Source of the DNA: Alphaproteobacteria bacterium
GTDB lineage: Bacteria; Pseudomonadota; Alphaproteobacteria; Rs-D84
Direction: 5' to 3'
DNA: 64,000 nucleotides
NCBI GenBank assembly: GCA_017502865.1
Contig: JAFVUD010000005.1
Coordinates: 16,007-80,006 of the forward strand
The position numbers were made by a program, and so were the translations under genes. This document shows, piece by piece, positions 1 through 64,000 of this stretch (positions are counted from its first letter, which is position 1; every line of letters starts with the position of its first letter). The notes under the pieces are model-generated. The model saw only the letters and a list, made by a program, of their open reading frames with translations. It was not told the DNA's origin and did not search any database.

Positions 1-129
1 TGGGTGTATATCACGATTGTTCCACGCATCCATAAATGATTTCAGGACGTCTGCATGCCCGACCAGGCTTTCATTGTCCATCGGGTGCGGAAATTCGTAT
101 TCAACTGTCTTCTTTTTCTTGGGTGCCAT
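1..129 (-). CDS. holB: DNA polymerase III delta-prime subunit, N-terminal fragment (gene runs off the left edge)
   Basis: ATG at 129..127. Translation MAPKKKKTVEYEFPHPMDNESLVGHADVLKSFMDAWNNRDIHP fits the HP..x..L.GH...l..aw pattern of delta-prime N-termini. Only 43 codons are visible. Confidence 0.45.
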   Translation of the reverse strand, partial: MAPKKKKTVEYEFPHPMDNESLVGHADVLKSFMDAWNNRDIHP

Positions 130-131
130 AA

Positions 132-1310
132 CTATCTGCCTAAAAATATAATCTGTGCATTTTTAATAATTCTGCGAATAAATTGAATCTTTTTAACACG
201 ATTCTTGGCAACTAATTTGGCACGCTTGATAACACGGCCGTCTTGTTCTGCAATAATTTCGCCAACTTCGTCACCTGCACGAATTGGTGCCGCCAGCGGT
301 TCGTTAAATCGTGCCAACACCCGCACATCCTTCAAACCCGTTTCCTTGGCAACTGTAATTGCAAATGGTTCATTGACGGTCGCTTCGACCGCATCATCAC
401 GGCCATACCAAACTGGAATCTTGGTCACAACATCACCCGGACGATAGAATACTTTGTTCATAGTTGTCGCAAACCCATGGTTCAGCAACTTTTTCATTTC
501 CGCCGCCAACGCATCGTGACCCTTGCCATTGAATCCATTTATAACCCCAACCAGGCGACGACCACCAACAACTGCACTGGCCACCATGCCGTATCCACCA
601 TCGTTCGTGTGACCTGTCTTCATGCCATCGGCCCCCGGCATAATGAACAATAATTTGTTATAGTTCATTGTATGTGTCCGTCCCCATTCACGACACCAAT
701 CGGTCTGGTGTTCTTTGAATTCGAAGCGCTTTGTTGCAAATAACGGATACAAATCTGGATAGTCTGCAATCAAATGCAGCCCCAGTGTGGCCAATTCACG
801 GCTGGTCATCAAATTGTTAGGGTTGGGCAAACCGCTGGCATTGCCAAACGTAGATAATGGCATGCCAATACTGCGTGCCTTGCTTTCCATCATTGCAGTA
901 AATGCACTTTCGGAACCGGCTAATTTTTCCGCCACCACCACAGACGCATCACCACCCGATAATACAATCAGCCCCAAAATCAAATCACGCACAGTAATCG
1001 TCTGGCCTGCACGCAGACAAATCTTGCTGGCTGGGTACCATTCTGGATTTTCATAGTCTGCATTCGGCCCCACCGGAATCCGGTCGTCCAATGTTAAATT
1101 GCCTGCCTTGATTTCGTCAAACAACACCGCCAACGTCATCAATTTAATCATAGACGATGGTGGCATCAATGTGTCTGCATTTTTTGCGACAATTTCTGTC
1201 CCAGAATCATAATCGACCAGGAACGCAGATTTTGCCTTGGTCTTAAACTCGGCGGCGTTTGCCACGCCACACACACACGCTAATAAAATGGTAAATAATT
1301 TCTTTTTCAT
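132..1310 (-). CDS. D-alanyl-D-alanine carboxypeptidase (serine peptidase S11, PBP5/6-like) with signal peptide
   Basis: 392-aa ORF. Signal peptide MKKKLFTILLACVCGVANA; SxxK motif SMIK; KTG motif MKTGHT. Confidence 0.85.
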   Translation of the reverse strand: MKKKLFTILLACVCGVANAAEFKTKAKSAFLVDYDSGTEIVAKNADTLMPPSSMIKLMTLAVLFDEIKAGNLTLDDRIPVGPNADYENPEWYPASKICLRAGQTITVRDLILGLIVLSGGDASVVVAEKLAGSESAFTAMMESKARSIGMPLSTFGNASGLPNPNNLMTSRELATLGLHLIADYPDLYPLFATKRFEFKEHQTDWCREWGRTHTMNYNKLLFIMPGADGMKTGHTNDGGYGMVASAVVGGRRLVGVINGFNGKGHDALAAEMKKLLNHGFATTMNKVFYRPGDVVTKIPVWYGRDDAVEATVNEPFAITVAKETGLKDVRVLARFNEPLAAPIRAGDEVGEIIAEQDGRVIKRAKLVAKNRVKKIQFIRRIIKNAQIIFLGR

Positions 1311-1354
1311 ACCCCGATACTAGCAATAAAATATCGGACTTGCCAACATATTTT

Positions 1355-2581
1355 TTACTGAATTTTTCCAATAAAATAATCGCCTTGGATTTCGGTCAAA
1401 ATCACATCGCAAATTGTGCGTGGCGGAACGGTCGTGCCTTCGATTTTTACAGAAATGTCGTGTGGACAACGGGCTATATTGTTTTCTTCAACCAATACTT
1501 GAACACGTTGCCGCAATTGTTTTTGCATAAATTCGATTTTGTTTTCATTTGCAATTGCTGTAATTTGTCGCACCCGTTCTTTGGAAATTGCACGATTTAC
1601 CTGGCCCGGCATATCGGCAGCAACTGTCCCGGGGCGGGGCGAAAATGGAAATGCATGAATTTTGATAGGCTTGGTTGCCCGAACCAAATCCAGTGTTTCG
1701 TTAAACAGTTCTTCTGTCTCGCCTGGGAAGCCACAAATTATATCCCAACTGAACGTAATTTTATCGCCCCCACGTGTCATTCGTTTTGCCACCATGTCGG
1801 CGGTGTGACGACGACGCATAGATTTCAGTATTGTATCCGACCCCGACTGCATAGAAAAATGCATATGTGGCATCATGCGTTGGTCCGATAAAATTAAATC
1901 TATAATCTTGTCCACTTCTGGCACAGCCGGATCAACCGAAGACAATCGCAGCCGTTTAATCCCTGGTACGTCGTTTAATAATGCCCGACACAAATCAGAA
2001 ATCATAAATGCACGCCCATCACGCAATTGGGCGTATGATGCAATATCAACACCTGTCAAAACAATTTCACCAAATCCATTTTCAACCGCCGCCCGAACAT
2101 CCGTTAAAATATCGTCATATTCAAAAGACACTGCCGGCCCACGCAGAAAACGTGTGACACAGTATGTGCAATCGTGGTTGCAACCATTTTGAATTTGAAT
2201 AAATTGCTTGGACAGTCGGTCGTCTGTGCTGCGGAATTTGACAATCTTTGGACTTGCTATATTGCATGGTCGTGCCAGCATTGCCGCCTGATATGCACTT
2301 AAATTCGTTTTGACCAAATTATCCACCACCATCGTGTTTGGAATATCACTGAACAGCCCCGGATTGCGGTTGACCGCACACCCCGTCACAAAAACAGGTG
2401 CATCTGGGTTTTCACGAACAATTTTTCGTACGGCTTGTCCAGATTGGCGTTCTGCTTCGCCGGTGACCGCACAGGTGTTAACAACAATTGCCGTATCTAT
2501 CACCGGGCTCAGCATTTTTTGAATCTTTTCAGATTCCAATGCGTTCAGTCGGCATCCAAAAGTCAGTGTTTTAATGCTCAT
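1355..2581 (-). CDS. mtaB: MiaB-like radical-SAM methylthiotransferase (MtaB type)
   Basis: 408 aa. N-terminal UPF0004-like FGCRLNALESE, radical-SAM CNHDCTYC, C-terminal TRAM-like tail. Confidence 0.75.
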   Translation of the reverse strand: MSIKTLTFGCRLNALESEKIQKMLSPVIDTAIVVNTCAVTGEAERQSGQAVRKIVRENPDAPVFVTGCAVNRNPGLFSDIPNTMVVDNLVKTNLSAYQAAMLARPCNIASPKIVKFRSTDDRLSKQFIQIQNGCNHDCTYCVTRFLRGPAVSFEYDDILTDVRAAVENGFGEIVLTGVDIASYAQLRDGRAFMISDLCRALLNDVPGIKRLRLSSVDPAVPEVDKIIDLILSDQRMMPHMHFSMQSGSDTILKSMRRRHTADMVAKRMTRGGDKITFSWDIICGFPGETEELFNETLDLVRATKPIKIHAFPFSPRPGTVAADMPGQVNRAISKERVRQITAIANENKIEFMQKQLRQRVQVLVEENNIARCPHDISVKIEGTTVPPRTICDVILTEIQGDYFIGKIQ

Positions 2582-2660
2582 TTACGATTTTCTGCTTGCT
2601 TTTTTTATAATCATAATGCATTATAGCGGGGTTAAAAATGATTTCAACAAAGGATTTATC

Positions 2661-3038
2661 ATGGCCCGTACAACAAATTCTGATACATTACCATATGTAG
2701 AAAGCCGTTATGAACTGGGGATGTTGGCAACCCAACGTGTCCGTGATTTGAACGGTGGTGCAGAACCTGTGGTTGAAAAAGGTAACGATAAAATGACTGT
2801 TGTTGCCCTGCGTGAAATTGCCAGTGGCAAATTGGACGTGAATGCGGTTCGTCACGAATTTGTTCAGTCTTATAAAGAATCACCTGCCTTGCCAGATGGC
2901 GAAGAATCTCTGGAAATCGGCAGCGAAGATCCAATGTTGCGTGAAATTGATGCCGAATTGGAAAGCGTTCTGGGTGAAGAAGAACCAATCATCATCGCCG
3001 AAGAACCAGAAACTGCTGAATCAGACGACGCAGAATAA
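2661..3038 (+). CDS. rpoZ: DNA-directed RNA polymerase omega subunit with acidic C-terminal tail
   Basis: Internal ATG at 2661 preceded by AAAGGA. MARTTNSDTLPYVESRYELGMLATQRVRDL is a typical RpoZ N-terminus. The upstream 29 codons of the track ORF were rejected. Confidence 0.85.
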   Translation: MARTTNSDTLPYVESRYELGMLATQRVRDLNGGAEPVVEKGNDKMTVVALREIASGKLDVNAVRHEFVQSYKESPALPDGEESLEIGSEDPMLREIDAELESVLGEEEPIIIAEEPETAESDDAE

Positions 3039-3048
3039 TCCCAGACCC

Positions 3049-3139
3049 GGAGATGTCGCATAGTTGGTCTAGTGCGCCACATTGGAAATGTGGTATACTC
3101 GCAAGGGTATCAAGGGTTCGAATCCCTTCATCTCCGCCA
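3049..3139 (+). tRNA. tRNA-Ser (anticodon GGA), CCA encoded
   Basis: Acceptor GGAGATG/CATCTCC, anticodon loop TTGGAAA, long variable arm, T-arm AGGGTTCGAATCCCT, 3' GCCA. Confidence 0.95.
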
Positions 3140-3150
3140 GGAATAAAAAA

Positions 3151-3176
3151 ATGCCCCGCATGGGGTATTTTTTTAT
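3151..3176 (+). terminator. Rho-independent terminator after tRNA-Ser(GGA)
   Basis: ATGCCCC-GCAT-GGGGTAT hairpin followed by a T-run. Confidence 0.8.
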
Positions 3177-3330
3177 TCCTGTGGGTGTTGGCAGTGTGGA
3201 CGAAGCGTTTGCAATCTGTGATTGCCGGGTTCGGGGCGTCAGTTGATGAAAACGAGCCTTTTGGCGAAGTTTGAATCTTACGCAGCGAAAGGGGCCCATT
3301 GCACCAATGTGGTGCAAATGGGAATCAGAC

Positions 3331-3352
3331 AATCCCTTCATCTCCGCCAGGA
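3331..3352 (+). repeat. Direct repeat of the tRNA-Ser(GGA) 3' end (second copy of 3121..3142)
   Basis: The 22-nt sequence aatcccttcatctccgccagga occurs at 3121..3142 and again exactly 210 nt downstream. Each copy is followed by its own terminator hairpin. Confidence 0.9.
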
Positions 3353-3362
3353 CAAATAAAAA

Positions 3363-3387
3363 ACACCCCAAGTGGGGTGTTTTTTTA
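3363..3387. terminator. Bidirectional terminator hairpin
   Basis: ACACCCC-AAGT-GGGGTGT flanked by an A-run and a T-run. It abuts the stop of the minus-strand ORF at 3385. Confidence 0.75.
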
Positions 3388-3951
3388 TTCGCGTCCTTCG
3401 TGCAATTTTCTCAAATGTTTCTGGAATTCTTTTGGAATGCCAAGTGATTCTAATTGTGCTTGTGCTTCTTCAAATTTGGTCTTCAATACACCCCTGGTCA
3501 TTTTCGGGTCTTTTATCTCCAGACTACGCAGATTCTTCAGGAAAAAAAGCATATCCTGGTGCCGTTTGTCGCATTTAGCCAATGCCGCAGCCCATATATA
3601 TGATGCGGTTTTTATATTGGAACTCAAATTGCCTTCAAACGAATAATCTTTACCTTCTGGTGTTATTACATAAAATCCAGCACCATTAGGCCATCTACGC
3701 ATAGTAAATTTACCGATTTTTACACTTCTTGCATGATTGGCATTAACAGATTGGTTCCCTATACGCAGTATGCTGCCTAATTTTGATGGAATTCGTGGCT
3801 CTGCAGTTAAAACAACATCGTTACCCTTGTTCAATGAATAATATACGGTTTCTACCGTTGCTTTTACATTTTCGTCTAATAATAAATCAGCAATCTTTTT
3901 TAAAACCGCGTTTGCTTCTGCACTTTTTGTCGTTTTGTTTGGCACAGTCAT
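3385..3951 (-). CDS. Hypothetical protein (188 aa), no recognisable motif
   Basis: Long ORF that ends at a terminator. No family was recognised from the sequence. Confidence 0.5.
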   Translation of the reverse strand: MTVPNKTTKSAEANAVLKKIADLLLDENVKATVETVYYSLNKGNDVVLTAEPRIPSKLGSILRIGNQSVNANHARSVKIGKFTMRRWPNGAGFYVITPEGKDYSFEGNLSSNIKTASYIWAAALAKCDKRHQDMLFFLKNLRSLEIKDPKMTRGVLKTKFEEAQAQLESLGIPKEFQKHLRKLHEGRE

Positions 3952-4091
3952 CTCCCTTATATCAACTAAATGATATCATAAAATCCTCGATTAAGCAAAT
4001 TTGGAACTAAAACATGGATTGGTATCAGACGGCTGTGGGAAATTAAACAAACTATTTTTATTTATGTGTGATTTATGATATAATATCAACC

Positions 4092-4391
4092 ATGAAACAG
4101 ATAACTTTGGCAATTTTATTGCTGGGTATGGCTGGATGTACGTCTGGTGCATACCATGATGATGGAATGTATGTTGAACCCGAACCACAATGCGTTGGCG
4201 ATTGCTCGGTTGCTTATTCAACCCCAAATGGCAACGATTTGAAATTGGAAACGGCACACCATGTTATTCATATGCAGTCTGCCCCAAATAAACAGTACGC
4301 ATACTATGTATGGTCGGGCGACAAAGATTATACAGATGATCCCGACATCATCGTTGAAAATGGCGAAGCGATGGTATTGGTCGCAGAATAA
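4092..4391 (+). CDS. Small lipoprotein
   Basis: MKQITLAILLLGMAGC has a lipobox (L-G-M-A-G-C). The ATG at 4092 is chosen over the track start at 4068. Confidence 0.6.
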   Translation: MKQITLAILLLGMAGCTSGAYHDDGMYVEPEPQCVGDCSVAYSTPNGNDLKLETAHHVIHMQSAPNKQYAYYVWSGDKDYTDDPDIIVENGEAMVLVAE

Positions 4392-4397
4392 AGAATT

Positions 4398-4421
4398 ACC
4401 CACCAAACGGTGGGTGTTTTA
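4398..4421. terminator. Bidirectional terminator between convergent genes
   Basis: ACCCACC-AAAC-GGTGGGT followed by a T-run. Confidence 0.75.
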
Positions 4422-5228
4422 TTGTCTGAAAACCGCACTGTTAAAGAATTCCAACACGTCTTTTTTCATTTCATCAAAACTGACCGGCGACATTAAATCA
4501 TTGTCTGCGTCTGGATAAATAATCACCGTCAGGCTGTCTGTATTATAGCCCTGGTATGCGTTATACAGTTGTTGTGCCAATCGGCCCCGCATGGTAAAAG
4601 CATCTTGGCCACCGCTGATAATCAGCAACGGTGTCTGGCATTCGTTTTCATATTTCATTTTATCCAGGTTTTGAAACAACGAATGATAAAAACCATAGTT
4701 CAAATATTGAATCTGCTTGTTCCGGCCCCGCATCGGGAACAGGTTTTCTATCATTCGTGCCGGTGCTGCATCACCAAACAGTTTTTTGCCAATCCAACTG
4801 ATTGCGTTCAGGGTGTTCAGCATACCATATGAATATTTTCCGGCCCCCGACATACAAACCCCCGCCGTACACAGGTCTGCCTGCATCAGCAACTTTTGTG
4901 CAATAAACGCGCCCCACGCATGCCCAAATATTAAAACCGGTAATCTAAATCTTATTTTCAGGTATTTTATAATTTGCGTATGTGCATTTACAGATTTATC
5001 AAATGCATCTGCGGTATTTTCGACAATATTGCACGTACCGAACACAACATATCCATTCACGTTCAGGTATTCTGCAAATTCCTGATACCGTTCAATGGTG
5101 TCGTCAATTCCACACATAATCAGTACGATTGCACGTGGCCGTTTTGTTTCATTCCATACAGTACAGAAAATATTTTGCCCATCGGTTGTTGTGAAATATT
5201 CGTGTGTCATGGTGCGACTCCTGTTCAC
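4419..5228 (-). CDS. Alpha/beta-hydrolase-fold protein (lysophospholipase/monoacylglycerol-lipase-like) with a substituted nucleophile
   Basis: 269 aa. The nucleophile elbow reads FGHAWGAF (G-H-A-W-G), with Ala where Ser is expected. The C-terminal position where His is expected reads PDADNDL. Confidence 0.65.
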   Translation of the reverse strand: MNRSRTMTHEYFTTTDGQNIFCTVWNETKRPRAIVLIMCGIDDTIERYQEFAEYLNVNGYVVFGTCNIVENTADAFDKSVNAHTQIIKYLKIRFRLPVLIFGHAWGAFIAQKLLMQADLCTAGVCMSGAGKYSYGMLNTLNAISWIGKKLFGDAAPARMIENLFPMRGRNKQIQYLNYGFYHSLFQNLDKMKYENECQTPLLIISGGQDAFTMRGRLAQQLYNAYQGYNTDSLTVIIYPDADNDLMSPVSFDEMKKDVLEFFNSAVFRQ

Positions 5229-5283
5229 CAGAAATCATACATATTTTCACACCCCAATGTCATAGGTTTGAATTCTTTGGAAT

Positions 5284-6441
5284 TTATGCATATTTTGCAG
5301 CCACACGGGCACTGGCCCATGCCCAATGCAAATTAAAACCGCCCAAATCACCGGCAATATCCAGCACTTCGCCGACAAAAAACAGACCCGGCTGCAATTG
5401 TGATTCCATTGTTTTTGATGAAATCTTGTCGGTCGATACACCACCACGTACAACCTCGGCACTTTGCAGATTGTGCAGTTTTATATTACCCGCATCGATT
5501 TTGAATTGGGATACAGAATTTGCAATTTTCAATATATCTTTATCTGGCATATCCGCAATACGTCGTTCGTCATTTTGTGCGAAATACCGGGCCAGTCGCC
5601 GTGGCATATACAGTTCCAACACACCCGCCACCGACTTTTTCCCCATTGTCCGTTTTGCATCACGCATAATCTGGGCAATATCTTTGCCCGGACAGAAATT
5701 TATCATAATTCCATCATCAAAATCCCGCACACTGGCCCGATATACCGCCGGCCCGCCAATGCCAAAATGCGTAAACAGCAAAGAATCCGCAATGATTTCC
5801 CGACCAACTTTGATTTCAACTTCTGTTGTCACACCGGCCAAATCTGGGTCAAAATCTTGAACTGCCATCCCACACAGGGCAGGGCGCAACGGAATAATTT
5901 TATGACCGAATTTCTTGGCAATTTTATGCCCAACATCTGACACCCCCAATACCCCAAAAGACGTCCCGCCCGATGCAATAATCACAGAATCCGCAATAAA
6001 ATTCCCACGATTTGTTTGTATGGTAAATTGGTTGTTTATAAATTCTGCATCTTGGACAACGGTTTCGTATTTAATATCCACACCATCTGCATCGTCCATT
6101 AATGCTGCAACAACTGCATCTGCCCCCTGAACACAGAAGTATTGCCCAGGTGCTTTTTCCGTGACACTTAAATTATGTGTGGTCATCCAATCCAAAATGT
6201 CACCGGGTTTTGTGTTTGCCAATGCACTGCGAACAAAGTTCACATTTTCCCCAAAATATCTGGTGTGATTTGCATTCATATTTGTAATATTGCACCGGCC
6301 ACCGCCAGATGCAGCAACCTTGCGTCCCGGGGTTGTTCCCATGTCCAGCACGGCAACCCGCCGCCCACGTTGTGCCAAGCCCGCTGCCGCCATCATGCCC
6401 GCTGCACCACCACCAATAATAATCACATCATATTTTTTCAT
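5284..6441 (-). CDS. HI0933/YhiN-family FAD-dependent oxidoreductase
   Basis: MKKYDVIIIGGGAAGMMAA Rossmann motif. The 385-aa length and the C-terminal GEVLDIAGDLGGFNLHWAW are typical of the family. Confidence 0.8.
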   Translation of the reverse strand: MKKYDVIIIGGGAAGMMAAAGLAQRGRRVAVLDMGTTPGRKVAASGGGRCNITNMNANHTRYFGENVNFVRSALANTKPGDILDWMTTHNLSVTEKAPGQYFCVQGADAVVAALMDDADGVDIKYETVVQDAEFINNQFTIQTNRGNFIADSVIIASGGTSFGVLGVSDVGHKIAKKFGHKIIPLRPALCGMAVQDFDPDLAGVTTEVEIKVGREIIADSLLFTHFGIGGPAVYRASVRDFDDGIMINFCPGKDIAQIMRDAKRTMGKKSVAGVLELYMPRRLARYFAQNDERRIADMPDKDILKIANSVSQFKIDAGNIKLHNLQSAEVVRGGVSTDKISSKTMESQLQPGLFFVGEVLDIAGDLGGFNLHWAWASARVAAKYA

Positions 6442-6503
6442 TATGTTATTACTTTAATTGTTTTCCAGAAAAAATCCAGCCCCCAAATCTGGGGGCTGTC
6501 CTT

Positions 6504-9500
6504 TTACCAAGGCATATATCCATCATAACATTCACGGATACACTTCTTGCTGTAATCATCCCAGTACATATATCCTGTTTCGTCGCGGTGTTCTTCTTCG
6601 CTGCAAATTGGGATACACTCGTTCCCTTCCAGGATATACTTTTCACCCTGATACATACATGTTGCGATTTCACATCCGTTCACATAACTGCTTACTGCAA
6701 CTTCGCCCAGGACACTGAACTTGTTCTTGCACTGGCCGCATTGTTTTGAATGTTCATTGGTTTCGAATTTATCATTTGTATAACCTGGGTCACAGACGGT
6801 TGCCTGGCATTCACCCCATGATTTTGTCACATGATTCCATTCTTTGATACCAATACCATTTTCAACAACACAGTCTTGGATATCGGCCACACATGCATTT
6901 GACATCAAATGATATTCTTCGGCACATTCTGTAATTGTGCAGATACCATAAGACTTGGTATTTTTGTTCCAAACCTGTTGTGCGGCAACCGCATTTGGTG
7001 CAGAACATTCCACAACATTTGCATCGCAACGTGAACCGTTTGGATGATAGCCGCTGACACATGTTTCAACCGCACATACGCCTGTGTTATTATATGTCAA
7101 CGCATTTTCACGATCACATGCTTCGCAGTGTCCAGATTTCATTTCATAGCCCGTGCGACATTCCGTCACGACACAAACACCGTCAACAACTTTACATGGA
7201 TTGCCATCTGGGTCTGTCCATGTATAGTCACACTGTTCTGGCCAGAATACAGTATCTTTTGCTGCAACGCCGACACCATTTTCGATTTCTGTGCGTGGAC
7301 AGTTGGCATAGCACTGTTCTGCCTTGCTTGCCCCCTTAACCGACAGGATATGTGTGCCACCGGTCAGTTCACTACATGACTTTGGTTCACCATCCCAATC
7401 TGGGTCGCTTGGGTCACAAACCATGCCTTCTGGACACAGTACACATGCGCCATTGCTCAGGAAATATCCCGCAGCACATGCTGTGATTTCACAAGTGTCC
7501 GCCATACCATAGTAGTCACGCCCAGACATTTCTGCTGCATTTGCACCCATTGCACATGTTGCATAGCACTGGTTAACATTACTAATACCTGCATCAGACA
7601 TTGTATGCGTACCACCGGTTAATGTCGAACATGTCTTTGGTTTGTCGTCCCAGCCTGGGTCACTTGGGTCACATACGCTGCCTGCTGGACAGACTTCGCA
7701 TGTGCCATTACTTAAATAGTACCCCGCACCACATGCTGCGATTTCACAAGTGTCCGCCATGCCATAGTAATCACGGCCAGACATTTCTGCTGCGTTTGCA
7801 CCTGTTGCACACGTTGTATAGCACATGTTGATGTCGCTGTTGCCCGCATCAGACATTGTGTGTGTACCACCGGTCAGTTCACTACATGACTTTGGTTCGC
7901 CGTCCCAGTCTGGATCGTGTGGGTCACACACGCTGCCTGCTGGGCAAACAACACATGCACCGTCGCTTAAATAATAGCCTTCGTCACAAATTGTCACTTC
8001 GCATGTGTCTGCGATGCCATAGTAATCACGTCCAATAATTTCCATAACATTTTCTGGTTTCTGGCAATCGGTATAGCACATGCTTTCGTCACTGGTCCCC
8101 AGATCTGATTCTGCATGTGTGCCGCCGGTCAATTCATAGCAGTCTTTTGGTTCGTGGTCTGAACCCGGATAGCACACGCCACCTTCTGGACAAATGATAC
8201 ATGCTTCGCCATCTTTCACATAATAGCCACCTTCGCATGATACGACCTCGCATGAATCTGGCACGTTTTCACCATAATAATCAACCCCGGTCATTTCTGT
8301 CGCATTTTCCACCTTTGCACAGTCTGCATAACACATATTGACGTCGCTGTTACCTGTTTCAGACATAGTGTATTTACCACCTGTCATTTCTGCACATGTC
8401 TTTGGTTCGCCGTCCCAGTCTGGGTCGCTTGGGTCACACACACTGCCTGCTGGGCAGGGGTCGCATCTGCCATTGTTTAGGAAATATCCCGCAGCACATG
8501 CTGTGATTTCACAAGTGTCCGTTATGCCATAGTAATCACGTCCAGACATTTCTGTTGCGTTTACACCCATTGCACACGTTGTATAGCACATATTGATGTC
8601 ACTGATACCTTCGTCTGACAATTTATGTGAACCATTGGTCAGTTCTGAACATGTCTTTGGTTCGCCGTCCCAGTCTGGATCCGTTGGGTCACAAACCATG
8701 CCTTCTGGACAGATTTCGCATTTTCCATCCAACTCATAGTATCCGGCACCGCAGCCATCGACTTCGCATGTTGTACAGTTTGTGTAATTACCTGTTGCTT
8801 CATCGTAATTACATGTCTGCAAACCTGAACCATTTGCGATTTCGCATTCAACTTCTTCGTGATAGCATTCTGCCGCACTTGCACTGGTCTGGGTTGCGGT
8901 CAATCCATCGTCTGGACACATTTGACGTGCAATCATATAATTGGTGAATGTTTCATGTGCAACCGGTCCATAGTAACCATAGTCCACCGGTGAACAGTCT
9001 GCATCTTGGTCATTTTCCCACCAATATCCATCATCACACTGTTGCATAATGATTGTGCCACAGTTTGTATCATAAACACTTGTCGCATCGTTGTAATAGC
9101 ACAACTGAACGCCCGACCCGTGTTCTGCCACGTATGGTGTATCTGTCTTATAGCAGAATGTAGATGCCGTTGCTGTTGTGCCTGATGTTAAGCCGCCTTC
9201 TGGACATGGGTCACGGTTCACATCATCTTTTTCACTGTAATAGTTCTGGCCAACTTCGACACAGTCAATTGCCGATGCGTTTTCACGATAATAACCGCCA
9301 TTACATTTTGTAATCACTTTGTCACGACAGTCTGTTTCGTACTTTGCACTTGAACCTTCACCACTGGTATATGTACATGTCTGGGTACCTGAACCGTTGC
9401 CCGATGCAGGGGTGTATGCCAACCCTGTCTTAAAGCATTCGTTCACAGTCGCCGCAGTCGCCGTATCGGTCACACCATTATTTGGACATGCTGTACGTGT

Positions 9501-12500
9501 GATTGGACCGTTCGGGCTGTACCAGTTGTTACCAACAACGGAACAATCGATACCTGTTTCATAATAGTGCCCCGCAACACAACTGGTTATAACAATGTCG
9601 TTACAGTCGCGGTCATATGCATCGCCACCCCAGAAACATGTCTGTGTACCTGCACCGTTGGCTGCGACATATTCCAGACCGACCTGATAGCAAACACCTT
9701 CATCTGTCGCTGTAACCCCACCGGCCGAGAAGCCCGCTTCTGGACATGAATTCAGCCCACCAACATTGCCTGTATCGGTACCGAAATCACCACCTGGGCA
9801 CCAACTGTTTGGTTCACAGACCGAACATTCGTTTCCTGTGCCTGGGTAATAATAACCTGGATCACAGTGTGTTGTGCCGGCCGCCCACATTGGATATACA
9901 ATGGAATTGTCTGTAACGGCTGTCAATGCTTCTTCTGTGGTCAAGAATTTACCTGTTGAATCGACAATCATAACACCTGAATTGTCTTGTTCTGTATTCA
10001 CGCCCACAAATGTATACCCCGCCAATGCTGGTTTAGTATTCAAACTTGTAATTCCTTGCACTTCACCACCGTCTAAATACCAGCCTGTTGCGTATTTTAA
10101 ATACACAGTCTGTGGGTCGGCTGCCTGATCCGTGCCATCTGCACTTATGGTAATTTCAAAGATATTTGGCTGCCATGCTGCGAACAGTGTCACATTACTG
10201 CCGTCTGCCGACAGATTTTCTGCAACGTTTGAACCGGCTGTATAGCATGTGCCTTTGCCCGCTTTATCTGTGCACCATTTATACAACGGCAGATATCCTG
10301 GTCTGGACAATGCGCGGTTTACGGGCAGGGTACATGACCCACTGTCAAATGTACACTGAACAGATTCCGCAACATCACCTGTACCACCGTTTTTATCCAG
10401 ATAAACTGTATATTTAACTGGATCGCACGATGGTGTGGCACCTGGAACCGGTGTGTATCCCGTTTCGCATGTCAATGTATATTCACATGTTTCATATTCG
10501 CCATTATTCCACATTCCGCGTAAATCATCGTTTGTAGATGTGACTGATGTACTGTGTGCCACATCATCAACTGTCTTGTCGCATGCGACATAACATGTGT
10601 TTATGCTGTCACGTGGGCTAATGGAGCCGTCGCCACCTTCGCAGAATTGACGTTCCAATTCATCGTCGGCACTGTAATAGCCATTTCCCACTGGTGAACA
10701 ACCAACTACGCCTGCACCTGCATAATAGTAACCTGCATCACATGTCAGCGGAACCACACGACAGTTTGTATTGTACACGGCACTGTCGCCACTGCCACTG
10801 GTGTAATAACAATCCCATTGTGCAGTCCCATTCTCGAAATTCTTAGAATCATCTGTTATAACTTTGTGACAATCATTAATGGTTGTACTGCCACTGTTTG
10901 ATGTATAACCGCCCGCTGGACATGTGTCATTACATCCTGTTGTGCCACTGGACACTTCGCCCGCTGCGTCACAGTAATATGGTGCCACGCATGTTGTCCA
11001 TGTGCCGTTGTTCATATATTTACCGGCAACACAGTTTTCGACTGTCTGGCTCCACACTGCGGTCAGTGTTGTATCGCTTAAGAATGTCTTGTTGCTTGGC
11101 AATACACCATCTGCACCAATCACAACATTGCCACTGGTATCTTTATATCCGCCAAACGCATAGTTTGTGCGTGTTGGGACTGTGATTTTTGTCATAGCGG
11201 TTGTCGCAGTCGATGTTGAATAGAATCCAACAGAATACTTTTCATATACCGTCGCTGTGCCACCTGTGCCACCATTTGCATTTAATGTAATTGCATAGAT
11301 GTTTGGTGAACAGATATCTGCCGCATTTGTCGCCGCCGCAACATATGTAAAGCCCTGGTTGCAAGAATAGACAACATCTGGACATGCGTACGCCGATTGT
11401 GAACAGATATTTGGACTGCCATATTCTATAGTACCTGTCTTGCTTTCGTTGGTATATGTAACGGTACCGCGATCGCTTTGTGGTGCCACTGGCGCTGTAC
11501 ACTGAACTGTGCATGATTTTGTACACATTGTGTTTGCACTGCCGGTGGTACAGATATCATATGTACCTGTCCAGCCGTCGCCCAATGTTGAACATTGGGT
11601 TTGGCAATCTGTACATGTACCATATTTTGGGTATTCATCTGCAGCACAATAACAGGTACCTGCCGATGTCGAATTACATGTGCTCCAAATCGCATACAGT
11701 GTCAAATCACCTGTATGTGTTCCTGGATAAATCGCAGTGATTACATCATGTGCATTGCCCTGTGTCAAAGACCATCCTTCGAAATTATGCCCAGGATATG
11801 TTACATTTGGCAACTGGATTGTCCCCGAATTTATGTTATAACTGGTAGTCGGTGTCCCACTGATTGTACCACCATTGGTTTCGTATGTAATTGTCCAGTC
11901 TGATTCCAGCGCATACTGTGCCGTAAATGTGACGTCTTTTGTGTATGTCCATGTGATATATTGATATGCAGGATATGTGGCCGTACCCGATGACCAACCC
12001 GCGAATTTATACCCTACATTTGGTGTACACACCGATGCCGCAGGCAATCTGTAATCGGTGCCATACTGAACCGTTGCACCTGCTGGACTGCCGGTACCGT
12101 TTGCACCGCAATCATAACTGACAGAATATGTATTTACCGTCCATGATGCCCAGAATTCGAAATCACCGATTTCTGTTGCTGTAATGGTAATGGCAGGTGT
12201 GCATTCTGCCGAACCAGATGCTGGGTTTGATGTACACCACCCAGCAAATGTATAACCGGTCTTGGTTGGCGTTATGTCAACATCTGTTCTTGTGCCATAT
12301 GTATGTGTTGTTGGCAATGCTTCTGTCACAGAACCACCATCCAGATTCCATGTGATGTTATAAACCTCGGCTGAACATGATGGTGTTGGTGTGTTGGACC
12401 CGGCCAGGCTTGTGTATCCTGGCAAACATGATGTGGTGTACACACATGAACCACTGCTGGCATTTAATGAACATGTGGCCCCAGTCCCCGGATTACATGC

Positions 12501-14282
12501 GGTACATTCACTCCACTGTGCAGTCAGTACCTGATTACCTGTGTGTGTCCATTGGAATGTGGCACCTGGCATATATACAGCACCCGAACTGGATAATTTC
12601 CATCCCCGGAACGTGGCGGTTGGATGTGTACATACATTTTCTCCAACGGTTACAGTCCGGTTATAGTAAAAATATTCTGGTGTCGGCAGGGTGCCTGAAC
12701 CACCGTTACAGTTATACTGCAAATGATATGACTCTGGTATCATCTTGGCATAATATGTCTTGTCACCGGTTGTGCCAACTGGCAAACTGGTCACTGCGGT
12801 ACCTGTGAAAGAACTGTTTGTGTACCATCCACCGAATGTATATCCTGTTGCACTTGGGGTTGGCAGGGTCACAGCCTGCTTAATCGTGTATGACGTATTG
12901 CCAATTGGTGAATCCAAGGTCACAGCCACAGACGAATCAATCGCATCAATAATGTTATATGTGATATTATATGTTATCGGTGTACACTGTGGTGTCGCAG
13001 TACCCGAATTTCTAATGTTTGAATACCCTGGCAAACATGATGTAGTATACACACATGAACCACTGCTGGTATTCAACGAACATGTTGCACCTTCACCTGG
13101 TTTACATCCTGTACATGAATCCCATTGGGCCACCATTGTGACTTCTTCATCCAGATAATTCCATGTAATACTTGTGCCCGGATTGTATTCGTGTTCAGCA
13201 CCATTGGCTGTATATTTCCATCCTGCAAATGTTGATGTTGAATTAGTACATGTGTTGTTTGGGAATTTAAATGTTGAATCGTATTGAATATCAAGTGTTG
13301 CCGGTGCCGTGCCCGTTCCCGTACCACAGTCAAATATAACCTTAGAAGTGCTTGCCTTGTATGTTGCGTCCAATACATATGAAATATAATCATCCGTATC
13401 GCTTGTCACTTCGGTTCCATCATTTAATACATACGTTGACACAGCGGTACCGTCGTCGTTATTGACAAGACTTTTTAAGTATGCCCCATAAGAGCCTGTC
13501 TCGGCATATGTACATGGCACGGTCGCACCCGCTGTATATGTTTTTCCATTTGATGCGGTCCATTTTTCAAATGTATACCCTGTTTTGTTATATACCGGCA
13601 GTGTATAAGAAGAACCGTATTCACAATGCACATAATAACCGGTGTCGGTGATATGCATGTCGCGTTTGCCATTTACCAACAATTCCATATATATATTATT
13701 GGGGCCCCAATCTGGTGTCACAACCAGCGATGTCACACCCGGGTGCATAATTTTATCATATGTTATGGATTTTCCCCGCTTAACTGTCTGTGTGTCCCCA
13801 GAATTAGTTGTCAGTATCCAGTCATAATAGTTCTGACTGCCAGAATAACCAGATTGCAGGCTCTTTACATGATACCCATCGCGTTCGCAGTATTCTTCTG
13901 GGGCATAGTCGATTGAAAATGCCTCGTTGTATTTTACGTCCATGGCGGCCGGCAATGTTTTTATTTCGGAACCTTCACCACAACTAAACGTCACTTTGAT
14001 TGTATCTTCGACACAACTTTCGCCACTGCCCACGGACGTTGATGTTGAGTCACTGGAATTCACATATCCGTCATTACATGTACATGTTGAACTGGTATTA
14101 TTCGCTGTTGACGTGGAATTTGCTGGACATGATGCGCATATGCCTGTGAATGGCATAAAATATCCCGCATTACACGATGTATAGGTAGATGCACATGTAT
14201 AGCCCGCAGACCATGCATTTTGTGCAAAAACAATCATCAACAAAGTTGCAAAAAAGCCCAGAATTTGGCGGATTTTTCCCAT
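6504..14282 (-). CDS. Giant secreted cysteine-rich modular surface protein (2,592 aa)
   Basis: ATG at 14282 preceded by GAGAGGAAG. Signal peptide MGKIRQILGFFATLLMIVFAQNAWSA. About 9 GY(T/K)F.GW InlB-B-repeat-like units, then ~90-aa Cys-rich modules, six 83-aa tandem modules and a Cys-rich C-terminus. Confidence 0.9.
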   Translation of the reverse strand: MGKIRQILGFFATLLMIVFAQNAWSAGYTCASTYTSCNAGYFMPFTGICASCPANSTSTANNTSSTCTCNDGYVNSSDSTSTSVGSGESCVEDTIKVTFSCGEGSEIKTLPAAMDVKYNEAFSIDYAPEEYCERDGYHVKSLQSGYSGSQNYYDWILTTNSGDTQTVKRGKSITYDKIMHPGVTSLVVTPDWGPNNIYMELLVNGKRDMHITDTGYYVHCEYGSSYTLPVYNKTGYTFEKWTASNGKTYTAGATVPCTYAETGSYGAYLKSLVNNDDGTAVSTYVLNDGTEVTSDTDDYISYVLDATYKASTSKVIFDCGTGTGTAPATLDIQYDSTFKFPNNTCTNSTSTFAGWKYTANGAEHEYNPGTSITWNYLDEEVTMVAQWDSCTGCKPGEGATCSLNTSSGSCVYTTSCLPGYSNIRNSGTATPQCTPITYNITYNIIDAIDSSVAVTLDSPIGNTSYTIKQAVTLPTPSATGYTFGGWYTNSSFTGTAVTSLPVGTTGDKTYYAKMIPESYHLQYNCNGGSGTLPTPEYFYYNRTVTVGENVCTHPTATFRGWKLSSSGAVYMPGATFQWTHTGNQVLTAQWSECTACNPGTGATCSLNASSGSCVYTTSCLPGYTSLAGSNTPTPSCSAEVYNITWNLDGGSVTEALPTTHTYGTRTDVDITPTKTGYTFAGWCTSNPASGSAECTPAITITATEIGDFEFWASWTVNTYSVSYDCGANGTGSPAGATVQYGTDYRLPAASVCTPNVGYKFAGWSSGTATYPAYQYITWTYTKDVTFTAQYALESDWTITYETNGGTISGTPTTSYNINSGTIQLPNVTYPGHNFEGWSLTQGNAHDVITAIYPGTHTGDLTLYAIWSTCNSTSAGTCYCAADEYPKYGTCTDCQTQCSTLGDGWTGTYDICTTGSANTMCTKSCTVQCTAPVAPQSDRGTVTYTNESKTGTIEYGSPNICSQSAYACPDVVYSCNQGFTYVAAATNAADICSPNIYAITLNANGGTGGTATVYEKYSVGFYSTSTATTAMTKITVPTRTNYAFGGYKDTSGNVVIGADGVLPSNKTFLSDTTLTAVWSQTVENCVAGKYMNNGTWTTCVAPYYCDAAGEVSSGTTGCNDTCPAGGYTSNSGSTTINDCHKVITDDSKNFENGTAQWDCYYTSGSGDSAVYNTNCRVVPLTCDAGYYYAGAGVVGCSPVGNGYYSADDELERQFCEGGDGSISPRDSINTCYVACDKTVDDVAHSTSVTSTNDDLRGMWNNGEYETCEYTLTCETGYTPVPGATPSCDPVKYTVYLDKNGGTGDVAESVQCTFDSGSCTLPVNRALSRPGYLPLYKWCTDKAGKGTCYTAGSNVAENLSADGSNVTLFAAWQPNIFEITISADGTDQAADPQTVYLKYATGWYLDGGEVQGITSLNTKPALAGYTFVGVNTEQDNSGVMIVDSTGKFLTTEEALTAVTDNSIVYPMWAAGTTHCDPGYYYPGTGNECSVCEPNSWCPGGDFGTDTGNVGGLNSCPEAGFSAGGVTATDEGVCYQVGLEYVAANGAGTQTCFWGGDAYDRDCNDIVITSCVAGHYYETGIDCSVVGNNWYSPNGPITRTACPNNGVTDTATAATVNECFKTGLAYTPASGNGSGTQTCTYTSGEGSSAKYETDCRDKVITKCNGGYYRENASAIDCVEVGQNYYSEKDDVNRDPCPEGGLTSGTTATASTFCYKTDTPYVAEHGSGVQLCYYNDATSVYDTNCGTIIMQQCDDGYWWENDQDADCSPVDYGYYGPVAHETFTNYMIARQMCPDDGLTATQTSASAAECYHEEVECEIANGSGLQTCNYDEATGNYTNCTTCEVDGCGAGYYELDGKCEICPEGMVCDPTDPDWDGEPKTCSELTNGSHKLSDEGISDINMCYTTCAMGVNATEMSGRDYYGITDTCEITACAAGYFLNNGRCDPCPAGSVCDPSDPDWDGEPKTCAEMTGGKYTMSETGNSDVNMCYADCAKVENATEMTGVDYYGENVPDSCEVVSCEGGYYVKDGEACIICPEGGVCYPGSDHEPKDCYELTGGTHAESDLGTSDESMCYTDCQKPENVMEIIGRDYYGIADTCEVTICDEGYYLSDGACVVCPAGSVCDPHDPDWDGEPKSCSELTGGTHTMSDAGNSDINMCYTTCATGANAAEMSGRDYYGMADTCEIAACGAGYYLSNGTCEVCPAGSVCDPSDPGWDDKPKTCSTLTGGTHTMSDAGISNVNQCYATCAMGANAAEMSGRDYYGMADTCEITACAAGYFLSNGACVLCPEGMVCDPSDPDWDGEPKSCSELTGGTHILSVKGASKAEQCYANCPRTEIENGVGVAAKDTVFWPEQCDYTWTDPDGNPCKVVDGVCVVTECRTGYEMKSGHCEACDRENALTYNNTGVCAVETCVSGYHPNGSRCDANVVECSAPNAVAAQQVWNKNTKSYGICTITECAEEYHLMSNACVADIQDCVVENGIGIKEWNHVTKSWGECQATVCDPGYTNDKFETNEHSKQCGQCKNKFSVLGEVAVSSYVNGCEIATCMYQGEKYILEGNECIPICSEEEHRDETGYMYWDDYSKKCIRECYDGYMPW
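7300..8760 (-). repeat. Six tandem ~250-bp intragenic repeats inside the giant gene
   Basis: The DNA motif catg(a/t)ctttggtt...gggtcaca recurs near 7375, 7630, 7880, 8140, 8395 and 8650. The encoded module is C..CP.G.VCDP.DPDWDGEPK.C.ELTGGTH.MSD...NMCY..C...EMSGRDYYG.ADTCE..AC.AGY.L.NG. Confidence 0.9.
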
Positions 14283-14361
14283 ATCTTCCTCTCTTTTGTA
14301 TAAAATGGTAGTAAAATCACTGCCACATACGCAAGCGAAAAAATAGGACATTTTTTAATAA

Positions 14362-14393
14362 ATAAAAAAATCCGCCGAAAACGGCGAATTTTT
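14362..14393 (-). terminator. Terminator after tRNA(CAT)
   Basis: Minus-sense TTCGCCG-TTTT-CGGCGGA followed by TTTTTTT. Confidence 0.8.
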
Positions 14394-14397
14394 ATTC

Positions 14398-14473
14398 TGG
14401 TGGGTTAGGTAGGACTCGAACCCACGACCAAAGCGTTATGAGCGCTCCGCTCTAACCACTGAGCTACTAACCC
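14398..14473 (-). tRNA. tRNA with CAT anticodon (elongator Met or Ile2-lysidine type), CCA encoded
   Basis: Acceptor GGGTTAG/CTAACCC, anticodon loop CTCATAA, T-arm GTGGGTTCGAGTCCTAC. It lacks the initiator GGG/CCC anticodon stem. Confidence 0.9.
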
Positions 14474-14575
14474 ACGGCCACACATTATATATACTTTCGA
14501 TTTTTATGCAAGGGAAAAAAATTCAACAGGGCGATTTGCTTTATAACAATATTGCGATTTGATAAATTTTATGCC

Positions 14576-15862
14576 ATGATATCAACCATGGCACTGATTG
14601 CACCGATTTTAAGTGATACACAAATGACTGCGTTCAACACAATCGAACGCACAAATTCCAATCTGCTTATCATGGGCCAGGCTGGAACCGGAAAATCCAC
14701 ATTTGTAAATTACCTGAAATCTGCATCAAAAAAAAGAATAATCTGTGCATGTCCAACGGCGGTGTCCGCATTAAATATTGGCGGTCAAACGATTCATTCG
14801 CTGTTTCAAATCCAGCCACGTGATTTTATTATGCCCGAATTATTAAAGTTAAAGGCAAAACCACGTAATATTTTAACCGCCACAGATGTTTTAATCATCG
14901 ATGAAATTTCAATGGTTGCCCCCGATTTGCTGGATGCGATTGACATACTGGCACGTATGGCCCGCCGCAACAATGAACCATTTGGTGGAATCCAGGTTGT
15001 TGCCATTGGTGATTTGTTTCAATTGCCCCCGGTTATAACACGTGCAGCAACCGAATATTATCGTGATGCATACGAACACGAAAACGCATATTTCTTTGAC
15101 AGTAATGTTTATCGCCGTTCAAACTTTATTCGATTTAACTTTGATCATGTCTATCGTCAAAACGATGGGGCACTGCTGGAAAATTTGGTGCGATTGCGTA
15201 ATCGTGATATTGGTGCACTGGAATTCTTTAATGATTGTAAAATAGACGACCCTGAACGTCGTTCTAATGCTGTTTTAATCACGCCGTTTCGTGATGTGGC
15301 CGAACGTATAAACACAATGCGCCTGAATCAAATAAATGCCCCAGAATTTGTTTATAATGGTGTTCTGTCGGGCAATTTTTCAGATCGTGATGTTCCTGCA
15401 CCATTAAACCTGACGTTAAAAGTAGGGGCGTTGGTCGTATTTGTAAAAAACGGTGATAAATGGCACAACGGTTCTATGGGGATTGTTCGTGATATGACCG
15501 CCCGCAACATAACGGTCCAGTTGTTGTCAGACACACGTGAAACAGTTGTTGTAAAGCCAGAAAAATGGGAAAAGATTGAATATTCCCGTGATGAAAACGA
15601 CCGCATTGTCGAAAACGAAGTAGGGGCGTATAAGCAGTTTCCATTAAACCTGGGCTATGCCATGACCATACACAAGGCCCAGGGAAAAACACTGGATGCG
15701 GTTGTTATTGATATGGCACGTGGTGCATTTGCCCATGGCCAAACCTATGTTGCATTATCACGCACCCGCAGTGCAACTGATATGCACATTGCATACCCAT
15801 TACGTCCACGTGATGTTATATTTGATAATCGTGTGTTGGATTTTGTTAACGCTGATTTTTAA
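14576..15862 (+). CDS. PIF1/RecD-like superfamily-1 DNA helicase
   Basis: Walker A GQAGTGKST, Walker B IIDEISMV, GDLFQLPPV, AMTIHKAQGKTLD, YVALSRTRS. The start is uncertain (TTG at 14552, ATG at 14576 or 14588). Confidence 0.8.
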   Translation: MISTMALIAPILSDTQMTAFNTIERTNSNLLIMGQAGTGKSTFVNYLKSASKKRIICACPTAVSALNIGGQTIHSLFQIQPRDFIMPELLKLKAKPRNILTATDVLIIDEISMVAPDLLDAIDILARMARRNNEPFGGIQVVAIGDLFQLPPVITRAATEYYRDAYEHENAYFFDSNVYRRSNFIRFNFDHVYRQNDGALLENLVRLRNRDIGALEFFNDCKIDDPERRSNAVLITPFRDVAERINTMRLNQINAPEFVYNGVLSGNFSDRDVPAPLNLTLKVGALVVFVKNGDKWHNGSMGIVRDMTARNITVQLLSDTRETVVVKPEKWEKIEYSRDENDRIVENEVGAYKQFPLNLGYAMTIHKAQGKTLDAVVIDMARGAFAHGQTYVALSRTRSATDMHIAYPLRPRDVIFDNRVLDFVNADF

Positions 15863-16877
15863 TATCTTGCTTCATCAACGAATAAAACCATTCGCCATTA
15901 TACCGCAAATCATCCAGATTTACATTCCCGCCATTGACCAGTTTGTCTATTGGTGGCACTGGCTGACCCGCCCAGCGCATTGCGTTCACAATGGCATTTC
16001 GTTCTGCTTCGAATAACAAAACCCCATCATCGGTCAGTGCCTGTGGTTTTACCAAACCGTCATTTTTGTGTTCTTCGCCGAATCCAGTATTTGTTTCACC
16101 AACTGCGAACACGTGTGCACCGCCCTGGGGAAAATAGACCGGCGGTAAATCTGCCCAGTTATCGGTCACATAGTCTGAAAATTTGTTGTGAAAATTCATT
16201 CGTGTATCAGATGCCGACATAAACGACAATGTTGTGAACTTTGGGTGTTCCAGTGGTGCAATTGGACCGTGCTGAATCACAATAATATTTCGCTGAATCT
16301 GGCGAATGGCCTCCGGGCTGCCCCCCATAGTTTTTAATTTGCCCGCCATATATTGCCCCAGCATATACAACGTCGCCGCCCCATGTGAATGTACATAGAA
16401 TCTAACGAATGATGCATTATACGCTGTCTTGTCCACTTGGACACCGTTGGTGTCCAATACTAGTATTGGAAGAATAACTTTGTTATACAGTTGTTCGATA
16501 TATCGTGGCGTTGGTTCGTTTGAATCCATTAAATCTGTATAACTGTCTATGACAAATTGCAACCGTCCTGTTTTTCTAAGTTTGTGCCCCGCACGTTTGA
16601 ATAAATTTATGCGTTCAACACCCGGGTCACGTGAACCAAAATCATAGTATGCTGAATAAATGTCTGCATCTGTAATACTGGCGGATTCTAATGTCGATTT
16701 AATCTGTTTGATATAATAATTTGCATTCCGTGGTGTAAATGTTAACTCGCCACCGATTATAATAATTGTTGGGCGTTGTGGCACGATTGTACCCGCTGCA
16801 ACAACGCCCCAGACGTTTTTATCGTCTTTTGGAACTGCTTTGACAATATCAATATTACTTGGTTTGTAATCGTGCAT
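15846..16877 (-). CDS. Hypothetical protein, possible alpha/beta-hydrolase fold
   Basis: 343 aa. FYVHSHGAATLY resembles a nucleophile elbow (x-H-S-H-G). It is the last gene of the lon-like operon, and its 3' end overlaps the convergent helicase by 17 nt. Confidence 0.5.
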   Translation of the reverse strand: MHDYKPSNIDIVKAVPKDDKNVWGVVAAGTIVPQRPTIIIIGGELTFTPRNANYYIKQIKSTLESASITDADIYSAYYDFGSRDPGVERINLFKRAGHKLRKTGRLQFVIDSYTDLMDSNEPTPRYIEQLYNKVILPILVLDTNGVQVDKTAYNASFVRFYVHSHGAATLYMLGQYMAGKLKTMGGSPEAIRQIQRNIIVIQHGPIAPLEHPKFTTLSFMSASDTRMNFHNKFSDYVTDNWADLPPVYFPQGGAHVFAVGETNTGFGEEHKNDGLVKPQALTDDGVLLFEAERNAIVNAMRWAGQPVPPIDKLVNGGNVNLDDLRYNGEWFYSLMKQDIKNQR

Positions 16878-16883
16878 TGTTTT

Positions 16884-17270
16884 TTATATATCCTTTCGCA
16901 TCATAATGGCATCAACGCCATCATAGTACCGTGGTCGCACGCCAATCTGCACAAATCCATTCTGTTCATACAGTGCACGTGCCGGTGTGTTATCCGCCGC
17001 CACCTCTAAGAATATATGTTTTACGCCTGATTTTTTCAAGTCTGCTTCCATCACGCCCAATAACGCAACCCCAATCCCCGTGCGACGTGCATCGGGATGA
17101 ACACCTATTGTGATAATTTCCGCTTCGTCCAGGGTTGTTCGATATACGATGAAACCATTTTGACTGGCAATAATTTCACAGCCCGATTTTTTCAAGTCAC
17201 CAAAATCATCGGCCGACCATGGCTTGTGCGGGAAGCACAGTTTATGAAGATTTGCTAATTCTTTTAACAT
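16884..17270 (-). CDS. rimI: Ribosomal-protein-alanine N-acetyltransferase (GNAT)
   Basis: 128 aa. Acetyl-CoA motif RRTGIGVALL. It is adjacent to and overlaps tsaB, the usual arrangement. Confidence 0.75.
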   Translation of the reverse strand: MLKELANLHKLCFPHKPWSADDFGDLKKSGCEIIASQNGFIVYRTTLDEAEIITIGVHPDARRTGIGVALLGVMEADLKKSGVKHIFLEVAADNTPARALYEQNGFVQIGVRPRYYDGVDAIMMRKDI

Positions 17271-17806
17271 TTTTTGTTTTCTTCGGCATAACTGGGACGC
17301 AGATACATTGGCACAACTGGTTCTAAATTCCCCGATGCAATTTTTTGTTCCGCAATCTGGGTACCTAATTTCAAATCAAATGGTCTGTGCCCAACTGTGC
17401 GTGACCATTCCATCTGTTTTGTTTCGATTTCTTCGATTTCCATTGTGCATGGTTCCAATCCATTTGCCCCAACAAAGAAGTCCCCTCGACCAGACTCAAT
17501 CGCAACAAACGCATCTGGTGTGGCGGCCAAATATAAATCAAATGCACTGATACCAACCACTGGGATATTCAATCCCATTGCCAATCCTTTGGCATATGCA
17601 ATCCCCAAACGAATTCCTGTAAAACTGCCCGGTCCAATAACAACACCAATGGCACTTAAATCATTCCACTTTGTGCCACATTCATCCATAAACTTTTCGC
17701 ATTCTGTGGCCAACGCAACCGATTGCTTTTCAACCGAAACAGATTTGTATTTGTTGCCCAATACAAATTCTAAATCTTTGCCAGATGTGTTTATGATTAA
17801 AATCAT
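17264..17806 (-). CDS. tsaB: tRNA t6A biosynthesis protein TsaB (short form)
   Basis: MILIINTSG...GPGSFTGIRLGIAYAKG motif. At 180 aa it is shorter than usual. Confidence 0.75.
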   Translation of the reverse strand: MILIINTSGKDLEFVLGNKYKSVSVEKQSVALATECEKFMDECGTKWNDLSAIGVVIGPGSFTGIRLGIAYAKGLAMGLNIPVVGISAFDLYLAATPDAFVAIESGRGDFFVGANGLEPCTMEIEEIETKQMEWSRTVGHRPFDLKLGTQIAEQKIASGNLEPVVPMYLRPSYAEENKKC

Positions 17807-18186
17807 TTTTGTTTTTCCTTGAATTGATTCAGCATATCAAACATGTAATGTGCGATTGTGCCTGCATGCCTGTGTTCACGTTTTGTTTCCTTGTCATTGA
17901 CCAGCATTTTATAGTGGTGCGAAATCATCATCGCTGGCACCCCGGGACAGTGCACCTTTAATGCAACAATATCATACCGCCCAGATTTTCCAATAACATA
18001 ATCATTTCGCAATGGCTTGCCCGGCACAGGTTCACTTTCTGTGCGAATTTGAAATTCGTGTGTCTGGGCATATTCTTCGATTTCTTTGAACAAATCAATC
18101 TGTTCCCAACCGTCGCCAATAATCGCCGCACGCACCGGCACGCCATTCAAAACAATGTCTGCAATATCTGGACGTTTTTTAGCCAT
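17803..18186 (-). CDS. Hypothetical protein (127 aa) translationally coupled to the lon-like gene
   Basis: Its ATG shares one nt with the upstream TAA (TAATG at 18188..18184), and there is a 4-nt overlap with tsaB. No Lon protease motifs are present. Confidence 0.5.
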   Translation of the reverse strand: MAKKRPDIADIVLNGVPVRAAIIGDGWEQIDLFKEIEEYAQTHEFQIRTESEPVPGKPLRNDYVIGKSGRYDIVALKVHCPGVPAMMISHHYKMLVNDKETKREHRHAGTIAHYMFDMLNQFKEKQK

Positions 18187-19943
18187 TATATACGTACCCC
18201 AAATCCAATCTTCTTGGCAAATCCCGCAGATTTACGCAACGCCAACAATTCGTCAATCTTTTCCGGTGTAAATTCAGTACGCACATCTTCGGCATTGTTT
18301 TCCAATAACGCACGACGCAGAATTGCTGTGATTTCACGTTGCAGTTCACGCACCCCTTGTTCCGAAGTGTAATTTTGAACAATATGGCGAATTGCATCGT
18401 CATCAATTACAATGTTATTGATATCCCAACCGGTATCATGTGCCGCACGTGCAATCAAGTGTTCACGTGCAATCCGCACTTTTTCATCCATGGAATATCC
18501 TGGAATTTCGATAATTTCCATACGGTCTTTCAATGCGTTTGATAAATTCAAACTGTTTGCAGTCGCAATAAACAACACATTCGACAGGTCAAAGTCCACT
18601 TCCAAATAATGGTCACGGAAAGTCTTGTTCTGTTCTGGGTCCAGAATTTCCAACAACGCAGATTCTGGGTCGCCACGCCAATCACGCCCCATCTTGTCAA
18701 TTTCGTCCAACACGATAACCGGGTTGTTAGATTTGCTGCGTTTTAATGCGTCCATAATACGCCCTGTTTGGGCACCAATATATGTTTTACGATGCCCACG
18801 GAAATGTGCTTCGTCTGAAATGCCACCCAATGAAATACGCTGATATTTACGTCCCAACGCATTCGCAATAGATTTGCCCAGCGATGTTTTACCAACACCT
18901 GGTGCCCCTACAAAGCACAAAATGCTACCCTGGTTAGACTTGGTCTTTTTCATCACTGCGATATGTTCCAAAATGCGTTCTTTGACCCCTTGCATGCCCG
19001 AATGTTCGCTGTCCAGAACATCACGTGCCGTCTGCAAGTCAATCTGCATCTTGTCGGCTTTGTCCCATGGCATGGCCAGCAATTCGTCCAAATACGTCTT
19101 TAACAAGCCACCTTCGTTTGACATTGGCGACATAGAACGCATACGTTTCCATTCGCTTAACGCTTTTTCTTTGGCATCACGTGGCATGTGTGATTTTTCA
19201 ATTTTCTTTTTCAGGTTTGCTGTATCTGCCTCTGGGTCTTCTTCGCCCATTTCTTTTTGAATCGCCCGCATTTTTTCTTGCAGTATAGCCTCACGCCGAC
19301 CGTTTTCCATTTGTTGCTGAATACGGCGATTAATGGCTTCTTCAATCTTGGCTGTTTCCACCAACAGATTTACCTGTTCCAACAAAATAACTAATTTTTC
19401 ATTCCATGATTTTGCCGCCAGTATTTTCAACGCCGCATCTGTTTCAATTTCTGCGTTTTGTACAACACAGTCAATAAATGCCGGCAATGGATAACTTTGA
19501 ATAACACTGCGCAGTTTATCCATTTTGAACTTGCGACTTAAAGACAGAAATTGCATTTTTTCTGCAATCTTGTCACGCAGAACCGTTGTTTGTTCTGCAT
19601 GCATGTCGTCTTGTAATTCGATTGGGGTTGCATTGCCAACGAAAATACCATCTTCGACCAGAATGTCGTCCAATTTTACCGCATCTGTCGTACGAATAAT
19701 CGCATGCAGCGAACCGTCTGGCATACGCAGAACCTGGGCAATATCACCAATTGTCCCAATATCATAAATATCTTTGACCGATGTTGGATAATTCCAACTG
19801 CGTTGTGCCACCAGTACCAGTTTTTGACCGATTTTTGCGGCCACTTCGATACACGCAATAGATGTTTTATTGTCAATATACACCGGCACAGTCAGTCCCG
19901 GATGTACAACAAAATCACGAAATGGTAAAATATATTGTTTCAT
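18186..19943 (-). CDS. LonA-like protein: LON N-domain plus AAA+ module, with no S16 protease domain
   Basis: N-terminal LON domain (ILPFRDFVVHPGLTVPVYI), Walker A GAPGVGKTSLGKS, Walker B VIVLDEIDKM, and sensor/alpha subdomain GVRELQREI. The ORF stops about where the protease domain normally begins, and no DGPSAG is found. Confidence 0.85.
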   Translation of the reverse strand: MKQYILPFRDFVVHPGLTVPVYIDNKTSIACIEVAAKIGQKLVLVAQRSWNYPTSVKDIYDIGTIGDIAQVLRMPDGSLHAIIRTTDAVKLDDILVEDGIFVGNATPIELQDDMHAEQTTVLRDKIAEKMQFLSLSRKFKMDKLRSVIQSYPLPAFIDCVVQNAEIETDAALKILAAKSWNEKLVILLEQVNLLVETAKIEEAINRRIQQQMENGRREAILQEKMRAIQKEMGEEDPEADTANLKKKIEKSHMPRDAKEKALSEWKRMRSMSPMSNEGGLLKTYLDELLAMPWDKADKMQIDLQTARDVLDSEHSGMQGVKERILEHIAVMKKTKSNQGSILCFVGAPGVGKTSLGKSIANALGRKYQRISLGGISDEAHFRGHRKTYIGAQTGRIMDALKRSKSNNPVIVLDEIDKMGRDWRGDPESALLEILDPEQNKTFRDHYLEVDFDLSNVLFIATANSLNLSNALKDRMEIIEIPGYSMDEKVRIAREHLIARAAHDTGWDINNIVIDDDAIRHIVQNYTSEQGVRELQREITAILRRALLENNAEDVRTEFTPEKIDELLALRKSAGFAKKIGFGVRI

Positions 19944-20018
19944 AGCAAGTCTAAATATAATACTTTTTAATAACTTTTCAAGGACAATGACACAACCAAA
20001 CTGTGTGAATTAATTCAT

Positions 20019-20053
20019 AAAAAATGCGCCCCAATCGGGACGCATATTTTTTT
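20019..20053. terminator. Bidirectional terminator hairpin
   Basis: ATGCGCCCC-AATC-GGGACGCAT flanked by an A-run and a T-run. Confidence 0.7.
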
Positions 20054-20070
20054 GTGGTACATTCATCAAA

Positions 20071-20301
20071 TTAACGACGACGACCGCTAAAGTTATTGTG
20101 CTGTGCACTGTTGCTGGAACGTTTTGACAGATAACGTGCTGCAATCAAAACCAACCATTCCAAAGACAACGCAGCCATACCAGCCAACATAGTTGAAACA
20201 TCATTGCTCCAACCTAAAACATAAACCAATTGTGCAATGAACGAAATGTACAAAATCCCGAACACGCCTGTAAAGAATACTTTCTTAACTTTTCCAAACA
20301 T
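20071..20301 (-). CDS. Small two-TM membrane protein (76 aa)
   Basis: Two hydrophobic segments and a basic C-terminus, followed by a terminator. No family was recognised. Confidence 0.4.
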   Translation of the reverse strand: MFGKVKKVFFTGVFGILYISFIAQLVYVLGWSNDVSTMLAGMAALSLEWLVLIAARYLSKRSSNSAQHNNFSGRRR

Positions 20302-20343
20302 TTTTATGCCTTTTTGCTTTTATTAACAATCATTTTCTCTCTT

Positions 20344-20690
20344 AAAAAGTTGCCCGATTTCTGGTGCCAGGCATCGGGCGTGCCCCGCAATTGCTAGAAC
20401 GAATATGATTAACAATCGCCAACCATATTCAACGCCATATTAGGCAGCCATTGCAAAGCGAACATTGTCGTTCGCAGCGATTCTATCGCCATTCAGTTTT
20501 TAGTCGGCTTTTAACGACGCCATGTCGGATTCACCCAATTTGTCTTTCATCACCTGTCGAATCTATGTCAGCCCCATATTCAAATGCGACCATTCATCAC
20601 ATTTGAAAATGGTGGAGCTGTGGGGTACCGCCCCCCAGTCCAAAATGACTATTTCACAACGGATTCAGAATCATCACCGTAAACGGCACC
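20344..20690 (-). ncRNA. ssrA: tmRNA (ssrA), circularly permuted two-piece type
   Basis: Reading the minus strand: TATAAT at 20700..20695. The acceptor piece ends ...TGGGGGGCGGTACCCCACAGCTCCACCA at 20610. A 34-nt spacer follows. The coding piece starts GGGGCTGACATAGATTCGACAGG at 20575. The tag ORF GCG AAC GAC AAT GTT CGC TTT GCA ATG GCT GCC TAA (ANDNVRFAMAA) lies at 20475..20440. The 3' GGCACC pairs with the 5' GGTGCC, and a terminator GCCCGAT...ATCGGGC plus T-run closes the gene. Confidence 0.85.
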
Positions 20691-20756
20691 AATAATTATA
20701 GTCTTTTACACTGGAAATTGCAAGTTTTTAAGTTATAATGAACCCAAAGGTTATAA

Positions 20757-22254
<1,498 letters not shown>

Positions 22255-22327
22255 TTTTTTGCATTTTTTGATATTCTCTGGTATGATTTTGCACAGAAAC
22301 ACAAAAACCATAAAGGAGAAGTACACA

Positions 22328-22951
22328 ATGGTATCATTAAAAGGTACACAAACAGAAAAAAATCTGTTAATTGCATTCGCCGGTGAATCCCAGGCTCGCA
22401 ACCGTTACACTTTCTTTGCATCCCAGGCTAAGAAAGAAGGTTTCCAGGCAATTTCTAAAATCTTTTTGGAAACCGCAGACCAGGAAAAAGAACACGCATC
22501 ACGTTTGTTCAAGTTCCTAGAAGGTGGCGACTTGGAAATCACAGCATCTTATCCTGCGGGCAAAATTGGCACAACATTGGAAAATTTACAGGCTGCTGCA
22601 TACGGTGAACACGAAGAAAACACCGACATGTATCCAAAATTTGCCCAGATTGCTGCCCAGGAAGGTTTCCCAGCAATCGCAGAAATCCTGAAAAACATTG
22701 GTTATGCCGAACGTTATCATGAATCACGTTTCCGCGCCTTGATAGATGCCATCGAAAACGGCACATTGTTCAAACAGGATCATATCGTTATGTGGCGTTG
22801 CACAAACTGTGGTATGTGGCACATCGGTACCGAAGCACCAAAAGTATGCCCAGCATGCTTGCACGAACAGGGCTACTTCATCAGCGAAGGTACAACATCA
22901 CGTTGTGACACCAACGAAGGTTTCTGTGAATACAGCGTTATCGACGACTAA
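22328..22951 (+). CDS. rbr: Rubrerythrin
   Basis: ATG at 22328 preceded by AAAGGAGAA. Ferritin-like EKNLLIAFAGESQARNRY and EKEHA motifs. C-terminal rubredoxin-like CTNCG...CPAC, plus about 20 extra residues. Confidence 0.9.
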   Translation: MVSLKGTQTEKNLLIAFAGESQARNRYTFFASQAKKEGFQAISKIFLETADQEKEHASRLFKFLEGGDLEITASYPAGKIGTTLENLQAAAYGEHEENTDMYPKFAQIAAQEGFPAIAEILKNIGYAERYHESRFRALIDAIENGTLFKQDHIVMWRCTNCGMWHIGTEAPKVCPACLHEQGYFISEGTTSRCDTNEGFCEYSVIDD

Positions 22952-22967
22952 TTCACGAACCAAAATT

Positions 22968-22992
22968 AAATCCCCCGTTTGGGGGATTTTTT
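22968..22992. terminator. Bidirectional terminator between convergent genes
   Basis: AAATCCCCC-GTTT-GGGGGATTT followed by a T-run. Confidence 0.8.
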
Positions 22993-23455
22993 ATTGTTCT
23001 AATTCGTCCAGAATTTTATTTAATTTGCGAACGGTACTGTTTGCACACCCACGCCCTGTCCATGACAAGATTTCTGTGTCTGTTTCCTGATCGATAATCG
23101 ACATGTTAAAACGCCACCACCAAAATCCATTCAGTGCACACCAAATCGGACGGAATTTTTCGCTGTTTTCTGAAATACGCATCAAATATTTTGCGTTTGT
23201 TGGAACTGAAAACGTTTCCAGTTCTGAACCCAAACTTTCTGCAATATTGGAACTGTTGGATAATTTGCCGATTTTGATTGTGTATCCACGTTCTTCCAGC
23301 AATGGTTTTGCAGCGTGCCGTAATGTATATCCGCCACGTGTTGTGTAAATTTCGGCCCCTGGCTCCAACGTCCCCGGTTTTAAATATACACTGTTGCAAC
23401 CAGTCAAGATGCAGACAACAGACAGTAATGATAAAAATATCTTGTGCATAATCAA
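22991..23455 (-). CDS. Lipoprotein (154 aa)
   Basis: MIMHKIFLSLLSVVCILTGC has a lipobox (L-T-G-C). Confidence 0.55.
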   Translation of the reverse strand: MIMHKIFLSLLSVVCILTGCNSVYLKPGTLEPGAEIYTTRGGYTLRHAAKPLLEERGYTIKIGKLSNSSNIAESLGSELETFSVPTNAKYLMRISENSEKFRPIWCALNGFWWWRFNMSIIDQETDTEILSWTGRGCANSTVRKLNKILDELEQ

Positions 23456-23509
23456 ATCCTTTCGTGTGCAGTGTATTTAATTTAGCGGGTTTTATCAAGA
23501 ATATTTATC

Positions 23510-23538
23510 TTGATAAAATCAGTGTTTTATTTTACAAT
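23510..23538 (+). promoter_or_regulatory. Sigma70-like promoter (TTGATA-17-TACAAT) overlapped by a 9-bp inverted repeat
   Basis: TTGATA at 23510..15 and TACAAT at 23533..38 with a 17-nt spacer. The inverted repeat TTATCAAGA/TCTTGATAA lies at 23492..23500 and 23508..23516. Confidence 0.55.
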
Positions 23539-23544
23539 TGTCCC

Positions 23545-23646
23545 AGAACCCTAGGGATAGTGTTCGGGGACGTAAGACATCCTTTGTACGCACGGCACAT
23601 TGTGTCGTAATCCGCAAATGTAGTGCGGCACGATTGTGCCTTTTTT
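23545..23646 (+). ncRNA. Candidate ~100-nt small RNA or first leader element, bounded by a promoter and a terminator
   Basis: It begins after the promoter above. Internal helices are CGCAC/GTGCG and ACATT/AATGT. It ends at terminator GGCAC-GATT-GTGCC-TTTTTT (23627..23646). The class was not recognised. Confidence 0.3.
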
Positions 23647-23783
23647 CTCGATGTATGTCGGGAAGCTGCTGGTCATACAACAGGTGCAAACCGAAAGCCA
23701 GCGGGGTCATTTTGCGTATATGATTGTCTTAACTTCCCGGCTGTCAAATTGGCAGTCGTTTTTTGTTAGCCTAAGGAGAAGTT

Positions 23784-24734
23784 ATGCCAAAAGTATCTGT
23801 CATTGTGCCGTGTTATAATGTAGCACAGTATGTGTCAAAATGTTTAGATTCATTAACAAATCAAACACTGTCAGATATTGAAATAATTTGTATCGATGAT
23901 AAATCAACAGATGGCACATTAAAGATACTAAAACAATATGCCACCCAAGATTCCCGTATAAAACTGATACAGCAACCGCAAAACGGTGGCCTGTCGAATG
24001 CACGTAATGCAGGCCTGGACGTTGCGTGTGGTGATTATATTGGCTTTGTAGATTCTGATGATTATGTTGATTCAGATTTTTATAAAGAATTATATGAAAT
24101 ATGTCGAATAAATGGGTCTGATATTGCGTGTGGTGTATTATGTGTTGTTGAACCTCAAAAAACATACAGTCTTGATAATCATCCGTCTTGTTTGGTCAAA
24201 GGTTTGCCGACGGTTCTGTCTCATATAAATAATGGTTCTGTGTGTTCAAAGTTGTTTAAGCGAACACTGTTTGAAAAAATCAGATTTCCATCTGGCCTAT
24301 ATTACGAAGATAATTTAACATTGCTTGAATTATTGCTTTGTGCAAACTTGGTAGCTTTTGACGAGGCTGTATTTTATTACTATCGTTTTAACCCTAACAG
24401 TATCGTCCATGACGAAAAAAAGCATGAAAAACGTGTTTGTGACAGTGTTGAAATATTATCAAGAATTAACAAACTGTCGAAAAATCGCAGTGCCAAAGAG
24501 GCTGACGCCATAAAACAAACTTTTTTGAAAATATTGTTTATGAGAACCGAGTACTTGACCAACAAAAATTATCGTACACAGTTAAACAATATATTCGGCA
24601 AAAGATATCTGAAATCTGTTGTAATGACTTCTTGCGTACGTAAAATGTCAAACAAAATAAGACGTTTTGTTTTTCGCATACAAAACAATCGTGTAAAAAT
24701 TTTTAAGATAACAGTATATAAAATCAAGGGGTAA
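23784..24734 (+). CDS. Family-2 glycosyltransferase
   Basis: VSVIVPCYN, DDKSTDGT and VDSDD motifs. RBS TAAGGAGAAG. Confidence 0.85.
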   Translation: MPKVSVIVPCYNVAQYVSKCLDSLTNQTLSDIEIICIDDKSTDGTLKILKQYATQDSRIKLIQQPQNGGLSNARNAGLDVACGDYIGFVDSDDYVDSDFYKELYEICRINGSDIACGVLCVVEPQKTYSLDNHPSCLVKGLPTVLSHINNGSVCSKLFKRTLFEKIRFPSGLYYEDNLTLLELLLCANLVAFDEAVFYYYRFNPNSIVHDEKKHEKRVCDSVEILSRINKLSKNRSAKEADAIKQTFLKILFMRTEYLTNKNYRTQLNNIFGKRYLKSVVMTSCVRKMSNKIRRFVFRIQNNRVKIFKITVYKIKG

Positions 24735-24738
24735 TACC

Positions 24739-25611
24739 ATGCTGTCAAAACCACGTGTGTCTGTTTTAACACCAATTTATAATACAAATATTGGCCATTT
24801 ATGTGAATGTATAGAATCGATAATAAATCAAACATTTACTGATTTCGAATTTATCATTTTAAATGATAGTCCTGATAACAAAAGATTGAAAAAAATTATT
24901 GGCACATACGATGATAAGCGTATCAAATATTATGAAAATGAAAAAAATATTGGTATTTCAGCATCTCGTAACCGCTTGCTGGATTTAGCACGGGGTGAAT
25001 ATATTGCTATATTTGATCATGATGATATATCTATGCCAGATCGCTTGGCTCGTCAGGTTGCATTCTTAGATGCACATCCAAACGTTGGGGTGGTGTCTGG
25101 TTTGTTGCAATGTTTTGGTGACAGAAACGACGTATGGCAAAACCCCGAAAGCGATATAGAAATCAAATTAGGCTTAACCGAAAATTGTTTTATTGCCCAT
25201 ACCGCGGCAATGATTCGAAAATCTGTATTAGATAAACATAATATACGATACGAAGAAAAATATACTCCTGCAGAAGATTATCGTCTTTGGACACGTTTAA
25301 TGGATTTTACAGATTTTTATAATATTCAGACGCCGCTTGTAAAATACAGATGGTATTCTGAAAATACGACAAATTTGCAACAGAATAAAATGCACAACGC
25401 TTGGTTGGCAATAAAAAGCGATGTTTGTAATAAATATCCTGGCAATTATGCTGTGTACCAAGAATTGCACAAATGGGAAAGGGTACAAAATGTTAAATCT
25501 TTGCCTCGAAATTGGCGGTGCAGATTGTTTGGTGTAATACCTTTGTTGAAACGCAAGCAAAAATGGGTTTTGTTGTTTGATTTTATACCCGTTCTAAAAC
25601 TAAGATATTAA
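24739..25611 (+). CDS. Family-2 glycosyltransferase
   Basis: [16 protein letters not shown] and FDHDD motifs. Confidence 0.85.
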
Positions 25612-25629
25612 ATATTATAATAAAAAACT

Positions 25630-25706
25630 TGGCGCACCCAACAGGATTCGAACCTGTAGTCCCCGCCTTCGGAGGGCGATGCTCTATCCAGTTAAGCCAT
25701 GGGTGC
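25630..25706 (-). tRNA. tRNA-Arg (anticodon CCG), CCA encoded
   Basis: Acceptor GCACCCA/TGGGTGC, anticodon loop CTCCGAA, T-arm ACAGGTTCGAATCCTGT. Confidence 0.95.
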
Positions 25707-25753
25707 GCAACACAGGTTATTATAAATATTTACAAATAAAATGCAAGTCTGTC

Positions 25754-26578
25754 TTATCGCTGTGGACCCGGATATTCGCCGTGCCAGAACATTGCATCCA
25801 ACTTTCTGCGTTGTGATCGCACCATGCGTAAAAATTTCAGTGTGCCCATAATAACGTTGCGATTTAATTTTCGGCCCATGGTGTCTTCATAATAATCCAT
25901 GTATTCACCATAGTTATTCAGTGGGTACGACCGGAATGTTTGCAGCACAGAAAAGTCATCGTTGCATACCGCAATCGCATCTAAATCGATTATGCGTGTC
26001 ACATTGAATTTGTCATCAATCAATATGTTTTTTGCATGTATATCGTTGTGCAGTAATTTGGCTTCGCCATATTGTGACATGTGCTTTGCGGCCAGTGCAT
26101 ATGCATCTGCCATTATGCGTTTCATATTCCACCGCATGCATGTTTTGAATATATCTGCAAAATATCGGCCCGATTGTGGTCTAAATTCGATTGGTGGTAT
26201 CTGCGATATTTTGCGTTGAATATCAATCGCCTGCTTATACGCATCAAAAATCTGGTCGCTTGTAATCTGGGCTTTTGTAATGTATTCATGCAGCGTTTTA
26301 TCTGGGCAATACGGGTACGTTTCAAACCAAGAATCCATATACGCACGCACGTTTGTTTGTGGTGTTGGAATATCATACATCTGCATTAAATTGGAAACCG
26401 TACGGTTATGCATAACAATGTTTGGGTCGTTAAATTTACATACCTGGGTGCCATCTGGCGTATCAACCAAGAAAACCGGACTGTGTGCACCACAGACCTC
26501 AGGTTTTCGTATGTTCCATGAATTTGGAAAAGTCACCTTGATTGCGGCATGATAAAAATCTGGTGTATGGTGTTGCAT
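25754..26578 (-). CDS. APH/choline-kinase-fold phosphotransferase (paralogue 2)
   Basis: Catalytic loop LLHNDIHAKNILID (HxDxxxxN) and metal-binding IIDLDAIAV. Confidence 0.7.
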   Translation of the reverse strand: MQHHTPDFYHAAIKVTFPNSWNIRKPEVCGAHSPVFLVDTPDGTQVCKFNDPNIVMHNRTVSNLMQMYDIPTPQTNVRAYMDSWFETYPYCPDKTLHEYITKAQITSDQIFDAYKQAIDIQRKISQIPPIEFRPQSGRYFADIFKTCMRWNMKRIMADAYALAAKHMSQYGEAKLLHNDIHAKNILIDDKFNVTRIIDLDAIAVCNDDFSVLQTFRSYPLNNYGEYMDYYEDTMGRKLNRNVIMGTLKFLRMVRSQRRKLDAMFWHGEYPGPQR

Positions 26579-26580
26579 AA

Positions 26581-27396
26581 TTATTTACGTCTTTGCTTAT
26601 GTTGCCATAACATTTTCTTGCCAAAATTATTCAGTCCAACCATACCCTGAATTCTGCTGCGACTTAATTTGTCGCCGGTCGTTTCTTCATAGAAATCCAT
26701 AAGTTCTTTTATATCGAACCCCAGATTTTTATACCATGATGCCATCGCACAGAATGCATAGTTTTTATTGCATATAACTGCACTGTCCAAATCAACAAAT
26801 CCGGCCAAATGTCCATCGTCTGTTATGATGGTATTTTTTGGTGACAGGTCTGAATGAATAATTGCCGTGTCGTTGCTTTTGCCCATATTGGCCACGTATG
26901 CAAACGCCATGAAAATATTTGCCAGTGTTTCATTGTTTGCCCGTGCCGTATGTTCACGTGCAAAGTTATGAAATTTGAATTGTGGGTTACTATTCAGTTG
27001 TATTGGATGTACACGTGTCATCTTTGCAAATTCCACCAAAATTTCACGATAAATCTGCTGAATTTGTTCTGGTGTAATCTGTCGGTTATTAATTGCCTGG
27101 TACAGTGTTTGACCCTGCATCAAAGGATACTTTTCAAAAAACAAACCATTGTCCGCATGTGCGGTTATTGTTGGTACAGGAATTTTGTGAACGGTTTTAT
27201 AAATTCGGCTGATTTTTGCGTTCTTACGCACGGTTGCATCATTTCCAAATTTGAAAATAAATTGTTCCTTGTCGGTTTCTGCAATCAAAACATTATCCAG
27301 TGACCCCCGTATTTCAGGCATACGAATTTCAACAGGCTGATTGGCCATGTGTGCACGAATTGCATTGCAATATGTTCTAAATTGTCCATCTGTCAT
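26581..27396 (-). CDS. APH/choline-kinase-fold phosphotransferase (paralogue 1)
   Basis: IIHSDLSPKNTIITDD and FVDLDSAVI. It is tandem to the previous gene with a 2-nt gap. Confidence 0.7.
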   Translation of the reverse strand: MTDGQFRTYCNAIRAHMANQPVEIRMPEIRGSLDNVLIAETDKEQFIFKFGNDATVRKNAKISRIYKTVHKIPVPTITAHADNGLFFEKYPLMQGQTLYQAINNRQITPEQIQQIYREILVEFAKMTRVHPIQLNSNPQFKFHNFAREHTARANNETLANIFMAFAYVANMGKSNDTAIIHSDLSPKNTIITDDGHLAGFVDLDSAVICNKNYAFCAMASWYKNLGFDIKELMDFYEETTGDKLSRSRIQGMVGLNNFGKKMLWQHKQRRK

Positions 27397-27468
27397 AATA
27401 AATCCACTAATATTTGTCCAAAATATTTTATAGTCAATATATCAAAAGTCAAGGGAATAGGGGGATTT

Positions 27469-28401
27469 TTATATCTGGCCAACAGTAATCCCAAATAATT
27501 TAATGCGGTTTCCCACGATTTTTATACCCGGAATATGGGTTTTCTTGGGTGTAAATTGATCTTCATGTCGTGCAATTCGCATTGGGCTGGTACCTGCGAT
27601 TTGGCACATTTTCGTATAGTACGCAAATAAATCACGCTGGTGATAGTGCAGTTGGAATGGTTTGCGTGTATAGAAATGATAGATTACGTAATTGCTGCGT
27701 GCGTTTTCTGCATCTGTTTTATCATAATCAGATGGCAGATACGCATATGTAAAATTATATTTTAGCGACAGGTACAAAATACGGCCGGCAAATCGCATGT
27801 TTAATAAATCCTGGTCTGGGCATACCAGTTGTTTGGAATCTATTGGCTGGCCCAGGCTGTCTAATTCCGCACGTTTTGTCATGTCCATTAACAATACCCC
27901 AGAATTAATATAATGGCCACCTTTCATATGTTTTTCAGTAAATTCACGTACGTATTGGCCGATATAGTTGTTTGGGTTGTCCACCAATGCCATATCACGC
28001 ACAGCCCCAATAACATTGTCGCCCATATCTGTTTGAAACAGTTCCCACAAATCGCCGAAAATCAGTGTGTCTGAATCCAAATACAGCATGCGGTCCAGGT
28101 TTGGAAATATTTTATGTGCGAACAATCGATAGAAAATAACAGGGTGCCATTTTTTGAAATCATATGTTTCAAATGGATTTTCGTTTGGAATAATTTTTCG
28201 CCATATTAAACGACAGTTTTTGAATTTGCGAACCGTACGTTGAATTTTCCAACGGGCCCAGTTGCTGGTTTTCTGGGGAACCATACAGTAAATATCAATT
28301 TCTGTATCGGTATTTTTGTTGTGCATCAGCGAACACATAGACACCAACGCAGTTTTCCAGAATTTATTATCAAAGCAATACAGAACATTTATCTTATGCA
28401 T
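27469..28401 (-). CDS. Family-8 glycosyltransferase (LPS/LOS glycosyltransferase-like)
   Basis: INVLYCFDNKF and LYLDSDTLIFGDLWELF (DxD) are typical GT8 motifs. Confidence 0.8.
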   Translation of the reverse strand: MHKINVLYCFDNKFWKTALVSMCSLMHNKNTDTEIDIYCMVPQKTSNWARWKIQRTVRKFKNCRLIWRKIIPNENPFETYDFKKWHPVIFYRLFAHKIFPNLDRMLYLDSDTLIFGDLWELFQTDMGDNVIGAVRDMALVDNPNNYIGQYVREFTEKHMKGGHYINSGVLLMDMTKRAELDSLGQPIDSKQLVCPDQDLLNMRFAGRILYLSLKYNFTYAYLPSDYDKTDAENARSNYVIYHFYTRKPFQLHYHQRDLFAYYTKMCQIAGTSPMRIARHEDQFTPKKTHIPGIKIVGNRIKLFGITVGQI

Positions 28402-29335
28402 TTTTTAACCTTGATAAGTACCAGAACATAAAACGCTTTTTGCGTGATAAAAACTGTCTTGGAATCATCTGGGCACATTTTAATATTGTCGCCCGTGCCG
28501 CATCCAGGTTTGCCTTTAATGCACGTGGTTTTACAATGCATTCACGAATAATATATTCTGTTATTGCGTTATAAAATATCTGCCAAAACCCGGGGTCATA
28601 GTTTGGAAATTGTTTTTCCGCAATTTCCAGCAGGGCCGGGAAGTAGTCAAAATAATCCTGGCACGGTGTTCGCATAGAAACAGAATTAAAATGTTTGCGG
28701 TGATACACAACTGGCATTGGAATATCGGCCATATATTTAGCCTTGTGTGCGATTTCCAGCATAAACCCAATGTCTTCGCCAATTGCATTTAATTTTGTGT
28801 TAAAACGTGTATCGCCAATCATGCTGCGTTTGTATATTCTACGCCACAGCCAGAACCAACTTTGTGCACGTGTTGAACGTGTCATATAGATACCTGGGTT
28901 AATATACGGTTGAAATCCAACCGGCACAAATGCTGCGTTGTCTGATTTTACAAAATGAAATGTTTCTTCGACTGCGTGTGCCATACCGCTGACCATGTCT
29001 GCATCGGTCATTTTTGCGGTAATATATAATGTTTCCAGGGCGGTTTGGGCATACACGTCATCTGCGTCCAGGAATGCAATATAATCGCCTGTTGCCGCAT
29101 CTAAACCGGCATTACGTACAAACGCAATACCACTGTGTTTCGGCATTTGTATTAATTTAAACCGCGAATCTTGATTAACGAATGAATTAATAACGTCAAC
29201 AGAATTATCTACACTGGCATCATCAATAACAATACATTCCCAGTCCCGGAACGTTTGATGCTGTACAGAACTTAACGCATCTGTCAAAAAATTAGCATAG
29301 TTAAAATTCGGTACAATAATTGATATTTTTGGCAT
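28394..29335 (-). CDS. Family-2 glycosyltransferase
   Basis: ISIIVPNFN, IDDASVDNS and LDADD motifs. It overlaps the GT8 gene by 8 nt. Confidence 0.85.
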   Translation of the reverse strand: MPKISIIVPNFNYANFLTDALSSVQHQTFRDWECIVIDDASVDNSVDVINSFVNQDSRFKLIQMPKHSGIAFVRNAGLDAATGDYIAFLDADDVYAQTALETLYITAKMTDADMVSGMAHAVEETFHFVKSDNAAFVPVGFQPYINPGIYMTRSTRAQSWFWLWRRIYKRSMIGDTRFNTKLNAIGEDIGFMLEIAHKAKYMADIPMPVVYHRKHFNSVSMRTPCQDYFDYFPALLEIAEKQFPNYDPGFWQIFYNAITEYIIRECIVKPRALKANLDAARATILKCAQMIPRQFLSRKKRFMFWYLSRLKNA

Positions 29336-29337
29336 AT

Positions 29338-29970
29338 TTATATCTCAAAGAAACACATATCCACAGTGTATGTTCCTCGGGCATCTTTCAACTCTCCGGA
29401 AACATAACAACGTTCCACAGATGCAGATCCAACCTTTGCACATCCTTGGGTCAATCCTGTCAGTGACGAACCACCACTGCCGTACAGCGGGCATGCTGTG
29501 CACGTGGAACTGGTGCCATCATACCAGTAGTTTTTCGCACATCCCGCCTTGCAGTCGGTTTTTTTATGGTAAGTATATTCGGAATCGCATTGTGTGTACG
29601 CACCCGTGCAATCCGCACAACCCGAACCGGTAAAGTATTCGTTGCCTGTGCAACCATATTCCAATATGCTGCAACCATACAAATTCAATCCCCAGACACT
29701 GTCGTATGACACAATAACCCCAGAATAAGTTCCGCTGGGCAATACTGTGCACACCCCGTCTGAACATGTATTAGTAGCATGGTTGGAACCACAGTATTCA
29801 CCAGTCGCGGCCTTGCAGCAAAAAAATGAAAAATCACTGCCTATAAAATGAACAGAGTGTGCGCCATAGATTTTTCCATATCCAGTTGTCGCCGCCTGTG
29901 TGGTTTTAGTGTTGAACGCACAAACGAAAAATCCAAACAGCGAATATAAAATTTTGTGAACTAATTTCAT
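29338..29970 (-). CDS. Secreted cysteine-rich protein (about 210 aa)
   Basis: ATG at 29970 preceded by GGAGAG. Signal peptide MKLVHKILYSLFGFFVCAFNTKTTQA. About 20 Cys, with C..C spacing like the giant protein. It lies 2 nt upstream of the GT2 gene. Confidence 0.6.
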   Translation of the reverse strand: MKLVHKILYSLFGFFVCAFNTKTTQAATTGYGKIYGAHSVHFIGSDFSFFCCKAATGEYCGSNHATNTCSDGVCTVLPSGTYSGVIVSYDSVWGLNLYGCSILEYGCTGNEYFTGSGCADCTGAYTQCDSEYTYHKKTDCKAGCAKNYWYDGTSSTCTACPLYGSGGSSLTGLTQGCAKVGSASVERCYVSGELKDARGTYTVDMCFFEI

Positions 29971-30029
29971 GTTCTTTTCTCTCCAGTTGTCGTCCAATTA
30001 TACAAATATCTGCTCAACCTGTCAACCGC

Positions 30030-31101
30030 TTACGCCCGCTGCAATGATGCCAACATAAAGTCGTCCAGGTCACCATCTAAAACCGCCGCAGAATCCGTTT
30101 TTTCAACGTTTGTTCGCACGTCTTTGACCAATTGATATGGATACAGGACATAGTTTCTAATCTGGCTGCCCCATTCGATTTTCTTCTGCTGGGCCAGGGC
30201 GGCGTTTTCTTCTTCGGCACGCTTTTGCATTTCTAATTCATACAACTTGCTTCGCAGCATCTTCATCGCCATTTCACGATTTTGAATCTGGCTACGTTCA
30301 TTTTGGCATGTCACAACTGTATTCGTTGGAATGTGGGTGATACGAACCGCACTGTCGGTTTTGTTGACGTGCTGGCCCCCGGCACCCGATGAACGATACG
30401 TATCGATTCTTAAATCTTTTTCATTAATTTCAATTTCAATCGTGTCATCAATATCCGGCCATACGTCCACAGATGCAAAACTGGTCTGGCGTTTTCCGTT
30501 TGCGTTAAATGGTGAAATACGCACCAATCTGTGTACGCCAATTTCATTTTTCAGCCACCCATACGCACGGTCGCCCGATATGCGATATGTGATATTTTTG
30601 ATGCCTGCTGTGTCGCCTTCATGTTCTTCGATAACTTCTATGGCAAAGCCATGACGTTCCGCCCATCGTGAATACATGCGTGACATCATTTGTGCCCAAT
30701 CTTGTGCTTCTGTCCCACCGGCACCCGCCTGAATAAATAAAAATGCACCATTATTATCTGCTGGTTCCCGGAACAGGGTGATAAACTTTGCCCGATGTGC
30801 ATCGGCCTGTAATGCCTCTATCCCGGCGATAACGTCTGGGTCGTCTGGGGCGATTTCATACAATTCTTTCAGGTTGTTGTATTCCGCTTCTAAATGCAGT
30901 AATTCGTTCAGTGTTTTTTCTAAACCGGACTTTTTTTGCAAAATTGCCCGTGCATTGTCTGGATTGTCCCACAGATTTGGGTCGTTGACCTGGACATCTA
31001 ATTCATTAATTTGTGATTTTAATTTTTCGGGGTCAAAGAAACCCCCTGACGGCGGCAATGTCGTCTGCAATTTGTGGTAATGTAGTATAATCAATTGTCA
31101 T
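30030..31101 (-). CDS. prfB: Peptide chain release factor 2, with programmed +1 frameshift
   Basis: Frame 0 is ATG 31101 ...GTC AGG GGG TTT CTT TGA C, with the TGA at 31035..31033. The +1 frame continues from GAC at 31034 as DPEKLKSQINELD... and contains the SPF and GGQ motifs (SGAGGQHVN). Confidence 0.95.
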
Positions 31102-31220
31102 GATTTATATCATATCATCAAAAAATGCCAACGCAACGAATTTGTCGCATCTGTATATTAAAACAGTGATTGCGTTTTTTTTATAGTTATGATAAAATCA
31201 CCATAACGAGAGGGATTGTA

Positions 31221-32471
31221 ATGAATAAAATTCTAAAGTTTTTCGGTGTTTTTGCGGTTTGTTGTGGCGTAATGCCTGCGTTCGCAGTGTCGGCTGGGAC
31301 GGTAAATGCGGCCAACGGTGCAAATAATGCCCGTGGTTTGGCGTTGTATAACACATCTACCGAAGGGGCTCGTGGCTATCAGGGCCAGGCCAATGCGTAC
31401 AAGGCGAACCAGCGAAATACATACTATATGGTCACCCAGCAAAGTGTCGATACAGCCTGTCGTGAAAAAATTTATGCGTGTTTGACCGAATATTGTGGCG
31501 ATGTCACTGTTGTGCCTGGCCAGCGTTCATCAAAATGCCAATATGCAACCGAAAGTGAACTGTATAATTACACAATGCTGTGCCTGCAAAAAGATACGTC
31601 TGTCTTGATGGCACAATATGACACCAACCTGCGTCACAGCCCGGGTGCAATGAATACTGCGGCCCGCCTGTGCCCACCATACGTTCAACAGGAATTAATG
31701 TCGTATCTGTCCATGGCAAATATGGCAGACCAGTTGTCAAAATCCCATTCTGATTTGTGTCTGCAACGTCGCCAGGAATTAGAAGCCGCCATGGCGTGCC
31801 ATTCTGTTGCGTTGGCGTACGGCAACGAAACATCCAGCATGTTGAATAATCAATTGACAGACTATTGTGGTGCCGGTGTCCCCGGGGGCAGTACAGAAAT
31901 GGTCACACGCTTTGCCAATGCTGGCAATGTCGGGGCCAGTGTTTGGGGCTGGGCCGAAAAAATCGTCAGCCTGGATTTGAACAAGAAAGCCGCCGACTGG
32001 CAGGCCGCCGTTGATGCGGTCTTGGCGGGTTATACAAATCGTATGAATTTGGCGTGTGGCGATGATTTGAAATTGAACACCGTTTCACATCCAACAAACA
32101 ACGAACCATCTACATTGCAGACGGTTGCTGCATTGGCGGTTGGTGCCGCATTCCCTACAACAAACCAGGTTGTTGAAAACCCATATGAATCTTGGTCTAT
32201 TTATATGGAGGTTCAATCTCGTTCCGAACTGTGGGATTATAAAACCGCACACCAGGTTGTAAATGCGGGCCTGAACCCAGGTAATGTGTTCGCCGAAAAC
32301 GCATTTTTAACCAGTGCCCAAATGGACGATATGCAAACTGCCTATAAACGTGGGACCAAGGCATTTGTTATCCGTGACAGTGCACGTTGCTATGTAATTC
32401 CTGTGGCTGAATTATCTGCAACCGAACGGTCATTGATGGCCCAGTCATTCGCAAATTGCATCAGCCAGTAA
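31221..32471 (+). CDS. Secreted protein of unknown function (about 417 aa)
   Basis: ATG at 31221 preceded by GAGAGGGA. Signal peptide MNKILKFFGVFAVCCGVMPAFA. Several paired Cys. No family was recognised. Confidence 0.55.
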   Translation: MNKILKFFGVFAVCCGVMPAFAVSAGTVNAANGANNARGLALYNTSTEGARGYQGQANAYKANQRNTYYMVTQQSVDTACREKIYACLTEYCGDVTVVPGQRSSKCQYATESELYNYTMLCLQKDTSVLMAQYDTNLRHSPGAMNTAARLCPPYVQQELMSYLSMANMADQLSKSHSDLCLQRRQELEAAMACHSVALAYGNETSSMLNNQLTDYCGAGVPGGSTEMVTRFANAGNVGASVWGWAEKIVSLDLNKKAADWQAAVDAVLAGYTNRMNLACGDDLKLNTVSHPTNNEPSTLQTVAALAVGAAFPTTNQVVENPYESWSIYMEVQSRSELWDYKTAHQVVNAGLNPGNVFAENAFLTSAQMDDMQTAYKRGTKAFVIRDSARCYVIPVAELSATERSLMAQSFANCISQ

Positions 32472-32490
32472 TGGTGTTGCTATAACAAAT

Positions 32491-32519
32491 AAAAATCCCG
32501 CCAAAATGGCGGGTTTTTC
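32491..32519. terminator. Bidirectional terminator between convergent genes
   Basis: CCCGCC-AAAAT-GGCGGG flanked by an A-run and a T-run. Confidence 0.8.
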
Positions 32520-33401
32520 TTATGGATGAATATGTTTTGTTCCAACATTTATTCCAAACAAATAATATCTTACCTTTTTGGTCAAATATTCTTTGCGATA
32601 AACAGAAATATTAAACATTTTTAATGTTTCAATATGATATGGTGTTTCTGGTGCTGTGATAATTTCACGTGCATTATGTTCGTCCATAAATTTCCAGTAT
32701 CTTTCACGTGCTGCGATTGCTTCTGGCTTTTCAGCGGCGGCACGCAGTTTTTTCTTGGATTTGCCCAATGCAGTAATTGTGTTCACGACATTATAACGTG
32801 CCCCTGGTACAGTTGCGACCGTGTTCGCCAATACAATGGCCGGTTTTGTAAAATATAAATCCTGGGCACCAAAGATTGCTGGTTCAAAACGCAGTTTTGT
32901 TCTGTCCAAGAATTCTTTTTTATACACATAACGCCACGCAGGGTTAAATTTGTTCGCACGTGTTGTCAAAACCTTGTCGGCCAATTCATGGCAGATTTCA
33001 ATTTTATCAAACACTGGGAAACTGTATTCTGGCTGATTAACTTCGCCACACAAAATATCTGCATTCGTTAAGACGGCGGCATTTGCCATCTTTTCAAAAT
33101 AGTCTAAATTTACAAAATCATCGTGATCGTGGAAATGAATCCATTCACCACTGGCTGCGTCCATGCCTGTATTTGATGCGACCGATGGACCGGCGTTTTT
33201 CTGTTTAACAATCTTGATGCGTTTGTCTGTCTTGGCGTATTTTTCGCACAATTTTACTGTGCCGTCTTTGCTGCCATCGTCGACCAAAATAATTTCCAGA
33301 TTTTGATACGTCTGGCAAATCAAGTGCATCAGGCACTTTTCAATAAACTTTTCCGCATTATACATTGGTACAACAACAGAAATCAGTGGGGTTTTATTCA
33401 T
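32520..33401 (-). CDS. Family-2 glycosyltransferase
   Basis: ISVVVPMYN, VDDGSKDGT and HDHDD motifs. Confidence 0.85.
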   Translation of the reverse strand: MNKTPLISVVVPMYNAEKFIEKCLMHLICQTYQNLEIILVDDGSKDGTVKLCEKYAKTDKRIKIVKQKNAGPSVASNTGMDAASGEWIHFHDHDDFVNLDYFEKMANAAVLTNADILCGEVNQPEYSFPVFDKIEICHELADKVLTTRANKFNPAWRYVYKKEFLDRTKLRFEPAIFGAQDLYFTKPAIVLANTVATVPGARYNVVNTITALGKSKKKLRAAAEKPEAIAARERYWKFMDEHNAREIITAPETPYHIETLKMFNISVYRKEYLTKKVRYYLFGINVGTKHIHP

Positions 33402-33474
33402 GTTCTTTGAACTCCTGTGTGTAAATTCTAGAATATTTTTTTAATAAACGCAACACGTATTCGTACAAAGGTGC

Positions 33475-33503
33475 TTGAACATAAATGTGAATTCTGGTAT
33501 AAT
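33475..33503 (+). promoter_or_regulatory. Consensus sigma70 promoter (TTGAAC-17-TATAAT) 9 nt upstream of the amiC ATG
   Basis: TTGAAC at 33475..80, TATAAT at 33498..503, and the ATG at 33513. There is no SD in between. Confidence 0.65.
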
Positions 33504-33512
33504 TTTCACATT

Positions 33513-34709
33513 ATGAAAATATCACGTCGTGGCTTTCTAAAAGTATCTGGGATTGGGATTTTGGCGGTTTTGTCGGCCCCCCGTGTCGCGTTTGCTGCCC
33601 GTAATTCCTTGCGGTCTTTGCGAACTGGTGTTCAGCCTGGTAATAAAACCCGTCTGGTAATTGAAACGTCTGCCCGTCCAACATATTCATTGTCGTATCC
33701 GGCCAATCAATTGGTCGTGTCCTTGTCGAATACCGCTGCCAATACGGGCATAACTGCGAATTTAGCATCCAGTGGTCTGGTAAAATCATTGGCCCAGGCC
33801 CAAAATGGCGACACACTTCAGGTTATTGCAAATTTGAAATCTGGTATTGCCCCAATTCAAAAATCGGGCATAATGATTTTAGAACCAAACGGCGATAATG
33901 ATTATCGTCTGGTATTGGATTTTGTTGCGGGTTCTGGTGCGGCGGCTGCTTCATCTGCAACTGCGACCACAGCCACGGCAAAAACAGAAACTAAACAGGC
34001 CACCCAACCGGCAAAACCGGCCACGCCTGCGAAAAAATATATTATCGTTGTTGATGCCGGCCACGGTGGCAAAGATCCCGGCTGCATTGGCAAGGGCGGA
34101 ACCCGTGAAAAAGACGTTGTGCTGTCTGTCGCCAAAAAATTAAAAACAAAACTGGATGCCAATGGTTTCAAAACCTATTTAACACGCAGTGGGGACACGT
34201 ACCTGAAATTGGCCCAACGTGCCGAAATCGCCGAACAGAAAAAAGCAGACCTGTTCATATCCTTGCACGCCAACGCCAACCCCAGCCGTAAAATGAAGGG
34301 CTTTTCTATCTATACCTTGTCGGAAAAGGCATCTGACGAAGAAGCAAAAAAACTGGCCGAGGCTGAAAACGCCGCCGACAAAATCGGGGTCGAAGGATTC
34401 ACCGAATTCGAAGAAAATATCCGTATTGCATTGTCGTCACTTCAACAGCATGCCGTTGCGGAAATGAGTGAAGAATACGCCAACGGTTGTGCCAAATCGT
34501 TCAAGAAATTATCTATTGAACAGCAACCCGGTCCCGATGTTCGCCATGCACCGTTTGCGGTTTTGCGTTCAACTGTGCCGGGTGCGTTGTTGGAATTGGG
34601 GCACCTGTCCAACGCCAGCGAAGAAAAATTGCTGAAATCATCCAGTCACCAGGATAAATTAGTCAACGCAATTGTAAAATCCATAAAAAATTATAACTTT
34701 GATGTCTAA
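33513..34709 (+). CDS. amiC: N-acetylmuramoyl-L-alanine amidase (AmiC-like) with Tat signal and AMIN domain
   Basis: MKISRRGFLKVSGIGILAV is a twin-arginine signal. Ala/Thr/Lys-rich linker. Amidase_3 motifs VVDAGHGGKDPG and SLHANA. Confidence 0.9.
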   Translation: MKISRRGFLKVSGIGILAVLSAPRVAFAARNSLRSLRTGVQPGNKTRLVIETSARPTYSLSYPANQLVVSLSNTAANTGITANLASSGLVKSLAQAQNGDTLQVIANLKSGIAPIQKSGIMILEPNGDNDYRLVLDFVAGSGAAAASSATATTATAKTETKQATQPAKPATPAKKYIIVVDAGHGGKDPGCIGKGGTREKDVVLSVAKKLKTKLDANGFKTYLTRSGDTYLKLAQRAEIAEQKKADLFISLHANANPSRKMKGFSIYTLSEKASDEEAKKLAEAENAADKIGVEGFTEFEENIRIALSSLQQHAVAEMSEEYANGCAKSFKKLSIEQQPGPDVRHAPFAVLRSTVPGALLELGHLSNASEEKLLKSSSHQDKLVNAIVKSIKNYNFDV

Positions 34710-34761
34710 AACAAAAAACACCCAAACGGGTGTTTTAATTTCTGGCGGAGACGAAGGGATT
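34704..34761 (-). repeat. Direct repeat of the tRNA-Ser(CGA) 3' end plus its terminator (distal copy)
   Basis: A ~58-nt near-identical copy of 34830..34887. In minus sense it reads AATCCCTTCGTCTCCGCCAGAAATTAAAACACCCGTTTGGGTGTTTTTT... Confidence 0.9.
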
Positions 34762-34868
34762 GTAATTCCCTCCGCAGGGCGTTGGGCCCCTTTCGCCGTT
34801 GGCTCGAACCCTGGGTTCTCATCCCGTTCGTCTAAACAAAAAAACACCCAAACGGGTGTTTTAATTTC

Positions 34869-34958
34869 TGGCGGAGACGAAGGGATTCGAACCCTTGATA
34901 CCCTTGCGAGTATACACGATTTCGAGTCGCGCGCATTCGACCACTCTGCCACGTCTCC
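34869..34958 (-). tRNA. tRNA-Ser (anticodon CGA), CCA encoded
   Basis: Acceptor GGAGACG/CGTCTCC, anticodon loop CTCGAAA, long variable arm, T-arm AGGGTTCGAATCCCT. Confidence 0.95.
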
Positions 34959-35042
34959 ATGCGGGGGTATTATATATGTGCCACAAATATTTTGCAAGGG
35001 TAAATATTTGACATTTTTTCGCCTTTTGCTAAACTGTGTCCC

Positions 35043-35387
35043 ATGGAAAAAACATTTAATGAAAAAGTTTACGATATCGTTGCCCGTATCCCATCTGGAC
35101 GGGTTGCGACATTCGGTCAAATTGCCCAGATGATTGGCCGCCCACGTATGGCACGATTTGTTGGCTATGCATCTAATAATAAAAACAGTTGGCATTTACC
35201 GTGGCACCGTGTTGTGTTCAAAGACGGTTCGCTGTGTTCGGGCTTTGCGGCGGAACAGTATCGCACATTAAAGGCCGAAGGTGTCAAATTCACCCCTGAC
35301 AAGACGGTTGATATGGCACAATTCCAATGGGACCCCGACCGTGATGCGGTTCCCCTGGAATTAAAGGATTTCCCACTGGTGTTTTAA
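35043..35387 (+). CDS. Alkyltransferase-like protein (ATL; MGMT DNA-binding domain with Trp in place of the active-site Cys)
   Basis: GRVATFGQIAQMIGRPRMARFVG...LPWHRVV. The sequence reads PWHRV where PCHRV is expected. Confidence 0.8.
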   Translation: MEKTFNEKVYDIVARIPSGRVATFGQIAQMIGRPRMARFVGYASNNKNSWHLPWHRVVFKDGSLCSGFAAEQYRTLKAEGVKFTPDKTVDMAQFQWDPDRDAVPLELKDFPLVF

Positions 35388-35392
35388 CGGAT

Positions 35393-35420
35393 AAAAACGG
35401 GGCGTTGCCCCGTCTTTTAT
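35393..35420. terminator. Bidirectional terminator between convergent genes
   Basis: ACGGGGC-GTT-GCCCCGT flanked by an A-run and a T-run. Confidence 0.8.
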
Positions 35421-36139
35421 TTTGTATTTTTCTTTCGTGATTTTCCGGTCAATCTATCATAAATATCTTCTGCTTTTAATTCTTGGTATTGCATAAACCA
35501 TGCCTGCCGGGTTGATTTTTTGTTGACCTTGGTCATGTCGGCGGTTGTTTGTGGGGCGTATTTCAATACGTCTTCGCCTGGCACCCAGTCTGCCGGGATT
35601 GCAACCCGGAATGCGTCCGCAGTTTGCAGACCAACTATAATTCGCATGATTTCTGTAAAATTTCGCCCCAGTATTGGCGGATAATACAGAATTGTTCTTA
35701 TCGTGCCCTTGGTATCTATTATGAAAACGGCCCGCACTGCACTGGTATCAGAAACGTTTTCATGAACCATTCCATATAATCGTGCAATGCTCATGTTCGC
35801 ATCTGCTATGATTGGGAAAGTAATATTTATGCCCCCGTCCATTTCGCTGATTGCCCGAATCCAACCCAAATGCGAAGATATTGCCCCAATTGACATCGCA
35901 ACCAATTCCGTATTCATTTCCTGGAATTTCGCAATCAGTTCTTGGAATCGAATAAATTCAGATGTGCAAACCGGCGTAAAATCTGCGGGATGTGAAAAGA
36001 ATACAATCCATTTGCCCGAAAAATCATCTGGAAAATGAATGATGCCGTTTGTTGATTGTGCCACAAATTCCGGGGCTTTTTCGCCGATTTTCGGCATGTT
36101 CGATATATTGTCGTTGCAAAGTATGAATTGGTTGGTCAT
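35417..36139 (-). CDS. 1-Cys-type peroxiredoxin (Prx6-like)
   Basis: FFSHPADFTPVCTSEF. The ATG at 36139 is preceded by AAGGAGAATAAAC. The longer track start at 36190 was rejected. Confidence 0.9.
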   Translation of the reverse strand: MTNQFILCNDNISNMPKIGEKAPEFVAQSTNGIIHFPDDFSGKWIVFFSHPADFTPVCTSEFIRFQELIAKFQEMNTELVAMSIGAISSHLGWIRAISEMDGGINITFPIIADANMSIARLYGMVHENVSDTSAVRAVFIIDTKGTIRTILYYPPILGRNFTEIMRIIVGLQTADAFRVAIPADWVPGEDVLKYAPQTTADMTKVNKKSTRQAWFMQYQELKAEDIYDRLTGKSRKKNTK

Positions 36140-36281
36140 GTTTATTCTCCTTTGCAGAAATTGTATCATTTTGCCCATTGTGTATGGCACAGGTACCTTT
36201 TCATAAATAAAAAAACTTTATTCTTGATAAAATATGATATGATATGAATAATAGTGTGCAAAGATAAAGGATGGTAGAAAA

Positions 36282-36560
36282 ATGAAACGTTCAGACATAG
36301 TACGTTCAATTCAGGTAAAATTCAAACGCATGCGTGCAAATGATGCCGCTGCTATTTTAGACACAGTTGCAGATCACATGATTGAATCTGTTGCTAACGG
36401 CGACCGGATAGAGGTTCGCGGTTTCGGCACATTCCAACCACGTGCCCGTGCGACCAAGGTTGGCTATAATCCATGCACCGGCATGCCTATGCCATTACCG
36501 GCCAGTACGACTATCTTGTTCAAGCCCAGTCGTGAATTAACCAAAAAAATGAATGGGTAA
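36282..36560 (+). CDS. ihfB: Integration host factor beta-like / HU-family DNA-binding protein
   Basis: 92 aa. GDRIEVRGFGTF...NPCTG...FKPSRELTKKM matches the IHF-beta arm and body pattern. Confidence 0.8.
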   Translation: MKRSDIVRSIQVKFKRMRANDAAAILDTVADHMIESVANGDRIEVRGFGTFQPRARATKVGYNPCTGMPMPLPASTTILFKPSRELTKKMNG

Positions 36561-36563
36561 AAT

Positions 36564-38309
36564 ATGTTATTCAGCAAAAAAGCCGGCATAAAAAACCGTA
36601 ATCGTGAACGCTATGAACGTGTTCGTCGCCTGATGTGGTTAAAATGCACATCCTGTGACAAGTTGGTTTACTACAAAGATTATCGTGATAATCTGTATAT
36701 CTGCCCACGTTGTGGCCGTGCGTTCATCATGTCGCCAAAACAACGTTTTAATCTGTTGTTTGATGATACAAATTGGGAACGTTTGACACCACCAACGGTT
36801 TCGGACGACCCACTGGAATTTTCAGACCGTGTTTCATACAAAGAACGCCTGGACGAAGCACGCACAGAAACCGGATATTATGATGCCGTCACAACCGCCG
36901 ATGGCAAAATAGGGGGCATCCCATCAACCGTCTGTGTGTTAAACGGCGATTTTATGATGGGGTCTATGGGACGTGCCGCCGGCGATGGCATTATTGCCGC
37001 AATGGAACATGCAATTGAAACACGTCGTCCACTGATTATGGTCGTGGCCAGTGGCGGTGCCCGTATGCAGGAAAATATTCTTTCCTTGATGCAGATGGCC
37101 CGCACAACCGCTGCTGTAAATAAAATGCATGCGAATGGTATTCCATACATTGTACTGTTGACCGATCCAACATACGGTGGTGTTACGGCATCGTTTGCAA
37201 TGCTGGGCGATATTCACATCGCAGAATCTGGTGCCCGCATTGGTTTTGCCGGCCGTCGTGTTATTGAACAGAATATTCGTGAAAAATTGCCATCTAATTT
37301 CCAGACGGCTGAATATCTGTACGAACACGGTATGGTTGACATGGTCGTTGAACGCAAGAATCTGCACGACACATTGGTCAAGATTCTGGACGTTTTAACC
37401 AAACAACCACGTGAACCGAAAAAGATAAACGTCGCAACCCCATTGATGGATTCGCACAAGAAAATGCGTGGTCTGGGTGAAAACGATGCATATGATAAGG
37501 TTTTGTTGGCACGCCACGAAAATCGTCCACACTTTTTGGATTATATCAACGGGATTGTAGACGAATGGACGTACTTGGCCGGTGACAGACTATATGCCGA
37601 AGATGCCGCCATGGGATCTGGCATTGGTTATTGGCGTGGTATTCCATCGGTTATCATCGGCCAGGAACAGGGTCGTACAATCGAAACCCGCCAAAAACAT
37701 CGCTTTGGTATGGCGAATCCAGACGGCTATCGCAAGGCCCAGCGCATGATGCGATTGGCAGAAAAATTCAATCTGCCACTGATTTCATTGTTTGACACCG
37801 CCGGTGCGTTCGCCGGCCGTGAAGGCGAAGAACGTGGCCAGTCCCAGGCCGTCGCCGCATCTATGTCGGTTGGTCTGTCAATCAAAACACCATACGTCGC
37901 TGTTAACGTAGGTCAGGGCGGTTCTGGCGGTGCCATTGCAATTGGTACAGCCGACCGTGTGTTGATGATGGAAAATGCAATTTATTCTGTTATCGCCCCT
38001 GAATCCTGTGCCAGCATCTTGTGGAAGGATAACAAGTACAAGGCCACAGCCGCCGCCGCCATGAAATTGACGGCCCGTGATATGGCGAACCTGAACGTCG
38101 TTGACGAAGTTATTCCAGAACCGGCCAAAGGTGCCCACACCGATTGGCAAACGACAATGGAATTGTTGTCAACAGCGGTTGCGGAACATATTACGCAGCT
38201 AATGGAAATTCCTGTGGCTGAATTGCCGTCACGTCGTGCCGATAAATTTATGGCAATGACCCGTGATGTCGAAATTTATCAGCCAGAACACATTGGCGAA
38301 GAACACTAA
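36564..38309 (+). CDS. accD/accA: Acetyl-CoA carboxylase carboxyltransferase, fused beta-alpha (AccD-AccA) polypeptide
   Basis: N-terminal half: Zn ribbon CTSCDKLVYY...ICPRCG and AccD core GGARMQE. C-terminal half: AccA motifs GMANPDGYRKAQRMMRLAEKFNLPLISLFDTAGAFAG and GQGGSGGAIAIG. It is a single 581-aa ORF. Confidence 0.9.
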   Translation: MLFSKKAGIKNRNRERYERVRRLMWLKCTSCDKLVYYKDYRDNLYICPRCGRAFIMSPKQRFNLLFDDTNWERLTPPTVSDDPLEFSDRVSYKERLDEARTETGYYDAVTTADGKIGGIPSTVCVLNGDFMMGSMGRAAGDGIIAAMEHAIETRRPLIMVVASGGARMQENILSLMQMARTTAAVNKMHANGIPYIVLLTDPTYGGVTASFAMLGDIHIAESGARIGFAGRRVIEQNIREKLPSNFQTAEYLYEHGMVDMVVERKNLHDTLVKILDVLTKQPREPKKINVATPLMDSHKKMRGLGENDAYDKVLLARHENRPHFLDYINGIVDEWTYLAGDRLYAEDAAMGSGIGYWRGIPSVIIGQEQGRTIETRQKHRFGMANPDGYRKAQRMMRLAEKFNLPLISLFDTAGAFAGREGEERGQSQAVAASMSVGLSIKTPYVAVNVGQGGSGGAIAIGTADRVLMMENAIYSVIAPESCASILWKDNKYKATAAAAMKLTARDMANLNVVDEVIPEPAKGAHTDWQTTMELLSTAVAEHITQLMEIPVAELPSRRADKFMAMTRDVEIYQPEHIGEEH

Positions 38310-38311
38310 TA

Positions 38312-38345
38312 AAAACAAACCCACCGTTTTGGTGGGTTTTAATTT
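38312..38345. terminator. Bidirectional terminator
   Basis: AACCCACC-GTTTT-GGTGGGTT flanked by an A-run and a T-run. Confidence 0.8.
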
Positions 38346-38493
38346 ATTGACGTTGTTTTAATGCGTCTTGACAGAATTGTTCTAAATCCGCCGGTTCAAT
38401 GTCTGCTTTGGTGTTATGTTTTATACAATCTTCAACAAATGTTCTGTTTTTAACCTGGGTTTCAATTTTGTCCTGGGTATAAAATGCCCCAGA

Positions 38494-39138
38494 TCAATAA
38501 ATTACACACAGCACAAATACCAGCAACAGGCTTAAAATACGTTTCCAGATACTGATATGGTTATTGCGTTTAACTTCTATTATTAAACAGATTGTTATCA
38601 TGCCCATCATAAACAGGATAAACCATACCTTGTAAATCATAACAACTGGGCTTATTGGAAAACCATGAAATACAGGCAACAATGTCGCTGCAAAGAACAA
38701 TATGTATAAAAACAGCATTACAATAAATGGAAATGCCCCACCAATAATCATCATCAGCAATATTGGTGCGAAATACAGGCATTGAAATAAAATGTCCATC
38801 ATACTGGGCAACCCATAGTAAATACCGGCCAATGTATGAAACAGAAACATTGCCAATAACAGACAATATTTAGGCTTTTGGTACCATACAATATTATTGT
38901 AATCACGGGCCTGGGTGTTTATATAAGATTTTAATCTTGTTATCAGTGTCTTGATATAGGCAATCGGGCCACCCCGCTTTTCTAATGCAAATTGTACAAA
39001 CCCTTTGGCCAAGAACAGTACACAACCCATAAAAAACACAATTTTCACACTGCCCAGTGCAGAATAGATTGGTCGCAGGGCTACCAGGCTTGCCCCCAAA
39101 AACAAAGCAATGGCAAAATTTATGGTTTTTTGTGTCAT
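38494..39138 (-). CDS. Polytopic membrane protein (214 aa, about 6 TM)
   Basis: Hydrophobic throughout. It ends at a TGA that is followed by a 49-codon in-frame open extension (see findings). Confidence 0.6.
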   Translation of the reverse strand: MTQKTINFAIALFLGASLVALRPIYSALGSVKIVFFMGCVLFLAKGFVQFALEKRGGPIAYIKTLITRLKSYINTQARDYNNIVWYQKPKYCLLLAMFLFHTLAGIYYGLPSMMDILFQCLYFAPILLMMIIGGAFPFIVMLFLYILFFAATLLPVFHGFPISPVVMIYKVWFILFMMGMITICLIIEVKRNNHISIWKRILSLLLVFVLCVIY

Positions 39139-39234
39139 AATTCCCCTCCGTCCATATATTAAATATGATACAGGAAAACATTGCTAAAATCAAGGCAAGG
39201 GCAAAGAAAAAGCCCCACATTGGGGCCAAATTTG

Positions 39235-39322
39235 TGGCGGAGCGTATAGGACTCGAACCTATGGACCAAAAATTTCGGTCACAGATTAGCAATCTGCTGC
39301 ATTACCACTCTGCCAACGCTCC
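39235..39322 (-). tRNA. tRNA-Ser (anticodon GCT), CCA encoded
   Basis: Acceptor GGAGCGT/ACGCTCC, anticodon loop TTGCTAA, long variable arm, T-arm TAGGTTCGAGTCCTA. Confidence 0.95.
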
Positions 39323-39389
39323 GTGCAGGGGGTATTATATAGAAACCTAAACACAAATGCAAGCATGAAAATCTAAAAAACAAACGTAA

Positions 39390-39419
39390 TTGACAATTTA
39401 AGTGTGTGTATGTTATAAT
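39390..39419 (+). promoter_or_regulatory. Sigma70-like promoter (TTGACA-18-TATAAT) of the cysS leader
   Basis: TTGACA at 39390..95 and TATAAT at 39414..19. Confidence 0.6.
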
Positions 39420-39429
39420 TTTGTGTGTA

Positions 39430-39468
39430 ATGACAATTCGTTTTATAAATTTTTACTGTTGTCGCTAA
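39430..39468 (+). promoter_or_regulatory. 12-codon leaderless short ORF MTIRFINFYCCR with tandem Cys codons
   Basis: ATG ACA ATT CGT TTT ATA AAT TTT TAC TGT TGT CGC TAA. The ATG lies 10 nt after the -10 box and there is no SD. Confidence 0.4.
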
Positions 39469-39481
39469 AATTGCAGATTTT

Positions 39482-39507
39482 GCAAACTGATTTTGTTTGC
39501 TTTTTTT
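39482..39507 (+). terminator. Intrinsic terminator-like hairpin inside the cysS leader
   Basis: GCAAAC-TGATTTT-GTTTGC followed by TTTTTTT, 55 nt upstream of the cysS ATG. A competing hairpin TTGCA/TGCAA (39471..39485) overlaps its 5' arm. Confidence 0.55.
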
Positions 39508-39562
39508 ATATACAATTACTAACATCTCAACCAAGAACTAAAACCGAAAAAGGACACATATT

Positions 39563-40987
39563 ATGACGATTAAATTGTACAATACATTGACCCGTAAACT
39601 GGAAGAATTCAAACCATTGGTGCCTGGCCATGTTGGTTTTTATTCATGTGGTCCAACGGTTTATCACTATACACATCTGGGGAATTTGCGTACATTTTTG
39701 CATAACGATTTCTTAAAGCGTATGTTCTTGGCCAATGGATACGACGTTCGTCATATTATGAATATCACAGACGTCGGCCACCTGACCAATGACGAAGATG
39801 ATTCTGGCGAAGACAAAATGGAAAAAGGTGCCGCCCGTGATAATAAATCTGTATGGGATATTGCCCGTTTTTATAAAGATGAATTCATGCGTGACTTTAA
39901 CGATTTAAATATGATTGCACCAACGGTCATGCCCCACGCCACAGACTATATTGCCGAACAAATCGAACTGGTCCAGAAATTACAGGATTTGGGCTATACA
40001 TATGAAATCCCAAATGATGGCATTTATTATGATACATCTAAATTTGCGGGTTATGGTGCATTAACCGGTGGTTCGCTGTCTGGTAATCGTGCCGGTGCCC
40101 GTGTTGGTTTTAATGATGCCAAACGCAACCCAACCGACTTTGCGTTATGGAAATTTTCACCCACAGACGTTAAACGTCAAATGGAATGGGACAGCCCATG
40201 GGGTATTGGTTTCCCTGGCTGGCATGCAGAATGCAGTGCAATGAGCATGAAATTACTGGGTAATCACTTTGATATCCACACCGGCGGCGAAGACCTGTCC
40301 CGTGTACATCACGCAAATGAAATCGCACAAAGCGAACCTATTACCGGTGCGCCATGGGTTAATACATGGTTGCATTACAGTTTCTTGTTGGATAAATCCG
40401 GCGAAAAAATGGCCAAGTCCAAGGGCGAATTCCTGGGGCTGGAATCTGTGCGTAAACGTGGCTATGACCCAATGGTTTATCGCTATTTTGTTGCGCTGGG
40501 GCACTATCAGTCGCAATTGGCGTTCTCGTGGGAAACAATGGACGCATCGGCCAACGGCTATGCGAACCTGGTCCGCCGTGTTGCAGATTTGATTGTCGTA
40601 AACGATGGTACGGTTGATTCTGTGGCCTATGATGCGTGGCATGAAAAAATGCTGGCTGCGATGTCTGACAACCTGAAAACAGCCGCTGTTTTGGTCCATG
40701 TCCAAGATTTTATTAAGTCAAACGAGATTAATGGTGCAACCAAATTGGCACTGGTTCGTTTTGCAGATGACCTGTTGGGATTGCAATTTATCGATCGTGC
40801 CCAGAAATTGGTTGATTTAGAACGTGAATCTGCACCGGCTGAAATCGTTGCATTGGCGGAATCTCGTGCCACTGCCAAGGCAAATCGTGATTGGGCGACC
40901 GCCGATGCACTGCGTGCCGAAATTGATGCGGCCGGCTGGACGGTTTTGGACGGCAAAGACGGTTATAAAATCGTCAAGAAAGCATAA
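39563..40987 (+). CDS. cysS: Cysteinyl-tRNA synthetase
   Basis: MTIKLYNTLTRKLEEF, HIGH-like HLGN and KMSKS-like KMAKS motifs. 474 aa. Confidence 0.95.
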   Translation: MTIKLYNTLTRKLEEFKPLVPGHVGFYSCGPTVYHYTHLGNLRTFLHNDFLKRMFLANGYDVRHIMNITDVGHLTNDEDDSGEDKMEKGAARDNKSVWDIARFYKDEFMRDFNDLNMIAPTVMPHATDYIAEQIELVQKLQDLGYTYEIPNDGIYYDTSKFAGYGALTGGSLSGNRAGARVGFNDAKRNPTDFALWKFSPTDVKRQMEWDSPWGIGFPGWHAECSAMSMKLLGNHFDIHTGGEDLSRVHHANEIAQSEPITGAPWVNTWLHYSFLLDKSGEKMAKSKGEFLGLESVRKRGYDPMVYRYFVALGHYQSQLAFSWETMDASANGYANLVRRVADLIVVNDGTVDSVAYDAWHEKMLAAMSDNLKTAAVLVHVQDFIKSNEINGATKLALVRFADDLLGLQFIDRAQKLVDLERESAPAEIVALAESRATAKANRDWATADALRAEIDAAGWTVLDGKDGYKIVKKA

Positions 40988-41026
40988 GTTGCCAAAACAA
41001 AAAAATAAATAAAAATATGTTGAATT

Positions 41027-41054
41027 CGGGCTAATATTGGTGTATATTAGCCCG
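41027..41054 (+). promoter_or_regulatory. 11-bp perfect inverted repeat overlapping a putative promoter (TTGAAT-16-TATATT)
   Basis: CGGGCTAATAT-TGGTGT-ATATTAGCCCG. It lies between cysS and the DUF1013 gene and has no T-run after it. Confidence 0.45.
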
Positions 41055-41077
41055 CGTAATTACAAGAGGAAATTTCC

Positions 41078-41629
41078 ATGAACTATCCATATATGCCAAA
41101 ATCTACAGCCCTTTGGTTAATTGAAAATACAGCCCTGACATTTGAACAAATCGCGGAATTCTGCGGGTTGCATGAATTAGAAATCAAAAATATTGCAGAT
41201 GCTGAAACATATAAAATTCAGCCATTAAACCCAATTTTAAGTGGTCAATTAACACGTGAAGATATCGCCGCCTGCGAAGCGGACCCAGATGCCCGCCTGA
41301 CTTTGCGTTCAGAAATTATCGAAGCCCAACAGAAACAAAACAAACGTGGCGTTGGCTATACACCAAAATTGCATCGCCAGAATCGTTTGGGGGGTATTTT
41401 GTGGATTTTGAAAAATTACCCAGAATTATCTGACGGCCAGGTTGCCCGCCTGATGCGCAGTACAAATCCAACTGTTGCATCGGTTCGCAACAAAACACAC
41501 AGTTCTTATTCTGTTATCCAGATTCAAAGCCCAATTGTTTTAGGCTTGGTATCTGAATCTGCAATCCATGATGCTGTGGCCAAGGCCCAGAAACAGCAGG
41601 CAAACAAGACCAGCAAGAAAAAGAAATAA
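41078..41629 (+). CDS. DUF1013-family protein (conserved in alphaproteobacteria)
   Basis: MNYPYMPKSTALWLIENTALTFEQIAEFCGLHELEI is the characteristic DUF1013 N-terminus as I recall it. Confidence 0.75.
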   Translation: MNYPYMPKSTALWLIENTALTFEQIAEFCGLHELEIKNIADAETYKIQPLNPILSGQLTREDIAACEADPDARLTLRSEIIEAQQKQNKRGVGYTPKLHRQNRLGGILWILKNYPELSDGQVARLMRSTNPTVASVRNKTHSSYSVIQIQSPIVLGLVSESAIHDAVAKAQKQQANKTSKKKK

Positions 41630-41678
41630 TATATAAATCACATTTCAGTTAAACACACAAAACTGCAAGGGTTGATGA

Positions 41679-43727
41679 ATGGCTAAGAAACTGGACGAAG
41701 CAACAAAACTGTTGATAGACTCGCTGCCTGAAAATCTGCAAAAATTGGCAACAACTGCACTGGAAAACGGTTATATGTCCCAGATGGACTTTACAACCGC
41801 AATCGAAGAAGACGAAGTGCCCGCCGAAGAACAAGACGAAGTAATGGAATTCTTTCGTCAGGATTTGGGGGTCGAAGTTCTGGAAACCGAAAGTTTTTCC
41901 CGTGAAATGGAAAAATATTATGCCGATGACGAAGACGAAAATCGTGACAAAACCCGCAATTTGCTGAACGCAGATGCGGAACAGGTTGATGTCAACGATG
42001 ATGATTATGAACACTATGCAAAACAATTGGAACGCAGCCAGACCGGTTCTTTGGTGTTGGGGGTCCAGGATTCTGTTCAATCATATTTGAAACAAATCGG
42101 TACGGTCCAGTTGCTGACCGCCGCTGGCGAAGTCGCCATTGCCCAACGTATCGAGGCCGCATCACGTTTGATGGTCTATGGCCTGTGCGAAAGCCCCATG
42201 ACTATCCAGGCTATGTTGGATTGGTATCAGCAGTTGTTAAACGAAGATATTCGTCTGCGTTATATCGTTAACCTGGAAGTTATGTATTCCAGTGAATCTG
42301 AACAAAAATCACTGGCCGCATTGTCCGAAGCCCTGAAATCCAAGGGGGTTGAACATGTCGACGAATTGGACGACGATGAATTGGATGATTTGACCGACAC
42401 GTCTGTTGATGACGACGACATCAAAAAAGAAGACACACCACGTGGTACATCGGGTGTGCCAATTCCTGTAATGGAAGAATCTTTGATGCCAATGGTCACC
42501 GAATTGTTTGTAAAAATCAAACGCATCTTTAACAGTATGCAGAAATTGCAGGCAAAACGTCTGGAAAACCTGTTGACATCTGACAAACCTGACGAAGCCC
42601 TGGAAAAGAAATACACAAAACAGCGTCTGGAATTGTTTGAACACGTCAGCAAGATTCGCCTGAACGATGACCGTATTGCTGAAATTTTGGACAAATTGAC
42701 CCAACGTGACCAACTGTTGATGGGACTGGAAGGTAAACTGTTGCGTTTGGCCCTGGCGAACAAGGTTAAACGTGAAGATTTCTTGGCCGAATACGCCGGC
42801 AACGAATTGAACCGCAATTGGGTTAAAAAATTGGCCCGCAGCAAGAATGCTGTTTGGTCAAACTTTGCCAAAAAACATGAAAAAGATATCTTAAAGATTC
42901 AAGAAGATATCACCGCAATTGCCACCGAAACCGGCCAGCCTACATCTGAATATAAAAAGGTTGTTGAATTGGTCCGTCGTGGCCAAACCGAAGCCGCCCG
43001 TGCAAAACGCGAAATGATAGAAGCAAACTTGCGTTTGGTTATCAAATTTGCGAAAAAATCCAGCAATCGTGGTCTGGGCTTAGACTTCTCTGATCTGGTC
43101 CAGGACGGAAATATCGGTTTGATGAAGGCGGTGGATAAATTTGATTATCGTTTGGGTAATAAATTCTCGACCTATGCGACAAACTGGATTCAGCAGGGTA
43201 TTTCCCGCAGCATTGCGGACCAGGCCCGCACAATCCGTATCCCTGTACATATGATTGACAATATTCACAAGATTCAGCGTGCATCACGTCAATTTATGCA
43301 CAAATATGGTCGCCAGCCAACCGCCGAAGAATTGTCCAAGATTATCTATCTGCCTGTGGACAAGATTCACAAGGCTATGAAGGTTAACCTGAAACCAATT
43401 TCTTTGGAAGCACCCGTTGGCACCGAAGACGACAGTTCACGTATCGAAATTATTGCCGACGAAACCGCGAAAAATCCATTTGTGTCCGCCGCACAAAAGA
43501 ATTTGCGTAAAATCGTTACCCAGATTCTGTCGGAATTGGATCCAAAAGAAGAAACCGTTCTGCGTCAACGTTTCGGGATGAGTACTAACAAAACTAGCAC
43601 CCTGGAAGAGGTTGGTGAATACATCGGTGTGACCCGTGAACGTATCCGCCAGATTGAACAAAAGGCACTGAATAAATTAAAACATCCAACACGTGCCCGT
43701 AAATTACGCAGTTTCCTGGAAGATTAA
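41679..43727 (+). CDS. rpoD: RNA polymerase primary sigma factor
   Basis: 682 aa. Acidic region 1, region 2 ([14 protein letters not shown]), region 3, and region 4 ([24 protein letters not shown]). Confidence 0.95.
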
Positions 43728-43757
43728 TCATCGCCCCGTCATATTCGGGGCTTTATT

Positions 43758-44366
43758 ATGGGGTTAAATATGAAAAAGAAAACATTGTTATTTTGTACCG
43801 GCCTGTCGGGCAGTGGTAAAACATATTTTATAAACAACACGATTCCGTCTGGTTTGTTTTATAATCTGCGTTCTGCAACGACACGCCCAATGCGTGATGG
43901 CGAAAGCGAAGGCAATCCATATTTCTTTCGTGACGAAGCGTATTTTGAAACTGAACCATTGGCAACCCATTTGTGGGTTAATAAAGCGTTCTGGACGCCT
44001 GGAACGCCAAAATGGCTGTATGGTGTACCCGAATTCGAAATATACGACAATCTGGGCCAGAATTTGATTTATGATGTTATCCAGCCATGCTATGTTCGTG
44101 AAATGATGGATTGGTTCCGCAAAAACGGTCTGCATCGTGATTATAATTTTCGTGTAGCGTACTTTTTGCCGCCAATGAACAATCTGGAAACTGCACGCAA
44201 ACGTGCAAACATGCCAAATGACATTGATGTGCGTTCTACGAACACATGTGACCCAATTGATTTTTTACATGCCGGCATAGTTCCTGATTATATACTCCAG
44301 GCCCGTAATGGAATCCTGGACCCATACCTGATGCGACATATCGCCCGCCTGAATAAGTCGAAATAA
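43758..44366 (+). CDS. Divergent guanylate-kinase-like P-loop protein
   Basis: GLSGSGKT P-loop and SATTRPMRDGESEGNPYFF (GK signature S.TTR.pR.gE..G..Y.F). The remainder is divergent. Confidence 0.6.
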   Translation: MGLNMKKKTLLFCTGLSGSGKTYFINNTIPSGLFYNLRSATTRPMRDGESEGNPYFFRDEAYFETEPLATHLWVNKAFWTPGTPKWLYGVPEFEIYDNLGQNLIYDVIQPCYVREMMDWFRKNGLHRDYNFRVAYFLPPMNNLETARKRANMPNDIDVRSTNTCDPIDFLHAGIVPDYILQARNGILDPYLMRHIARLNKSK

Positions 44367-44401
44367 TTTTATGCCCCACGGTTAAATCATGGGGTGTATA
44401 T

Positions 44402-45688
44402 TTATGCTGGCCAATTTGGATACGTTGTCAGGCTTGATGGAATGGTTGCAGCGTCTTTGTAGCTTCTCCAACCATAGTATGGAAAATACATTGAACGAAA
44501 ATATTTATCATGTTCTTCTGGCCATATATTATACAAGAATTCTCCATTTATACGCTGTGAATACACGTTGAGTGGTGCACATAGACCTGTGAACGTCCCA
44601 CGAAACATATTTGTGGCCGGTGCACCAGAAATTCCATCGAATAAATTATCCGGTATTTGAACGGTACAAACCTCGGTGTGTGGACCAGTGGCTTTGGTGG
44701 GTCTATTAAAAACACCCTCAAACGTTCGGTCAAACATGCTTTCTGTGGGCACGCCCCTGATACACGAAAACAGTCCTGCTGGTATTATTGTTTCACCGGT
44801 CGATTTTGATCCACGGAAAGTGCGTGCAAACATAAATGGTGCGGGTTGACCGCATATTTTACTAAACAGGTTTGCGGGTATTGTCCAAGATATGTTTGGG
44901 TTGCCAGGGAAGGAATCGCTAAACGTTCCTTCAAACATATGTGATACCGGTTGTCCGTATACGCCAGCAAACAGATTTTCTGGGATATTTCTCAGTGCCA
45001 TACCAACAAAGGTATCTATAAATCGTGGTTGTTTACCACTGGGTAATGTCGGGAAAATCCTGCCTATGCTGCCATATAATTCGATTGGGCCTGGGGCGGG
45101 GGCACTGATATTTACGCTACCGACCTTGCTTTTTGTTCTTATCATAACTGTTGAAGTGGTTTCGTCATCGCTGTATGCGGTGGCACGGCCGTACAATTTA
45201 ATTGTTGCGTCGTTTACAGAATATGTGTGTGCATACATTTGCGGTATGGTGTCTGTACGCACAATTTTATCTATTGTACCATCACCCCAATCAATTGTAA
45301 AATCGCCCATTGCGGAAATAGTGATATTGTGTTCAAACGATGTGTCGATATTGGTCATTCGTATCTCGAATGGTGGTTGTGAAATCAATGTATCTATGGC
45401 TGTATCAACGGCGACGCTGTCAACCGCCCGTTGGGTTGCAAAATCACCGTCCGCATAGTTTGTTGTATCATCTCCATTCAGGATTCGGTTTGCAATATCA
45501 ATCGCTGTCATCAGGTATTTCATATTCGCAACCTGGTTCGTACTGTTCAGTTTTTCGTTATATGCAATATCTACACCCCAACGGTGCAGGATAGTCCTGT
45601 GTACATATTCTACATTCGCAATTTGACCGGCTTTTGCATATGTGGTGCAAAACAGTATGCTGAAAATCGACATAAATCTACGAAACAT
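44402..45688 (-). CDS. Secreted repeat protein (428 aa)
   Basis: Signal peptide MFRRFMSIFSILFCTTYAKA. Four clear copies plus one degenerate copy of IP.NLF.G..G.P...MF..TF. RBS AGGAGAG. Confidence 0.6.
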   Translation of the reverse strand: MFRRFMSIFSILFCTTYAKAGQIANVEYVHRTILHRWGVDIAYNEKLNSTNQVANMKYLMTAIDIANRILNGDDTTNYADGDFATQRAVDSVAVDTAIDTLISQPPFEIRMTNIDTSFEHNITISAMGDFTIDWGDGTIDKIVRTDTIPQMYAHTYSVNDATIKLYGRATAYSDDETTSTVMIRTKSKVGSVNISAPAPGPIELYGSIGRIFPTLPSGKQPRFIDTFVGMALRNIPENLFAGVYGQPVSHMFEGTFSDSFPGNPNISWTIPANLFSKICGQPAPFMFARTFRGSKSTGETIIPAGLFSCIRGVPTESMFDRTFEGVFNRPTKATGPHTEVCTVQIPDNLFDGISGAPATNMFRGTFTGLCAPLNVYSQRINGEFLYNIWPEEHDKYFRSMYFPYYGWRSYKDAATIPSSLTTYPNWPA

Positions 45689-45704
45689 TTTTTCTCTCCT
45701 GTTA

Positions 45705-45738
45705 TAAAAACAAAACCACCGTTTTTTATTTGGTGGTT
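45705..45738 (-). terminator. Intrinsic terminator within the 5' leader of the 428-aa gene
   Basis: Minus-sense AACCACC-AAATAAAAAAC-GGTGGTT followed by TTGTTTTT, immediately before the RBS. Confidence 0.6.
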
Positions 45739-45894
45739 CAGGAGGTTAGAGACAATTACAGGAATTGTGCTGCGTATTTGTATATTTCGCACGCCCTCCT
45801 GAACCGAATTGGATCAGGAGTTTTCATCGCAACATTGGCGATGCCTGTAAACGGGTCTCTACACCCCATCGCAAGAACACCTTGCAACAGAACA

Positions 45895-45923
45895 ATCATA
45901 GAAAATATCCATGTGTGGTGCAA
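45895..45923 (-). promoter_or_regulatory. Sigma70-like promoter (TTGCAC-17-TATGAT) for the 428-aa gene leader
   Basis: Minus-sense TTGCAC at 45923..18 and TATGAT at 45900..45895. This implies a ~200-nt 5' UTR. Confidence 0.55.
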
Positions 45924-45950
45924 TAAAAAAACGCCCCGAACGGGGCGATT
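45922..45950 (-). terminator. Terminator after the coiled-coil gene
   Basis: CGCCCC-GAAC-GGGGCG, with a T-run in minus sense. Confidence 0.8.
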
Positions 45951-47879
45951 TTATTGTAATTGACTTTTTAATACAAAGAATATTTGTCCCAAATCCGTCT
46001 TCATCAGCGTTGCTGCTAATTTATCGGCATTATCGGCTTCCTGGGCACTGGTCAAGATTTTGTCAAAACTACGCACAAATTGTGTTGCCTGGGAACGGAA
46101 TACCGCATCAGACTTTAACATATTGCGTACTTGCTTTTTGTCTGCTGCGTTCAGCATCTTTGCCAACCATTTCGAGAATATGGTTTTGTCGCCTTCGTGA
46201 TGCTTTTTCCAAACAATGTCTGGAATATCTGCACCGGTCGCCCGTGTCAGGTCTTGTGACTGTTCGTGCAGTTTTTCAAACATCTTTTCGCTTTGTGCCA
46301 AGAAATCAGAACTGCTAACACGGCCAAACGATTGTGTTGGTGCGGTCTTAATCGCATCCATTGGTGCAGATGCACGTGCCACCATCATCTGTTTATTTAA
46401 TGTCTGCATTGTGTTCACGGCCTTGGCATAGTCAGACATTAAATCTATCATCTGCTGGCGTGATGTTCCGGCCAAATCTTCTAATTTAATCGCAGATTCA
46501 GAAACCGCATCGGTTGTTTCGTTAACGGTCTGCTTCATCTGGTTAACTTTTTCCGTCAGGCTGGCCACAATCTTTTCCAATTTATCGCTGGTTTCAACTG
46601 AACCATTTGCCAAATCGGGCAGGGCCGCATAATATTTTTCAATCAACACCGACAATGGTTGCAATTGTGCGGTTGTTTCACTGGACATTTTAATCAGGCT
46701 TTCTGACTGTGCCGACAATTGTGTATGTGCTGTGTTCATTTCAATCAGTGTTTCACGCACACCGGTCGCCATTGTCTTAACAGATTCTGAAAATGCGTTT
46801 GCGGCACCCTTGGTATTTTCCAATGTGATGTTTGCAACGCCCGACACTGTTTTCAGTTCAGATACAACATCGGTTGCAAATTCTTTGATTTCTGTATCAA
46901 AATGTTTGGTCAATGTTGCGATTTCGCCGGTGATACCACGGACAGCACCTTCGGTTGTGGTTGCAGATCCCATAATCGTTTCAACTGCATCGGTTAATTT
47001 CTTGGTCTGCTTGTCTATCGAAGATTCTGCCAAACGAACCTGGGCACCGACAACATTCGCAGTATTGGTCAGGGTATTCATCTGGCTGGTCAATTGTTTC
47101 TTTGATTGTTTGCTGAATGTGTCCATCTTTTCCAGATATCCATCCAACAATCTATCGTTGCGAATCATGACTTCTTCATAATTGGCGGCGGCACTTTTTA
47201 CATTACCAAATCCATCTGTGACCGATTTTGCCAATTCACTTAATTTATTCTGCATTGTTTCGGATTCGCCGGTCAGTTCTTTCATCTGGTTTGTGTTCTT
47301 TTCGAATTCTTCGCCCAGGTGTTCAGACAGTGTTTCGCTGGTTTTAATCCATGAATCAATTTGATTTTGAATCTGTGCAGTCTGGTTTGTAGTATTTGCA
47401 GAAGTTGCTTCAACTTTGTTTAATAATTCATTGACTGTATTGCTGAATTTTTCAGTTGAATTTTCAACGTCACTCCATGCGTTTGAATCAACAACCCCCT
47501 GTAAACCACCCAGTGTGTTTTCCAAACGGCCAGACATAGTTGCGATTTTCTTGGTTGCATCATCTGCCATTGCGACCAATTTTTCGTTCTGTTCCCCCAG
47601 GGCGATTTTCAATTCTTCGGCCGATGCGATTTGTGCATTCAGTGTATCCCGCATTGTTTGAAAACTGGATTCTATCTTGTTGATTTCATCTGCCAGTATG
47701 GTTTGCAATACACGTACTGCATCTGCGACCTTGGCACGTTCTGGCCGTGTCATTATCATCAGCAGTGATTGCATAACTTTTTGCGATTTTCTGGACACAA
47801 AAAACAACACGCCCAGTGTAATTACCAACAGGCCGCCCAAAACAGCCCCACCAATCATCAACAGTTCTGTGATTTCCAT
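45951..47879 (-). CDS. N-terminally membrane-anchored long coiled-coil protein (642 aa)
   Basis: One N-terminal TM segment (LLMIGGAVLGGLLVITLGVLFFV), about 450 aa of heptad-like low-complexity sequence, and a conserved-looking C-terminal domain (DIVWKKHHEGDKTIFSKWLAKML...). Confidence 0.65.
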   Translation of the reverse strand: MEITELLMIGGAVLGGLLVITLGVLFFVSRKSQKVMQSLLMIMTRPERAKVADAVRVLQTILADEINKIESSFQTMRDTLNAQIASAEELKIALGEQNEKLVAMADDATKKIATMSGRLENTLGGLQGVVDSNAWSDVENSTEKFSNTVNELLNKVEATSANTTNQTAQIQNQIDSWIKTSETLSEHLGEEFEKNTNQMKELTGESETMQNKLSELAKSVTDGFGNVKSAAANYEEVMIRNDRLLDGYLEKMDTFSKQSKKQLTSQMNTLTNTANVVGAQVRLAESSIDKQTKKLTDAVETIMGSATTTEGAVRGITGEIATLTKHFDTEIKEFATDVVSELKTVSGVANITLENTKGAANAFSESVKTMATGVRETLIEMNTAHTQLSAQSESLIKMSSETTAQLQPLSVLIEKYYAALPDLANGSVETSDKLEKIVASLTEKVNQMKQTVNETTDAVSESAIKLEDLAGTSRQQMIDLMSDYAKAVNTMQTLNKQMMVARASAPMDAIKTAPTQSFGRVSSSDFLAQSEKMFEKLHEQSQDLTRATGADIPDIVWKKHHEGDKTIFSKWLAKMLNAADKKQVRNMLKSDAVFRSQATQFVRSFDKILTSAQEADNADKLAATLMKTDLGQIFFVLKSQLQ

Positions 47880-47964
47880 TCTTTCCCCCGTAACAAATAC
47901 AAGTTATATTCTTGCAGTTCTTTTGAATTTATACTAAAATTGAAACAATAAAGCAAGGGTATAA

Positions 47965-50604
47965 ATGGCACAAAAACAAACTCTTTCACCAGAACAAGAT
48001 TTGGCGGCAAATCCACTGGAAAACGTCTGGGTCCAGGCCAATGCCGGCACCGGAAAAACCAGTGTTTTGGTCCAGCGTTTGCTGCGTATTTTGTTTCGCA
48101 GTGAAAATCTGGGTGCTAATGGCATATTGTGTTTGACATATACTAATGCTGCCGCCGGTGAAATGCGTAATCGTATATTGGCCGCATTACGTAAATGGGC
48201 AATGGCCAGTGATGATGATTTGCGTGAAATGCTGGACGGTGTTGCAGAAAAAAAGCCGGCATCGGCCGGTGATATTGCACGTGCCCGTGAAATATTCTTT
48301 TTCTATATTGATAATCCAGATGTTTTGAAGATAAAAACCATTCATGGTTTCTGTGAAGAAATTTTGCATCGTTTTCCGATTGAAGCAGGGCTGACACCTG
48401 CATGGTCATTAATATCGGACGATGCCCAGCGAATTTTACTTCAAGATACTTTTAACAAATTGATAAATTCGCCGGTCCAGGACACGAAAATCATATCGGC
48501 ATTTGCGCATATTGTCACCAGAATATCCGAAGTGTCCATGCCCGATGTTTTAAAGATATTAAGTGAACAGTATAAACACTTCTTTGGTGTTGATAATCTT
48601 GTTAAGTATCGTGCTTACTTTATTGAAACGACAAAAAAGTTTTTAAATGTTGAAAATCCAATTTTGGACACTGTTGCCCCCGAAAAACTGAAAAAAATCG
48701 TCGAAAGTGCCGAATTTGACCAAAAAAGCCGAAAAAGCCCGGTAAAGTATTTAACAAATGTTATTAACTTTACAAATCAGTACATTGAAAAAACAATAGA
48801 TTTTGAGAAATACAAAATCGCTTATTTGACCGACAAAGGTACCATAAGAAAAGATTTGTTAAAGTGTGAATATCTGCTGGATGAAGCCAATCGTGTCTAT
48901 GAATTGAATCAGTACAATGTGAATCAATTATTGTTCCAAGATACGATTGCATTGTTCGATTTGGCGGCGGCATTCACCAGTGTTTATCGTGAAATGAAAT
49001 CTGCCAAAAATGTATTGGATTTCGAAGATTTGATTTTATATACCCGCAAATTATTTTCTAATCCATCGACTATGGGTTGGGTGCTGTCGCAGTTAGATTT
49101 GTCGCTGTCGCATATTCTGGTGGACGAAGCCCAGGATACATCGCCTGTACAATGGGATATTTTGCGTATGTTGGCCGGCGATTTCTTTGCGGACGGTGAT
49201 ACAGCACACGATGTGCATTCTATGTTTGTAGTGGGTGACACCAAACAGTCTATCTATGGTTTTCAGGGTGCAGACCCACGTGCCTTTGCGGTCAGTCGTG
49301 ATGCAATCGCGGCCCAGATTCAAAATAATATGCGTGCAATTCGTGAAGTGCCACTGGCACAGAGTTTCCGTTCCGCACCCCAGGTCTTGTATGCAGTCGA
49401 TAAATTCTTTGATGATGCAGAATTGGTTGCAAAAACCGGCTTTTCTAATACGAAACATAAATGTTTTTGGAAGAATTTGCAGGGCGTTGTGGAACTAAAT
49501 CGTCTGGTGTCTAAAAAAGAAGACGAAACAACGGTTGATGAATATATAACAGATATTGCATTGCAGATTCGTGACCTGGTTTTGTCTGGCGAATTAAAGC
49601 CATCGGAAATAATGGTTTTGGTGCAAAATCGTCACCCGTTGGCCCCACGTCTGGTCAAGGAATTAAAGCGATTAAATATTGATGTTGCAGGCAGTGATCG
49701 TATCGTTTTGCCAAACTTTTCGGTCGTGCGTGACCTGATGAATTTGACACGTTTTTGTCTGGATGTGACTGATGATTTCAGTTTATGTTGTGTGTTAAAA
49801 AGCCCGATTTATCGTTTGACTGAACGTGATATTTTTGATATTTGCAAAATTAAAAACGATGAAAATAATGTGCGTCGTGCCCAGTCAAAAGACTTTACCC
49901 CAATGACTGTTTTAGACGTTTTGGAAACCACCCATCCAGATATCTATGCGGACCTGGTCCAGATACGTGAATGGGCCGAAACATTATCGCCGTATTCATT
50001 TTATACCAACGTTTTGAATCATAATAACGTTCGAACAAAAATGATTGCGGCATTGGGTAATCAAATTATAGACCCATTGGAAGAATTCTTGACCATATGT
50101 TTGGCATACGAACGTACCCAGCCTGGCACACTGCATCATTTCCTTAAATACTTTGTCACCGGTAACAGTCAAATTAAACGTGACATGGATGCGTCCAGTG
50201 GTGTCCGTGTCGTCACTGTCCATGGCAGCAAGGGTCTGGAAGCCAAGGCTGTATTCTTGATTGATACAACCAACGTTCCGTCCCCAGAAGACATAGTGCC
50301 AATTCCGGGTACAGACAATATGTTCCCTGAACCATGGCTGTGGTCGCCCCGTGCCACGACCAGTGTCCAGCGTGCCATAGCAATTGAACAACAAAAAGAC
50401 GTCGCCATTGCAGAATACTATCGCCTGCTGTATGTGGCGATGACCCGTGCCCGTGAACGTTTGTATATCCATGGATTTACGACCAACAAAACGGCTAACG
50501 AAATATCATGGCACAGCCAACTGTGGCGTGTGTTCCAAACAATACCAAACGCAGACGTAACCCCAGACAGAATCAGGATAACCGATGTCGACCCAAATGC
50601 ATAA
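47965..50604 (+). CDS. addA: AddA-type UvrD/Rep helicase (helicase part only, 879 aa)
   Basis: VQANAGTGKTSVL Walker A, LVDEAQDTSP, VGDTKQSIYGFQGA, VTVHGSKGLEA, YVAMTRARERLYI. It stops before the RecB-type nuclease domain. Confidence 0.85.
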   Translation: MAQKQTLSPEQDLAANPLENVWVQANAGTGKTSVLVQRLLRILFRSENLGANGILCLTYTNAAAGEMRNRILAALRKWAMASDDDLREMLDGVAEKKPASAGDIARAREIFFFYIDNPDVLKIKTIHGFCEEILHRFPIEAGLTPAWSLISDDAQRILLQDTFNKLINSPVQDTKIISAFAHIVTRISEVSMPDVLKILSEQYKHFFGVDNLVKYRAYFIETTKKFLNVENPILDTVAPEKLKKIVESAEFDQKSRKSPVKYLTNVINFTNQYIEKTIDFEKYKIAYLTDKGTIRKDLLKCEYLLDEANRVYELNQYNVNQLLFQDTIALFDLAAAFTSVYREMKSAKNVLDFEDLILYTRKLFSNPSTMGWVLSQLDLSLSHILVDEAQDTSPVQWDILRMLAGDFFADGDTAHDVHSMFVVGDTKQSIYGFQGADPRAFAVSRDAIAAQIQNNMRAIREVPLAQSFRSAPQVLYAVDKFFDDAELVAKTGFSNTKHKCFWKNLQGVVELNRLVSKKEDETTVDEYITDIALQIRDLVLSGELKPSEIMVLVQNRHPLAPRLVKELKRLNIDVAGSDRIVLPNFSVVRDLMNLTRFCLDVTDDFSLCCVLKSPIYRLTERDIFDICKIKNDENNVRRAQSKDFTPMTVLDVLETTHPDIYADLVQIREWAETLSPYSFYTNVLNHNNVRTKMIAALGNQIIDPLEEFLTICLAYERTQPGTLHHFLKYFVTGNSQIKRDMDASSGVRVVTVHGSKGLEAKAVFLIDTTNVPSPEDIVPIPGTDNMFPEPWLWSPRATTSVQRAIAIEQQKDVAIAEYYRLLYVAMTRARERLYIHGFTTNKTANEISWHSQLWRVFQTIPNADVTPDRIRITDVDPNA

Positions 50605-51028
50605 AATTATCCAGACCACAGAACATCAAAAATACGCAACCGATGCCGGTACACGTATGCATAATGCATTGCGTATGATAAAAATAGACGGTGATGCACA
50701 TGCTGGCGATGCGGAAATTATTTCGCATATTTTGAATATGCCGTCTGTGTTACCACTGTTTTCACCCGCCGCCCGAACCGAGGTACCCGTTGCCGGTATC
50801 GTGCGTGGAAAATTTGTTTCCCGTCGTTTTGACAGAATGTTGGTTGATGCGGCGACACATCGTGTATATATTCTGGATTATAAAACAGATACAGATAAAT
50901 CTGTGTTTCGTGATAAATACATTGCCCAGTTGCGTGAATATGTCGAACTGGCCCGGCAAATATACCCAGATTATAAAATATCTGCCATGATTTTGTGGAC
51001 ACATGATTGGACATTAGAATCTGTGTAA
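50585..51028 (+). CDS. RecB/AddA-type PD-(D/E)XK nuclease domain as a separate 147-aa ORF
   Basis: GTRMHNALRMI ... FDRMLVD ... ILDYKTD ... QLREY. It overlaps the helicase ORF by 20 nt in the +1 frame, and AGGA lies 6 nt upstream of its ATG. Confidence 0.7.
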   Translation: MSTQMHKIIQTTEHQKYATDAGTRMHNALRMIKIDGDAHAGDAEIISHILNMPSVLPLFSPAARTEVPVAGIVRGKFVSRRFDRMLVDAATHRVYILDYKTDTDKSVFRDKYIAQLREYVELARQIYPDYKISAMILWTHDWTLESV

Positions 51029-51070
51029 AAATCCTTGAATCCTGTGGGGAAAAACGACTATAATCCCCAT

Positions 51071-52723
51071 ATGCTAGTTGGATTGAATATTACAAACATT
51101 GTATTAATAGAACGACTGAATCTGGAATTCGGGCGTGGGTTAAATATCCTGACCGGTGAAACGGGGGCGGGTAAAAGTATTCTGCTGGACGCACTGTCAT
51201 TGGCACTGGGGGCACGATCTGATGCGGGCCTGGTTCGTCATGGTTGTGACATGGCATCTGTTATTGCAGAATTTGATGATTGTTCACCCGTGCTGGCAGA
51301 TATTCTGGACGAAAATGGCATAGAACATGATTGCGGTGTAATATTGCGTCGTACTTTGTCGGTTGATGGCAAAAGTCGTGCATGGATAAATGATACACCT
51401 GTGTCAATTAAAACACTGAAACAGGTTGGTGATACCCTGGTTGAAATTCATGGCCAGTTTGCAAATCACACATTGTTAAATCAATCTACCCATCGTTCTA
51501 CATTGGATGCGTTTGCAGCGAATAATATTGACGGGTATTCCAATTTACTGTCATCTGTGCGTTCTGCATACAATGAATATCATACGGCCCAAAATCGTTT
51601 GACTGAATTACAGGAATTATTAGATCGCAGCATTGCCGAACGTGAATTCTTGGAACATAATGTGGCCGAATTGCGTGCGTTGAATCCCCAACCCGGCGAA
51701 GAAGACGAATTGTCCACACGTCGCAGTGCAATGATGAACGCAGAAAAGAATGCTGCAATCTTGACCGATGCGCTGGAAGTGTTATCGAACCGTGGCAACT
51801 CGCTGGATGGGCAAATATTTAATGCCGCCCATGTTTTACAGCGTATTAAAACCGACCCAAATCCATACAGCGAACAAATTGATAAACTGTACCAGGCGGC
51901 TGAAATTGTGTCGTCTGTAATTGGCGAACTGGAACCCGAAAGCACAGATATCGATGATATGGATTCCATCGAAGAACGTCTGTTTGCAATCCGTGCCGCG
52001 GCCCGCAAGCATCGTGTTGCGGCCGATGAATTGCCGACAAAGTTGGCCGAAATGACGGACCAGTTAAACGCAATCGACAATTCGGATGCTGAATTAAAGA
52101 AACTGCACACGGTTGTTGCAAATGCCCGTGCAACATTTAATAAATTTGCATCTGATTTAACATCGGCCCGTGCCGCCGCCGCAAATTCATTACGTGAAAA
52201 GATTTTGGCCGAATTGCCAGAATTAAAATTGGGTTCTGCAGACTTTATGGTTGAATGTGTTGCCGGTACCCCATCTGCCCACGGTATGGACGAAATTACA
52301 TTTATGATTAAAACAAATCCGGGATCACCATTTGCACCGCTGCATCGTGCAGCGTCTGGGGGTGAATTGGCTCGCTTAATGTTGGCGTTGCGTGTGGTGT
52401 TGGCTGGAACCGAAAATGCACACACATTCGTCTTTGACGAAGTTGACACAGGCATCAGTGGTGCCACCGCATCAGCAGTTGGTGCACGCCTGGGTCGTTT
52501 GGCAAAATCTGGCCAGGCCCTGGTTATTACCCATTCTGCCCAGGTTGCAGGCTATGCCGACCGTCATTTCAAAATTGCAAAATCTGTCACAGACGACAAA
52601 ACCACAACCAGTGTAACGGAAATAGGGCCCGACGAACGTGTTAATGAAATCGCACGCATAATCAGTGGTGCCGAAATAACACCAGAATCCATTACAATGG
52701 CAAAAACACTTATCAAAGGATAG
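51071..52723 (+). CDS. recN: DNA repair protein RecN
   Basis: MLVGLNITNIVLIERLNLEF..GETGAGKSI and C-terminal SGGELARLMLAL, FDEVDTGISG. The ATG at 51071 is preferred over the TTG at 51035. Confidence 0.95.
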   Translation: MLVGLNITNIVLIERLNLEFGRGLNILTGETGAGKSILLDALSLALGARSDAGLVRHGCDMASVIAEFDDCSPVLADILDENGIEHDCGVILRRTLSVDGKSRAWINDTPVSIKTLKQVGDTLVEIHGQFANHTLLNQSTHRSTLDAFAANNIDGYSNLLSSVRSAYNEYHTAQNRLTELQELLDRSIAEREFLEHNVAELRALNPQPGEEDELSTRRSAMMNAEKNAAILTDALEVLSNRGNSLDGQIFNAAHVLQRIKTDPNPYSEQIDKLYQAAEIVSSVIGELEPESTDIDDMDSIEERLFAIRAAARKHRVAADELPTKLAEMTDQLNAIDNSDAELKKLHTVVANARATFNKFASDLTSARAAAANSLREKILAELPELKLGSADFMVECVAGTPSAHGMDEITFMIKTNPGSPFAPLHRAASGGELARLMLALRVVLAGTENAHTFVFDEVDTGISGATASAVGARLGRLAKSGQALVITHSAQVAGYADRHFKIAKSVTDDKTTTSVTEIGPDERVNEIARIISGAEITPESITMAKTLIKG

Positions 52724-52726
52724 GTT

Positions 52727-53137
52727 ATGAAAGAATTCACGGTAATTGAAAATTTGGGTGTACATGCATTTCACCAAGATTTGAATGTTCGCAGACCAGA
52801 CAACACCGAATTAAAAACAGTTGTTGGTCGCAGTATGCCTGTGTTCAAAGCTGGCGATAAAATCAAAATCTATGAATCAAACAGCAAGTATTTACCCATC
52901 GAATTGGCACGTTCATACAAATTAAATGGCCGCAGATATATCGATTTGCAAATGCACCCCAGGACGGATTCTGGTATTGCAAAAATCTATAAAGATTTGT
53001 CTTTTTTTGATGCGGTTCGATTGAATTGGGATATTGTCCAGGCTTTGTGTCAACGCAGAATAATGCCCACATTAAGCAAGTATACAAACATGCGATTGTT
53101 TCTGGCTGAATTGCCAATGTGGGACAAAACCCATTAA
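52727..53137 (+). CDS. Hypothetical protein (136 aa) immediately downstream of recN
   Basis: 3-nt gap after the recN stop, and a terminator follows. No motif was recognised. Confidence 0.45.
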   Translation: MKEFTVIENLGVHAFHQDLNVRRPDNTELKTVVGRSMPVFKAGDKIKIYESNSKYLPIELARSYKLNGRRYIDLQMHPRTDSGIAKIYKDLSFFDAVRLNWDIVQALCQRRIMPTLSKYTNMRLFLAELPMWDKTH

Positions 53138-53164
53138 AAACGCCCCGTTTGGGGCATTTTTTTA
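53136..53164. terminator. Bidirectional terminator between convergent genes
   Basis: GCCCC-GTTT-GGGGC flanked by an A-run and a T-run. Confidence 0.8.
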
Positions 53165-54394
53165 TAATTCTACAACACCGTCGGCGAATTCAATGCTCTT
53201 TGGTGTGCCTGCACCTGTGTTGCTGATGATTTTGTTGTTTGCATCACGTACAATGGCGTATCCACGGCTTAAAACACTTTTGTATGACAGTGATTGCAGC
53301 ATTTGTCCCAAATACCCCACAGACTGGTTTAACGCATTCATTCTGTTTTGTAAAATTGTGGGGAACGTCGCAACAATGTCCATCTTTTGCCGTGCGTTAA
53401 CCAACTTGGCATTAATTATGACCCCCATTGTCCGCCCCAGGTCGTCTAAACGTTGTGCGTGCTCCATGATTAACTGGCGTGGGCTTTTAATGGTAATCGA
53501 TTCAATCCGTTGCTTTGCGTTGACCAATCGTGTGGTAAAAGACCCGCTTAATCTGTGCCACATATTATCGATTTCCTGGCTTAATGCCAATTTTGTCGGC
53601 ACAACCATTTCTGCGGCACCGGTTGGTGTTGGTGCACGCACGTCTGCGGCAAAGTCAATCAGCATCCAGTCTGGTTCGTGTCCAACCCCAGAAATCAATG
53701 GTATCTGGCTGGCTGCGGCGGCCCGTACAACGATTTCTTCGGAAAATGGCAACAGGTCTTCCAGTGCACCACCACCACGTGCCACAATAATAACATCTAC
53801 GTTCTTGGCCCGGTTAAAATACTCGATACCGGCGGCAACCTCGGCTGCGGCGGTTGCACCCTGAACTGTGGCCGGGTACAGCAACACATGAACTGGGAAT
53901 CTTTCACGTAATCTGTTTTGAATATCTTGGAATGCAGCACCGGTTGGGCTGGTCACAACCCCAATGCGTGTCGGCAGGTACGGCAAAGGTTTCTTTCTGC
54001 TTTGGTCGAACAATCCTTCGGCGGCCAACTTTTGCTTGCGTTCTTCCAGCATTTTCAATATGGCCCCAACGCCGGCCATTTCAATTTCGCTGACAATCAA
54101 TTGGTAATTACTGCGGGCAGGGTACGTTGTAAATTTCCCACGAACTATAACCTCCATCCCTTCTTCTAACTTAAACGACAACGGTGTGCCACGCCAGATA
54201 ATAACCGAAATTGCTGCCCCAGAATCTTTGATAGTCATATACATATGGCCCGATGCCGCCCGTGTAATTTGCGACAGTTCACCACGGATTTTAATATTTG
54301 GGAATGCCGTTTCCACCACCCCCTTTAACAGGGCTGATGCATCTGTCACACTGAAAATAGTATCCGGTTTAACGAATGGTTCTGGCTTTTGCAT
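53162..54394 (-). CDS. xseA: Exodeoxyribonuclease VII large subunit
   Basis: 410 aa. OB-fold N-terminus (VSDASALLKGVVETAFPNIKIRGELS), VTSPTGAAFQDI and ARGGGALEDL. Confidence 0.9.
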   Translation of the reverse strand: MQKPEPFVKPDTIFSVTDASALLKGVVETAFPNIKIRGELSQITRAASGHMYMTIKDSGAAISVIIWRGTPLSFKLEEGMEVIVRGKFTTYPARSNYQLIVSEIEMAGVGAILKMLEERKQKLAAEGLFDQSRKKPLPYLPTRIGVVTSPTGAAFQDIQNRLRERFPVHVLLYPATVQGATAAAEVAAGIEYFNRAKNVDVIIVARGGGALEDLLPFSEEIVVRAAAASQIPLISGVGHEPDWMLIDFAADVRAPTPTGAAEMVVPTKLALSQEIDNMWHRLSGSFTTRLVNAKQRIESITIKSPRQLIMEHAQRLDDLGRTMGVIINAKLVNARQKMDIVATFPTILQNRMNALNQSVGYLGQMLQSLSYKSVLSRGYAIVRDANNKIISNTGAGTPKSIEFADGVVEL

Positions 54395-54883
54395 TTATCG
54401 ATCCATTTTGTTATTCAGCCCCAGTGCATCCATAAAACGCAATGCACTTTGGTTTTCATTTTTGTTTAATGTCACTGGCCGCCCCAGGAAATAAGCCACC
54501 TGAATCCCAGAATGTGTGTATTGGTCTTCGGTTAAATCAAAGACGGTCTTGCTGGGCATATGCATCAAATAGTGGTGCGGGCCATACGTCCACATTTCAT
54601 TAATGTACATTAATTGCCATTCTTTGTCGCCCATCAGTTTAGAAAACGCATAACTGGATGATTTACAGAACCCATCTGCATCATATGTAAACACGTCGAT
54701 GTCGCCATCTAAATCCGGTGCAAACGTAGCCAGTTTTACATCACGGTTCTTGAAACTGTTGCGGAACAACAGCGTGAATCGCTTTGCTTTTCGTAATTCT
54801 TCTTTGTCCAGCCCCATGCTTTCCAGTTTTCGCATCAGGCGACTGGTTGCACGTGAATAAAATTCTTCTTTTTCTGGTCTCAT
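54395..54883 (-). CDS. Hypothetical protein (162 aa) between tsaD and xseA
   Basis: Tightly packed in the operon, with 0-nt and 3-nt gaps. No motif was recognised. Confidence 0.5.
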   Translation of the reverse strand: MRPEKEEFYSRATSRLMRKLESMGLDKEELRKAKRFTLLFRNSFKNRDVKLATFAPDLDGDIDVFTYDADGFCKSSSYAFSKLMGDKEWQLMYINEMWTYGPHHYLMHMPSKTVFDLTEDQYTHSGIQVAYFLGRPVTLNKNENQSALRFMDALGLNNKMDR

Positions 54884-54886
54884 GCT

Positions 54887-56017
54887 TTATTTGTTCATTT
54901 CGGTTAATGGCCAACGTGGACGTGGTGCGATTGGTTCATGTACGATATTACCAATACGCCAGTTTTCAATCCCTGCCCACGCAATCATTGCACCATTGTC
55001 TGTACACAGATTCAGTGGTGGTGCTGCAAAAATCATGTTGTGCTTTTTGGCCAGTTTTTCCATCGCTGCACGAATGGCGCTGTTCTTGGCAACGCCACCC
55101 GCCACAACCAATGTTTTTGGCATTGCGTTCATAACCCGTTCGTCCCGCATAGCATTTTCCAATCTGTTTGTAATGCAATCTACAACCGATGCCTGGAACG
55201 AAGCACAGAAATCGTCTATGAATTCATCACTATGCGGTTCTGGATTTTTATCCAAGAATGTTCGTGCGGCTGTTTTTATCCCGCTGAACGAGAAATCACA
55301 TCCCGGCTTGTCGCACAAAGGTCGTGGGAATTTAAACGCACGTGGGTTGCCGTTTTGTGCACGTTTATCCACAATTGGCCCACCCGGATACCCCAGTCCC
55401 AACATTTTTGCAACCTTGTCAAATGCTTCGCCGGCACTGTCGTCCAGTGTTTGACCAATCATTTCGTATTGCCCAACCCCACGCACCAACAGAATTTGAC
55501 AATGCCCACCCGATGCCAGCATCAACAGATATGGAAAATCAACCGATGTATCACCATCTGTGCCCGATGCGTTCGATGCATGCAGACGTGGTACCAATGC
55601 GTGTCCTTCCAGATGATTGACCGCAACCAATGGTTTGCCTGTTGCCTGGGCAATGCCTGTTGCAGCCATCCAACCAACCAAAACACCGCCAATCAAACCT
55701 GGGCCTGCCGTCGCTGCAATAACGTCAATATCGTCCATTGTTTTGCCAGCCTTGGCCAGTGTTTGTTTAATAACTTCGTCGATTGCCAAAATGTGTGCAC
55801 GTGCCGCCAATTCAGGCACCACACCACCGAACTTTTGGTGTTCTGGAATCTGGGAATAGATAATATGTGATAAAATATTTCGGTTTGAATCAACGATCGC
55901 TGCGGACGTTTCGTCACACGAAGATTCAATCCCCAAACACAGGGCAGGTTGTTCATCGGTCGTGTCACCACTGGCCAATGTTCCCATATCTAAATGCATA
56001 ATTTTTTCGTCTGTCAT
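54887..56017 (-). CDS. tsaD: tRNA N6-adenosine threonylcarbamoyltransferase
   Basis: LGIESSCDETSAAIV, HLEGH, GGVAKN. It has an N-terminal extension of about 25 aa, so the start is uncertain. Confidence 0.95.
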   Translation of the reverse strand: MTDEKIMHLDMGTLASGDTTDEQPALCLGIESSCDETSAAIVDSNRNILSHIIYSQIPEHQKFGGVVPELAARAHILAIDEVIKQTLAKAGKTMDDIDVIAATAGPGLIGGVLVGWMAATGIAQATGKPLVAVNHLEGHALVPRLHASNASGTDGDTSVDFPYLLMLASGGHCQILLVRGVGQYEMIGQTLDDSAGEAFDKVAKMLGLGYPGGPIVDKRAQNGNPRAFKFPRPLCDKPGCDFSFSGIKTAARTFLDKNPEPHSDEFIDDFCASFQASVVDCITNRLENAMRDERVMNAMPKTLVVAGGVAKNSAIRAAMEKLAKKHNMIFAAPPLNLCTDNGAMIAWAGIENWRIGNIVHEPIAPRPRWPLTEMNK

Positions 56018-56709
56018 TTCTTAATCTCTATCAACGCAACGCCCATTTCCCCCAATCCCTGACGACGTTTTGCATATTTTACAAAGTCTGCATCGACCAC
56101 ATGTCCGGCCGCCGATGATGCGTGCCGCAGTGTTGTACCGCCCGGCAACAGCAATCCCATATGTGTGACCGCCAAATCTGTGCCGATTGTTTCGTGGCTT
56201 TTAGAATTGGCACTGATAAACAATACAATCAGTGTTTCATTATTTTCAACCGCCCCCAGGTTGCGATATGGTATGTATTCAATCGATGCGTTTTCTGGGG
56301 CGAAATCCGCCGACATTTTGTGAACTTTTTTCAGCCACCCTGATTTATCAATGGTCAAATTACGCTTGCGTGTTGTGCCATATTCAGCACTGACATTTTC
56401 CACACGGTCACTGTTGTTTTTTAACCAGTCTGTTTCGATAAAATGATTGCGTTTTAAAAAGTCAATTTCGCCATTTTTATAACGAATTTGATTCAGGTTG
56501 TTTACATCGCCACCCGCCATAACGGTTTCGACGAATGTCGTGCAATCAAACGCATCTGTACGAATCAGCGGGTCTGTATCTGGTGATTTTTCTTCGCCCA
56601 GTGGGTCACGCATGTACTTTGCACCCATATATTCTGCACCATTATACGATGTAAAATTCATCGCCGCACAACCCGACAACAAAAATGCCAACACTATATT
56701 GCGAAACAT
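56014..56709 (-). CDS. DUF1460-like lipoprotein (amidase/NlpC-like fold suspected)
   Basis: MFRNIVLAFLLSGC lipobox. FDCTTFVETVMA is the motif I associate with DUF1460. Confidence 0.65.
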   Translation of the reverse strand: MFRNIVLAFLLSGCAAMNFTSYNGAEYMGAKYMRDPLGEEKSPDTDPLIRTDAFDCTTFVETVMAGGDVNNLNQIRYKNGEIDFLKRNHFIETDWLKNNSDRVENVSAEYGTTRKRNLTIDKSGWLKKVHKMSADFAPENASIEYIPYRNLGAVENNETLIVLFISANSKSHETIGTDLAVTHMGLLLPGGTTLRHASSAAGHVVDADFVKYAKRRQGLGEMGVALIEIKK

Positions 56710-56719
56710 ATGGGCACCT

Positions 56720-57025
56720 TTACTGGTTTTCTTTCAACAATACGCCCAAATTGCACAAACGTGCCGCATCTGCAATAGCCATTTCTGCGGATTCTGGCAA
56801 AGTTGCCATTTTGTCGACACATTGAACCAGTAATTCTGTATTGTCATCTGTTCCAACCAACATCTGCATAGTTGTCTTGCGGTCTTCCAATGCAGCCCTG
56901 GGCCAATCTTTTAATGTGCCGTTTGCCAAATCTTTGGAACCTGTGAATGATACAAATATCGCCAACGCAATCAACAAAACACCCGCACCAATCAAGATTT
57001 TGAAATATTTTTTAATAAAGTTCAT
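56720..57025 (-). CDS. Small membrane-anchored protein (101 aa)
   Basis: N-terminal TM segment ILIGAGVLLIALAIFVSF. 4-nt overlap with the upstream ORF. Confidence 0.4.
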   Translation of the reverse strand: MNFIKKYFKILIGAGVLLIALAIFVSFTGSKDLANGTLKDWPRAALEDRKTTMQMLVGTDDNTELLVQCVDKMATLPESAEMAIADAARLCNLGVLLKENQ

Positions 57026-57423
57026 TTTTGGTTCTCCTTGCTCTCTCTATAAACACTATTCATCAAACGTTTCATCTGGGGCATAATGCGTTGTGCATTG
57101 TGCATCAGATGGGATTCTGTAATCTTTGGCGGTTTCTTATAGAACACTGGCGTGTCGGCAATGATATTAGATGCCTGGCGTGTCCAGATTAAACCGTTTT
57201 CAATCTTGTCTATTTTTATATCGTTTGCCACCACACGAAAAATCATAGTCCACACAGGATTTGGCTCAATTGCTGTCTTGTGTGAATTTTCCAGAATTTG
57301 TTTTGCTGTATCTACTGTTGCACAAATATAGACCGGTGTATCATATTCGCACCACTTTTCACCTGATATCACTGGTCGCTTGCCATTCGCCAGCATAAAG
57401 CCAACCAATCTGTCCATTTTCAT
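57022..57423 (-). CDS. Hypothetical protein (133 aa)
   Basis: ORF with an ATGA overlap onto the next gene. No motif was recognised. Confidence 0.4.
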   Translation of the reverse strand: MKMDRLVGFMLANGKRPVISGEKWCEYDTPVYICATVDTAKQILENSHKTAIEPNPVWTMIFRVVANDIKIDKIENGLIWTRQASNIIADTPVFYKKPPKITESHLMHNAQRIMPQMKRLMNSVYRESKENQK

Positions 57424-57444
57424 ATTACAATACCTTTCGTTGCC

Positions 57445-57804
57445 TTACTCGCACTTAACCAACCATACATCATAGTCTGCATTCTGTACCGGATTTATCC
57501 CTGGTTCGTTGCGACTTAACCAATTGCTGAAAATCAAACCGTCGGTTGTATTAGAAACTTCTGTGAACGCAAAGAAATCTTCGGCCTGGAATGGGTCTGT
57601 CTGTTTGCATGCACGAACAATGATATTCAGTTTTTCAAACTGCACTTCCTGGCCAACTGGAATGGTCATAGTTTGTGTTTTGCCCGCAGCCTTGTTCATA
57701 ACACGAATAACAGCATTGTCACGGTTTACATATGCATTTGCCGGACTGAACAATCCGCCCAGCCCCAGCCCAAAAAATATACCAAATACGATTTGTTTTT
57801 TCAT
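57445..57804 (-). CDS. DUF2155-family secreted protein
   Basis: MKKQIVFGIFFGLGLGGLFSPANA signal peptide. The ...LNIIVRACKQTDPFQAEDFFAFTEV...YDVWLVKCE pattern is typical of DUF2155. The track ORF (to 58293) was trimmed. Confidence 0.75.
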   Translation of the reverse strand: MKKQIVFGIFFGLGLGGLFSPANAYVNRDNAVIRVMNKAAGKTQTMTIPVGQEVQFEKLNIIVRACKQTDPFQAEDFFAFTEVSNTTDGLIFSNWLSRNEPGINPVQNADYDVWLVKCE

Positions 57805-57811
57805 AACCCAC

Positions 57812-57840
57812 ATTGTACCCGTCACACCGAACATTGTCAA
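57812..57840 (-). promoter_or_regulatory. Consensus promoter (TTGACA-17-TACAAT) 7 nt upstream of the DUF2155 ATG (leaderless)
   Basis: Minus-sense TTGACA at 57840..35, TACAAT at 57817..12, and the ATG at 57804. Confidence 0.65.
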
Positions 57841-57871
57841 ATCTATAATAGGGGAGATTACAAAACAAATA

Positions 57872-57899
57872 TTGACAAAAACACAATATGTATTATAAT
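57872..57899 (+). promoter_or_regulatory. Consensus promoter (TTGACA-16-TATAAT) 7 nt upstream of the AbiEii-like ATG (leaderless)
   Basis: TTGACA at 57872..77, TATAAT at 57894..99, and the ATG at 57907. There is no SD. Confidence 0.65.
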
Positions 57900-57906
57900 A
57901 TAAAGT

Positions 57907-58836
57907 ATGGTAAAGATAAGAAATGAAGTTTCTCGGGCGTTTCAACGCACTAATAATCCAAAGATGGCCGAACGTGACTATTTGGAATGTGTTGTGCTGG
58001 ACAAATTGTTCCAAGACGATTATATAAAATCCAGCATGGTATTCGCCGGCGGCGGCACATTGACCAAGGCATACAGTATCAGCGACAGAATAGGCCAAGA
58101 TATCGATTTGGCCTGTGCCGATTTTCAGGACATTCCGGACAGTCGTTCTAAAAAACAACTGGCCAACTTTAAACGCAATTTCAAAGAATTTGTTTTTGAT
58201 GATATTCGTCCACGCTTTGAAACAATCCTGGGCCAGGGTGCAGGTTTCAAGATTATGACCGACCGTGACTGGAACAGTCTGCGTAATGAACATCAGTTTA
58301 TGTCATCGCCAACACTGCATTTGATGCACCCGTCGGCATTTACAACAGACTTTCTGCACATTTGCGTTGAAATTATCCCACGTAAATACAACCCGAACAT
58401 TACCAGTGTGCAAACGTTGGTACCATATTCATTGGGCGGTTCTTCGTTTGGTGAAATACCAACTGTGGCATACGAACAGACCTTTTGGGACAAGGTTTTT
58501 GCCCTGCATTCCAATGCGTTGGCCCGTGTTCCACACTTTGACGAAGGTTTTTCGCGTCATTACTATGATGTTGCAACATTGTCGCCATTTGTCGATTTGT
58601 CTGGTTCGGCCCATATGCTGCGTGATATATCCGCACACCAGCAAAAATACACAACCAAAGATTTGGGGATAATTCAGTCGCCATCATCTGTTCAATTATT
58701 GCCAGATGATTCCACATTGTGTAAATTGGCCGACGACTACTATGCAATGTCTGGTGCGTTTTCTAAAATGCCAGAAACATGGACACGGGTTGTTCAAATG
58801 TTAAACGAATTAAACCAAAGATTTAAGACTTTATAG
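57907..58836 (+). CDS. AbiEii/DUF1814-family nucleotidyltransferase (type IV TA toxin-like)
   Basis: ERDYLECVVLDKLF...VFAGGGTLTKAYSISDRIGQDIDLA matches the AbiEii N-terminal GG(T/S)xL...(S/G)xDIDL NTase signature. 309 aa. Confidence 0.75.
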   Translation: MVKIRNEVSRAFQRTNNPKMAERDYLECVVLDKLFQDDYIKSSMVFAGGGTLTKAYSISDRIGQDIDLACADFQDIPDSRSKKQLANFKRNFKEFVFDDIRPRFETILGQGAGFKIMTDRDWNSLRNEHQFMSSPTLHLMHPSAFTTDFLHICVEIIPRKYNPNITSVQTLVPYSLGGSSFGEIPTVAYEQTFWDKVFALHSNALARVPHFDEGFSRHYYDVATLSPFVDLSGSAHMLRDISAHQQKYTTKDLGIIQSPSSVQLLPDDSTLCKLADDYYAMSGAFSKMPETWTRVVQMLNELNQRFKTL

Positions 58837-58850
58837 GATGGGGGTAAACT

Positions 58851-59381
58851 ATGGCTAAATTTGTATTTTCTGATCCGCACTTTTATTCCACAGCCATTAT
58901 ATCGCACGGCAAACGTCCGTTTCGTGATGCAGATGAAATGAATGCAGCATTGATTCAAAACTATAATTCTGTGGTTGGGAAACAGGATATATGCTATTGG
59001 TTGGGCGATGTTATGTATGGTGCAACCAAAGAACGTGTTGCAAATATTTTACGCCAATTGCATGGTCGCAAATTTTTAATTATGGGCAATCATGATCGTG
59101 GCCATTCTGAAACATGGTGGGCATCATGTGGTTTTGAAAAAGTCTTTAACCACCCAATCTATGATGCAGAACAGTATATCATGCTGTCGCATGAACCATT
59201 GGTTGAATTTGGCAACATGCCGCCAATTGTGAATATCCATGGGCATATTCATATCCAAGACTATGATTTTCCAATTCATAATCGCTGCATCAACGTTTCT
59301 GTTGAAAAGACAAATTATCGCCCCGTACCACTGGTTAACCCATTGTTGGGTGCAACCCAGAAACGAAAGTTTTCACGATAA
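58851..59381 (+). CDS. Small calcineurin-like metallophosphoesterase (176 aa)
   Basis: The motifs SDPHF, LGD, GNHD, SHEP and GHIH occur in the canonical order. It lies 14 nt downstream of the NTase gene. Confidence 0.8.
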   Translation: MAKFVFSDPHFYSTAIISHGKRPFRDADEMNAALIQNYNSVVGKQDICYWLGDVMYGATKERVANILRQLHGRKFLIMGNHDRGHSETWWASCGFEKVFNHPIYDAEQYIMLSHEPLVEFGNMPPIVNIHGHIHIQDYDFPIHNRCINVSVEKTNYRPVPLVNPLLGATQKRKFSR

Positions 59382-59391
59382 TAAAATAAAT

Positions 59392-59420
59392 AAAAATCCC
59401 GCAAAATGCGGGATTCTTTG
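59392..59420. terminator. Bidirectional terminator between convergent genes
   Basis: ATCCCGC-AAAAT-GCGGGAT flanked by an A-run and a T-rich tail. Confidence 0.8.
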
Positions 59421-59441
59421 TATCAACAATAAATAAAGGTC

Positions 59442-59834
59442 TTATTTATTTGCAGCCTTTTCTGCAGATGTTGCAGCCAAGTCTTCAACGATACGAGCTT
59501 TCTTGCCTGATAACCCACGCAAGAAGAACAATTTAGCACGGCGAACTTTACCAATACGAACCTTTTCAATCTTTTCGATTGCTGGGCTGTACAATGGGAA
59601 TTTGCGTTCTACACCAACACCATATGATTCACGGCGTACTGTGAAAGAAGCATTGTTGCCTTCGCCACCATCGCGTGCGATAACAACCCCTTCGAAAACC
59701 TGAACACGGAATTTGTCGCCATCTTTAATTTTGACGTGCACTTTCAATGTATCACCGGCTTTGAATGCTGGGATTTTTTTATCGCCTTTTAATTTTGCGA
59801 TTTGTTCTTGTTCGATTTTTTTAATGATGCTCAT
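59442..59834 (-). CDS. rplS: 50S ribosomal protein L19
   Basis: [11 protein letters not shown]...[14 protein letters not shown]...R.Q.FEGVVIA is a typical L19 sequence. Confidence 0.95.
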
Positions 59835-59836
59835 TT

Positions 59837-60517
59837 TTACTTTTCCTTTATTAAGTCCGGTCGACGTTCTTTGGTTATGTCAACCGATTGTTGTTTCCGC
59901 CACCGTTCGATATTGCCGTGGTGACCGGACAGCAGGACTTCTGGGACGCTTCGTCCACGCCATACTGACGGGCGGGTGTATAACGGCCATTCCAACCCCC
60001 CGATTTCGAAACTTTCATTTTGGGTGGTGTCCAAACCACCGTGAACCACATTATCCATCACACGAACGCAACTGTCAACAAAAACTTGGGCTGCGATTTC
60101 ACCCCCCGACAGTATATAATCGCCAATCGATAATTCCATTATACCATATTCTTCGATAATGCGTTCATCAATTCCTTCGTACCGACCGCACAACAGGGTA
60201 TATGTTGCATCTTGGTCCGCGATAAATTCACGAACCAACTTCTGGTCCAGTGTTTTACCACGTGGTGAAAAATAAATAATTTTACCCGGATTTTTAATTG
60301 AATCCAGTGCGGCGCCCAAAACGTCTGGACGCATAACCATGCCGGCACCACCACCAAATTGTGTGTCGTCTACACTGCCATAGTTATTGATTGCAAAATC
60401 ACGAATATTGATGACGTTGTATGTCCAAATGCCTTTTTCTAATGCACGACCAACAACCCCACCGGCCAATGTGCCTGGGAACATTTCTGGAAAAATGGTC
60501 AGTATGTTAAAGTGCAT
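59837..60517 (-). CDS. trmD: tRNA (guanine37-N1)-methyltransferase
   Basis: [15 protein letters not shown]...[17 protein letters not shown]...[13 protein letters not shown]. Confidence 0.95.
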
Positions 60518-60984
60518 TATTTCACAACCACTGTTTTTGCATTCATGTCAACTGTGGCCCCAATAAACGACACCATGTCACCATTGTCTAATTCAATAAT
60601 GTCGCCGGCACCAAAGTTCTGGAAACAATCGACAACACCAATCTTTTTGCCGTCACGCACAACATCAAATCCAATCAGGTCTGCCTGATAGTATTCATTG
60701 TCGTCCGTCTGGGGCAGGGCATTGCGTTCAATAAACAACTCGGTCCCACGCAAGGCTTCTACGGCTGTACGATCTTCAAATCCACGAATTTTGGCAATAA
60801 TTACCGTCGAATTTGGGTTTAATTGACGTACAAATTTGAAATCATCTGGGGCAAATTTGCTGGAAATTACCCGCAATGATTTGAAATCTGTCGGTGCGTT
60901 GGTGTATGTCTGTACACGCACTTCACCACGAATTCCCTGTGGTGCAACAATTTTCCCAACCAAGATTTTATCTGTGTCGTTCAT
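60517..60984 (-). CDS. rimM: 16S rRNA processing protein RimM
   Basis: LVGKIVAPQGIRGEVRV. PRC-barrel C-terminus. Position between rpsP and trmD. Confidence 0.9.
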   Translation of the reverse strand: MNDTDKILVGKIVAPQGIRGEVRVQTYTNAPTDFKSLRVISSKFAPDDFKFVRQLNPNSTVIIAKIRGFEDRTAVEALRGTELFIERNALPQTDDNEYYQADLIGFDVVRDGKKIGVVDCFQNFGAGDIIELDNGDMVSFIGATVDMNAKTVVVK

Positions 60985-61210
60985 ATGTATTCGGTGATTT
61001 TAATAATTCGTTTTTTATCCCCAGGAAATAATCCCGCAACCTAATATTGTTTTCCATGGCATAGGTCATCAAAGTATCCAGATTGTCCAAATAAGAATCG
61101 TGAATCAATGTTTTTAATTCATAGTTTTGAAACCATACTTTGTCAAAGGCTTGTTGGATAAAGCCTTTGCACATGTCTTCACGATCTTTTGCCTTTGGTG
61201 CCTGTGCCAT
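60968..61210 (-). CDS. Possible small ORF (80 aa) inserted between rpsP and rimM
   Basis: Track ORF trimmed to the first ATG downstream of the rpsP stop. It has a weak RBS and no recognisable KH or other motif. Confidence 0.3.
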   Translation of the reverse strand: MAQAPKAKDREDMCKGFIQQAFDKVWFQNYELKTLIHDSYLDNLDTLMTYAMENNIRLRDYFLGIKNELLKSPNTYERHR

Positions 61211-61235
61211 TGGAAAACACTTATTAAGGAATAAA

Positions 61236-61673
61236 TTATTCAGCAACTGCTTCTGTTGCAGTTTCTTCTGCTGGGGCTTCGGCTGCTGCCTTGGCTGCTG
61301 CTTCTGCAGCGGCTTTTTCTTCAGCAATCTTTGCTAACTTTTCAGCTTTGTCCTTGATTTTCATCTGTGTTTTTTCAGACTGCAGATGTTTTTTTGTCTG
61401 AACTGGAATAGCCTTTGGTTTTACCAAGCCAGCATTAGCCAAGAATTTGTACACACGGTCAGATGGCTGTGCACCCTTTGCCAACCATGCTTTAACTTCG
61501 TCCAATTTTAAGATAACGCGTTTGTCGCTGTCTTTTGCCTGCATTGGATCATACTTACCAACAACTTCCAAGACATTACCAGAATTACGTGCGTTGCGTG
61601 AATCTGTTACAACGATATGATAATATGGACGTTTTTTTGCACCATAACGTGCCAAACGAATAACAGTTGCCAT
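61236..61673 (-). CDS. rpsP: 30S ribosomal protein S16 with Ala/Glu/Lys-rich C-terminal extension
   Basis: [41 protein letters not shown]. Confidence 0.95.
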
Positions 61674-61879
61674 TTCTTTACTCCTTGTTTTTTATAACTG
61701 TTTTATCCACAAAGAAAACCGCCATCAAGAGCGAACACTCGCCGGTTGATGTACCACACGCATACTGCGAACTGGTTTTATAATAATGGCAATCTTTGGG
61801 ATTTGCGCGTCCATTATGGACTATATTTTGTCAAAAGTCAAACATTTATTAAAAGTCAATCTTGGTGCGGGCTCAATTT

Positions 61880-61953
61880 TGGTGCGGGCGAAGGGAATCG
61901 AACCCTCGCCTAAAGCTTGGGAAGCTTTCGTTCTACCATTATACTACGCCCGC
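61880..61953 (-). tRNA. tRNA-Gly (anticodon CCC), CCA encoded
   Basis: Acceptor GCGGGCG/CGCCCGC, anticodon loop TTCCCAA, T-arm AGGGTTCGATTCCCT. Confidence 0.95.
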
Positions 61954-61999
61954 AATGTATGGCGAAATATTATATTATTTTACCGACAATGTCCAGAAT

Positions 62000-63730
62000 T
62001 TATTTCTGGCGTTGTCTTAGTGTGTCGGCCAGCGGTTCTGCAACGTATGAATTTCGCTGTTTGTCCACCGCTGCCAATTTAGTCCCCAGTGACTGTAATT
62101 GTGGTGTCCATAGGGCATATTTTTCAATATATTTGCGTGCTAAATCTGGATTCTTGGACAATTGAATATCTATAACATCACGCAACATTTGTTGCCCACG
62201 TGCAACAACCGCATCTGGATTGATAACCAATCGACCGTTCGTATCTAATTTTATCGCCCCACATTCAAACAGCATATTGTGTTGCATAATATTCCGTTTT
62301 GCGTGTGCACGACTAAAATTCGCCCCCGGATACAGATACGCTACAATCCACGACACAATCAATTCTGCACGTTGCTGTGGTGTAAAGAATCCTACATGCA
62401 CCAATTCGTCCAGCATTGCGATTGAACCCGCATCCGCCTTATGTTCTTCGATAATGTTTTTATATTCGCCCAATGATTCCAATCCTTCCTTGGGGCCCAA
62501 TGAATGCATATTTTCATGCAAAATGGTAAAATCGTGCAATGCCTGAACCGAAAAATATTTATGCTGTTCTGGTGTCAATAACGCATTCAGTTTCGCATCA
62601 ATTCCATTGCCATATTTTGCCTGACGCATTTGTTTCAGGTAAACCGTTCTGTGGCCGCCACCGGTTTTAACCGCCAATTTATCGGCATTTGGCAAATTAA
62701 ACGCTAATGTAATCTGGCTGCGATACGCCGCATTGTGCCCACCCACCGACACAACATCTACATCAACCATATTCTGTTTTGAATTATTCGATATAGTCTG
62801 GCTGTATTCGCTGTTGCGTGGCATTTTTGATGCCATCATTGGCAAATACTGTTTTATTTTTAATAAATAATCTGTGCCTGCTGTATCAACAATTCCAACC
62901 GTGGTTCCCAAATTGTCTTTTGCATACGGTGTAATTCCACGGTCATCCAGCATAGATTTTAATTTTGGATTTTTCAGCACAGTTGGTGTCATCGCATCGT
63001 CATAGCATTCACGCCCCAGTGTGAATTCTAGTGGTCCCGTTTGCAATGTTGCCCACTTTTTATCCGCCGCACAATCTACCCATGGTCGGTTTTCCAGCAG
63101 TGCTTCCGCCTGGTATTTCAAATATTCTTTAAAGTCTGGATTTTCTGTACAGTCGGCCGCCATTTTCAGTGCGTTCGCTGCCGGTCTAAACGCATATTGA
63201 AATGCCAACGTATAATCAATCGGCACCAATTGATTACCAAAACATCTGTCAACAACCGTACGCTGATTTAAAATCTGTTTAACTTTTTTGTCCTGGCCAC
63301 TTTCCAGCATACGAATTAAAATATCGTGAAATTCATCGATTGATAAATCATATGGGTATAACCCACGTCCCAACCGTGGTTCCACGTCGTGGGTCAACGC
63401 CACCGGTGTCCCCGATTTTTCATGTGCAAATATACCACGTTGACCATTGAACAAATCCAATGTCATTTTTACAGATTTATCATTTGTATTCGCACGCAAG
63501 AAACGTTCAAATTCCAGATTGTATGGATGGTCTAATCGTAATGCCACATGGTCAATTAAATCAGATGCCCGCACCAACCACTTTAATGCCAACTTTTCAC
63601 GTTCCGGCAGGGCTTCGTACTGTTCTGCCCCCACGCCCAGCATAGCGTATGGTGTGAACGCATCTGGGGCCGTTCGTTCACTCAGTTCTTTTTCGTTCAT
63701 TGCCAGTGTGAATTTTCGCCCTTTGTACAT
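62000..63730 (-). CDS. DPP-III-like (M49-related) zinc metallohydrolase
   Basis: 576 aa. HENMHSLGP (HExxH) followed about 30 aa later by EEHKADAGS, resembling the M49 HExxGH...EExRAE pair. The assignment is tentative. Confidence 0.55.
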   Translation of the reverse strand: MYKGRKFTLAMNEKELSERTAPDAFTPYAMLGVGAEQYEALPEREKLALKWLVRASDLIDHVALRLDHPYNLEFERFLRANTNDKSVKMTLDLFNGQRGIFAHEKSGTPVALTHDVEPRLGRGLYPYDLSIDEFHDILIRMLESGQDKKVKQILNQRTVVDRCFGNQLVPIDYTLAFQYAFRPAANALKMAADCTENPDFKEYLKYQAEALLENRPWVDCAADKKWATLQTGPLEFTLGRECYDDAMTPTVLKNPKLKSMLDDRGITPYAKDNLGTTVGIVDTAGTDYLLKIKQYLPMMASKMPRNSEYSQTISNNSKQNMVDVDVVSVGGHNAAYRSQITLAFNLPNADKLAVKTGGGHRTVYLKQMRQAKYGNGIDAKLNALLTPEQHKYFSVQALHDFTILHENMHSLGPKEGLESLGEYKNIIEEHKADAGSIAMLDELVHVGFFTPQQRAELIVSWIVAYLYPGANFSRAHAKRNIMQHNMLFECGAIKLDTNGRLVINPDAVVARGQQMLRDVIDIQLSKNPDLARKYIEKYALWTPQLQSLGTKLAAVDKQRNSYVAEPLADTLRQRQK

Positions 63731-63757
63731 GTGCGTTCTCCTTTGATTGAATGATGC

Positions 63758-64000
63758 CTATCTGGTTGGTACTTTTGTTTTTAATTCGTGATAAATTTCA
63801 CCCAGTGTTCTGTCACCGATTGCCGTCTTGAATCGATAATTCAAAATCGCCATATCATTATTTGTAATCTCAAAACAGTAGCCAGACTGATTTGGAATCC
63901 CACGTGGCACAAATTCTGTCAGGTTATTATCCTTGGCCCGACCAATTCGTGACAACCCGCCAATATCATAGAACATTACATTCATATTGTCTTTGGTCAT
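63758..64000 (-). CDS. Hypothetical small protein (80 aa); ATG exactly at the window edge
   Basis: ORF MTKDNMNVMFYDIGG... No motif was recognised. A longer upstream start outside the window cannot be excluded. Confidence 0.35.
   Translation of the reverse strand: MTKDNMNVMFYDIGGLSRIGRAKDNNLTEFVPRGIPNQSGYCFEITNNDMAILNYRFKTAIGDRTLGEIYHELKTKVPTR

Follow-up and report, generated by a model that had tools for sequence, protein, structure and literature searches.

A giant cysteine-rich modular protein with a predicted signal peptide and a conserved C-terminal domain in Enterousia-like gut Alphaproteobacteria

Several kinds of large or disulfide-rich surface proteins have been described that resemble the protein analysed here in part. 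Flg_new repeats are known from surface proteins that are held by LPXTG motifs, GW modules, lipid or T9SS anchors. The giant adhesins of Gram-negative bacteria (LapA, SiiE, MpIBP, autotransporters and TPS proteins) are poor in cysteine; those of the RTX type leave the cell by a T1SS, with C-terminal RTX repeats and no Sec signal peptide, and those of the T5SS type carry a β-barrel or TPS domain. Giant surface proteins also occur in reduced-genome episymbionts (CPR/Patescibacteria, DPANN and Omnitrophota). Disulfide-ladder β-hairpin modules with C-x2-C and C-P-x-G spacing are found in Ephrin_rec_like/TNFR-type repeats, and the variant surface proteins (VSPs) of Giardia are attached by a C-terminal transmembrane anchor.

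The protein described below is encoded in the window, i.e. the whole 64,000-nt stretch of DNA that was analysed. It shares size, modular repeats, acidity, copy-number variation and presumed attachment with the giant Gram-negative adhesins, but 6.3% of its residues are cysteine, it has a Sec-type signal peptide and no GGxGxD motif, and it carries neither a β-barrel nor a TPS domain. Like Flg_new surface proteins, it has 8–10 matching units in its N-terminal 40%; unlike the known carriers, the family to which it belongs (the Enterousia-type family) has none of their anchors and places Cys-rich modules between and after the repeats. These modules resemble Ephrin_rec_like/TNFR-type repeats in spacing and in their predicted disulfide-ladder β-hairpins but are larger (85–95 aa), have an extra β-sheet half and occur in a bacterial host; the transmembrane anchor of Giardia VSPs is absent. 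With the episymbiont giants it has in common that it is a very large, lineage-specific and presumably extracellular protein, accounting for about 1% of a genome below one megabase in a host presumed to be partner-dependent, although this host is an alphaproteobacterium and has an outer membrane, and we know of no domains shared between those giants and the Enterousia-type family.

“Candidatus” Enterousia/Rs-D84 bacteria have a wide distribution in the guts of humans, livestock, birds and termites, have genomes of less than 1 Mb without respiration and most biosynthesis, and have been proposed to be partner-dependent (PMC12306168). The host lineage of the window is alphaproteobacterial (Enterousia-like, order Rs-D84), as shown by an alpha-type permuted tmRNA. 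The lineage is diderm, with OMP_b-brl, MlaD and ABC_trans_aux genes at neighbouring loci, and the giant protein would therefore need a route across the outer membrane.

The gene is a single intact ORF of 2,592 codons plus stop, with no internal stop codon, as an earlier note on this DNA had read it; a longer ORF form extends up to position 14351 (Table 1). The ATG at 14282, proposed as the start in the same note, is probably the correct one, being preceded by a Shine-Dalgarno sequence and followed by a peptide that fits the family N-terminus MGK(K/I)R..LGF. A tRNA-Met gene and its terminator isolate the giant-protein gene from upstream transcription, and with terminator-like hairpins on both sides the gene is a monocistronic unit.

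Table 1. Positions in the window of the giant-protein gene, its flanking signals and the segments of the encoded protein.
Feature	Residues (aa)	Position	Strand	Basis or remark
tRNA-Met		14398-14473	-	upstream of giant-protein gene
tRNA-Met terminator		14366-14393	-	between tRNA-Met and giant-protein gene
Shine-Dalgarno sequence AGAGAGGAAG		14285..14294	-	ends 3 nt upstream of ATG; read off sequence
Giant-protein ORF	1-2592	6504..14282	-	translation
Predicted Sec-type signal peptide, MGKIRQILGFFATLLMIVFAQNAWS/A	1-25	14208..14282	-	hydropathy and family conservation
Conserved mature N-terminus (AGYTC..YTSCNAGY..) and first Cys-rich stretch	26-100	13983..14207	-	family N-termini; 7 Cys
Strain-hypervariable region	101-300	13383..13982	-	about 40% identity to same-species L001 ortholog
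Flg_new array interleaved with Cys-rich linkers	315-1077	11052..13340	-	PF09479, E 1.7e-46
Segment with three Flg_new units and a 13-Cys block	638-989	11316..12371	-	missing from same-species L001 ortholog (blastn, MAFFT)
First class-ii block, ~90-aa Cys-rich modules	1079-1270	10473..11048	-	14 Cys; self-BLAST
Two degenerate Flg_new-like units	1293-1466	9885..10406	-	family consensus A3; self-BLAST
Four class-ii modules with 8, 6, 6 and 8 Cys	1473-1843	8754..9866	-	self-BLAST, motif scan
Five class-iii modules, 83-87 aa, 8 Cys each	1844-2268	7479..8753	-	TRF, self-BLAST
Variant sixth class-iii module	2269-2357	7212..7478	-	runs into C-terminal domain
Conserved Cys-rich C-terminal domain, 235 aa	2358-2592	6507..7211	-	alignment A1
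Intrinsic-terminator-like hairpin		6477..6498	-	9-bp stem, 7 GC pairs, T-run; 6 nt past stop

The predicted signal peptide, which had also been claimed previously, has the n-, h- and c-regions of such a peptide and, in MGKIRQILGFFATLLMIVFAQNAWS/AGYTC, a cleavage site of AxA type; these regions and the cleavage context NAFA/AGY(T/S)C are conserved across about 57 relatives. In a hydropathy scan it is the sole hydrophobic segment of the 2,592-aa protein. The protein as a whole contains 164 Cys and 12.6% Thr, is rich in Ser as well as Thr, and is very acidic (307 Asp and Glu versus 113 Lys and Arg).

The most clearly classifiable repeats are those of the N-terminal part. Pfam Flg_new (PF09479) matches in eight stretches with 156.6 bits against a cutoff of 27 bits, and NCBIfam TIGR02543 matches with 60.5 bits against a cutoff of 20.95. 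A custom HMM places units at aa 225-261, 315-387, 438-513, 519-590, 641-714, 719-790, 796-866 and 996-1077. Two degenerate units further downstream bring the total to about 8–10, compared with the roughly nine units of InlB-B/Listeria-Bacteroides type claimed from inspection of the translation. The Cys-rich linker that had been seen to occur twice is located inside the array, at aa 390-433 and 593-636. Further downstream, self-BLAST aligns aa 993-1045 with aa 1372-1427, which links the two degenerate units to Flg_new, and the degenerate region is itself conserved in the family (..YTITLDKNGGTG..; ..VYLKYATGW.., consensus A3).

Modules of about 90 aa rich in cysteine (class ii), as described from the translation, are present in two blocks, of which the first aligns with aa 1513-1771 at up to 39% identity over full modules and 42% over 73 aa (self-BLAST, E to 4e-20). 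For class iii, the earlier note had counted six near-identical modules of 83 aa; the six units stand, as five plus a variant, but they are not near-identical, being 49–78% identical at the protein level and repeating at the DNA level with a 255-bp period, 5.3 copies and 68% matches (TRF). Most relatives have one such unit plus the variant. Every Cys-rich module of the window protein (85–95 aa) holds either six or eight Cys. Across the family, 52 of 52 class-iii instances contain eight Cys, and the number is even in 156 of 157 instances of class ii.

The suggestion that these modules look like eukaryotic disulfide-rich repeats is borne out only in part. The window protein falls below every Cys-repeat threshold in Pfam, and scans of each Cys-rich segment at E≤10 give sub-threshold hints of EGF, TNFR and ephrin-receptor repeats, such as PF07699 (Ephrin_rec_like/GCC2_GCC3) at aa 1075-1260 with 8.2 bits against a cutoff of 23.1 (E 2.8). 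Among 20 aligned family members, however, PF07699 matches five at E≤0.01 (best E 3.7e-13) and TNFR_ELAPOR1_6th matches one, with Flg_new found in 19. A relationship to PF07699 thus appears to hold for the family rather than for the window sequence. An AF2 model of the junction of classes ii and iii (aa 1745-1935) has a pLDDT of 92.7, and its top Foldseek matches (the EphA2 CRD, ELAPOR1, TNFR1, DR6, DcR3 and R-spondin furin repeats) are thematically consistent but non-significant, with a best E of 0.28 and TM no higher than 0.28. No Foldseek match reached E≤0.001 for this model or the C-terminal one against PDB, or for the C-terminal model against BFVD, all fold matches having E of 0.02 or more. 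Searches of PDB by sequence with the Cys-rich half and the A1 and A2 profiles returned nothing meaningful.

The Cys-rich C-terminus that had been noted, ending in ...GYMPW, proves to be a domain of 235 aa with about 24 invariant Cys in alignment A1 and the terminus KKC.R.C..GY..W-COOH. It has no match in Pfam, NCBIfam or PDB. Its profile retrieves 773 matches, of which 282 have E≤1e-30 (no fewer than 282 representative clusters), and nearly all finish at the last residue of the protein. Among the 88 family ORFs of more than 500 aa, 75 end in the motif G-aromatic-x-x-W, with glycine at –5 and tryptophan at –1 in 75 of these 75. Its aromatic residues W81, W125, W132, Y176, Y187, Y192 and W235 (A1 numbering) are also invariant, and the AF2 model (pLDDT 90) consists entirely of short β-hairpins with strands of 3–9 residues. 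By analogy only, the domain can be likened to C-terminal sorting domains (the T9SS CTD, the autotransporter barrel and the OMP β-signal), which share the strictly terminal position and an invariant last aromatic, here Trp; it differs from them in its 235 aa, 24 Cys and β-hairpins, and in that G-Y-x-x-W is off the canonical β-signal spacing. A contact-dependent toxin of the CDI/Rhs type was considered and rejected, as it is the C-terminus that varies in such proteins, whereas the C-terminus of the giant protein is its best conserved part, and the protein has no toxin domain.

Known anchors and secretion features were searched for in the window protein by several routes. Regular-expression and hydropathy scans found no lipobox, LPXTG, GGxGxD or transmembrane segment, and Pfam and NCBIfam scans matched Flg_new/TIGR02543 only, with no RTX, T5SS, T9SS or PEP-CTERM model. 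No autotransporter barrel or TPS domain was found by Pfam, and the model of the last 235 aa is not a barrel; sorting features of the sortase (LPXTG), lipoprotein, T9SS, PEP-CTERM and GlyGly-CTERM types were likewise absent by regular expression, hydropathy and NCBIfam. The earlier statement that there is no recognisable anchor therefore holds for known anchors and secretion domains, but it overlooked the conserved terminal domain common to hundreds of relatives, which plainly suggests itself as a candidate for the anchor or sorting signal that seemed to be missing. Beside family genes in 80 loci, a recurring secretion or anchor partner gene was sought and only housekeeping neighbours recur, unannotated neighbouring proteins having no NCBIfam match either. 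No outer-membrane secretion system was found in the DNA examined, which amounts to a small share of these genomes and is mostly syntenic.

A genome scan found homologous loci in 159 stretches, almost exclusively from Ca. Enterousia and from uncultured alphaproteobacterial or Rickettsiales gut MAGs, and the giant protein thus appears to belong to a family restricted to Enterousia-like (Rs-D84) gut Alphaproteobacteria. The window protein has the features that define this family: a signal peptide followed by AGY(T/S)C, class-ii and class-iii modules, the terminal 235-aa domain and the syntenic locus. The locus has a conserved housekeeping order (PIF1, giant gene, HI0933-like), and across 80 loci the neighbours include HI0933-like in 51, PIF1 in 41, RimI in 37 and TsaB in 33. 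In the loci, full-length members start at 1.5 kaa and exceed 3.5 kaa at the upper end, representatives reach 4,444 aa, and intact orthologs of 2–3.5 kaa occupy the identical locus in dozens of species. Most genomes appear to have one or two family copies, and second, tandem family genes occur in some (L062, L073 and L038). Several database homologs are fragments. A search of the A2 profile against a 5.8-billion-protein database gave one match, a word-index effect that is uninformative on distribution. The family is previously undescribed: no description of it was found in the literature on Enterousia, Rs-D84, bacterial GCC2_GCC3, or Listeria-Bacteroides repeats and cysteine.

A separate assembly of the same species as the window (L001) allows comparison of two alleles. 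The L001 ortholog is colinear over aa 990-2592 with 94% nucleotide identity and all six class-iii units, which speaks against assembly collapse or chimerism; collapse was rejected on this six-unit array together with the level of repeat divergence (68% matches in TRF). Flanking proteins are 98–100% identical between the two assemblies and the last 300 aa or so are 97–100% identical, as opposed to about 40% over aa 101-300, and the 352-aa segment at aa 638-989 is an indel between them. This gradient is the pattern expected if an exposed variable tip were carried on a conserved base. DGR-driven diversification was rejected as its source, as no reverse transcriptase is found among the annotated window ORFs, and 40% identity with indels far exceeds adenine-specific mutagenesis. 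The L001 ortholog also has an in-frame TAG at codon 1575; if this is a true stop, that strain can do without the full-length protein.

In a host that is without most biosynthetic pathways and presumably relies on another cell, the giant protein is the best candidate for attachment or a coat. We propose, with about an even chance of being right, that it is an adhesin or coat on the cell surface, stabilised by disulfides, whose distal N-terminus varies and whose conserved C-terminus serves in anchoring or export. The cleavable signal peptide would carry the unfolded chain through the inner membrane, and the modules of six or eight Cys, whose even counts speak for this reading, would then fold and be locked by intramodule disulfides, giving a long, protease-resistant, rod-like array. 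The 235-aa C-terminal domain would lie close to the cell, either as a non-covalent envelope anchor or as the signal for passage through the outer membrane. The Flg_new-rich, strain-hypervariable N-terminal part would be the distal, exposed end, in contact with the partner cell, with the surface of the host or with the environment. Duplication and loss of modules may tune the length of the protein.

The N-distal orientation is suggested by conservation patterns alone, and a conserved ligand-binding head at the distal end would look alike. It is possible, though we think it unlikely, that the protein stands the other way round, with the C-terminal domain as a distal lectin-like head for a conserved glycan or receptor, the repeats as a stalk and the N-terminal part near the cell. 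The many invariant aromatics of the C-terminal domain recall carbohydrate-binding sites, and a sub-unit of it (A1 positions 42-146) forms tandem arrays in unrelated extracellular proteins, which suggests a binding module over a sorting signal. The weak fold matches of the C-terminal model also include the Entamoeba Gal/GalNAc lectin, the TcdA/TcsL CROP and glucansucrase glucan-binding repeats, but these are non-significant. In hundreds of proteins, however, the domain lies at the very C-terminus and closes with an invariant Trp, as is more usual for a sorting or anchoring determinant; the part that is hypervariable between strains lies on the N-terminal side, where it fits an exposed tip; and after cleavage of the signal peptide no lipobox or transmembrane segment would hold the N-terminus.

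Somewhat more doubtful is a mainly protective or antigenically variable coat, comparable to Giardia VSPs or the immobilisation antigens of ciliates, that shields the cell against gut proteases, IgA and phages. Dense disulfide-type Cys modules with their GCC2_GCC3/Ephrin_rec_like link, the very acidic, Thr/Ser-rich composition, allelic hypervariability with indels between strains, and the tandem second genes in some genomes are all consistent with it. The one or two copies that most genomes seem to have do not amount to a VSP-like switching repertoire, however, and Flg_new repeats usually belong to proteins of the adhesin type; the protein could in any case be coat and adhesin at once. That the protein is not displayed at all, but serves in the periplasm or the structure of the envelope or is released as a soluble exoprotein, we consider improbable. 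The lineage is diderm, and the data examined yielded no translocation system for the outer membrane, no autotransporter barrel and no signal of T1SS, T2SS or T9SS type; against this, the genomes were sampled sparsely for secretion genes, a rod of 2.6–4.4 kaa is hard to fit into the periplasm, and strain hypervariability and adhesin-type repeats argue for exposure. Finally, an assembly chimera, repeat mis-assembly or pseudogene is very improbable even though the organism is known solely through metagenomic assembly, an in-frame stop lies in the L001 ortholog and several database homologs are fragmentary, since the ORF is uninterrupted over 7.8 kb, the diverged repeat copies are easy to assemble, the independent L001 assembly has the same array, and intact orthologs occupy the same locus in dozens of species.

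Under the preferred reading of a surface adhesin or coat, a putatively exposed hypervariable end, an invariant novel C-terminal domain and eukaryote-like modules offer a handle on cell interactions, and the gene, at about 1% of the genome, would be the most concrete handle on how Enterousia interacts with a host or partner. The protein could be used as an antigen or probe to find the partner, and the gene as a strain-typing marker. It is also a test case for how a reduced-genome anaerobe might form some 80 disulfides, and for how a 270-kDa protein might cross the outer membrane without a known secretion signal. The puzzle of disulfides in an anaerobe, raised in the earlier note, is a real one. 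No DsbA, DsbB, VKOR or thioredoxin-type CxxC proteins were found in the window and the 80 loci, a small and redundant fraction of the genomes. Speculatively, and with little confidence, we suggest that the C-terminal domain is an unrecognised anchor or export determinant, that the protein is the partner-attachment organelle of Rs-D84, and that its TNFR/ephrin-like modules are oxidised without an evident quinone-linked Dsb pathway. Two smaller Cys-rich secreted proteins are encoded elsewhere in the window, as had been noted, at 29338-29970 (18 Cys in 210 aa) and 31221-32471 (14 Cys in 416 aa).

We conclude that the giant protein belongs to an undescribed family of very large, Sec-exported, probably disulfide-rich, putative surface proteins; the family is lineage-specific, and the window's copy is unusually expanded. 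Its gene is one ORF of 2,592 codons without a stop (window 6504-14282, minus strand). The ATG at 14282 is taken as the start, rather than the ATG at 14351 that opens the longest mechanical ORF, because AGAGAGGAAG lies just upstream (14285-14294) and the resulting N-terminus, MGKIRQILGF..., agrees with the conserved start of relatives. With a tRNA-Met and terminator on one side and a hairpin on the other, the gene is predicted to be transcriptionally isolated. Cys makes up 6.3% of the residues (164 in all), Thr 12.6% and Gly 10.5%. The protein is strongly acidic (D+E 307 versus K+R 113) and has its N-terminal signal peptide as sole hydrophobic segment.

Eighteen clear relatives (1,330-1,942 aa), a good many of them incomplete, emerged from an initial homology search; family ORFs in the fetched loci measure between about 1,540 and over 3,570 aa and contain 120-220 Cys apiece. 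An exhaustive search of 1.84 billion representatives with a profile of the C-terminal domain matched 773 proteins at E<=1e-3, of which 282 reach E<=1e-30 (the longest has 4,444 aa), and almost every match stops at the final residue of its protein. Family members share the signal peptide and cleavage context (..NAFA/AGY(T/S)C..YTSCN.GYY) and the extreme C-terminus KKC-x-R-T-C-x-x-G-Y-x-x-W-COOH. A G-aromatic-x-x-W ending is found in 75 of 88 family ORFs over 500 aa, with G(-5) and W(-1) in all 75. Module number varies; class-iii modules are mostly present in two copies (one plus a variant unit), and the six of the window protein are the maximum seen in the family. The locus is conserved and housekeeping in character, in the order Lon, TsaB, RimI, PIF1 helicase, tRNA-Met, giant gene, HI0933-like flavoprotein and hydrolase. 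The HI0933-like gene adjoins the giant gene in 51 loci and PIF1 in 41, and no recurring secretion or anchoring partner stands beside the family gene among the compared loci. Besides the three genomes with tandem family ORFs (L062, L073, L038), several MAGs carry a second family copy on another contig. In one related locus, an Mtd_N domain (major tropism determinant N-terminal) is encoded close to the giant gene, in a gene of 164 aa (L002:22548-23042, minus strand), and no reverse transcriptase was seen near it.

The only Pfam or NCBIfam match of the giant protein is Flg_new/List_Bact_rpt, the InlB B-repeat (Pfam 156.6 bits against a 27-bit cutoff), and the protein is a member of this repeat class. 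Cys-rich linkers stand between its Flg_new units. The class-iii modules, which the earlier note called near-identical, have instead diverged: the copies are 49-78% identical to one another, and their DNA has a 255-bp period (5.3 copies) with matches of only 68%. Across the family, exactly 8 Cys occur in 52 of 52 class-iii instances, and 6, 8 or 10 in 156 of 157 class-ii instances, as would be expected if all cysteines form intramodule disulfides. These counts do not fit 4-Cys metal sites.

Positions of features in and around the giant gene, identity of the giant protein (aa) to its counterpart in L001, a second assembly of the same species, and tandem family ORFs in other genomes
Feature	Position	Remark
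tRNA-Met	window 14398-14473	upstream of giant gene
tRNA-Met terminator	window 14366-14393	upstream of giant gene
Strong hairpin and T-run	window 6477-6498	after stop codon of giant gene
Flg_new units	aa 225-261, 315-387, 438-513, 519-590, 641-714, 719-790, 796-866, 996-1077	self-trained HMM
Two degenerate Flg_new units	aa ~1293-1466	
Duplicated 6-Cys linker, C.PG.GATCSLN.SSGSCVYTTSCLPGY	aa 390-433, 593-636	
Class-ii Cys modules	aa 1079-1270, 1473-1843	~90 aa, 6 or 8 Cys
Class-iii modules, five copies	aa 1844-2268	83-87 aa, 8 Cys in each
Variant sixth class-iii copy	aa 2269-2357	
Separate Cys-rich C-terminal domain	aa 2358-2592	235 aa, ending ...CYDGYMPW
Identity to L001	aa 1-100	79%
Identity to L001	aa 101-300	about 40%
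Identity to L001	aa 401-600	95-96%
Identity to L001	aa 638-989	missing in L001
Identity to L001	aa 1001-2000	86-99%
Identity to L001	aa 2001-2100	75%
Identity to L001	last ~300 aa	97-100%
L062 tandem ORFs	2-10699, 10756-19371	same strand; both end in ...GY..W
L073 tandem ORFs	425-10705, 10855-19986	same strand; second grouped by sequence similarity only
L038 tandem ORFs	5288-10705, 11091-16067	same strand; second grouped by sequence similarity only

The Cys-rich segments of the window protein reach no Pfam threshold, with sub-threshold hints to TNFR_ELAPOR1_6th, Ephrin_rec_like and EGF. Ephrin_rec_like (PF07699) is matched by 5 of 20 family members (best E 3.7e-13) and TNFR_ELAPOR1_6th by one; the window protein is not a demonstrable member of PF07699 by its own sequence. 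AlphaFold2 models made from family alignments are confident, with a pLDDT of 92.7 for the last class-ii plus first class-iii module and of 90.0 for the C-terminal domain, which consists of short beta-hairpins throughout. Foldseek found no significant match for the models in PDB or BFVD. The top-ranked non-significant matches were the EphA2 cysteine-rich domain, ELAPOR1, TNFR1, DR6, DcR3, OPG and R-spondin furin repeats for the modules, and EGF arrays (Pvs25), the Entamoeba Gal/GalNAc lectin and clostridial CROP repeats for the C-terminal domain. The proposed likeness to eukaryotic disulfide-rich repeats may therefore hold as a fold class, given the consistent top fold matches, but homology is not established for the window sequence. 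The C-terminal domain has no relative in Pfam, NCBIfam or PDB. Its central sub-unit (positions 42-146 of the domain alignment), approximately C..NG.G..W......C....C..GYH....C, is found in tandem arrays within unrelated, unannotated extracellular proteins of other bacteria.

The most likely mechanism, to which we give about an even chance as a whole, is that Sec exports the protein, oxidative folding of the small Cys modules would give a stiff stalk that resists proteases, the invariant C-terminal domain would fix the protein to the envelope or pass it over the outer membrane, and the variable Flg_new-rich N-terminus would touch a partner or host surface. By analogy, the protein would work like giant modular adhesins. 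Between species, identity to the window copy of the C-terminal domain is 46-58% (mean column identity 58%), compared with 28-45% for whole family proteins. A hypervariable N-terminal part on a conserved C-terminal base would be a textbook sign of a tip that is exposed and under selection, joined to a module constrained by its role in anchoring or export. That the C-terminal domain, with a lectin among its non-significant fold matches, is a distal lectin-like head is unlikely. It seems quite improbable that the protein is chiefly a protective or antigenic coat.

No lipobox, LPXTG, GGxGxD or C-terminal transmembrane segment was found by motif and hydropathy scan of the full-length protein. As an RTX/T1SS, autotransporter, sortase, lipoprotein or T9SS-type protein it fails each family's tests. 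Related loci have, among the neighbours of the family gene, genes for an OMP beta-barrel (PF13505, 50.3 bits), MlaD and a PqiC-type lipoprotein, indicating that the lineage is diderm, so that a surface location requires an outer-membrane translocation step. A location elsewhere than the surface is very unlikely. Giant bacterial surface or adhesin-type proteins are a known kind; this putative one has eukaryote-type Cys modules and a new terminal domain, is without a known export or anchor system, and comes from a barely studied, reduced-genome gut lineage. Were the C-terminal domain to prove a novel signal for sorting or anchoring, or the protein to lead to Enterousia's partner, the finding would gain in importance. 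No DsbA, DsbB or VKOR was found in the window and fetched loci, a small syntenic part of these genomes. The anaerobe-type redox genes read earlier from the sequence are indeed there, as oxidative-stress genes typical of anaerobes: rubrerythrin (22223-22951, plus strand) and a peroxiredoxin-like gene with an FTPVCTSE motif (35417-36190, minus strand), and Dsb re-oxidation in a non-respiring, quinone-free organism stands as a puzzle.

L001 (ERZ27316619) is an independent metagenome assembly whose flanking proteins are 98-100% identical to those of the window (PIF1 100%, Lon 99.7%, HI0933-like 97.9%). Its giant gene is colinear with window aa 990-2592 at 94% nucleotide identity, with all six class-iii units present, which makes repeat collapse, expansion or chimerism unlikely and bears out the giant ORF as genuine. 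The L001 allele has a single in-frame TAG at codon 1575 (L001:14723-14725; matched to window ~9558-9560), opposite the Tyr of the 'CAAGY/F' motif that opens the second class-iii unit, so that two products of 1,574 aa and 646 aa result. This TAG could be a genuine nonsense or phase-type allele, or else a sequencing error. It is extremely improbable that the giant gene is an artefact or pseudogene.

The window has a permuted, two-piece tmRNA of the alpha type (20348-20727, minus strand; Rfam RF01849, 143.8 bits; tag AANDNVRFAMAA), and its source is therefore alphaproteobacterial. In a scan of 185,579 species genomes, 159 coding stretches match the C-terminal-domain profile, almost all in gut MAGs (human, chicken, ruminants, roe deer, yak, buffalo, termite) labelled Candidatus Enterousia, uncultured Alphaproteobacteria, Proteobacteria or Rickettsiales. 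Enterousia is placed in order Rs-D84, with genomes of about 0.67-1.0 Mb and without respiratory chains or amino-acid, nucleotide and lipid pathways, and its members are proposed to depend on other cells as obligate symbionts or parasites (PMC12306168); Rs-D84 is found in lower and higher termites alike (PMC11257099). No mention of the giant protein family was found in the literature on Enterousia, Rs-D84, bacterial GCC2_GCC3 or Cys-bearing Listeria-Bacteroides repeats. Enterousia-type genes and synteny also occur in records labelled Muribaculaceae, Bacteroides fragilis and Clostridia (L077, L032, L057, L013), probably through mislabelling or binning contamination. L077 (OZ246409.1, a Muribaculaceae-labelled 716,531-bp 'chromosome 1') may be a complete Rs-D84 chromosome; its family ORF is without the terminal ...GY..W.

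Both smaller Cys-rich secreted proteins of the earlier note are present. The first (29338-29997, minus strand; 219 aa, 18 Cys) is marginally similar to the class-iii modules (E 0.013), and its gene heads a same-strand, close or overlapping run of glycosyltransferases (GT2, GT8) and two APH-type kinases (25754-29335). The second (31221-32471, plus strand; 416 aa, 14 Cys) matches nothing in Pfam or NCBIfam and does not resemble the giant protein. Small secreted proteins like the first, with 18-28 Cys, are encoded in related loci (L028:19495-20256, L020:10803-11531, L059:13801-14442, L066:12964-13719), and thus there seems to be a broader Cys-rich secretome in the lineage. The Lon homolog (18186-19943, minus strand) has only 585 aa, matching LON substrate-binding, AAA and Lon-lid domains and giving no match to the C-terminal S16 protease domain; judging by its domain content, it may be a protease-less Lon of this lineage, and the same form occurs in L001 and L002. 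Two more proteins, neither with a family match, are candidates for further lineage-specific envelope proteins: a secreted protein of 428 aa in which ~25-aa 'F..TF.G' repeats are degenerate (44402-45688, minus strand), and a coiled-coil protein of 642 aa that contains no Cys and has a single, N-terminal transmembrane segment (45951-47879, minus strand).

What the first reader, a model, noticed from the sequence alone, without database searches (positions are those of the whole stretch)
39390..39562. cysS leader: promoter, leaderless 12-codon ORF with tandem Cys codons, then a terminator hairpin
A promoter TTGACA-18-TATAAT (39390-39419) lies between tRNA-Ser(GCT) and cysS. An ATG follows 10 nt later. 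This is the same promoter-to-ATG geometry as three other apparently leaderless genes in this window. The ATG opens ATG ACA ATT CGT TTT ATA AAT TTT TAC TGT TGT CGC TAA, encoding MTIRFINFYCCR (39430-39468). An intrinsic terminator-like hairpin GCAAAC-N7-GTTTGC plus T7 sits at 39482-39507, before the cysS SD and ATG (39563). A competing hairpin TTGCA/TGCAA (39471-39485) overlaps the terminator's 5' arm. The start codon region (39431-37) can also pair with the Cys-codon region (39458-64). Two adjacent Cys codons in a tiny ORF directly upstream of the cysteinyl-tRNA synthetase gene is what a ribosome-mediated Cys-sensing attenuator would look like. From memory, leaderless poly-Cys short ORFs acting as cysteine-responsive attenuators have been reported in mycobacteria. 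I am not aware of this arrangement for alphaproteobacterial cysS. Three caveats apply. The terminator stem is short and AT-rich. I could not derive a clean stall-equals-readthrough logic from the pairings. The unit could instead be an independent ~80-nt sRNA.
Basis: partly seen in the sequence, partly recalled or inferred. Interest (0 to 1): 0.6.

Follow-up and report, generated by a model that had tools for sequence, protein, structure and literature searches.

The report
Cysteine-sensing leader ORF before cysS

Summary
The organism is a Candidatus Enterousia-like gut alphaproteobacterium.

**What the relatives show:**
- The tiny ORF is real and under selection. A search by CysS protein found it in 24 of 28 clade species. 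A DNA-motif search found 84 bounded copies. All 81 that are not cut by a locus end lie 103-125 nt upstream of cysS.
- In codons 5-11 (F-I-N-F-Y-C-C), all 10 inferred substitutions are third-position and synonymous.
- A hairpin (GCAAAC/GTTTGC) follows the stop codon by 10-15 nt in 73 of 80 species. Every change in its 5' arm keeps RNA pairing.
- The same leader precedes two cysS genes that are only 33% identical.

- A T-rich tail after the hairpin is present in only 35 of 80 species.
- A competing antiterminator hairpin is predicted in about half.
The hairpin's invariant 3' arm is its -35 box (TTGCNN-17-TAnnAT).
- No usable RNA data exist.

**Best reading (confidence about 0.6):** a leaderless leader peptide that senses Cys-tRNA and gates read-through from a strong upstream promoter, on top of a basal proximal promoter.

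**Novelty:** this is a new member of a known kind. Analogous cysS leaders are described in Deinococcus deserti and Rhodobacterales, and poly-Cys leaderless ORFs in mycobacteria.

The parts
39235..39322 (-). tRNA-Ser(GCT), the divergent upstream neighbour. Its own promoter reads TTGCAT-17-TATAAT on the minus strand at about 39336-39364.
   Evidence: ARAGORN and Rfam. The promoter was read from the sequence. The upstream neighbour differs among relatives.
39390..39395 (+). Promoter P1, -35 hexamer TTGACA.
   Evidence: TTGACT or TTGACA is found at the same place in 60 of 80 relatives.
39411..39419 (+). Promoter P1, extended -10 (TGtTATAAT).
   Evidence: A TGn-extended -10 is present in 64 of 80 relatives.
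39430..39468 (+). Leaderless 12-codon leader ORF encoding MTIRFINFYCCR, plus stop. There is no Shine-Dalgarno sequence and no room for one.
   Evidence: Conserved in 24 of 28 clade loci found by CysS and in 84 motif hits. All 10 substitutions in codons 5-11 are third-position and synonymous.
39457..39462 (+). Tandem Cys codons TGT TGT (codons 10-11), the presumed sensing codons.
   Evidence: Invariant in the 19 core sequences. Divergent relatives carry CC, CCC or CCCCC, and L023 has C-Y-C. Codon 12 alternates between Cys and Arg seven times on the tree.
39469..39481 (+). 13-nt spacer between the stop codon and the hairpin. It contains TTGCA (39471-75), which can pair with TGCAA (39481-85) as a candidate antiterminator.
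   Evidence: Spacer length is 10-15 nt in 73 of 80 relatives. Alternative pairing is -3.6 kcal/mol here and is predicted in 49 of 80 relatives. The summed energy is -134.4 against -41.6 +/- 8.5 for shuffled spacers, but column covariation is not significant.
39482..39500 (+). Conserved RNA hairpin GCAAAC-N7-GTTTGC (attenuator or terminator stem).
   Evidence: Present in 80 of 81 leaders. It is the only helix RNAalifold predicts. No shuffle out of 500 reaches the observed covariation. The 3' arm is invariant in 77 of 78. All 16 variant 5' arms keep pairing through G.U, U.G or a compensating change.
39501..39507 (+). T7 tract after the hairpin, giving an intrinsic-terminator-like tail in this genome.
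   Evidence: Only 35 of 80 relatives have at least 5 T in the first 8 nt. The consensus is GC-A-TTT-(T/C).
39497..39502 (+). Proximal promoter P2, -35 hexamer TTGCTT, embedded in the 3' arm of the hairpin.
   Evidence: TTTGC is invariant in 80 of 80, and a -10 box sits at a fixed offset from it. The same promoter is present in the four clade loci that lack the short ORF.
39520..39525 (+). Proximal promoter P2, -10 hexamer TAACAT, after a 17-nt spacer. The predicted start is about 39529-39535.
   Evidence: Position frequencies are T .93, A .96, n, n, A .84, T .94 at offsets 24-29 from TTTGC. TANNNT sits at exactly that offset in 73 of 80, and the flanks are not conserved.
39550..39554 (+). Shine-Dalgarno sequence AAGGA of cysS.
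   Evidence: An AAAGGA-like sequence is seen in all relatives.
39563..40987 (+). cysS, cysteine--tRNA ligase (474 aa).
   Evidence: TIGR00435 scores 389 bits against a cut-off of 340.

Best explanation
The unit is a leader-peptide sensor of charged tRNA-Cys that controls cysS. The steps below are marked as shown or inferred.

1. P1, a strong extended -10 promoter, starts a transcript at or within a few bases of an AUG. Ribosomes therefore translate the 12-codon ORF (M-T-I-x-F-I-N-F-Y-C-C-C/R) without a Shine-Dalgarno sequence. Shown by comparison: the ORF is translated and selected at the amino-acid level.
2. When Cys-tRNA(Cys) is plentiful, the ribosome runs to the stop codon. There its footprint (about 10 nt past the stop) covers the 10-15 nt spacer but not the hairpin. 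The GCAAAC/GTTTGC hairpin with its short U-tract folds, and most P1 transcripts end or pause there. Inferred.
3. When Cys-tRNA(Cys) is scarce, the ribosome stalls on codons 10-11, which is 6-9 nt further back. The spacer is left free to pair with the hairpin's 5' arm. The hairpin is delayed, and RNA polymerase reads through into cysS. Inferred.
4. A second, weaker promoter (P2) has its -35 box in the hairpin's 3' arm. It gives cysS a basal level independent of the sensor. Shown by conservation; its activity is inferred.

These bacteria have genomes under 1 Mb and lack amino-acid biosynthesis pathways. Adjusting the synthetase to the supply of charged tRNA-Cys is therefore a plausible remaining response to cysteine shortage.
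For: - **Linkage to cysS.** 24 of 28 clade loci found through CysS carry a Cys-containing short ORF 108-136 nt before cysS. Among 52 loci from other phyla none is comparable, and only 4 of 80 further control loci have any Cys-Cys short ORF at all. All 81 complete copies found by DNA motif are followed by cysS. The upstream neighbours vary.
- **Same leader, two synthetases.** Five species carry the same leader in front of a different cysS gene, 33% identical to the window's and scoring 490-504 bits against TIGR00435.
- **Translation.** On the CysS tree, codons 5-11 show 10 substitutions, all third-position and synonymous. Arg4 uses CGT, CGC, AGA and AGG; Ile6 uses ATA, ATC and ATT; the stop codon is TAA, TAG or TGA.
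- **Leaderless geometry.** The gap from the -10 box to the start codon is 6-7 nt in 45 of 80 relatives, and no Shine-Dalgarno sequence is possible. Bona fide genes in the window (recN, lon, an amidase) share this geometry.
- **Hairpin.** Present in 80 of 81 leaders, with a spacer of 10-15 nt in 73 of 80. No shuffle out of 500 reaches the observed covariation. All 5'-arm changes are G.U-compatible on the plus-strand RNA, and the distance between the two arms varies from 5 to 7 nt. Both points argue for RNA pairing rather than a DNA operator.
- **Decay after loss.** In the sORF-less relatives L008 and L012, which still carry a remnant of the inverted repeat, the 5' arm has decayed while the 3' arm (the -35 box) persists.
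- **Antiterminator.** The summed pairing energy is -134.4 against -41.6 +/- 8.5 for shuffled spacers. TCGC in the spacer tends to accompany GCGAAC in the arm.
- **Precedents.** A leaderless 10-aa leader peptide with two Cys lies before cysS in D. deserti, with a mapped transcription start (PMC4007540). The Rhodobacterales cysS uORF has tandem Cys codons and a terminator (PMC8632094). Two consecutive Cys codons are enough for a cysteine response in mycobacteria (10.1101/834739).
Against: - There is no transcript evidence. Metatranscriptome contigs are undirected and may include DNA, and the raw RNA runs held no reads.
- The hairpin is weak (mean -6.2 kcal/mol). Only 35 of 80 species have a T-rich tail, and some have AAAAAAATC or AATAAATC instead.
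- 31 of 80 species have no predicted antiterminator. The column-based covariation test for it is not above shuffles.
- The invariant 3' arm is explained by its role as the -35 box of P2, so part of the hairpin's conservation is not about RNA.
- The leader has been lost at least twice within the clade, so it is dispensable.
- The strict conservation of F-I-N-F-Y is not required by a simple hungry-codon model.
Confidence: 0.6

Rival explanations
1. The sensor is the same (a translated Cys-codon leader ORF), but the output is not regulated intrinsic termination. One possibility is that the hairpin is a pause or processing signal. Another is that a ribosome stalled near the 5' end stabilises the read-through mRNA. 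A third is that polymerases pausing or terminating at the hairpin sit on P2 and occlude it. The conserved FINFY peptide might act inside the ribosome tunnel to hold the stalled complex.
For: The T-tail is missing in 45 of 80 species and the antiterminator in 31 of 80. The hairpin overlaps the -35 box of P2. Amino-acid-level conservation extends well beyond the Cys codons. The mycobacterial poly-Cys leaders work without a terminator (10.1101/834739).
Against: There is no pairing with the cysS ribosome-binding site. RNAalifold finds only the one hairpin, and the full leader is not unusually structured. The three positions after the stem are at least 71% T although they lie in a promoter spacer, which suggests selection for a short U-tract. 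None of these outputs has any direct evidence.
Confidence: 0.2
2. P1, the short ORF and the hairpin form an independent small gene whose 12-aa Cys-rich peptide acts in trans. The hairpin is simply its terminator, packed against the cysS promoter in a compact genome. cysS itself is transcribed only from P2.
For: The peptide sequence is identical between species whose CysS proteins are only 62-67% identical. The unit has its own strong promoter and a hairpin. cysS has its own promoter. cysS does without the unit in four clade species.
Against: All 81 complete copies are adjacent to cysS in the same orientation, although the upstream neighbours vary. The adjacency survives replacement of cysS by a 33%-identical xenolog. 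The invariant residues include exactly the amino acid that the downstream enzyme charges. The spacing from stop codon to hairpin is held at 10-15 nt, matching a ribosome footprint. The weak hairpin is a poor terminator for an independent gene when compared with clear terminators nearby.
Confidence: 0.12
3. The unit is a non-coding small RNA of about 80 nt, or the inverted repeat is a DNA operator for a repressor that overlaps the -35 box of P2. In either case the short ORF is incidental.
For: It has its own promoter and a hairpin. The inverted repeat overlaps a promoter.
Against: The substitution pattern has a three-base periodicity and is purely synonymous. The start and stop codons are retained with synonymous stops. 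Rfam gives no match, even at E<=10. The 5'-arm variants give G.U pairs only on the plus-strand RNA and would break DNA symmetry. The distance between half-sites varies from 5 to 7 nt (13 nt in one case).
Confidence: 0.05

Closest known systems
Leaderless cysS leader peptide of Deinococcus deserti (de Groot et al. 2014, PMC4007540, Fig. 6)
   Same: Both have a transcript that begins at the AUG of a roughly 10-12-codon ORF containing two Cys. Both lie directly upstream of cysS, which has its own Shine-Dalgarno sequence. Both were proposed to be transcription attenuators, and both occur in organisms where leaderless mRNAs are common.
   Different: The phyla are unrelated, and no sequence relationship was tested. 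The D. deserti case has a mapped transcription start; this one has none. This family has a strongly conserved peptide (FINFYCC) and an internal promoter within the hairpin.
uORFC-8-2 motif upstream of cysS in Rhodobacterales (Brewer et al. 2021, PMC8632094)
   Same: Both are found in Alphaproteobacteria. Both are uORFs exclusively upstream of cysS, with two tandem Cys codons followed by a stem and a U-run. Both are interpreted as ribosome-mediated attenuation.
   Different: In that motif the Cys codons sit at positions 14-15 inside a first stem, and a U-run is present in all cases. Here the Cys codons are at positions 10-11, next to the stop codon. Only one conserved stem is present, the U-run is inconsistent, the translation geometry is leaderless, and the sequence is AT-rich. 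Rfam 15 gave no match at this locus.
Polycysteine leaderless short ORFs of mycobacteria (Canestrari et al. 2020, 10.1101/834739)
   Same: Both are leaderless short ORFs with at least two consecutive Cys codons placed first on the transcript, acting as ribosome-based sensors of tRNA-Cys charging.
   Different: Those control cysteine-metabolism operons. The one dissected in detail (Ms5788A) acts on translation through a duplex that hides the downstream ribosome-binding site. Here the target is cysS, no pairing to its ribosome-binding site exists, and the hairpin lies about 50-60 nt upstream of it.
Classical leader-peptide attenuators (trpL, hisL, pheL; pheM before pheST in E. coli)
   Same: All place cognate codons in a short ORF followed by a hairpin. 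The logic is that stalling gives read-through. pheM-pheST is an aminoacyl-tRNA synthetase operon controlled in this way (established knowledge).
   Different: Those have Shine-Dalgarno-led ORFs, strong GC-rich terminators with long U-tracts, and well-defined 1:2, 2:3 and 3:4 alternative structures. Here the ORF is leaderless, the hairpin is weak, and the antiterminator is optional.

Membership tests
Leader-peptide (ribosome-mediated) transcription attenuator | A short upstream ORF enriched in codons for the amino acid handled by the downstream gene. | tested here: met
   Tandem Cys codons are invariant in the 19 core sequences, and 2-5 Cys are present in the divergent ones. Only 15 of 689 comparable ORFs in the window contain Cys-Cys.
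Leader-peptide (ribosome-mediated) transcription attenuator | The short ORF is translated. | tested here: met
   Tested by comparison only. All 10 substitutions in codons 5-11 are third-position and synonymous, and synonymous Arg, Ile and stop codons are used. No ribosome profiling is available.
Leader-peptide (ribosome-mediated) transcription attenuator | An intrinsic terminator lies between the leader ORF and the structural gene. | tested here: inconclusive
   The hairpin is conserved with covariation. However, the mean free energy is only -6.2 kcal/mol, and a T-rich tail is present in only 35 of 80 species.
Leader-peptide (ribosome-mediated) transcription attenuator | A mutually exclusive antiterminator structure whose formation depends on ribosome position. 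| tested here: inconclusive
   Pairing between the spacer and the 5' arm is predicted in 49 of 80 species. The energy is well below that of shuffled spacers, but the column covariation test is not significant. The spacer length of 10-15 nt fits a ribosome footprint.
Leader-peptide (ribosome-mediated) transcription attenuator | Read-through increases when the cognate charged tRNA is limiting. | not testable with these tools
   The organism is uncultured. The RNA runs were undirected contigs or held no reads.
uORFC-8-2 motif (Rhodobacterales cysS uORF) | Located upstream of cysS, with tandem Cys codons in a uORF. | tested here: met
uORFC-8-2 motif (Rhodobacterales cysS uORF) | Two prominent stems, the first containing the Cys codons (positions 14-15), with a U-run in all cases. 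| tested here: not met
   RNAalifold predicts a single stem downstream of the ORF. A stem that includes the Cys codons is not above controls. The Cys codons are at positions 10-11. The U-run is present in only 35 of 80. The unit therefore works like this motif but is not a member.
Mycobacterial polycysteine leaderless sORF attenuators | A leaderless transcript beginning with AUG or GUG, with at least two consecutive Cys codons. | tested here: met
   Met by promoter geometry only. The gap is 6-7 nt in 45 of 80 relatives and 10 nt in the window. No transcription start data are available.
Mycobacterial polycysteine leaderless sORF attenuators | An RNA duplex that sequesters the downstream ribosome-binding site and is opened by the stalled ribosome. 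| tested here: not met
   No conserved pairing to the cysS Shine-Dalgarno sequence was found. A promoter (P2) lies between the hairpin and the Shine-Dalgarno sequence.
T-box riboswitch (cysS/cysES control in Firmicutes) | A match to the T-box leader structure. | tested here: not met
   Rfam gave no hit at the gathering threshold or at E<=10.
Sigma-70 promoter (for P2) | Two hexamers at a fixed 17 +/- 1 nt spacing, with T1, A2 and T6 of the -10 box conserved and the spacer unconserved. | tested here: met
   TTGC is invariant. T .93, A .96, A .84 and T .94 are found at a fixed offset in 73 of 80 species. The promoter is retained in loci that lack the short ORF. Its activity was not tested.

The most novel reading that the evidence does not exclude
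The element may be more than a hungry-codon attenuator in two linked ways.

First, the invariant nascent peptide F-I-N-F-Y-C-C could act inside the exit tunnel as a sequence-specific stalling module. It might stabilise a very short peptidyl-tRNA on a ribosome waiting for Cys-tRNA, or modulate release at the adjacent stop codon.

Second, the hairpin's 3' arm is the -35 box of the proximal cysS promoter. Polymerases that pause or terminate at the attenuator could therefore physically gate P2. One 20-nt element would then couple an RNA switch and a DNA promoter.
Probability: 0.15. Interest if true: 0.6.

Novelty: new member of a known kind. Interest (0 to 1): 0.42.

Why it matters
It adds a well-populated family, more than 80 species, to the small set of cysteine-sensing leader ORFs. 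The comparative support is clean. It also shows that a gut lineage with a genome under 1 Mb and no amino-acid biosynthesis still keeps a dedicated cis-regulator for one synthetase.

Three features are worth a specialist's look:
- The leader peptide is conserved at the amino-acid level far beyond its Cys codons.
- The attenuator hairpin shares its 3' arm with the -35 box of a second promoter.
- The same leader has been kept in front of two cysS genes that are only 33% identical. This is unusually direct evidence that a leader is tied to the function of its gene.

For annotation, the 12-codon ORF and the P2 promoter are missed by standard pipelines.

Tried and rejected
- **RNA evidence.** Four metatranscriptome runs held related contigs. 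In X26 one contig spans 39334-39965, including the untranscribed P1 region. In X25 two contigs break exactly at the hairpin. The contigs are undirected and DNA carry-over is possible, so no start or end could be called. A second search with a rumen relative gave only weak holders, and four raw-read runs held no reads.
- **Rfam.** No family matched at this locus, even at E<=10. The weak rseX and Arrc14 hits are chance.
- **First DNA scans.** A 15-base pattern was too unspecific and returned mostly unrelated taxa. A 21-base pattern worked.
- **Antiterminator.** The column-based covariation test was not above shuffles. Only the energy test supports the pairing, and that test does not correct for relatedness.
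- **Stem between the start region and the Cys codons.** It is compatible in 93% of cells but not above shuffles, and it scores nearly as well when slid by 3 nt because of the UGU repeats.
- **Sequestration of the cysS ribosome-binding site.** None was found, and the whole leader is not unusually structured (z = -1.4 and +0.55).
- **DNA operator reading of the inverted repeat.** Rejected because of the G.U-only arm variants and the variable spacing.
- **Origin of the second cysS type.** Those loci served only as extra negative controls.
- **L271.** This is a bounded MVGSFINFYCC ORF in a Clostridia MAG. It is a chance match with no promoter, hairpin or cysS.
Full report
**1. The observation**

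- The promoter is TTGACA (39390-95), an 18-nt spacer, then TATAAT (39414-19). A TG two bases upstream makes it an extended -10. The scan scores it 12/12.
- ATG at 39430 opens MTIRFINFYCCR, ending at 39468.
- The hairpin GCAAAC-N7-GTTTGC occupies 39482-39500 and is followed by T7. Its free energy is -5.6 kcal/mol.
- The cysS ATG is at 39563, and the protein passes the TIGR00435 cut-off.
- tRNA-Ser(GCT) lies on the other strand at 39235-39322.

Chance is a poor explanation.
- Perfect-consensus promoters occur 3 times in the window against 0.04 expected.
- Only 15 of 689 ATG ORFs of 8-20 codons contain Cys-Cys, and only 2 have it at the C-terminal end.
- Leaderless geometry is common here. recN, lon, an AmiC-like amidase and other long ORFs start 6-10 nt after a good -10 box.

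**2. The organism**

The closest CysS loci come from metagenome-assembled genomes labelled Candidatus Enterousia or uncultured Alphaproteobacteria from animal and human guts. The window also carries a two-piece alphaproteobacterial tmRNA. Enterousia belongs to the order Rs-D84. Its genomes are under 1 Mb and lack amino-acid biosynthesis pathways (PMC12306168).

**3. The short ORF is conserved, translated and tied to cysS**

Among the 28 clade loci retrieved through the CysS protein, an unbiased sample, 24 carry a short Cys-containing ORF.
- In 23 of them the ORF contains Cys-Cys and starts 108-136 nt before the cysS ATG. L023 has C-Y-C instead.
- Of those 24, 18 encode M-T-[IV]-x-F-I-N-F-Y-C-C-[CR], as the window does.
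- Six more divergent ones encode MMITYPMLFYCCR, MKRFLSFYCCCR, MRLFGFNVYCCR, MKFLVMNFCCCCC, MKKFLSCYCRR and MKNKISFSFVLCCAVAR.
- None of the 52 loci from other phyla in that search has anything comparable. Only 4 of 80 further cysS loci have any Cys-Cys short ORF.

Fitch parsimony on a CysS tree of the 19 core sequences gave a clear coding signature.
- Codons 5-11 show 10 substitutions, all at third positions and all synonymous.
- Codon 4 is free (R, Q, L or P; Arg uses CGT, CGC, AGA and AGG).
- Ile6 uses all three of its codons.
- The stop codon is TAA or TAG in these 19 sequences (TGA in the divergent L011 and L028).
- Codon 12 flips between Cys and Arg seven times.

This is the signature of a translated ORF under amino-acid-level selection. 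It excludes a purely non-coding RNA.

A 21-base DNA pattern from the ORF found 121 places in the species-level genome collection.
- 84 are bounded short ORFs of this type.
- 81 have cysS 103-125 nt downstream. The other 3 are cut by the end of the fetched DNA.
- The remaining 37 hits are chance matches in unrelated taxa. 36 are not bounded short ORFs of this kind. One is a bounded ORF in a Clostridia MAG that has no promoter, hairpin or cysS.

The upstream neighbours differ between species: tRNA-Ser in some, other genes in others.

In five species the same leader precedes a different cysS. That gene is 33% identical to the window's and scores 490-504 bits against TIGR00435. The leader has therefore stayed with the function 'cysS' across a gene replacement.

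On the CysS tree the leader is ancestral to the clade and was lost at least twice (L007/L008/L012, and L009).

**4. Promoter P1**

In 80 relatives the -35 box is TTGACT or TTGACA in 60, and the -10 box is TGn-extended in 64. The gap to the start codon is 6-7 nt in 45 and 9-10 nt in 23. There is never room for a Shine-Dalgarno sequence. In the window the gap is 10 nt, so a 2-4 nt leader is possible.

**5. The hairpin is an RNA structure**

- It is present in 80 of 81 leaders.
- It begins 10-15 nt after the stop codon in 73 of 80.
- It is the only helix RNAalifold predicts.
- On the 24-sequence alignment all five covariation measures exceed every one of 500 shuffles and all slid controls. Three divergent species have entirely different stem sequences at the same position.
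- In 78 scorable hairpins the 3' arm is GTTTGC in 77. The 5' arm varies in 16. Every variant (GCGAAC, GCAGAC, GTAAAC, GCAAAT) is a transition that keeps a G.U or U.G pair on the plus-strand RNA, or is compensated.
- The two arms are 5-7 nt apart in 75 of 78, so the spacing varies among species.

These patterns fit RNA pairing and do not fit a symmetric protein operator.

**6. The terminator reading is only half supported**

- The stem is weak, with a mean of -6.2 kcal/mol.
- At least 5 T in the 8 nt after the stem occur in only 35 of 80 species.
- Several species have AATAAATC or AAAAAAATC instead.
- The consensus after the stem is A-TTT-(T/C), with T at 71-75% at three positions. This gives a short U-tract at best.
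- Clear terminators nearby are much stronger, for example the GC-rich one after tRNA-Ser.

**7. The antiterminator is optional**

In the window, TTGCA (39471-75) pairs with TGCAA (39481-85) at -3.6 kcal/mol.
- Across 80 species, pairing between the spacer and the 5' arm is predicted in 49 and reaches -2 kcal/mol or better in 30. None is predicted in 31.
- The summed energy is -134.4, against -41.6 +/- 8.5 for shuffled spacers. This test ignores relatedness.
- Spacers with TCGC tend to accompany arms with GCGAAC (4 of 6, against 4 of 22), which is suggestive.
- The column-based test is not above shuffles.

The geometry does give a clean logic, which is an inference. A ribosome with the stop codon in its A site shields about 10 nt beyond it. 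That covers the spacer but not the hairpin. A ribosome stalled on Cys10 or Cys11 sits 6-9 nt further back and exposes the spacer. The narrow 10-15 nt spacing fits this picture.

**8.

I aligned 80 leaders without gaps on the TTTGC of the 3' arm.
- Offsets 24-29 read T .93, A .96, n, n, A .84, T .94.
- TANNNT sits at exactly that offset in 73 of 80.
- The positions between and beyond are not conserved.

That is a sigma-70 promoter, TTGCNN-17-TAnnAT. The four clade loci without the short ORF keep it. In L008 it directly follows the terminator of the upstream gene, so it must be that gene's promoter. L008 and L012 still carry a remnant of the inverted repeat, and there the 5' arm has decayed while the -35 box persists.

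In the window, P2 consists of TTGCTT (39497-502) and TAACAT (39520-25), with a start predicted near 39529-39535. The divergent tRNA-Ser gene also uses a TTGCAT-type -35 box, so this variant is in use in this organism.

Two things follow. The invariance of the 3' arm is largely a promoter constraint, with the 5' arm evolving to pair with it. And cysS has a basal promoter that does not depend on the leader.

**9. Other structures**

It is compatible in 93% of cells, but it is not above controls. No pairing to the cysS ribosome-binding site exists, and the whole leader is not unusually structured.

**10. RNA data**

Metatranscriptome contigs cover the region, but they are undirected and include the promoter itself, so DNA carry-over cannot be excluded. 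The raw-read runs held nothing. The transcription start, the 3' end and any regulation remain untested.

**11. Known relatives**

- A leaderless 10-aa leader peptide with two Cys lies before cysS in Deinococcus deserti, with a mapped start (PMC4007540).
- The uORFC-8-2 motif comprises 145 examples exclusively before cysS in Rhodobacterales, with tandem Cys codons and a terminator (PMC8632094).
- In mycobacteria, polycysteine leaderless ORFs act as cysteine-responsive translational attenuators (10.1101/834739).

This element works like these but is a separate family. It differs in the position of the Cys codons, in having a single stem, in making no contact with the ribosome-binding site, and in having no Rfam match.

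**12. Verdict**

The sensor part is well supported: a translated, leaderless Cys-codon ORF functionally tied to cysS. I put that at about 0.85-0.9.

The output is inferred. Regulated termination of P1 transcripts at the hairpin, on top of a basal P2, has a confidence of about 0.6.

It is a new member of a known kind, with three unusual details:
- the peptide is conserved beyond its Cys codons;
- the hairpin shares its 3' arm with a promoter's -35 box;
- the same leader precedes two cysS xenologs.

Noticed in passing
L213:2564-3997, L222, L266, L273, L310 (loci fetched): Five clade species carry a second type of cysS (477 aa, 33% identical to the window's, with a higher TIGR00435 score) behind the same leader ORF, hairpin and P2. 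The synthetase gene was therefore replaced in place while its regulatory region was kept.
   Followed up: partly
window 39563-40987: Outside the clade, the window's CysS is most similar (47-51% identity) to CysS of Elusimicrobia, Ignavibacteria and Desulfobacterales rather than to that of other Alphaproteobacteria. This suggests an old horizontal acquisition.
   Followed up: no
window 39463-39465 and the same codon in relatives: Codon 12 of the leader switches between Cys (TGT) and Arg (CGN) at least seven times on the tree, and no other residue appears there. Both T and C at its first base can pair with the G of the start codon in the predicted 5' stem. The constraint could therefore lie in the RNA or in the peptide.
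   Followed up: partly
L028:2880-3000: A divergent relative has a 17-codon leader, MKNKISFSFVLCCAVAR. A GC-rich hairpin (GCGCC-GTG-GCGCGC) overlaps the end of the ORF, followed by TGATCTTTTAT. This is a different layout of the same idea. The contig is labelled Muribaculaceae but encodes an 84%-identical CysS, so it is probably misbinned.
   Followed up: no
window 36564-38309: A single 581-aa ORF matches AccD in its N-terminal half and AccA in its C-terminal half. It appears to be a fused acetyl-CoA carboxylase carboxyltransferase.
   Followed up: no
window 18186-19943 (-) and 17803-18186 (-): The lon ORF is only 585 aa and covers model positions 2-567 of 795. The following 127-aa ORF has no family match. 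The protease domain may be missing, split off or frameshifted.
   Followed up: no
window 57872-57907, 51035-51071, 33475-33513, 19943-19981 (-), 29997-30025 (-): Several long genes start 6-10 nt after a near-consensus or perfect promoter: the 309-aa ORF at 57907, recN, an amidase with a Tat-like signal, and lon. Leaderless mRNAs therefore seem common in this organism. A third perfect promoter at 29997-30025 (-) was not examined further.
   Followed up: partly
window 6504-14351 (-): A giant ORF of 2615 aa. It was not characterised.
   Followed up: no
window 39323-39390: The short intergenic region holds two divergent promoters back to back: P1 on the plus strand, and a TTGCAT-17-TATAAT promoter for tRNA-Ser(GCT) on the minus strand. 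The latter is conserved in relatives that keep this tRNA neighbour.
   Followed up: partly
window 39454-39456 and relatives: Tyr9 of the leader is TAC in most core sequences, although TAC is the minor Tyr codon in this genome (26%). Both Phe codons are always TTT. This may reflect extra nucleotide-level or decoding-speed constraints next to the Cys codons.
   Followed up: no
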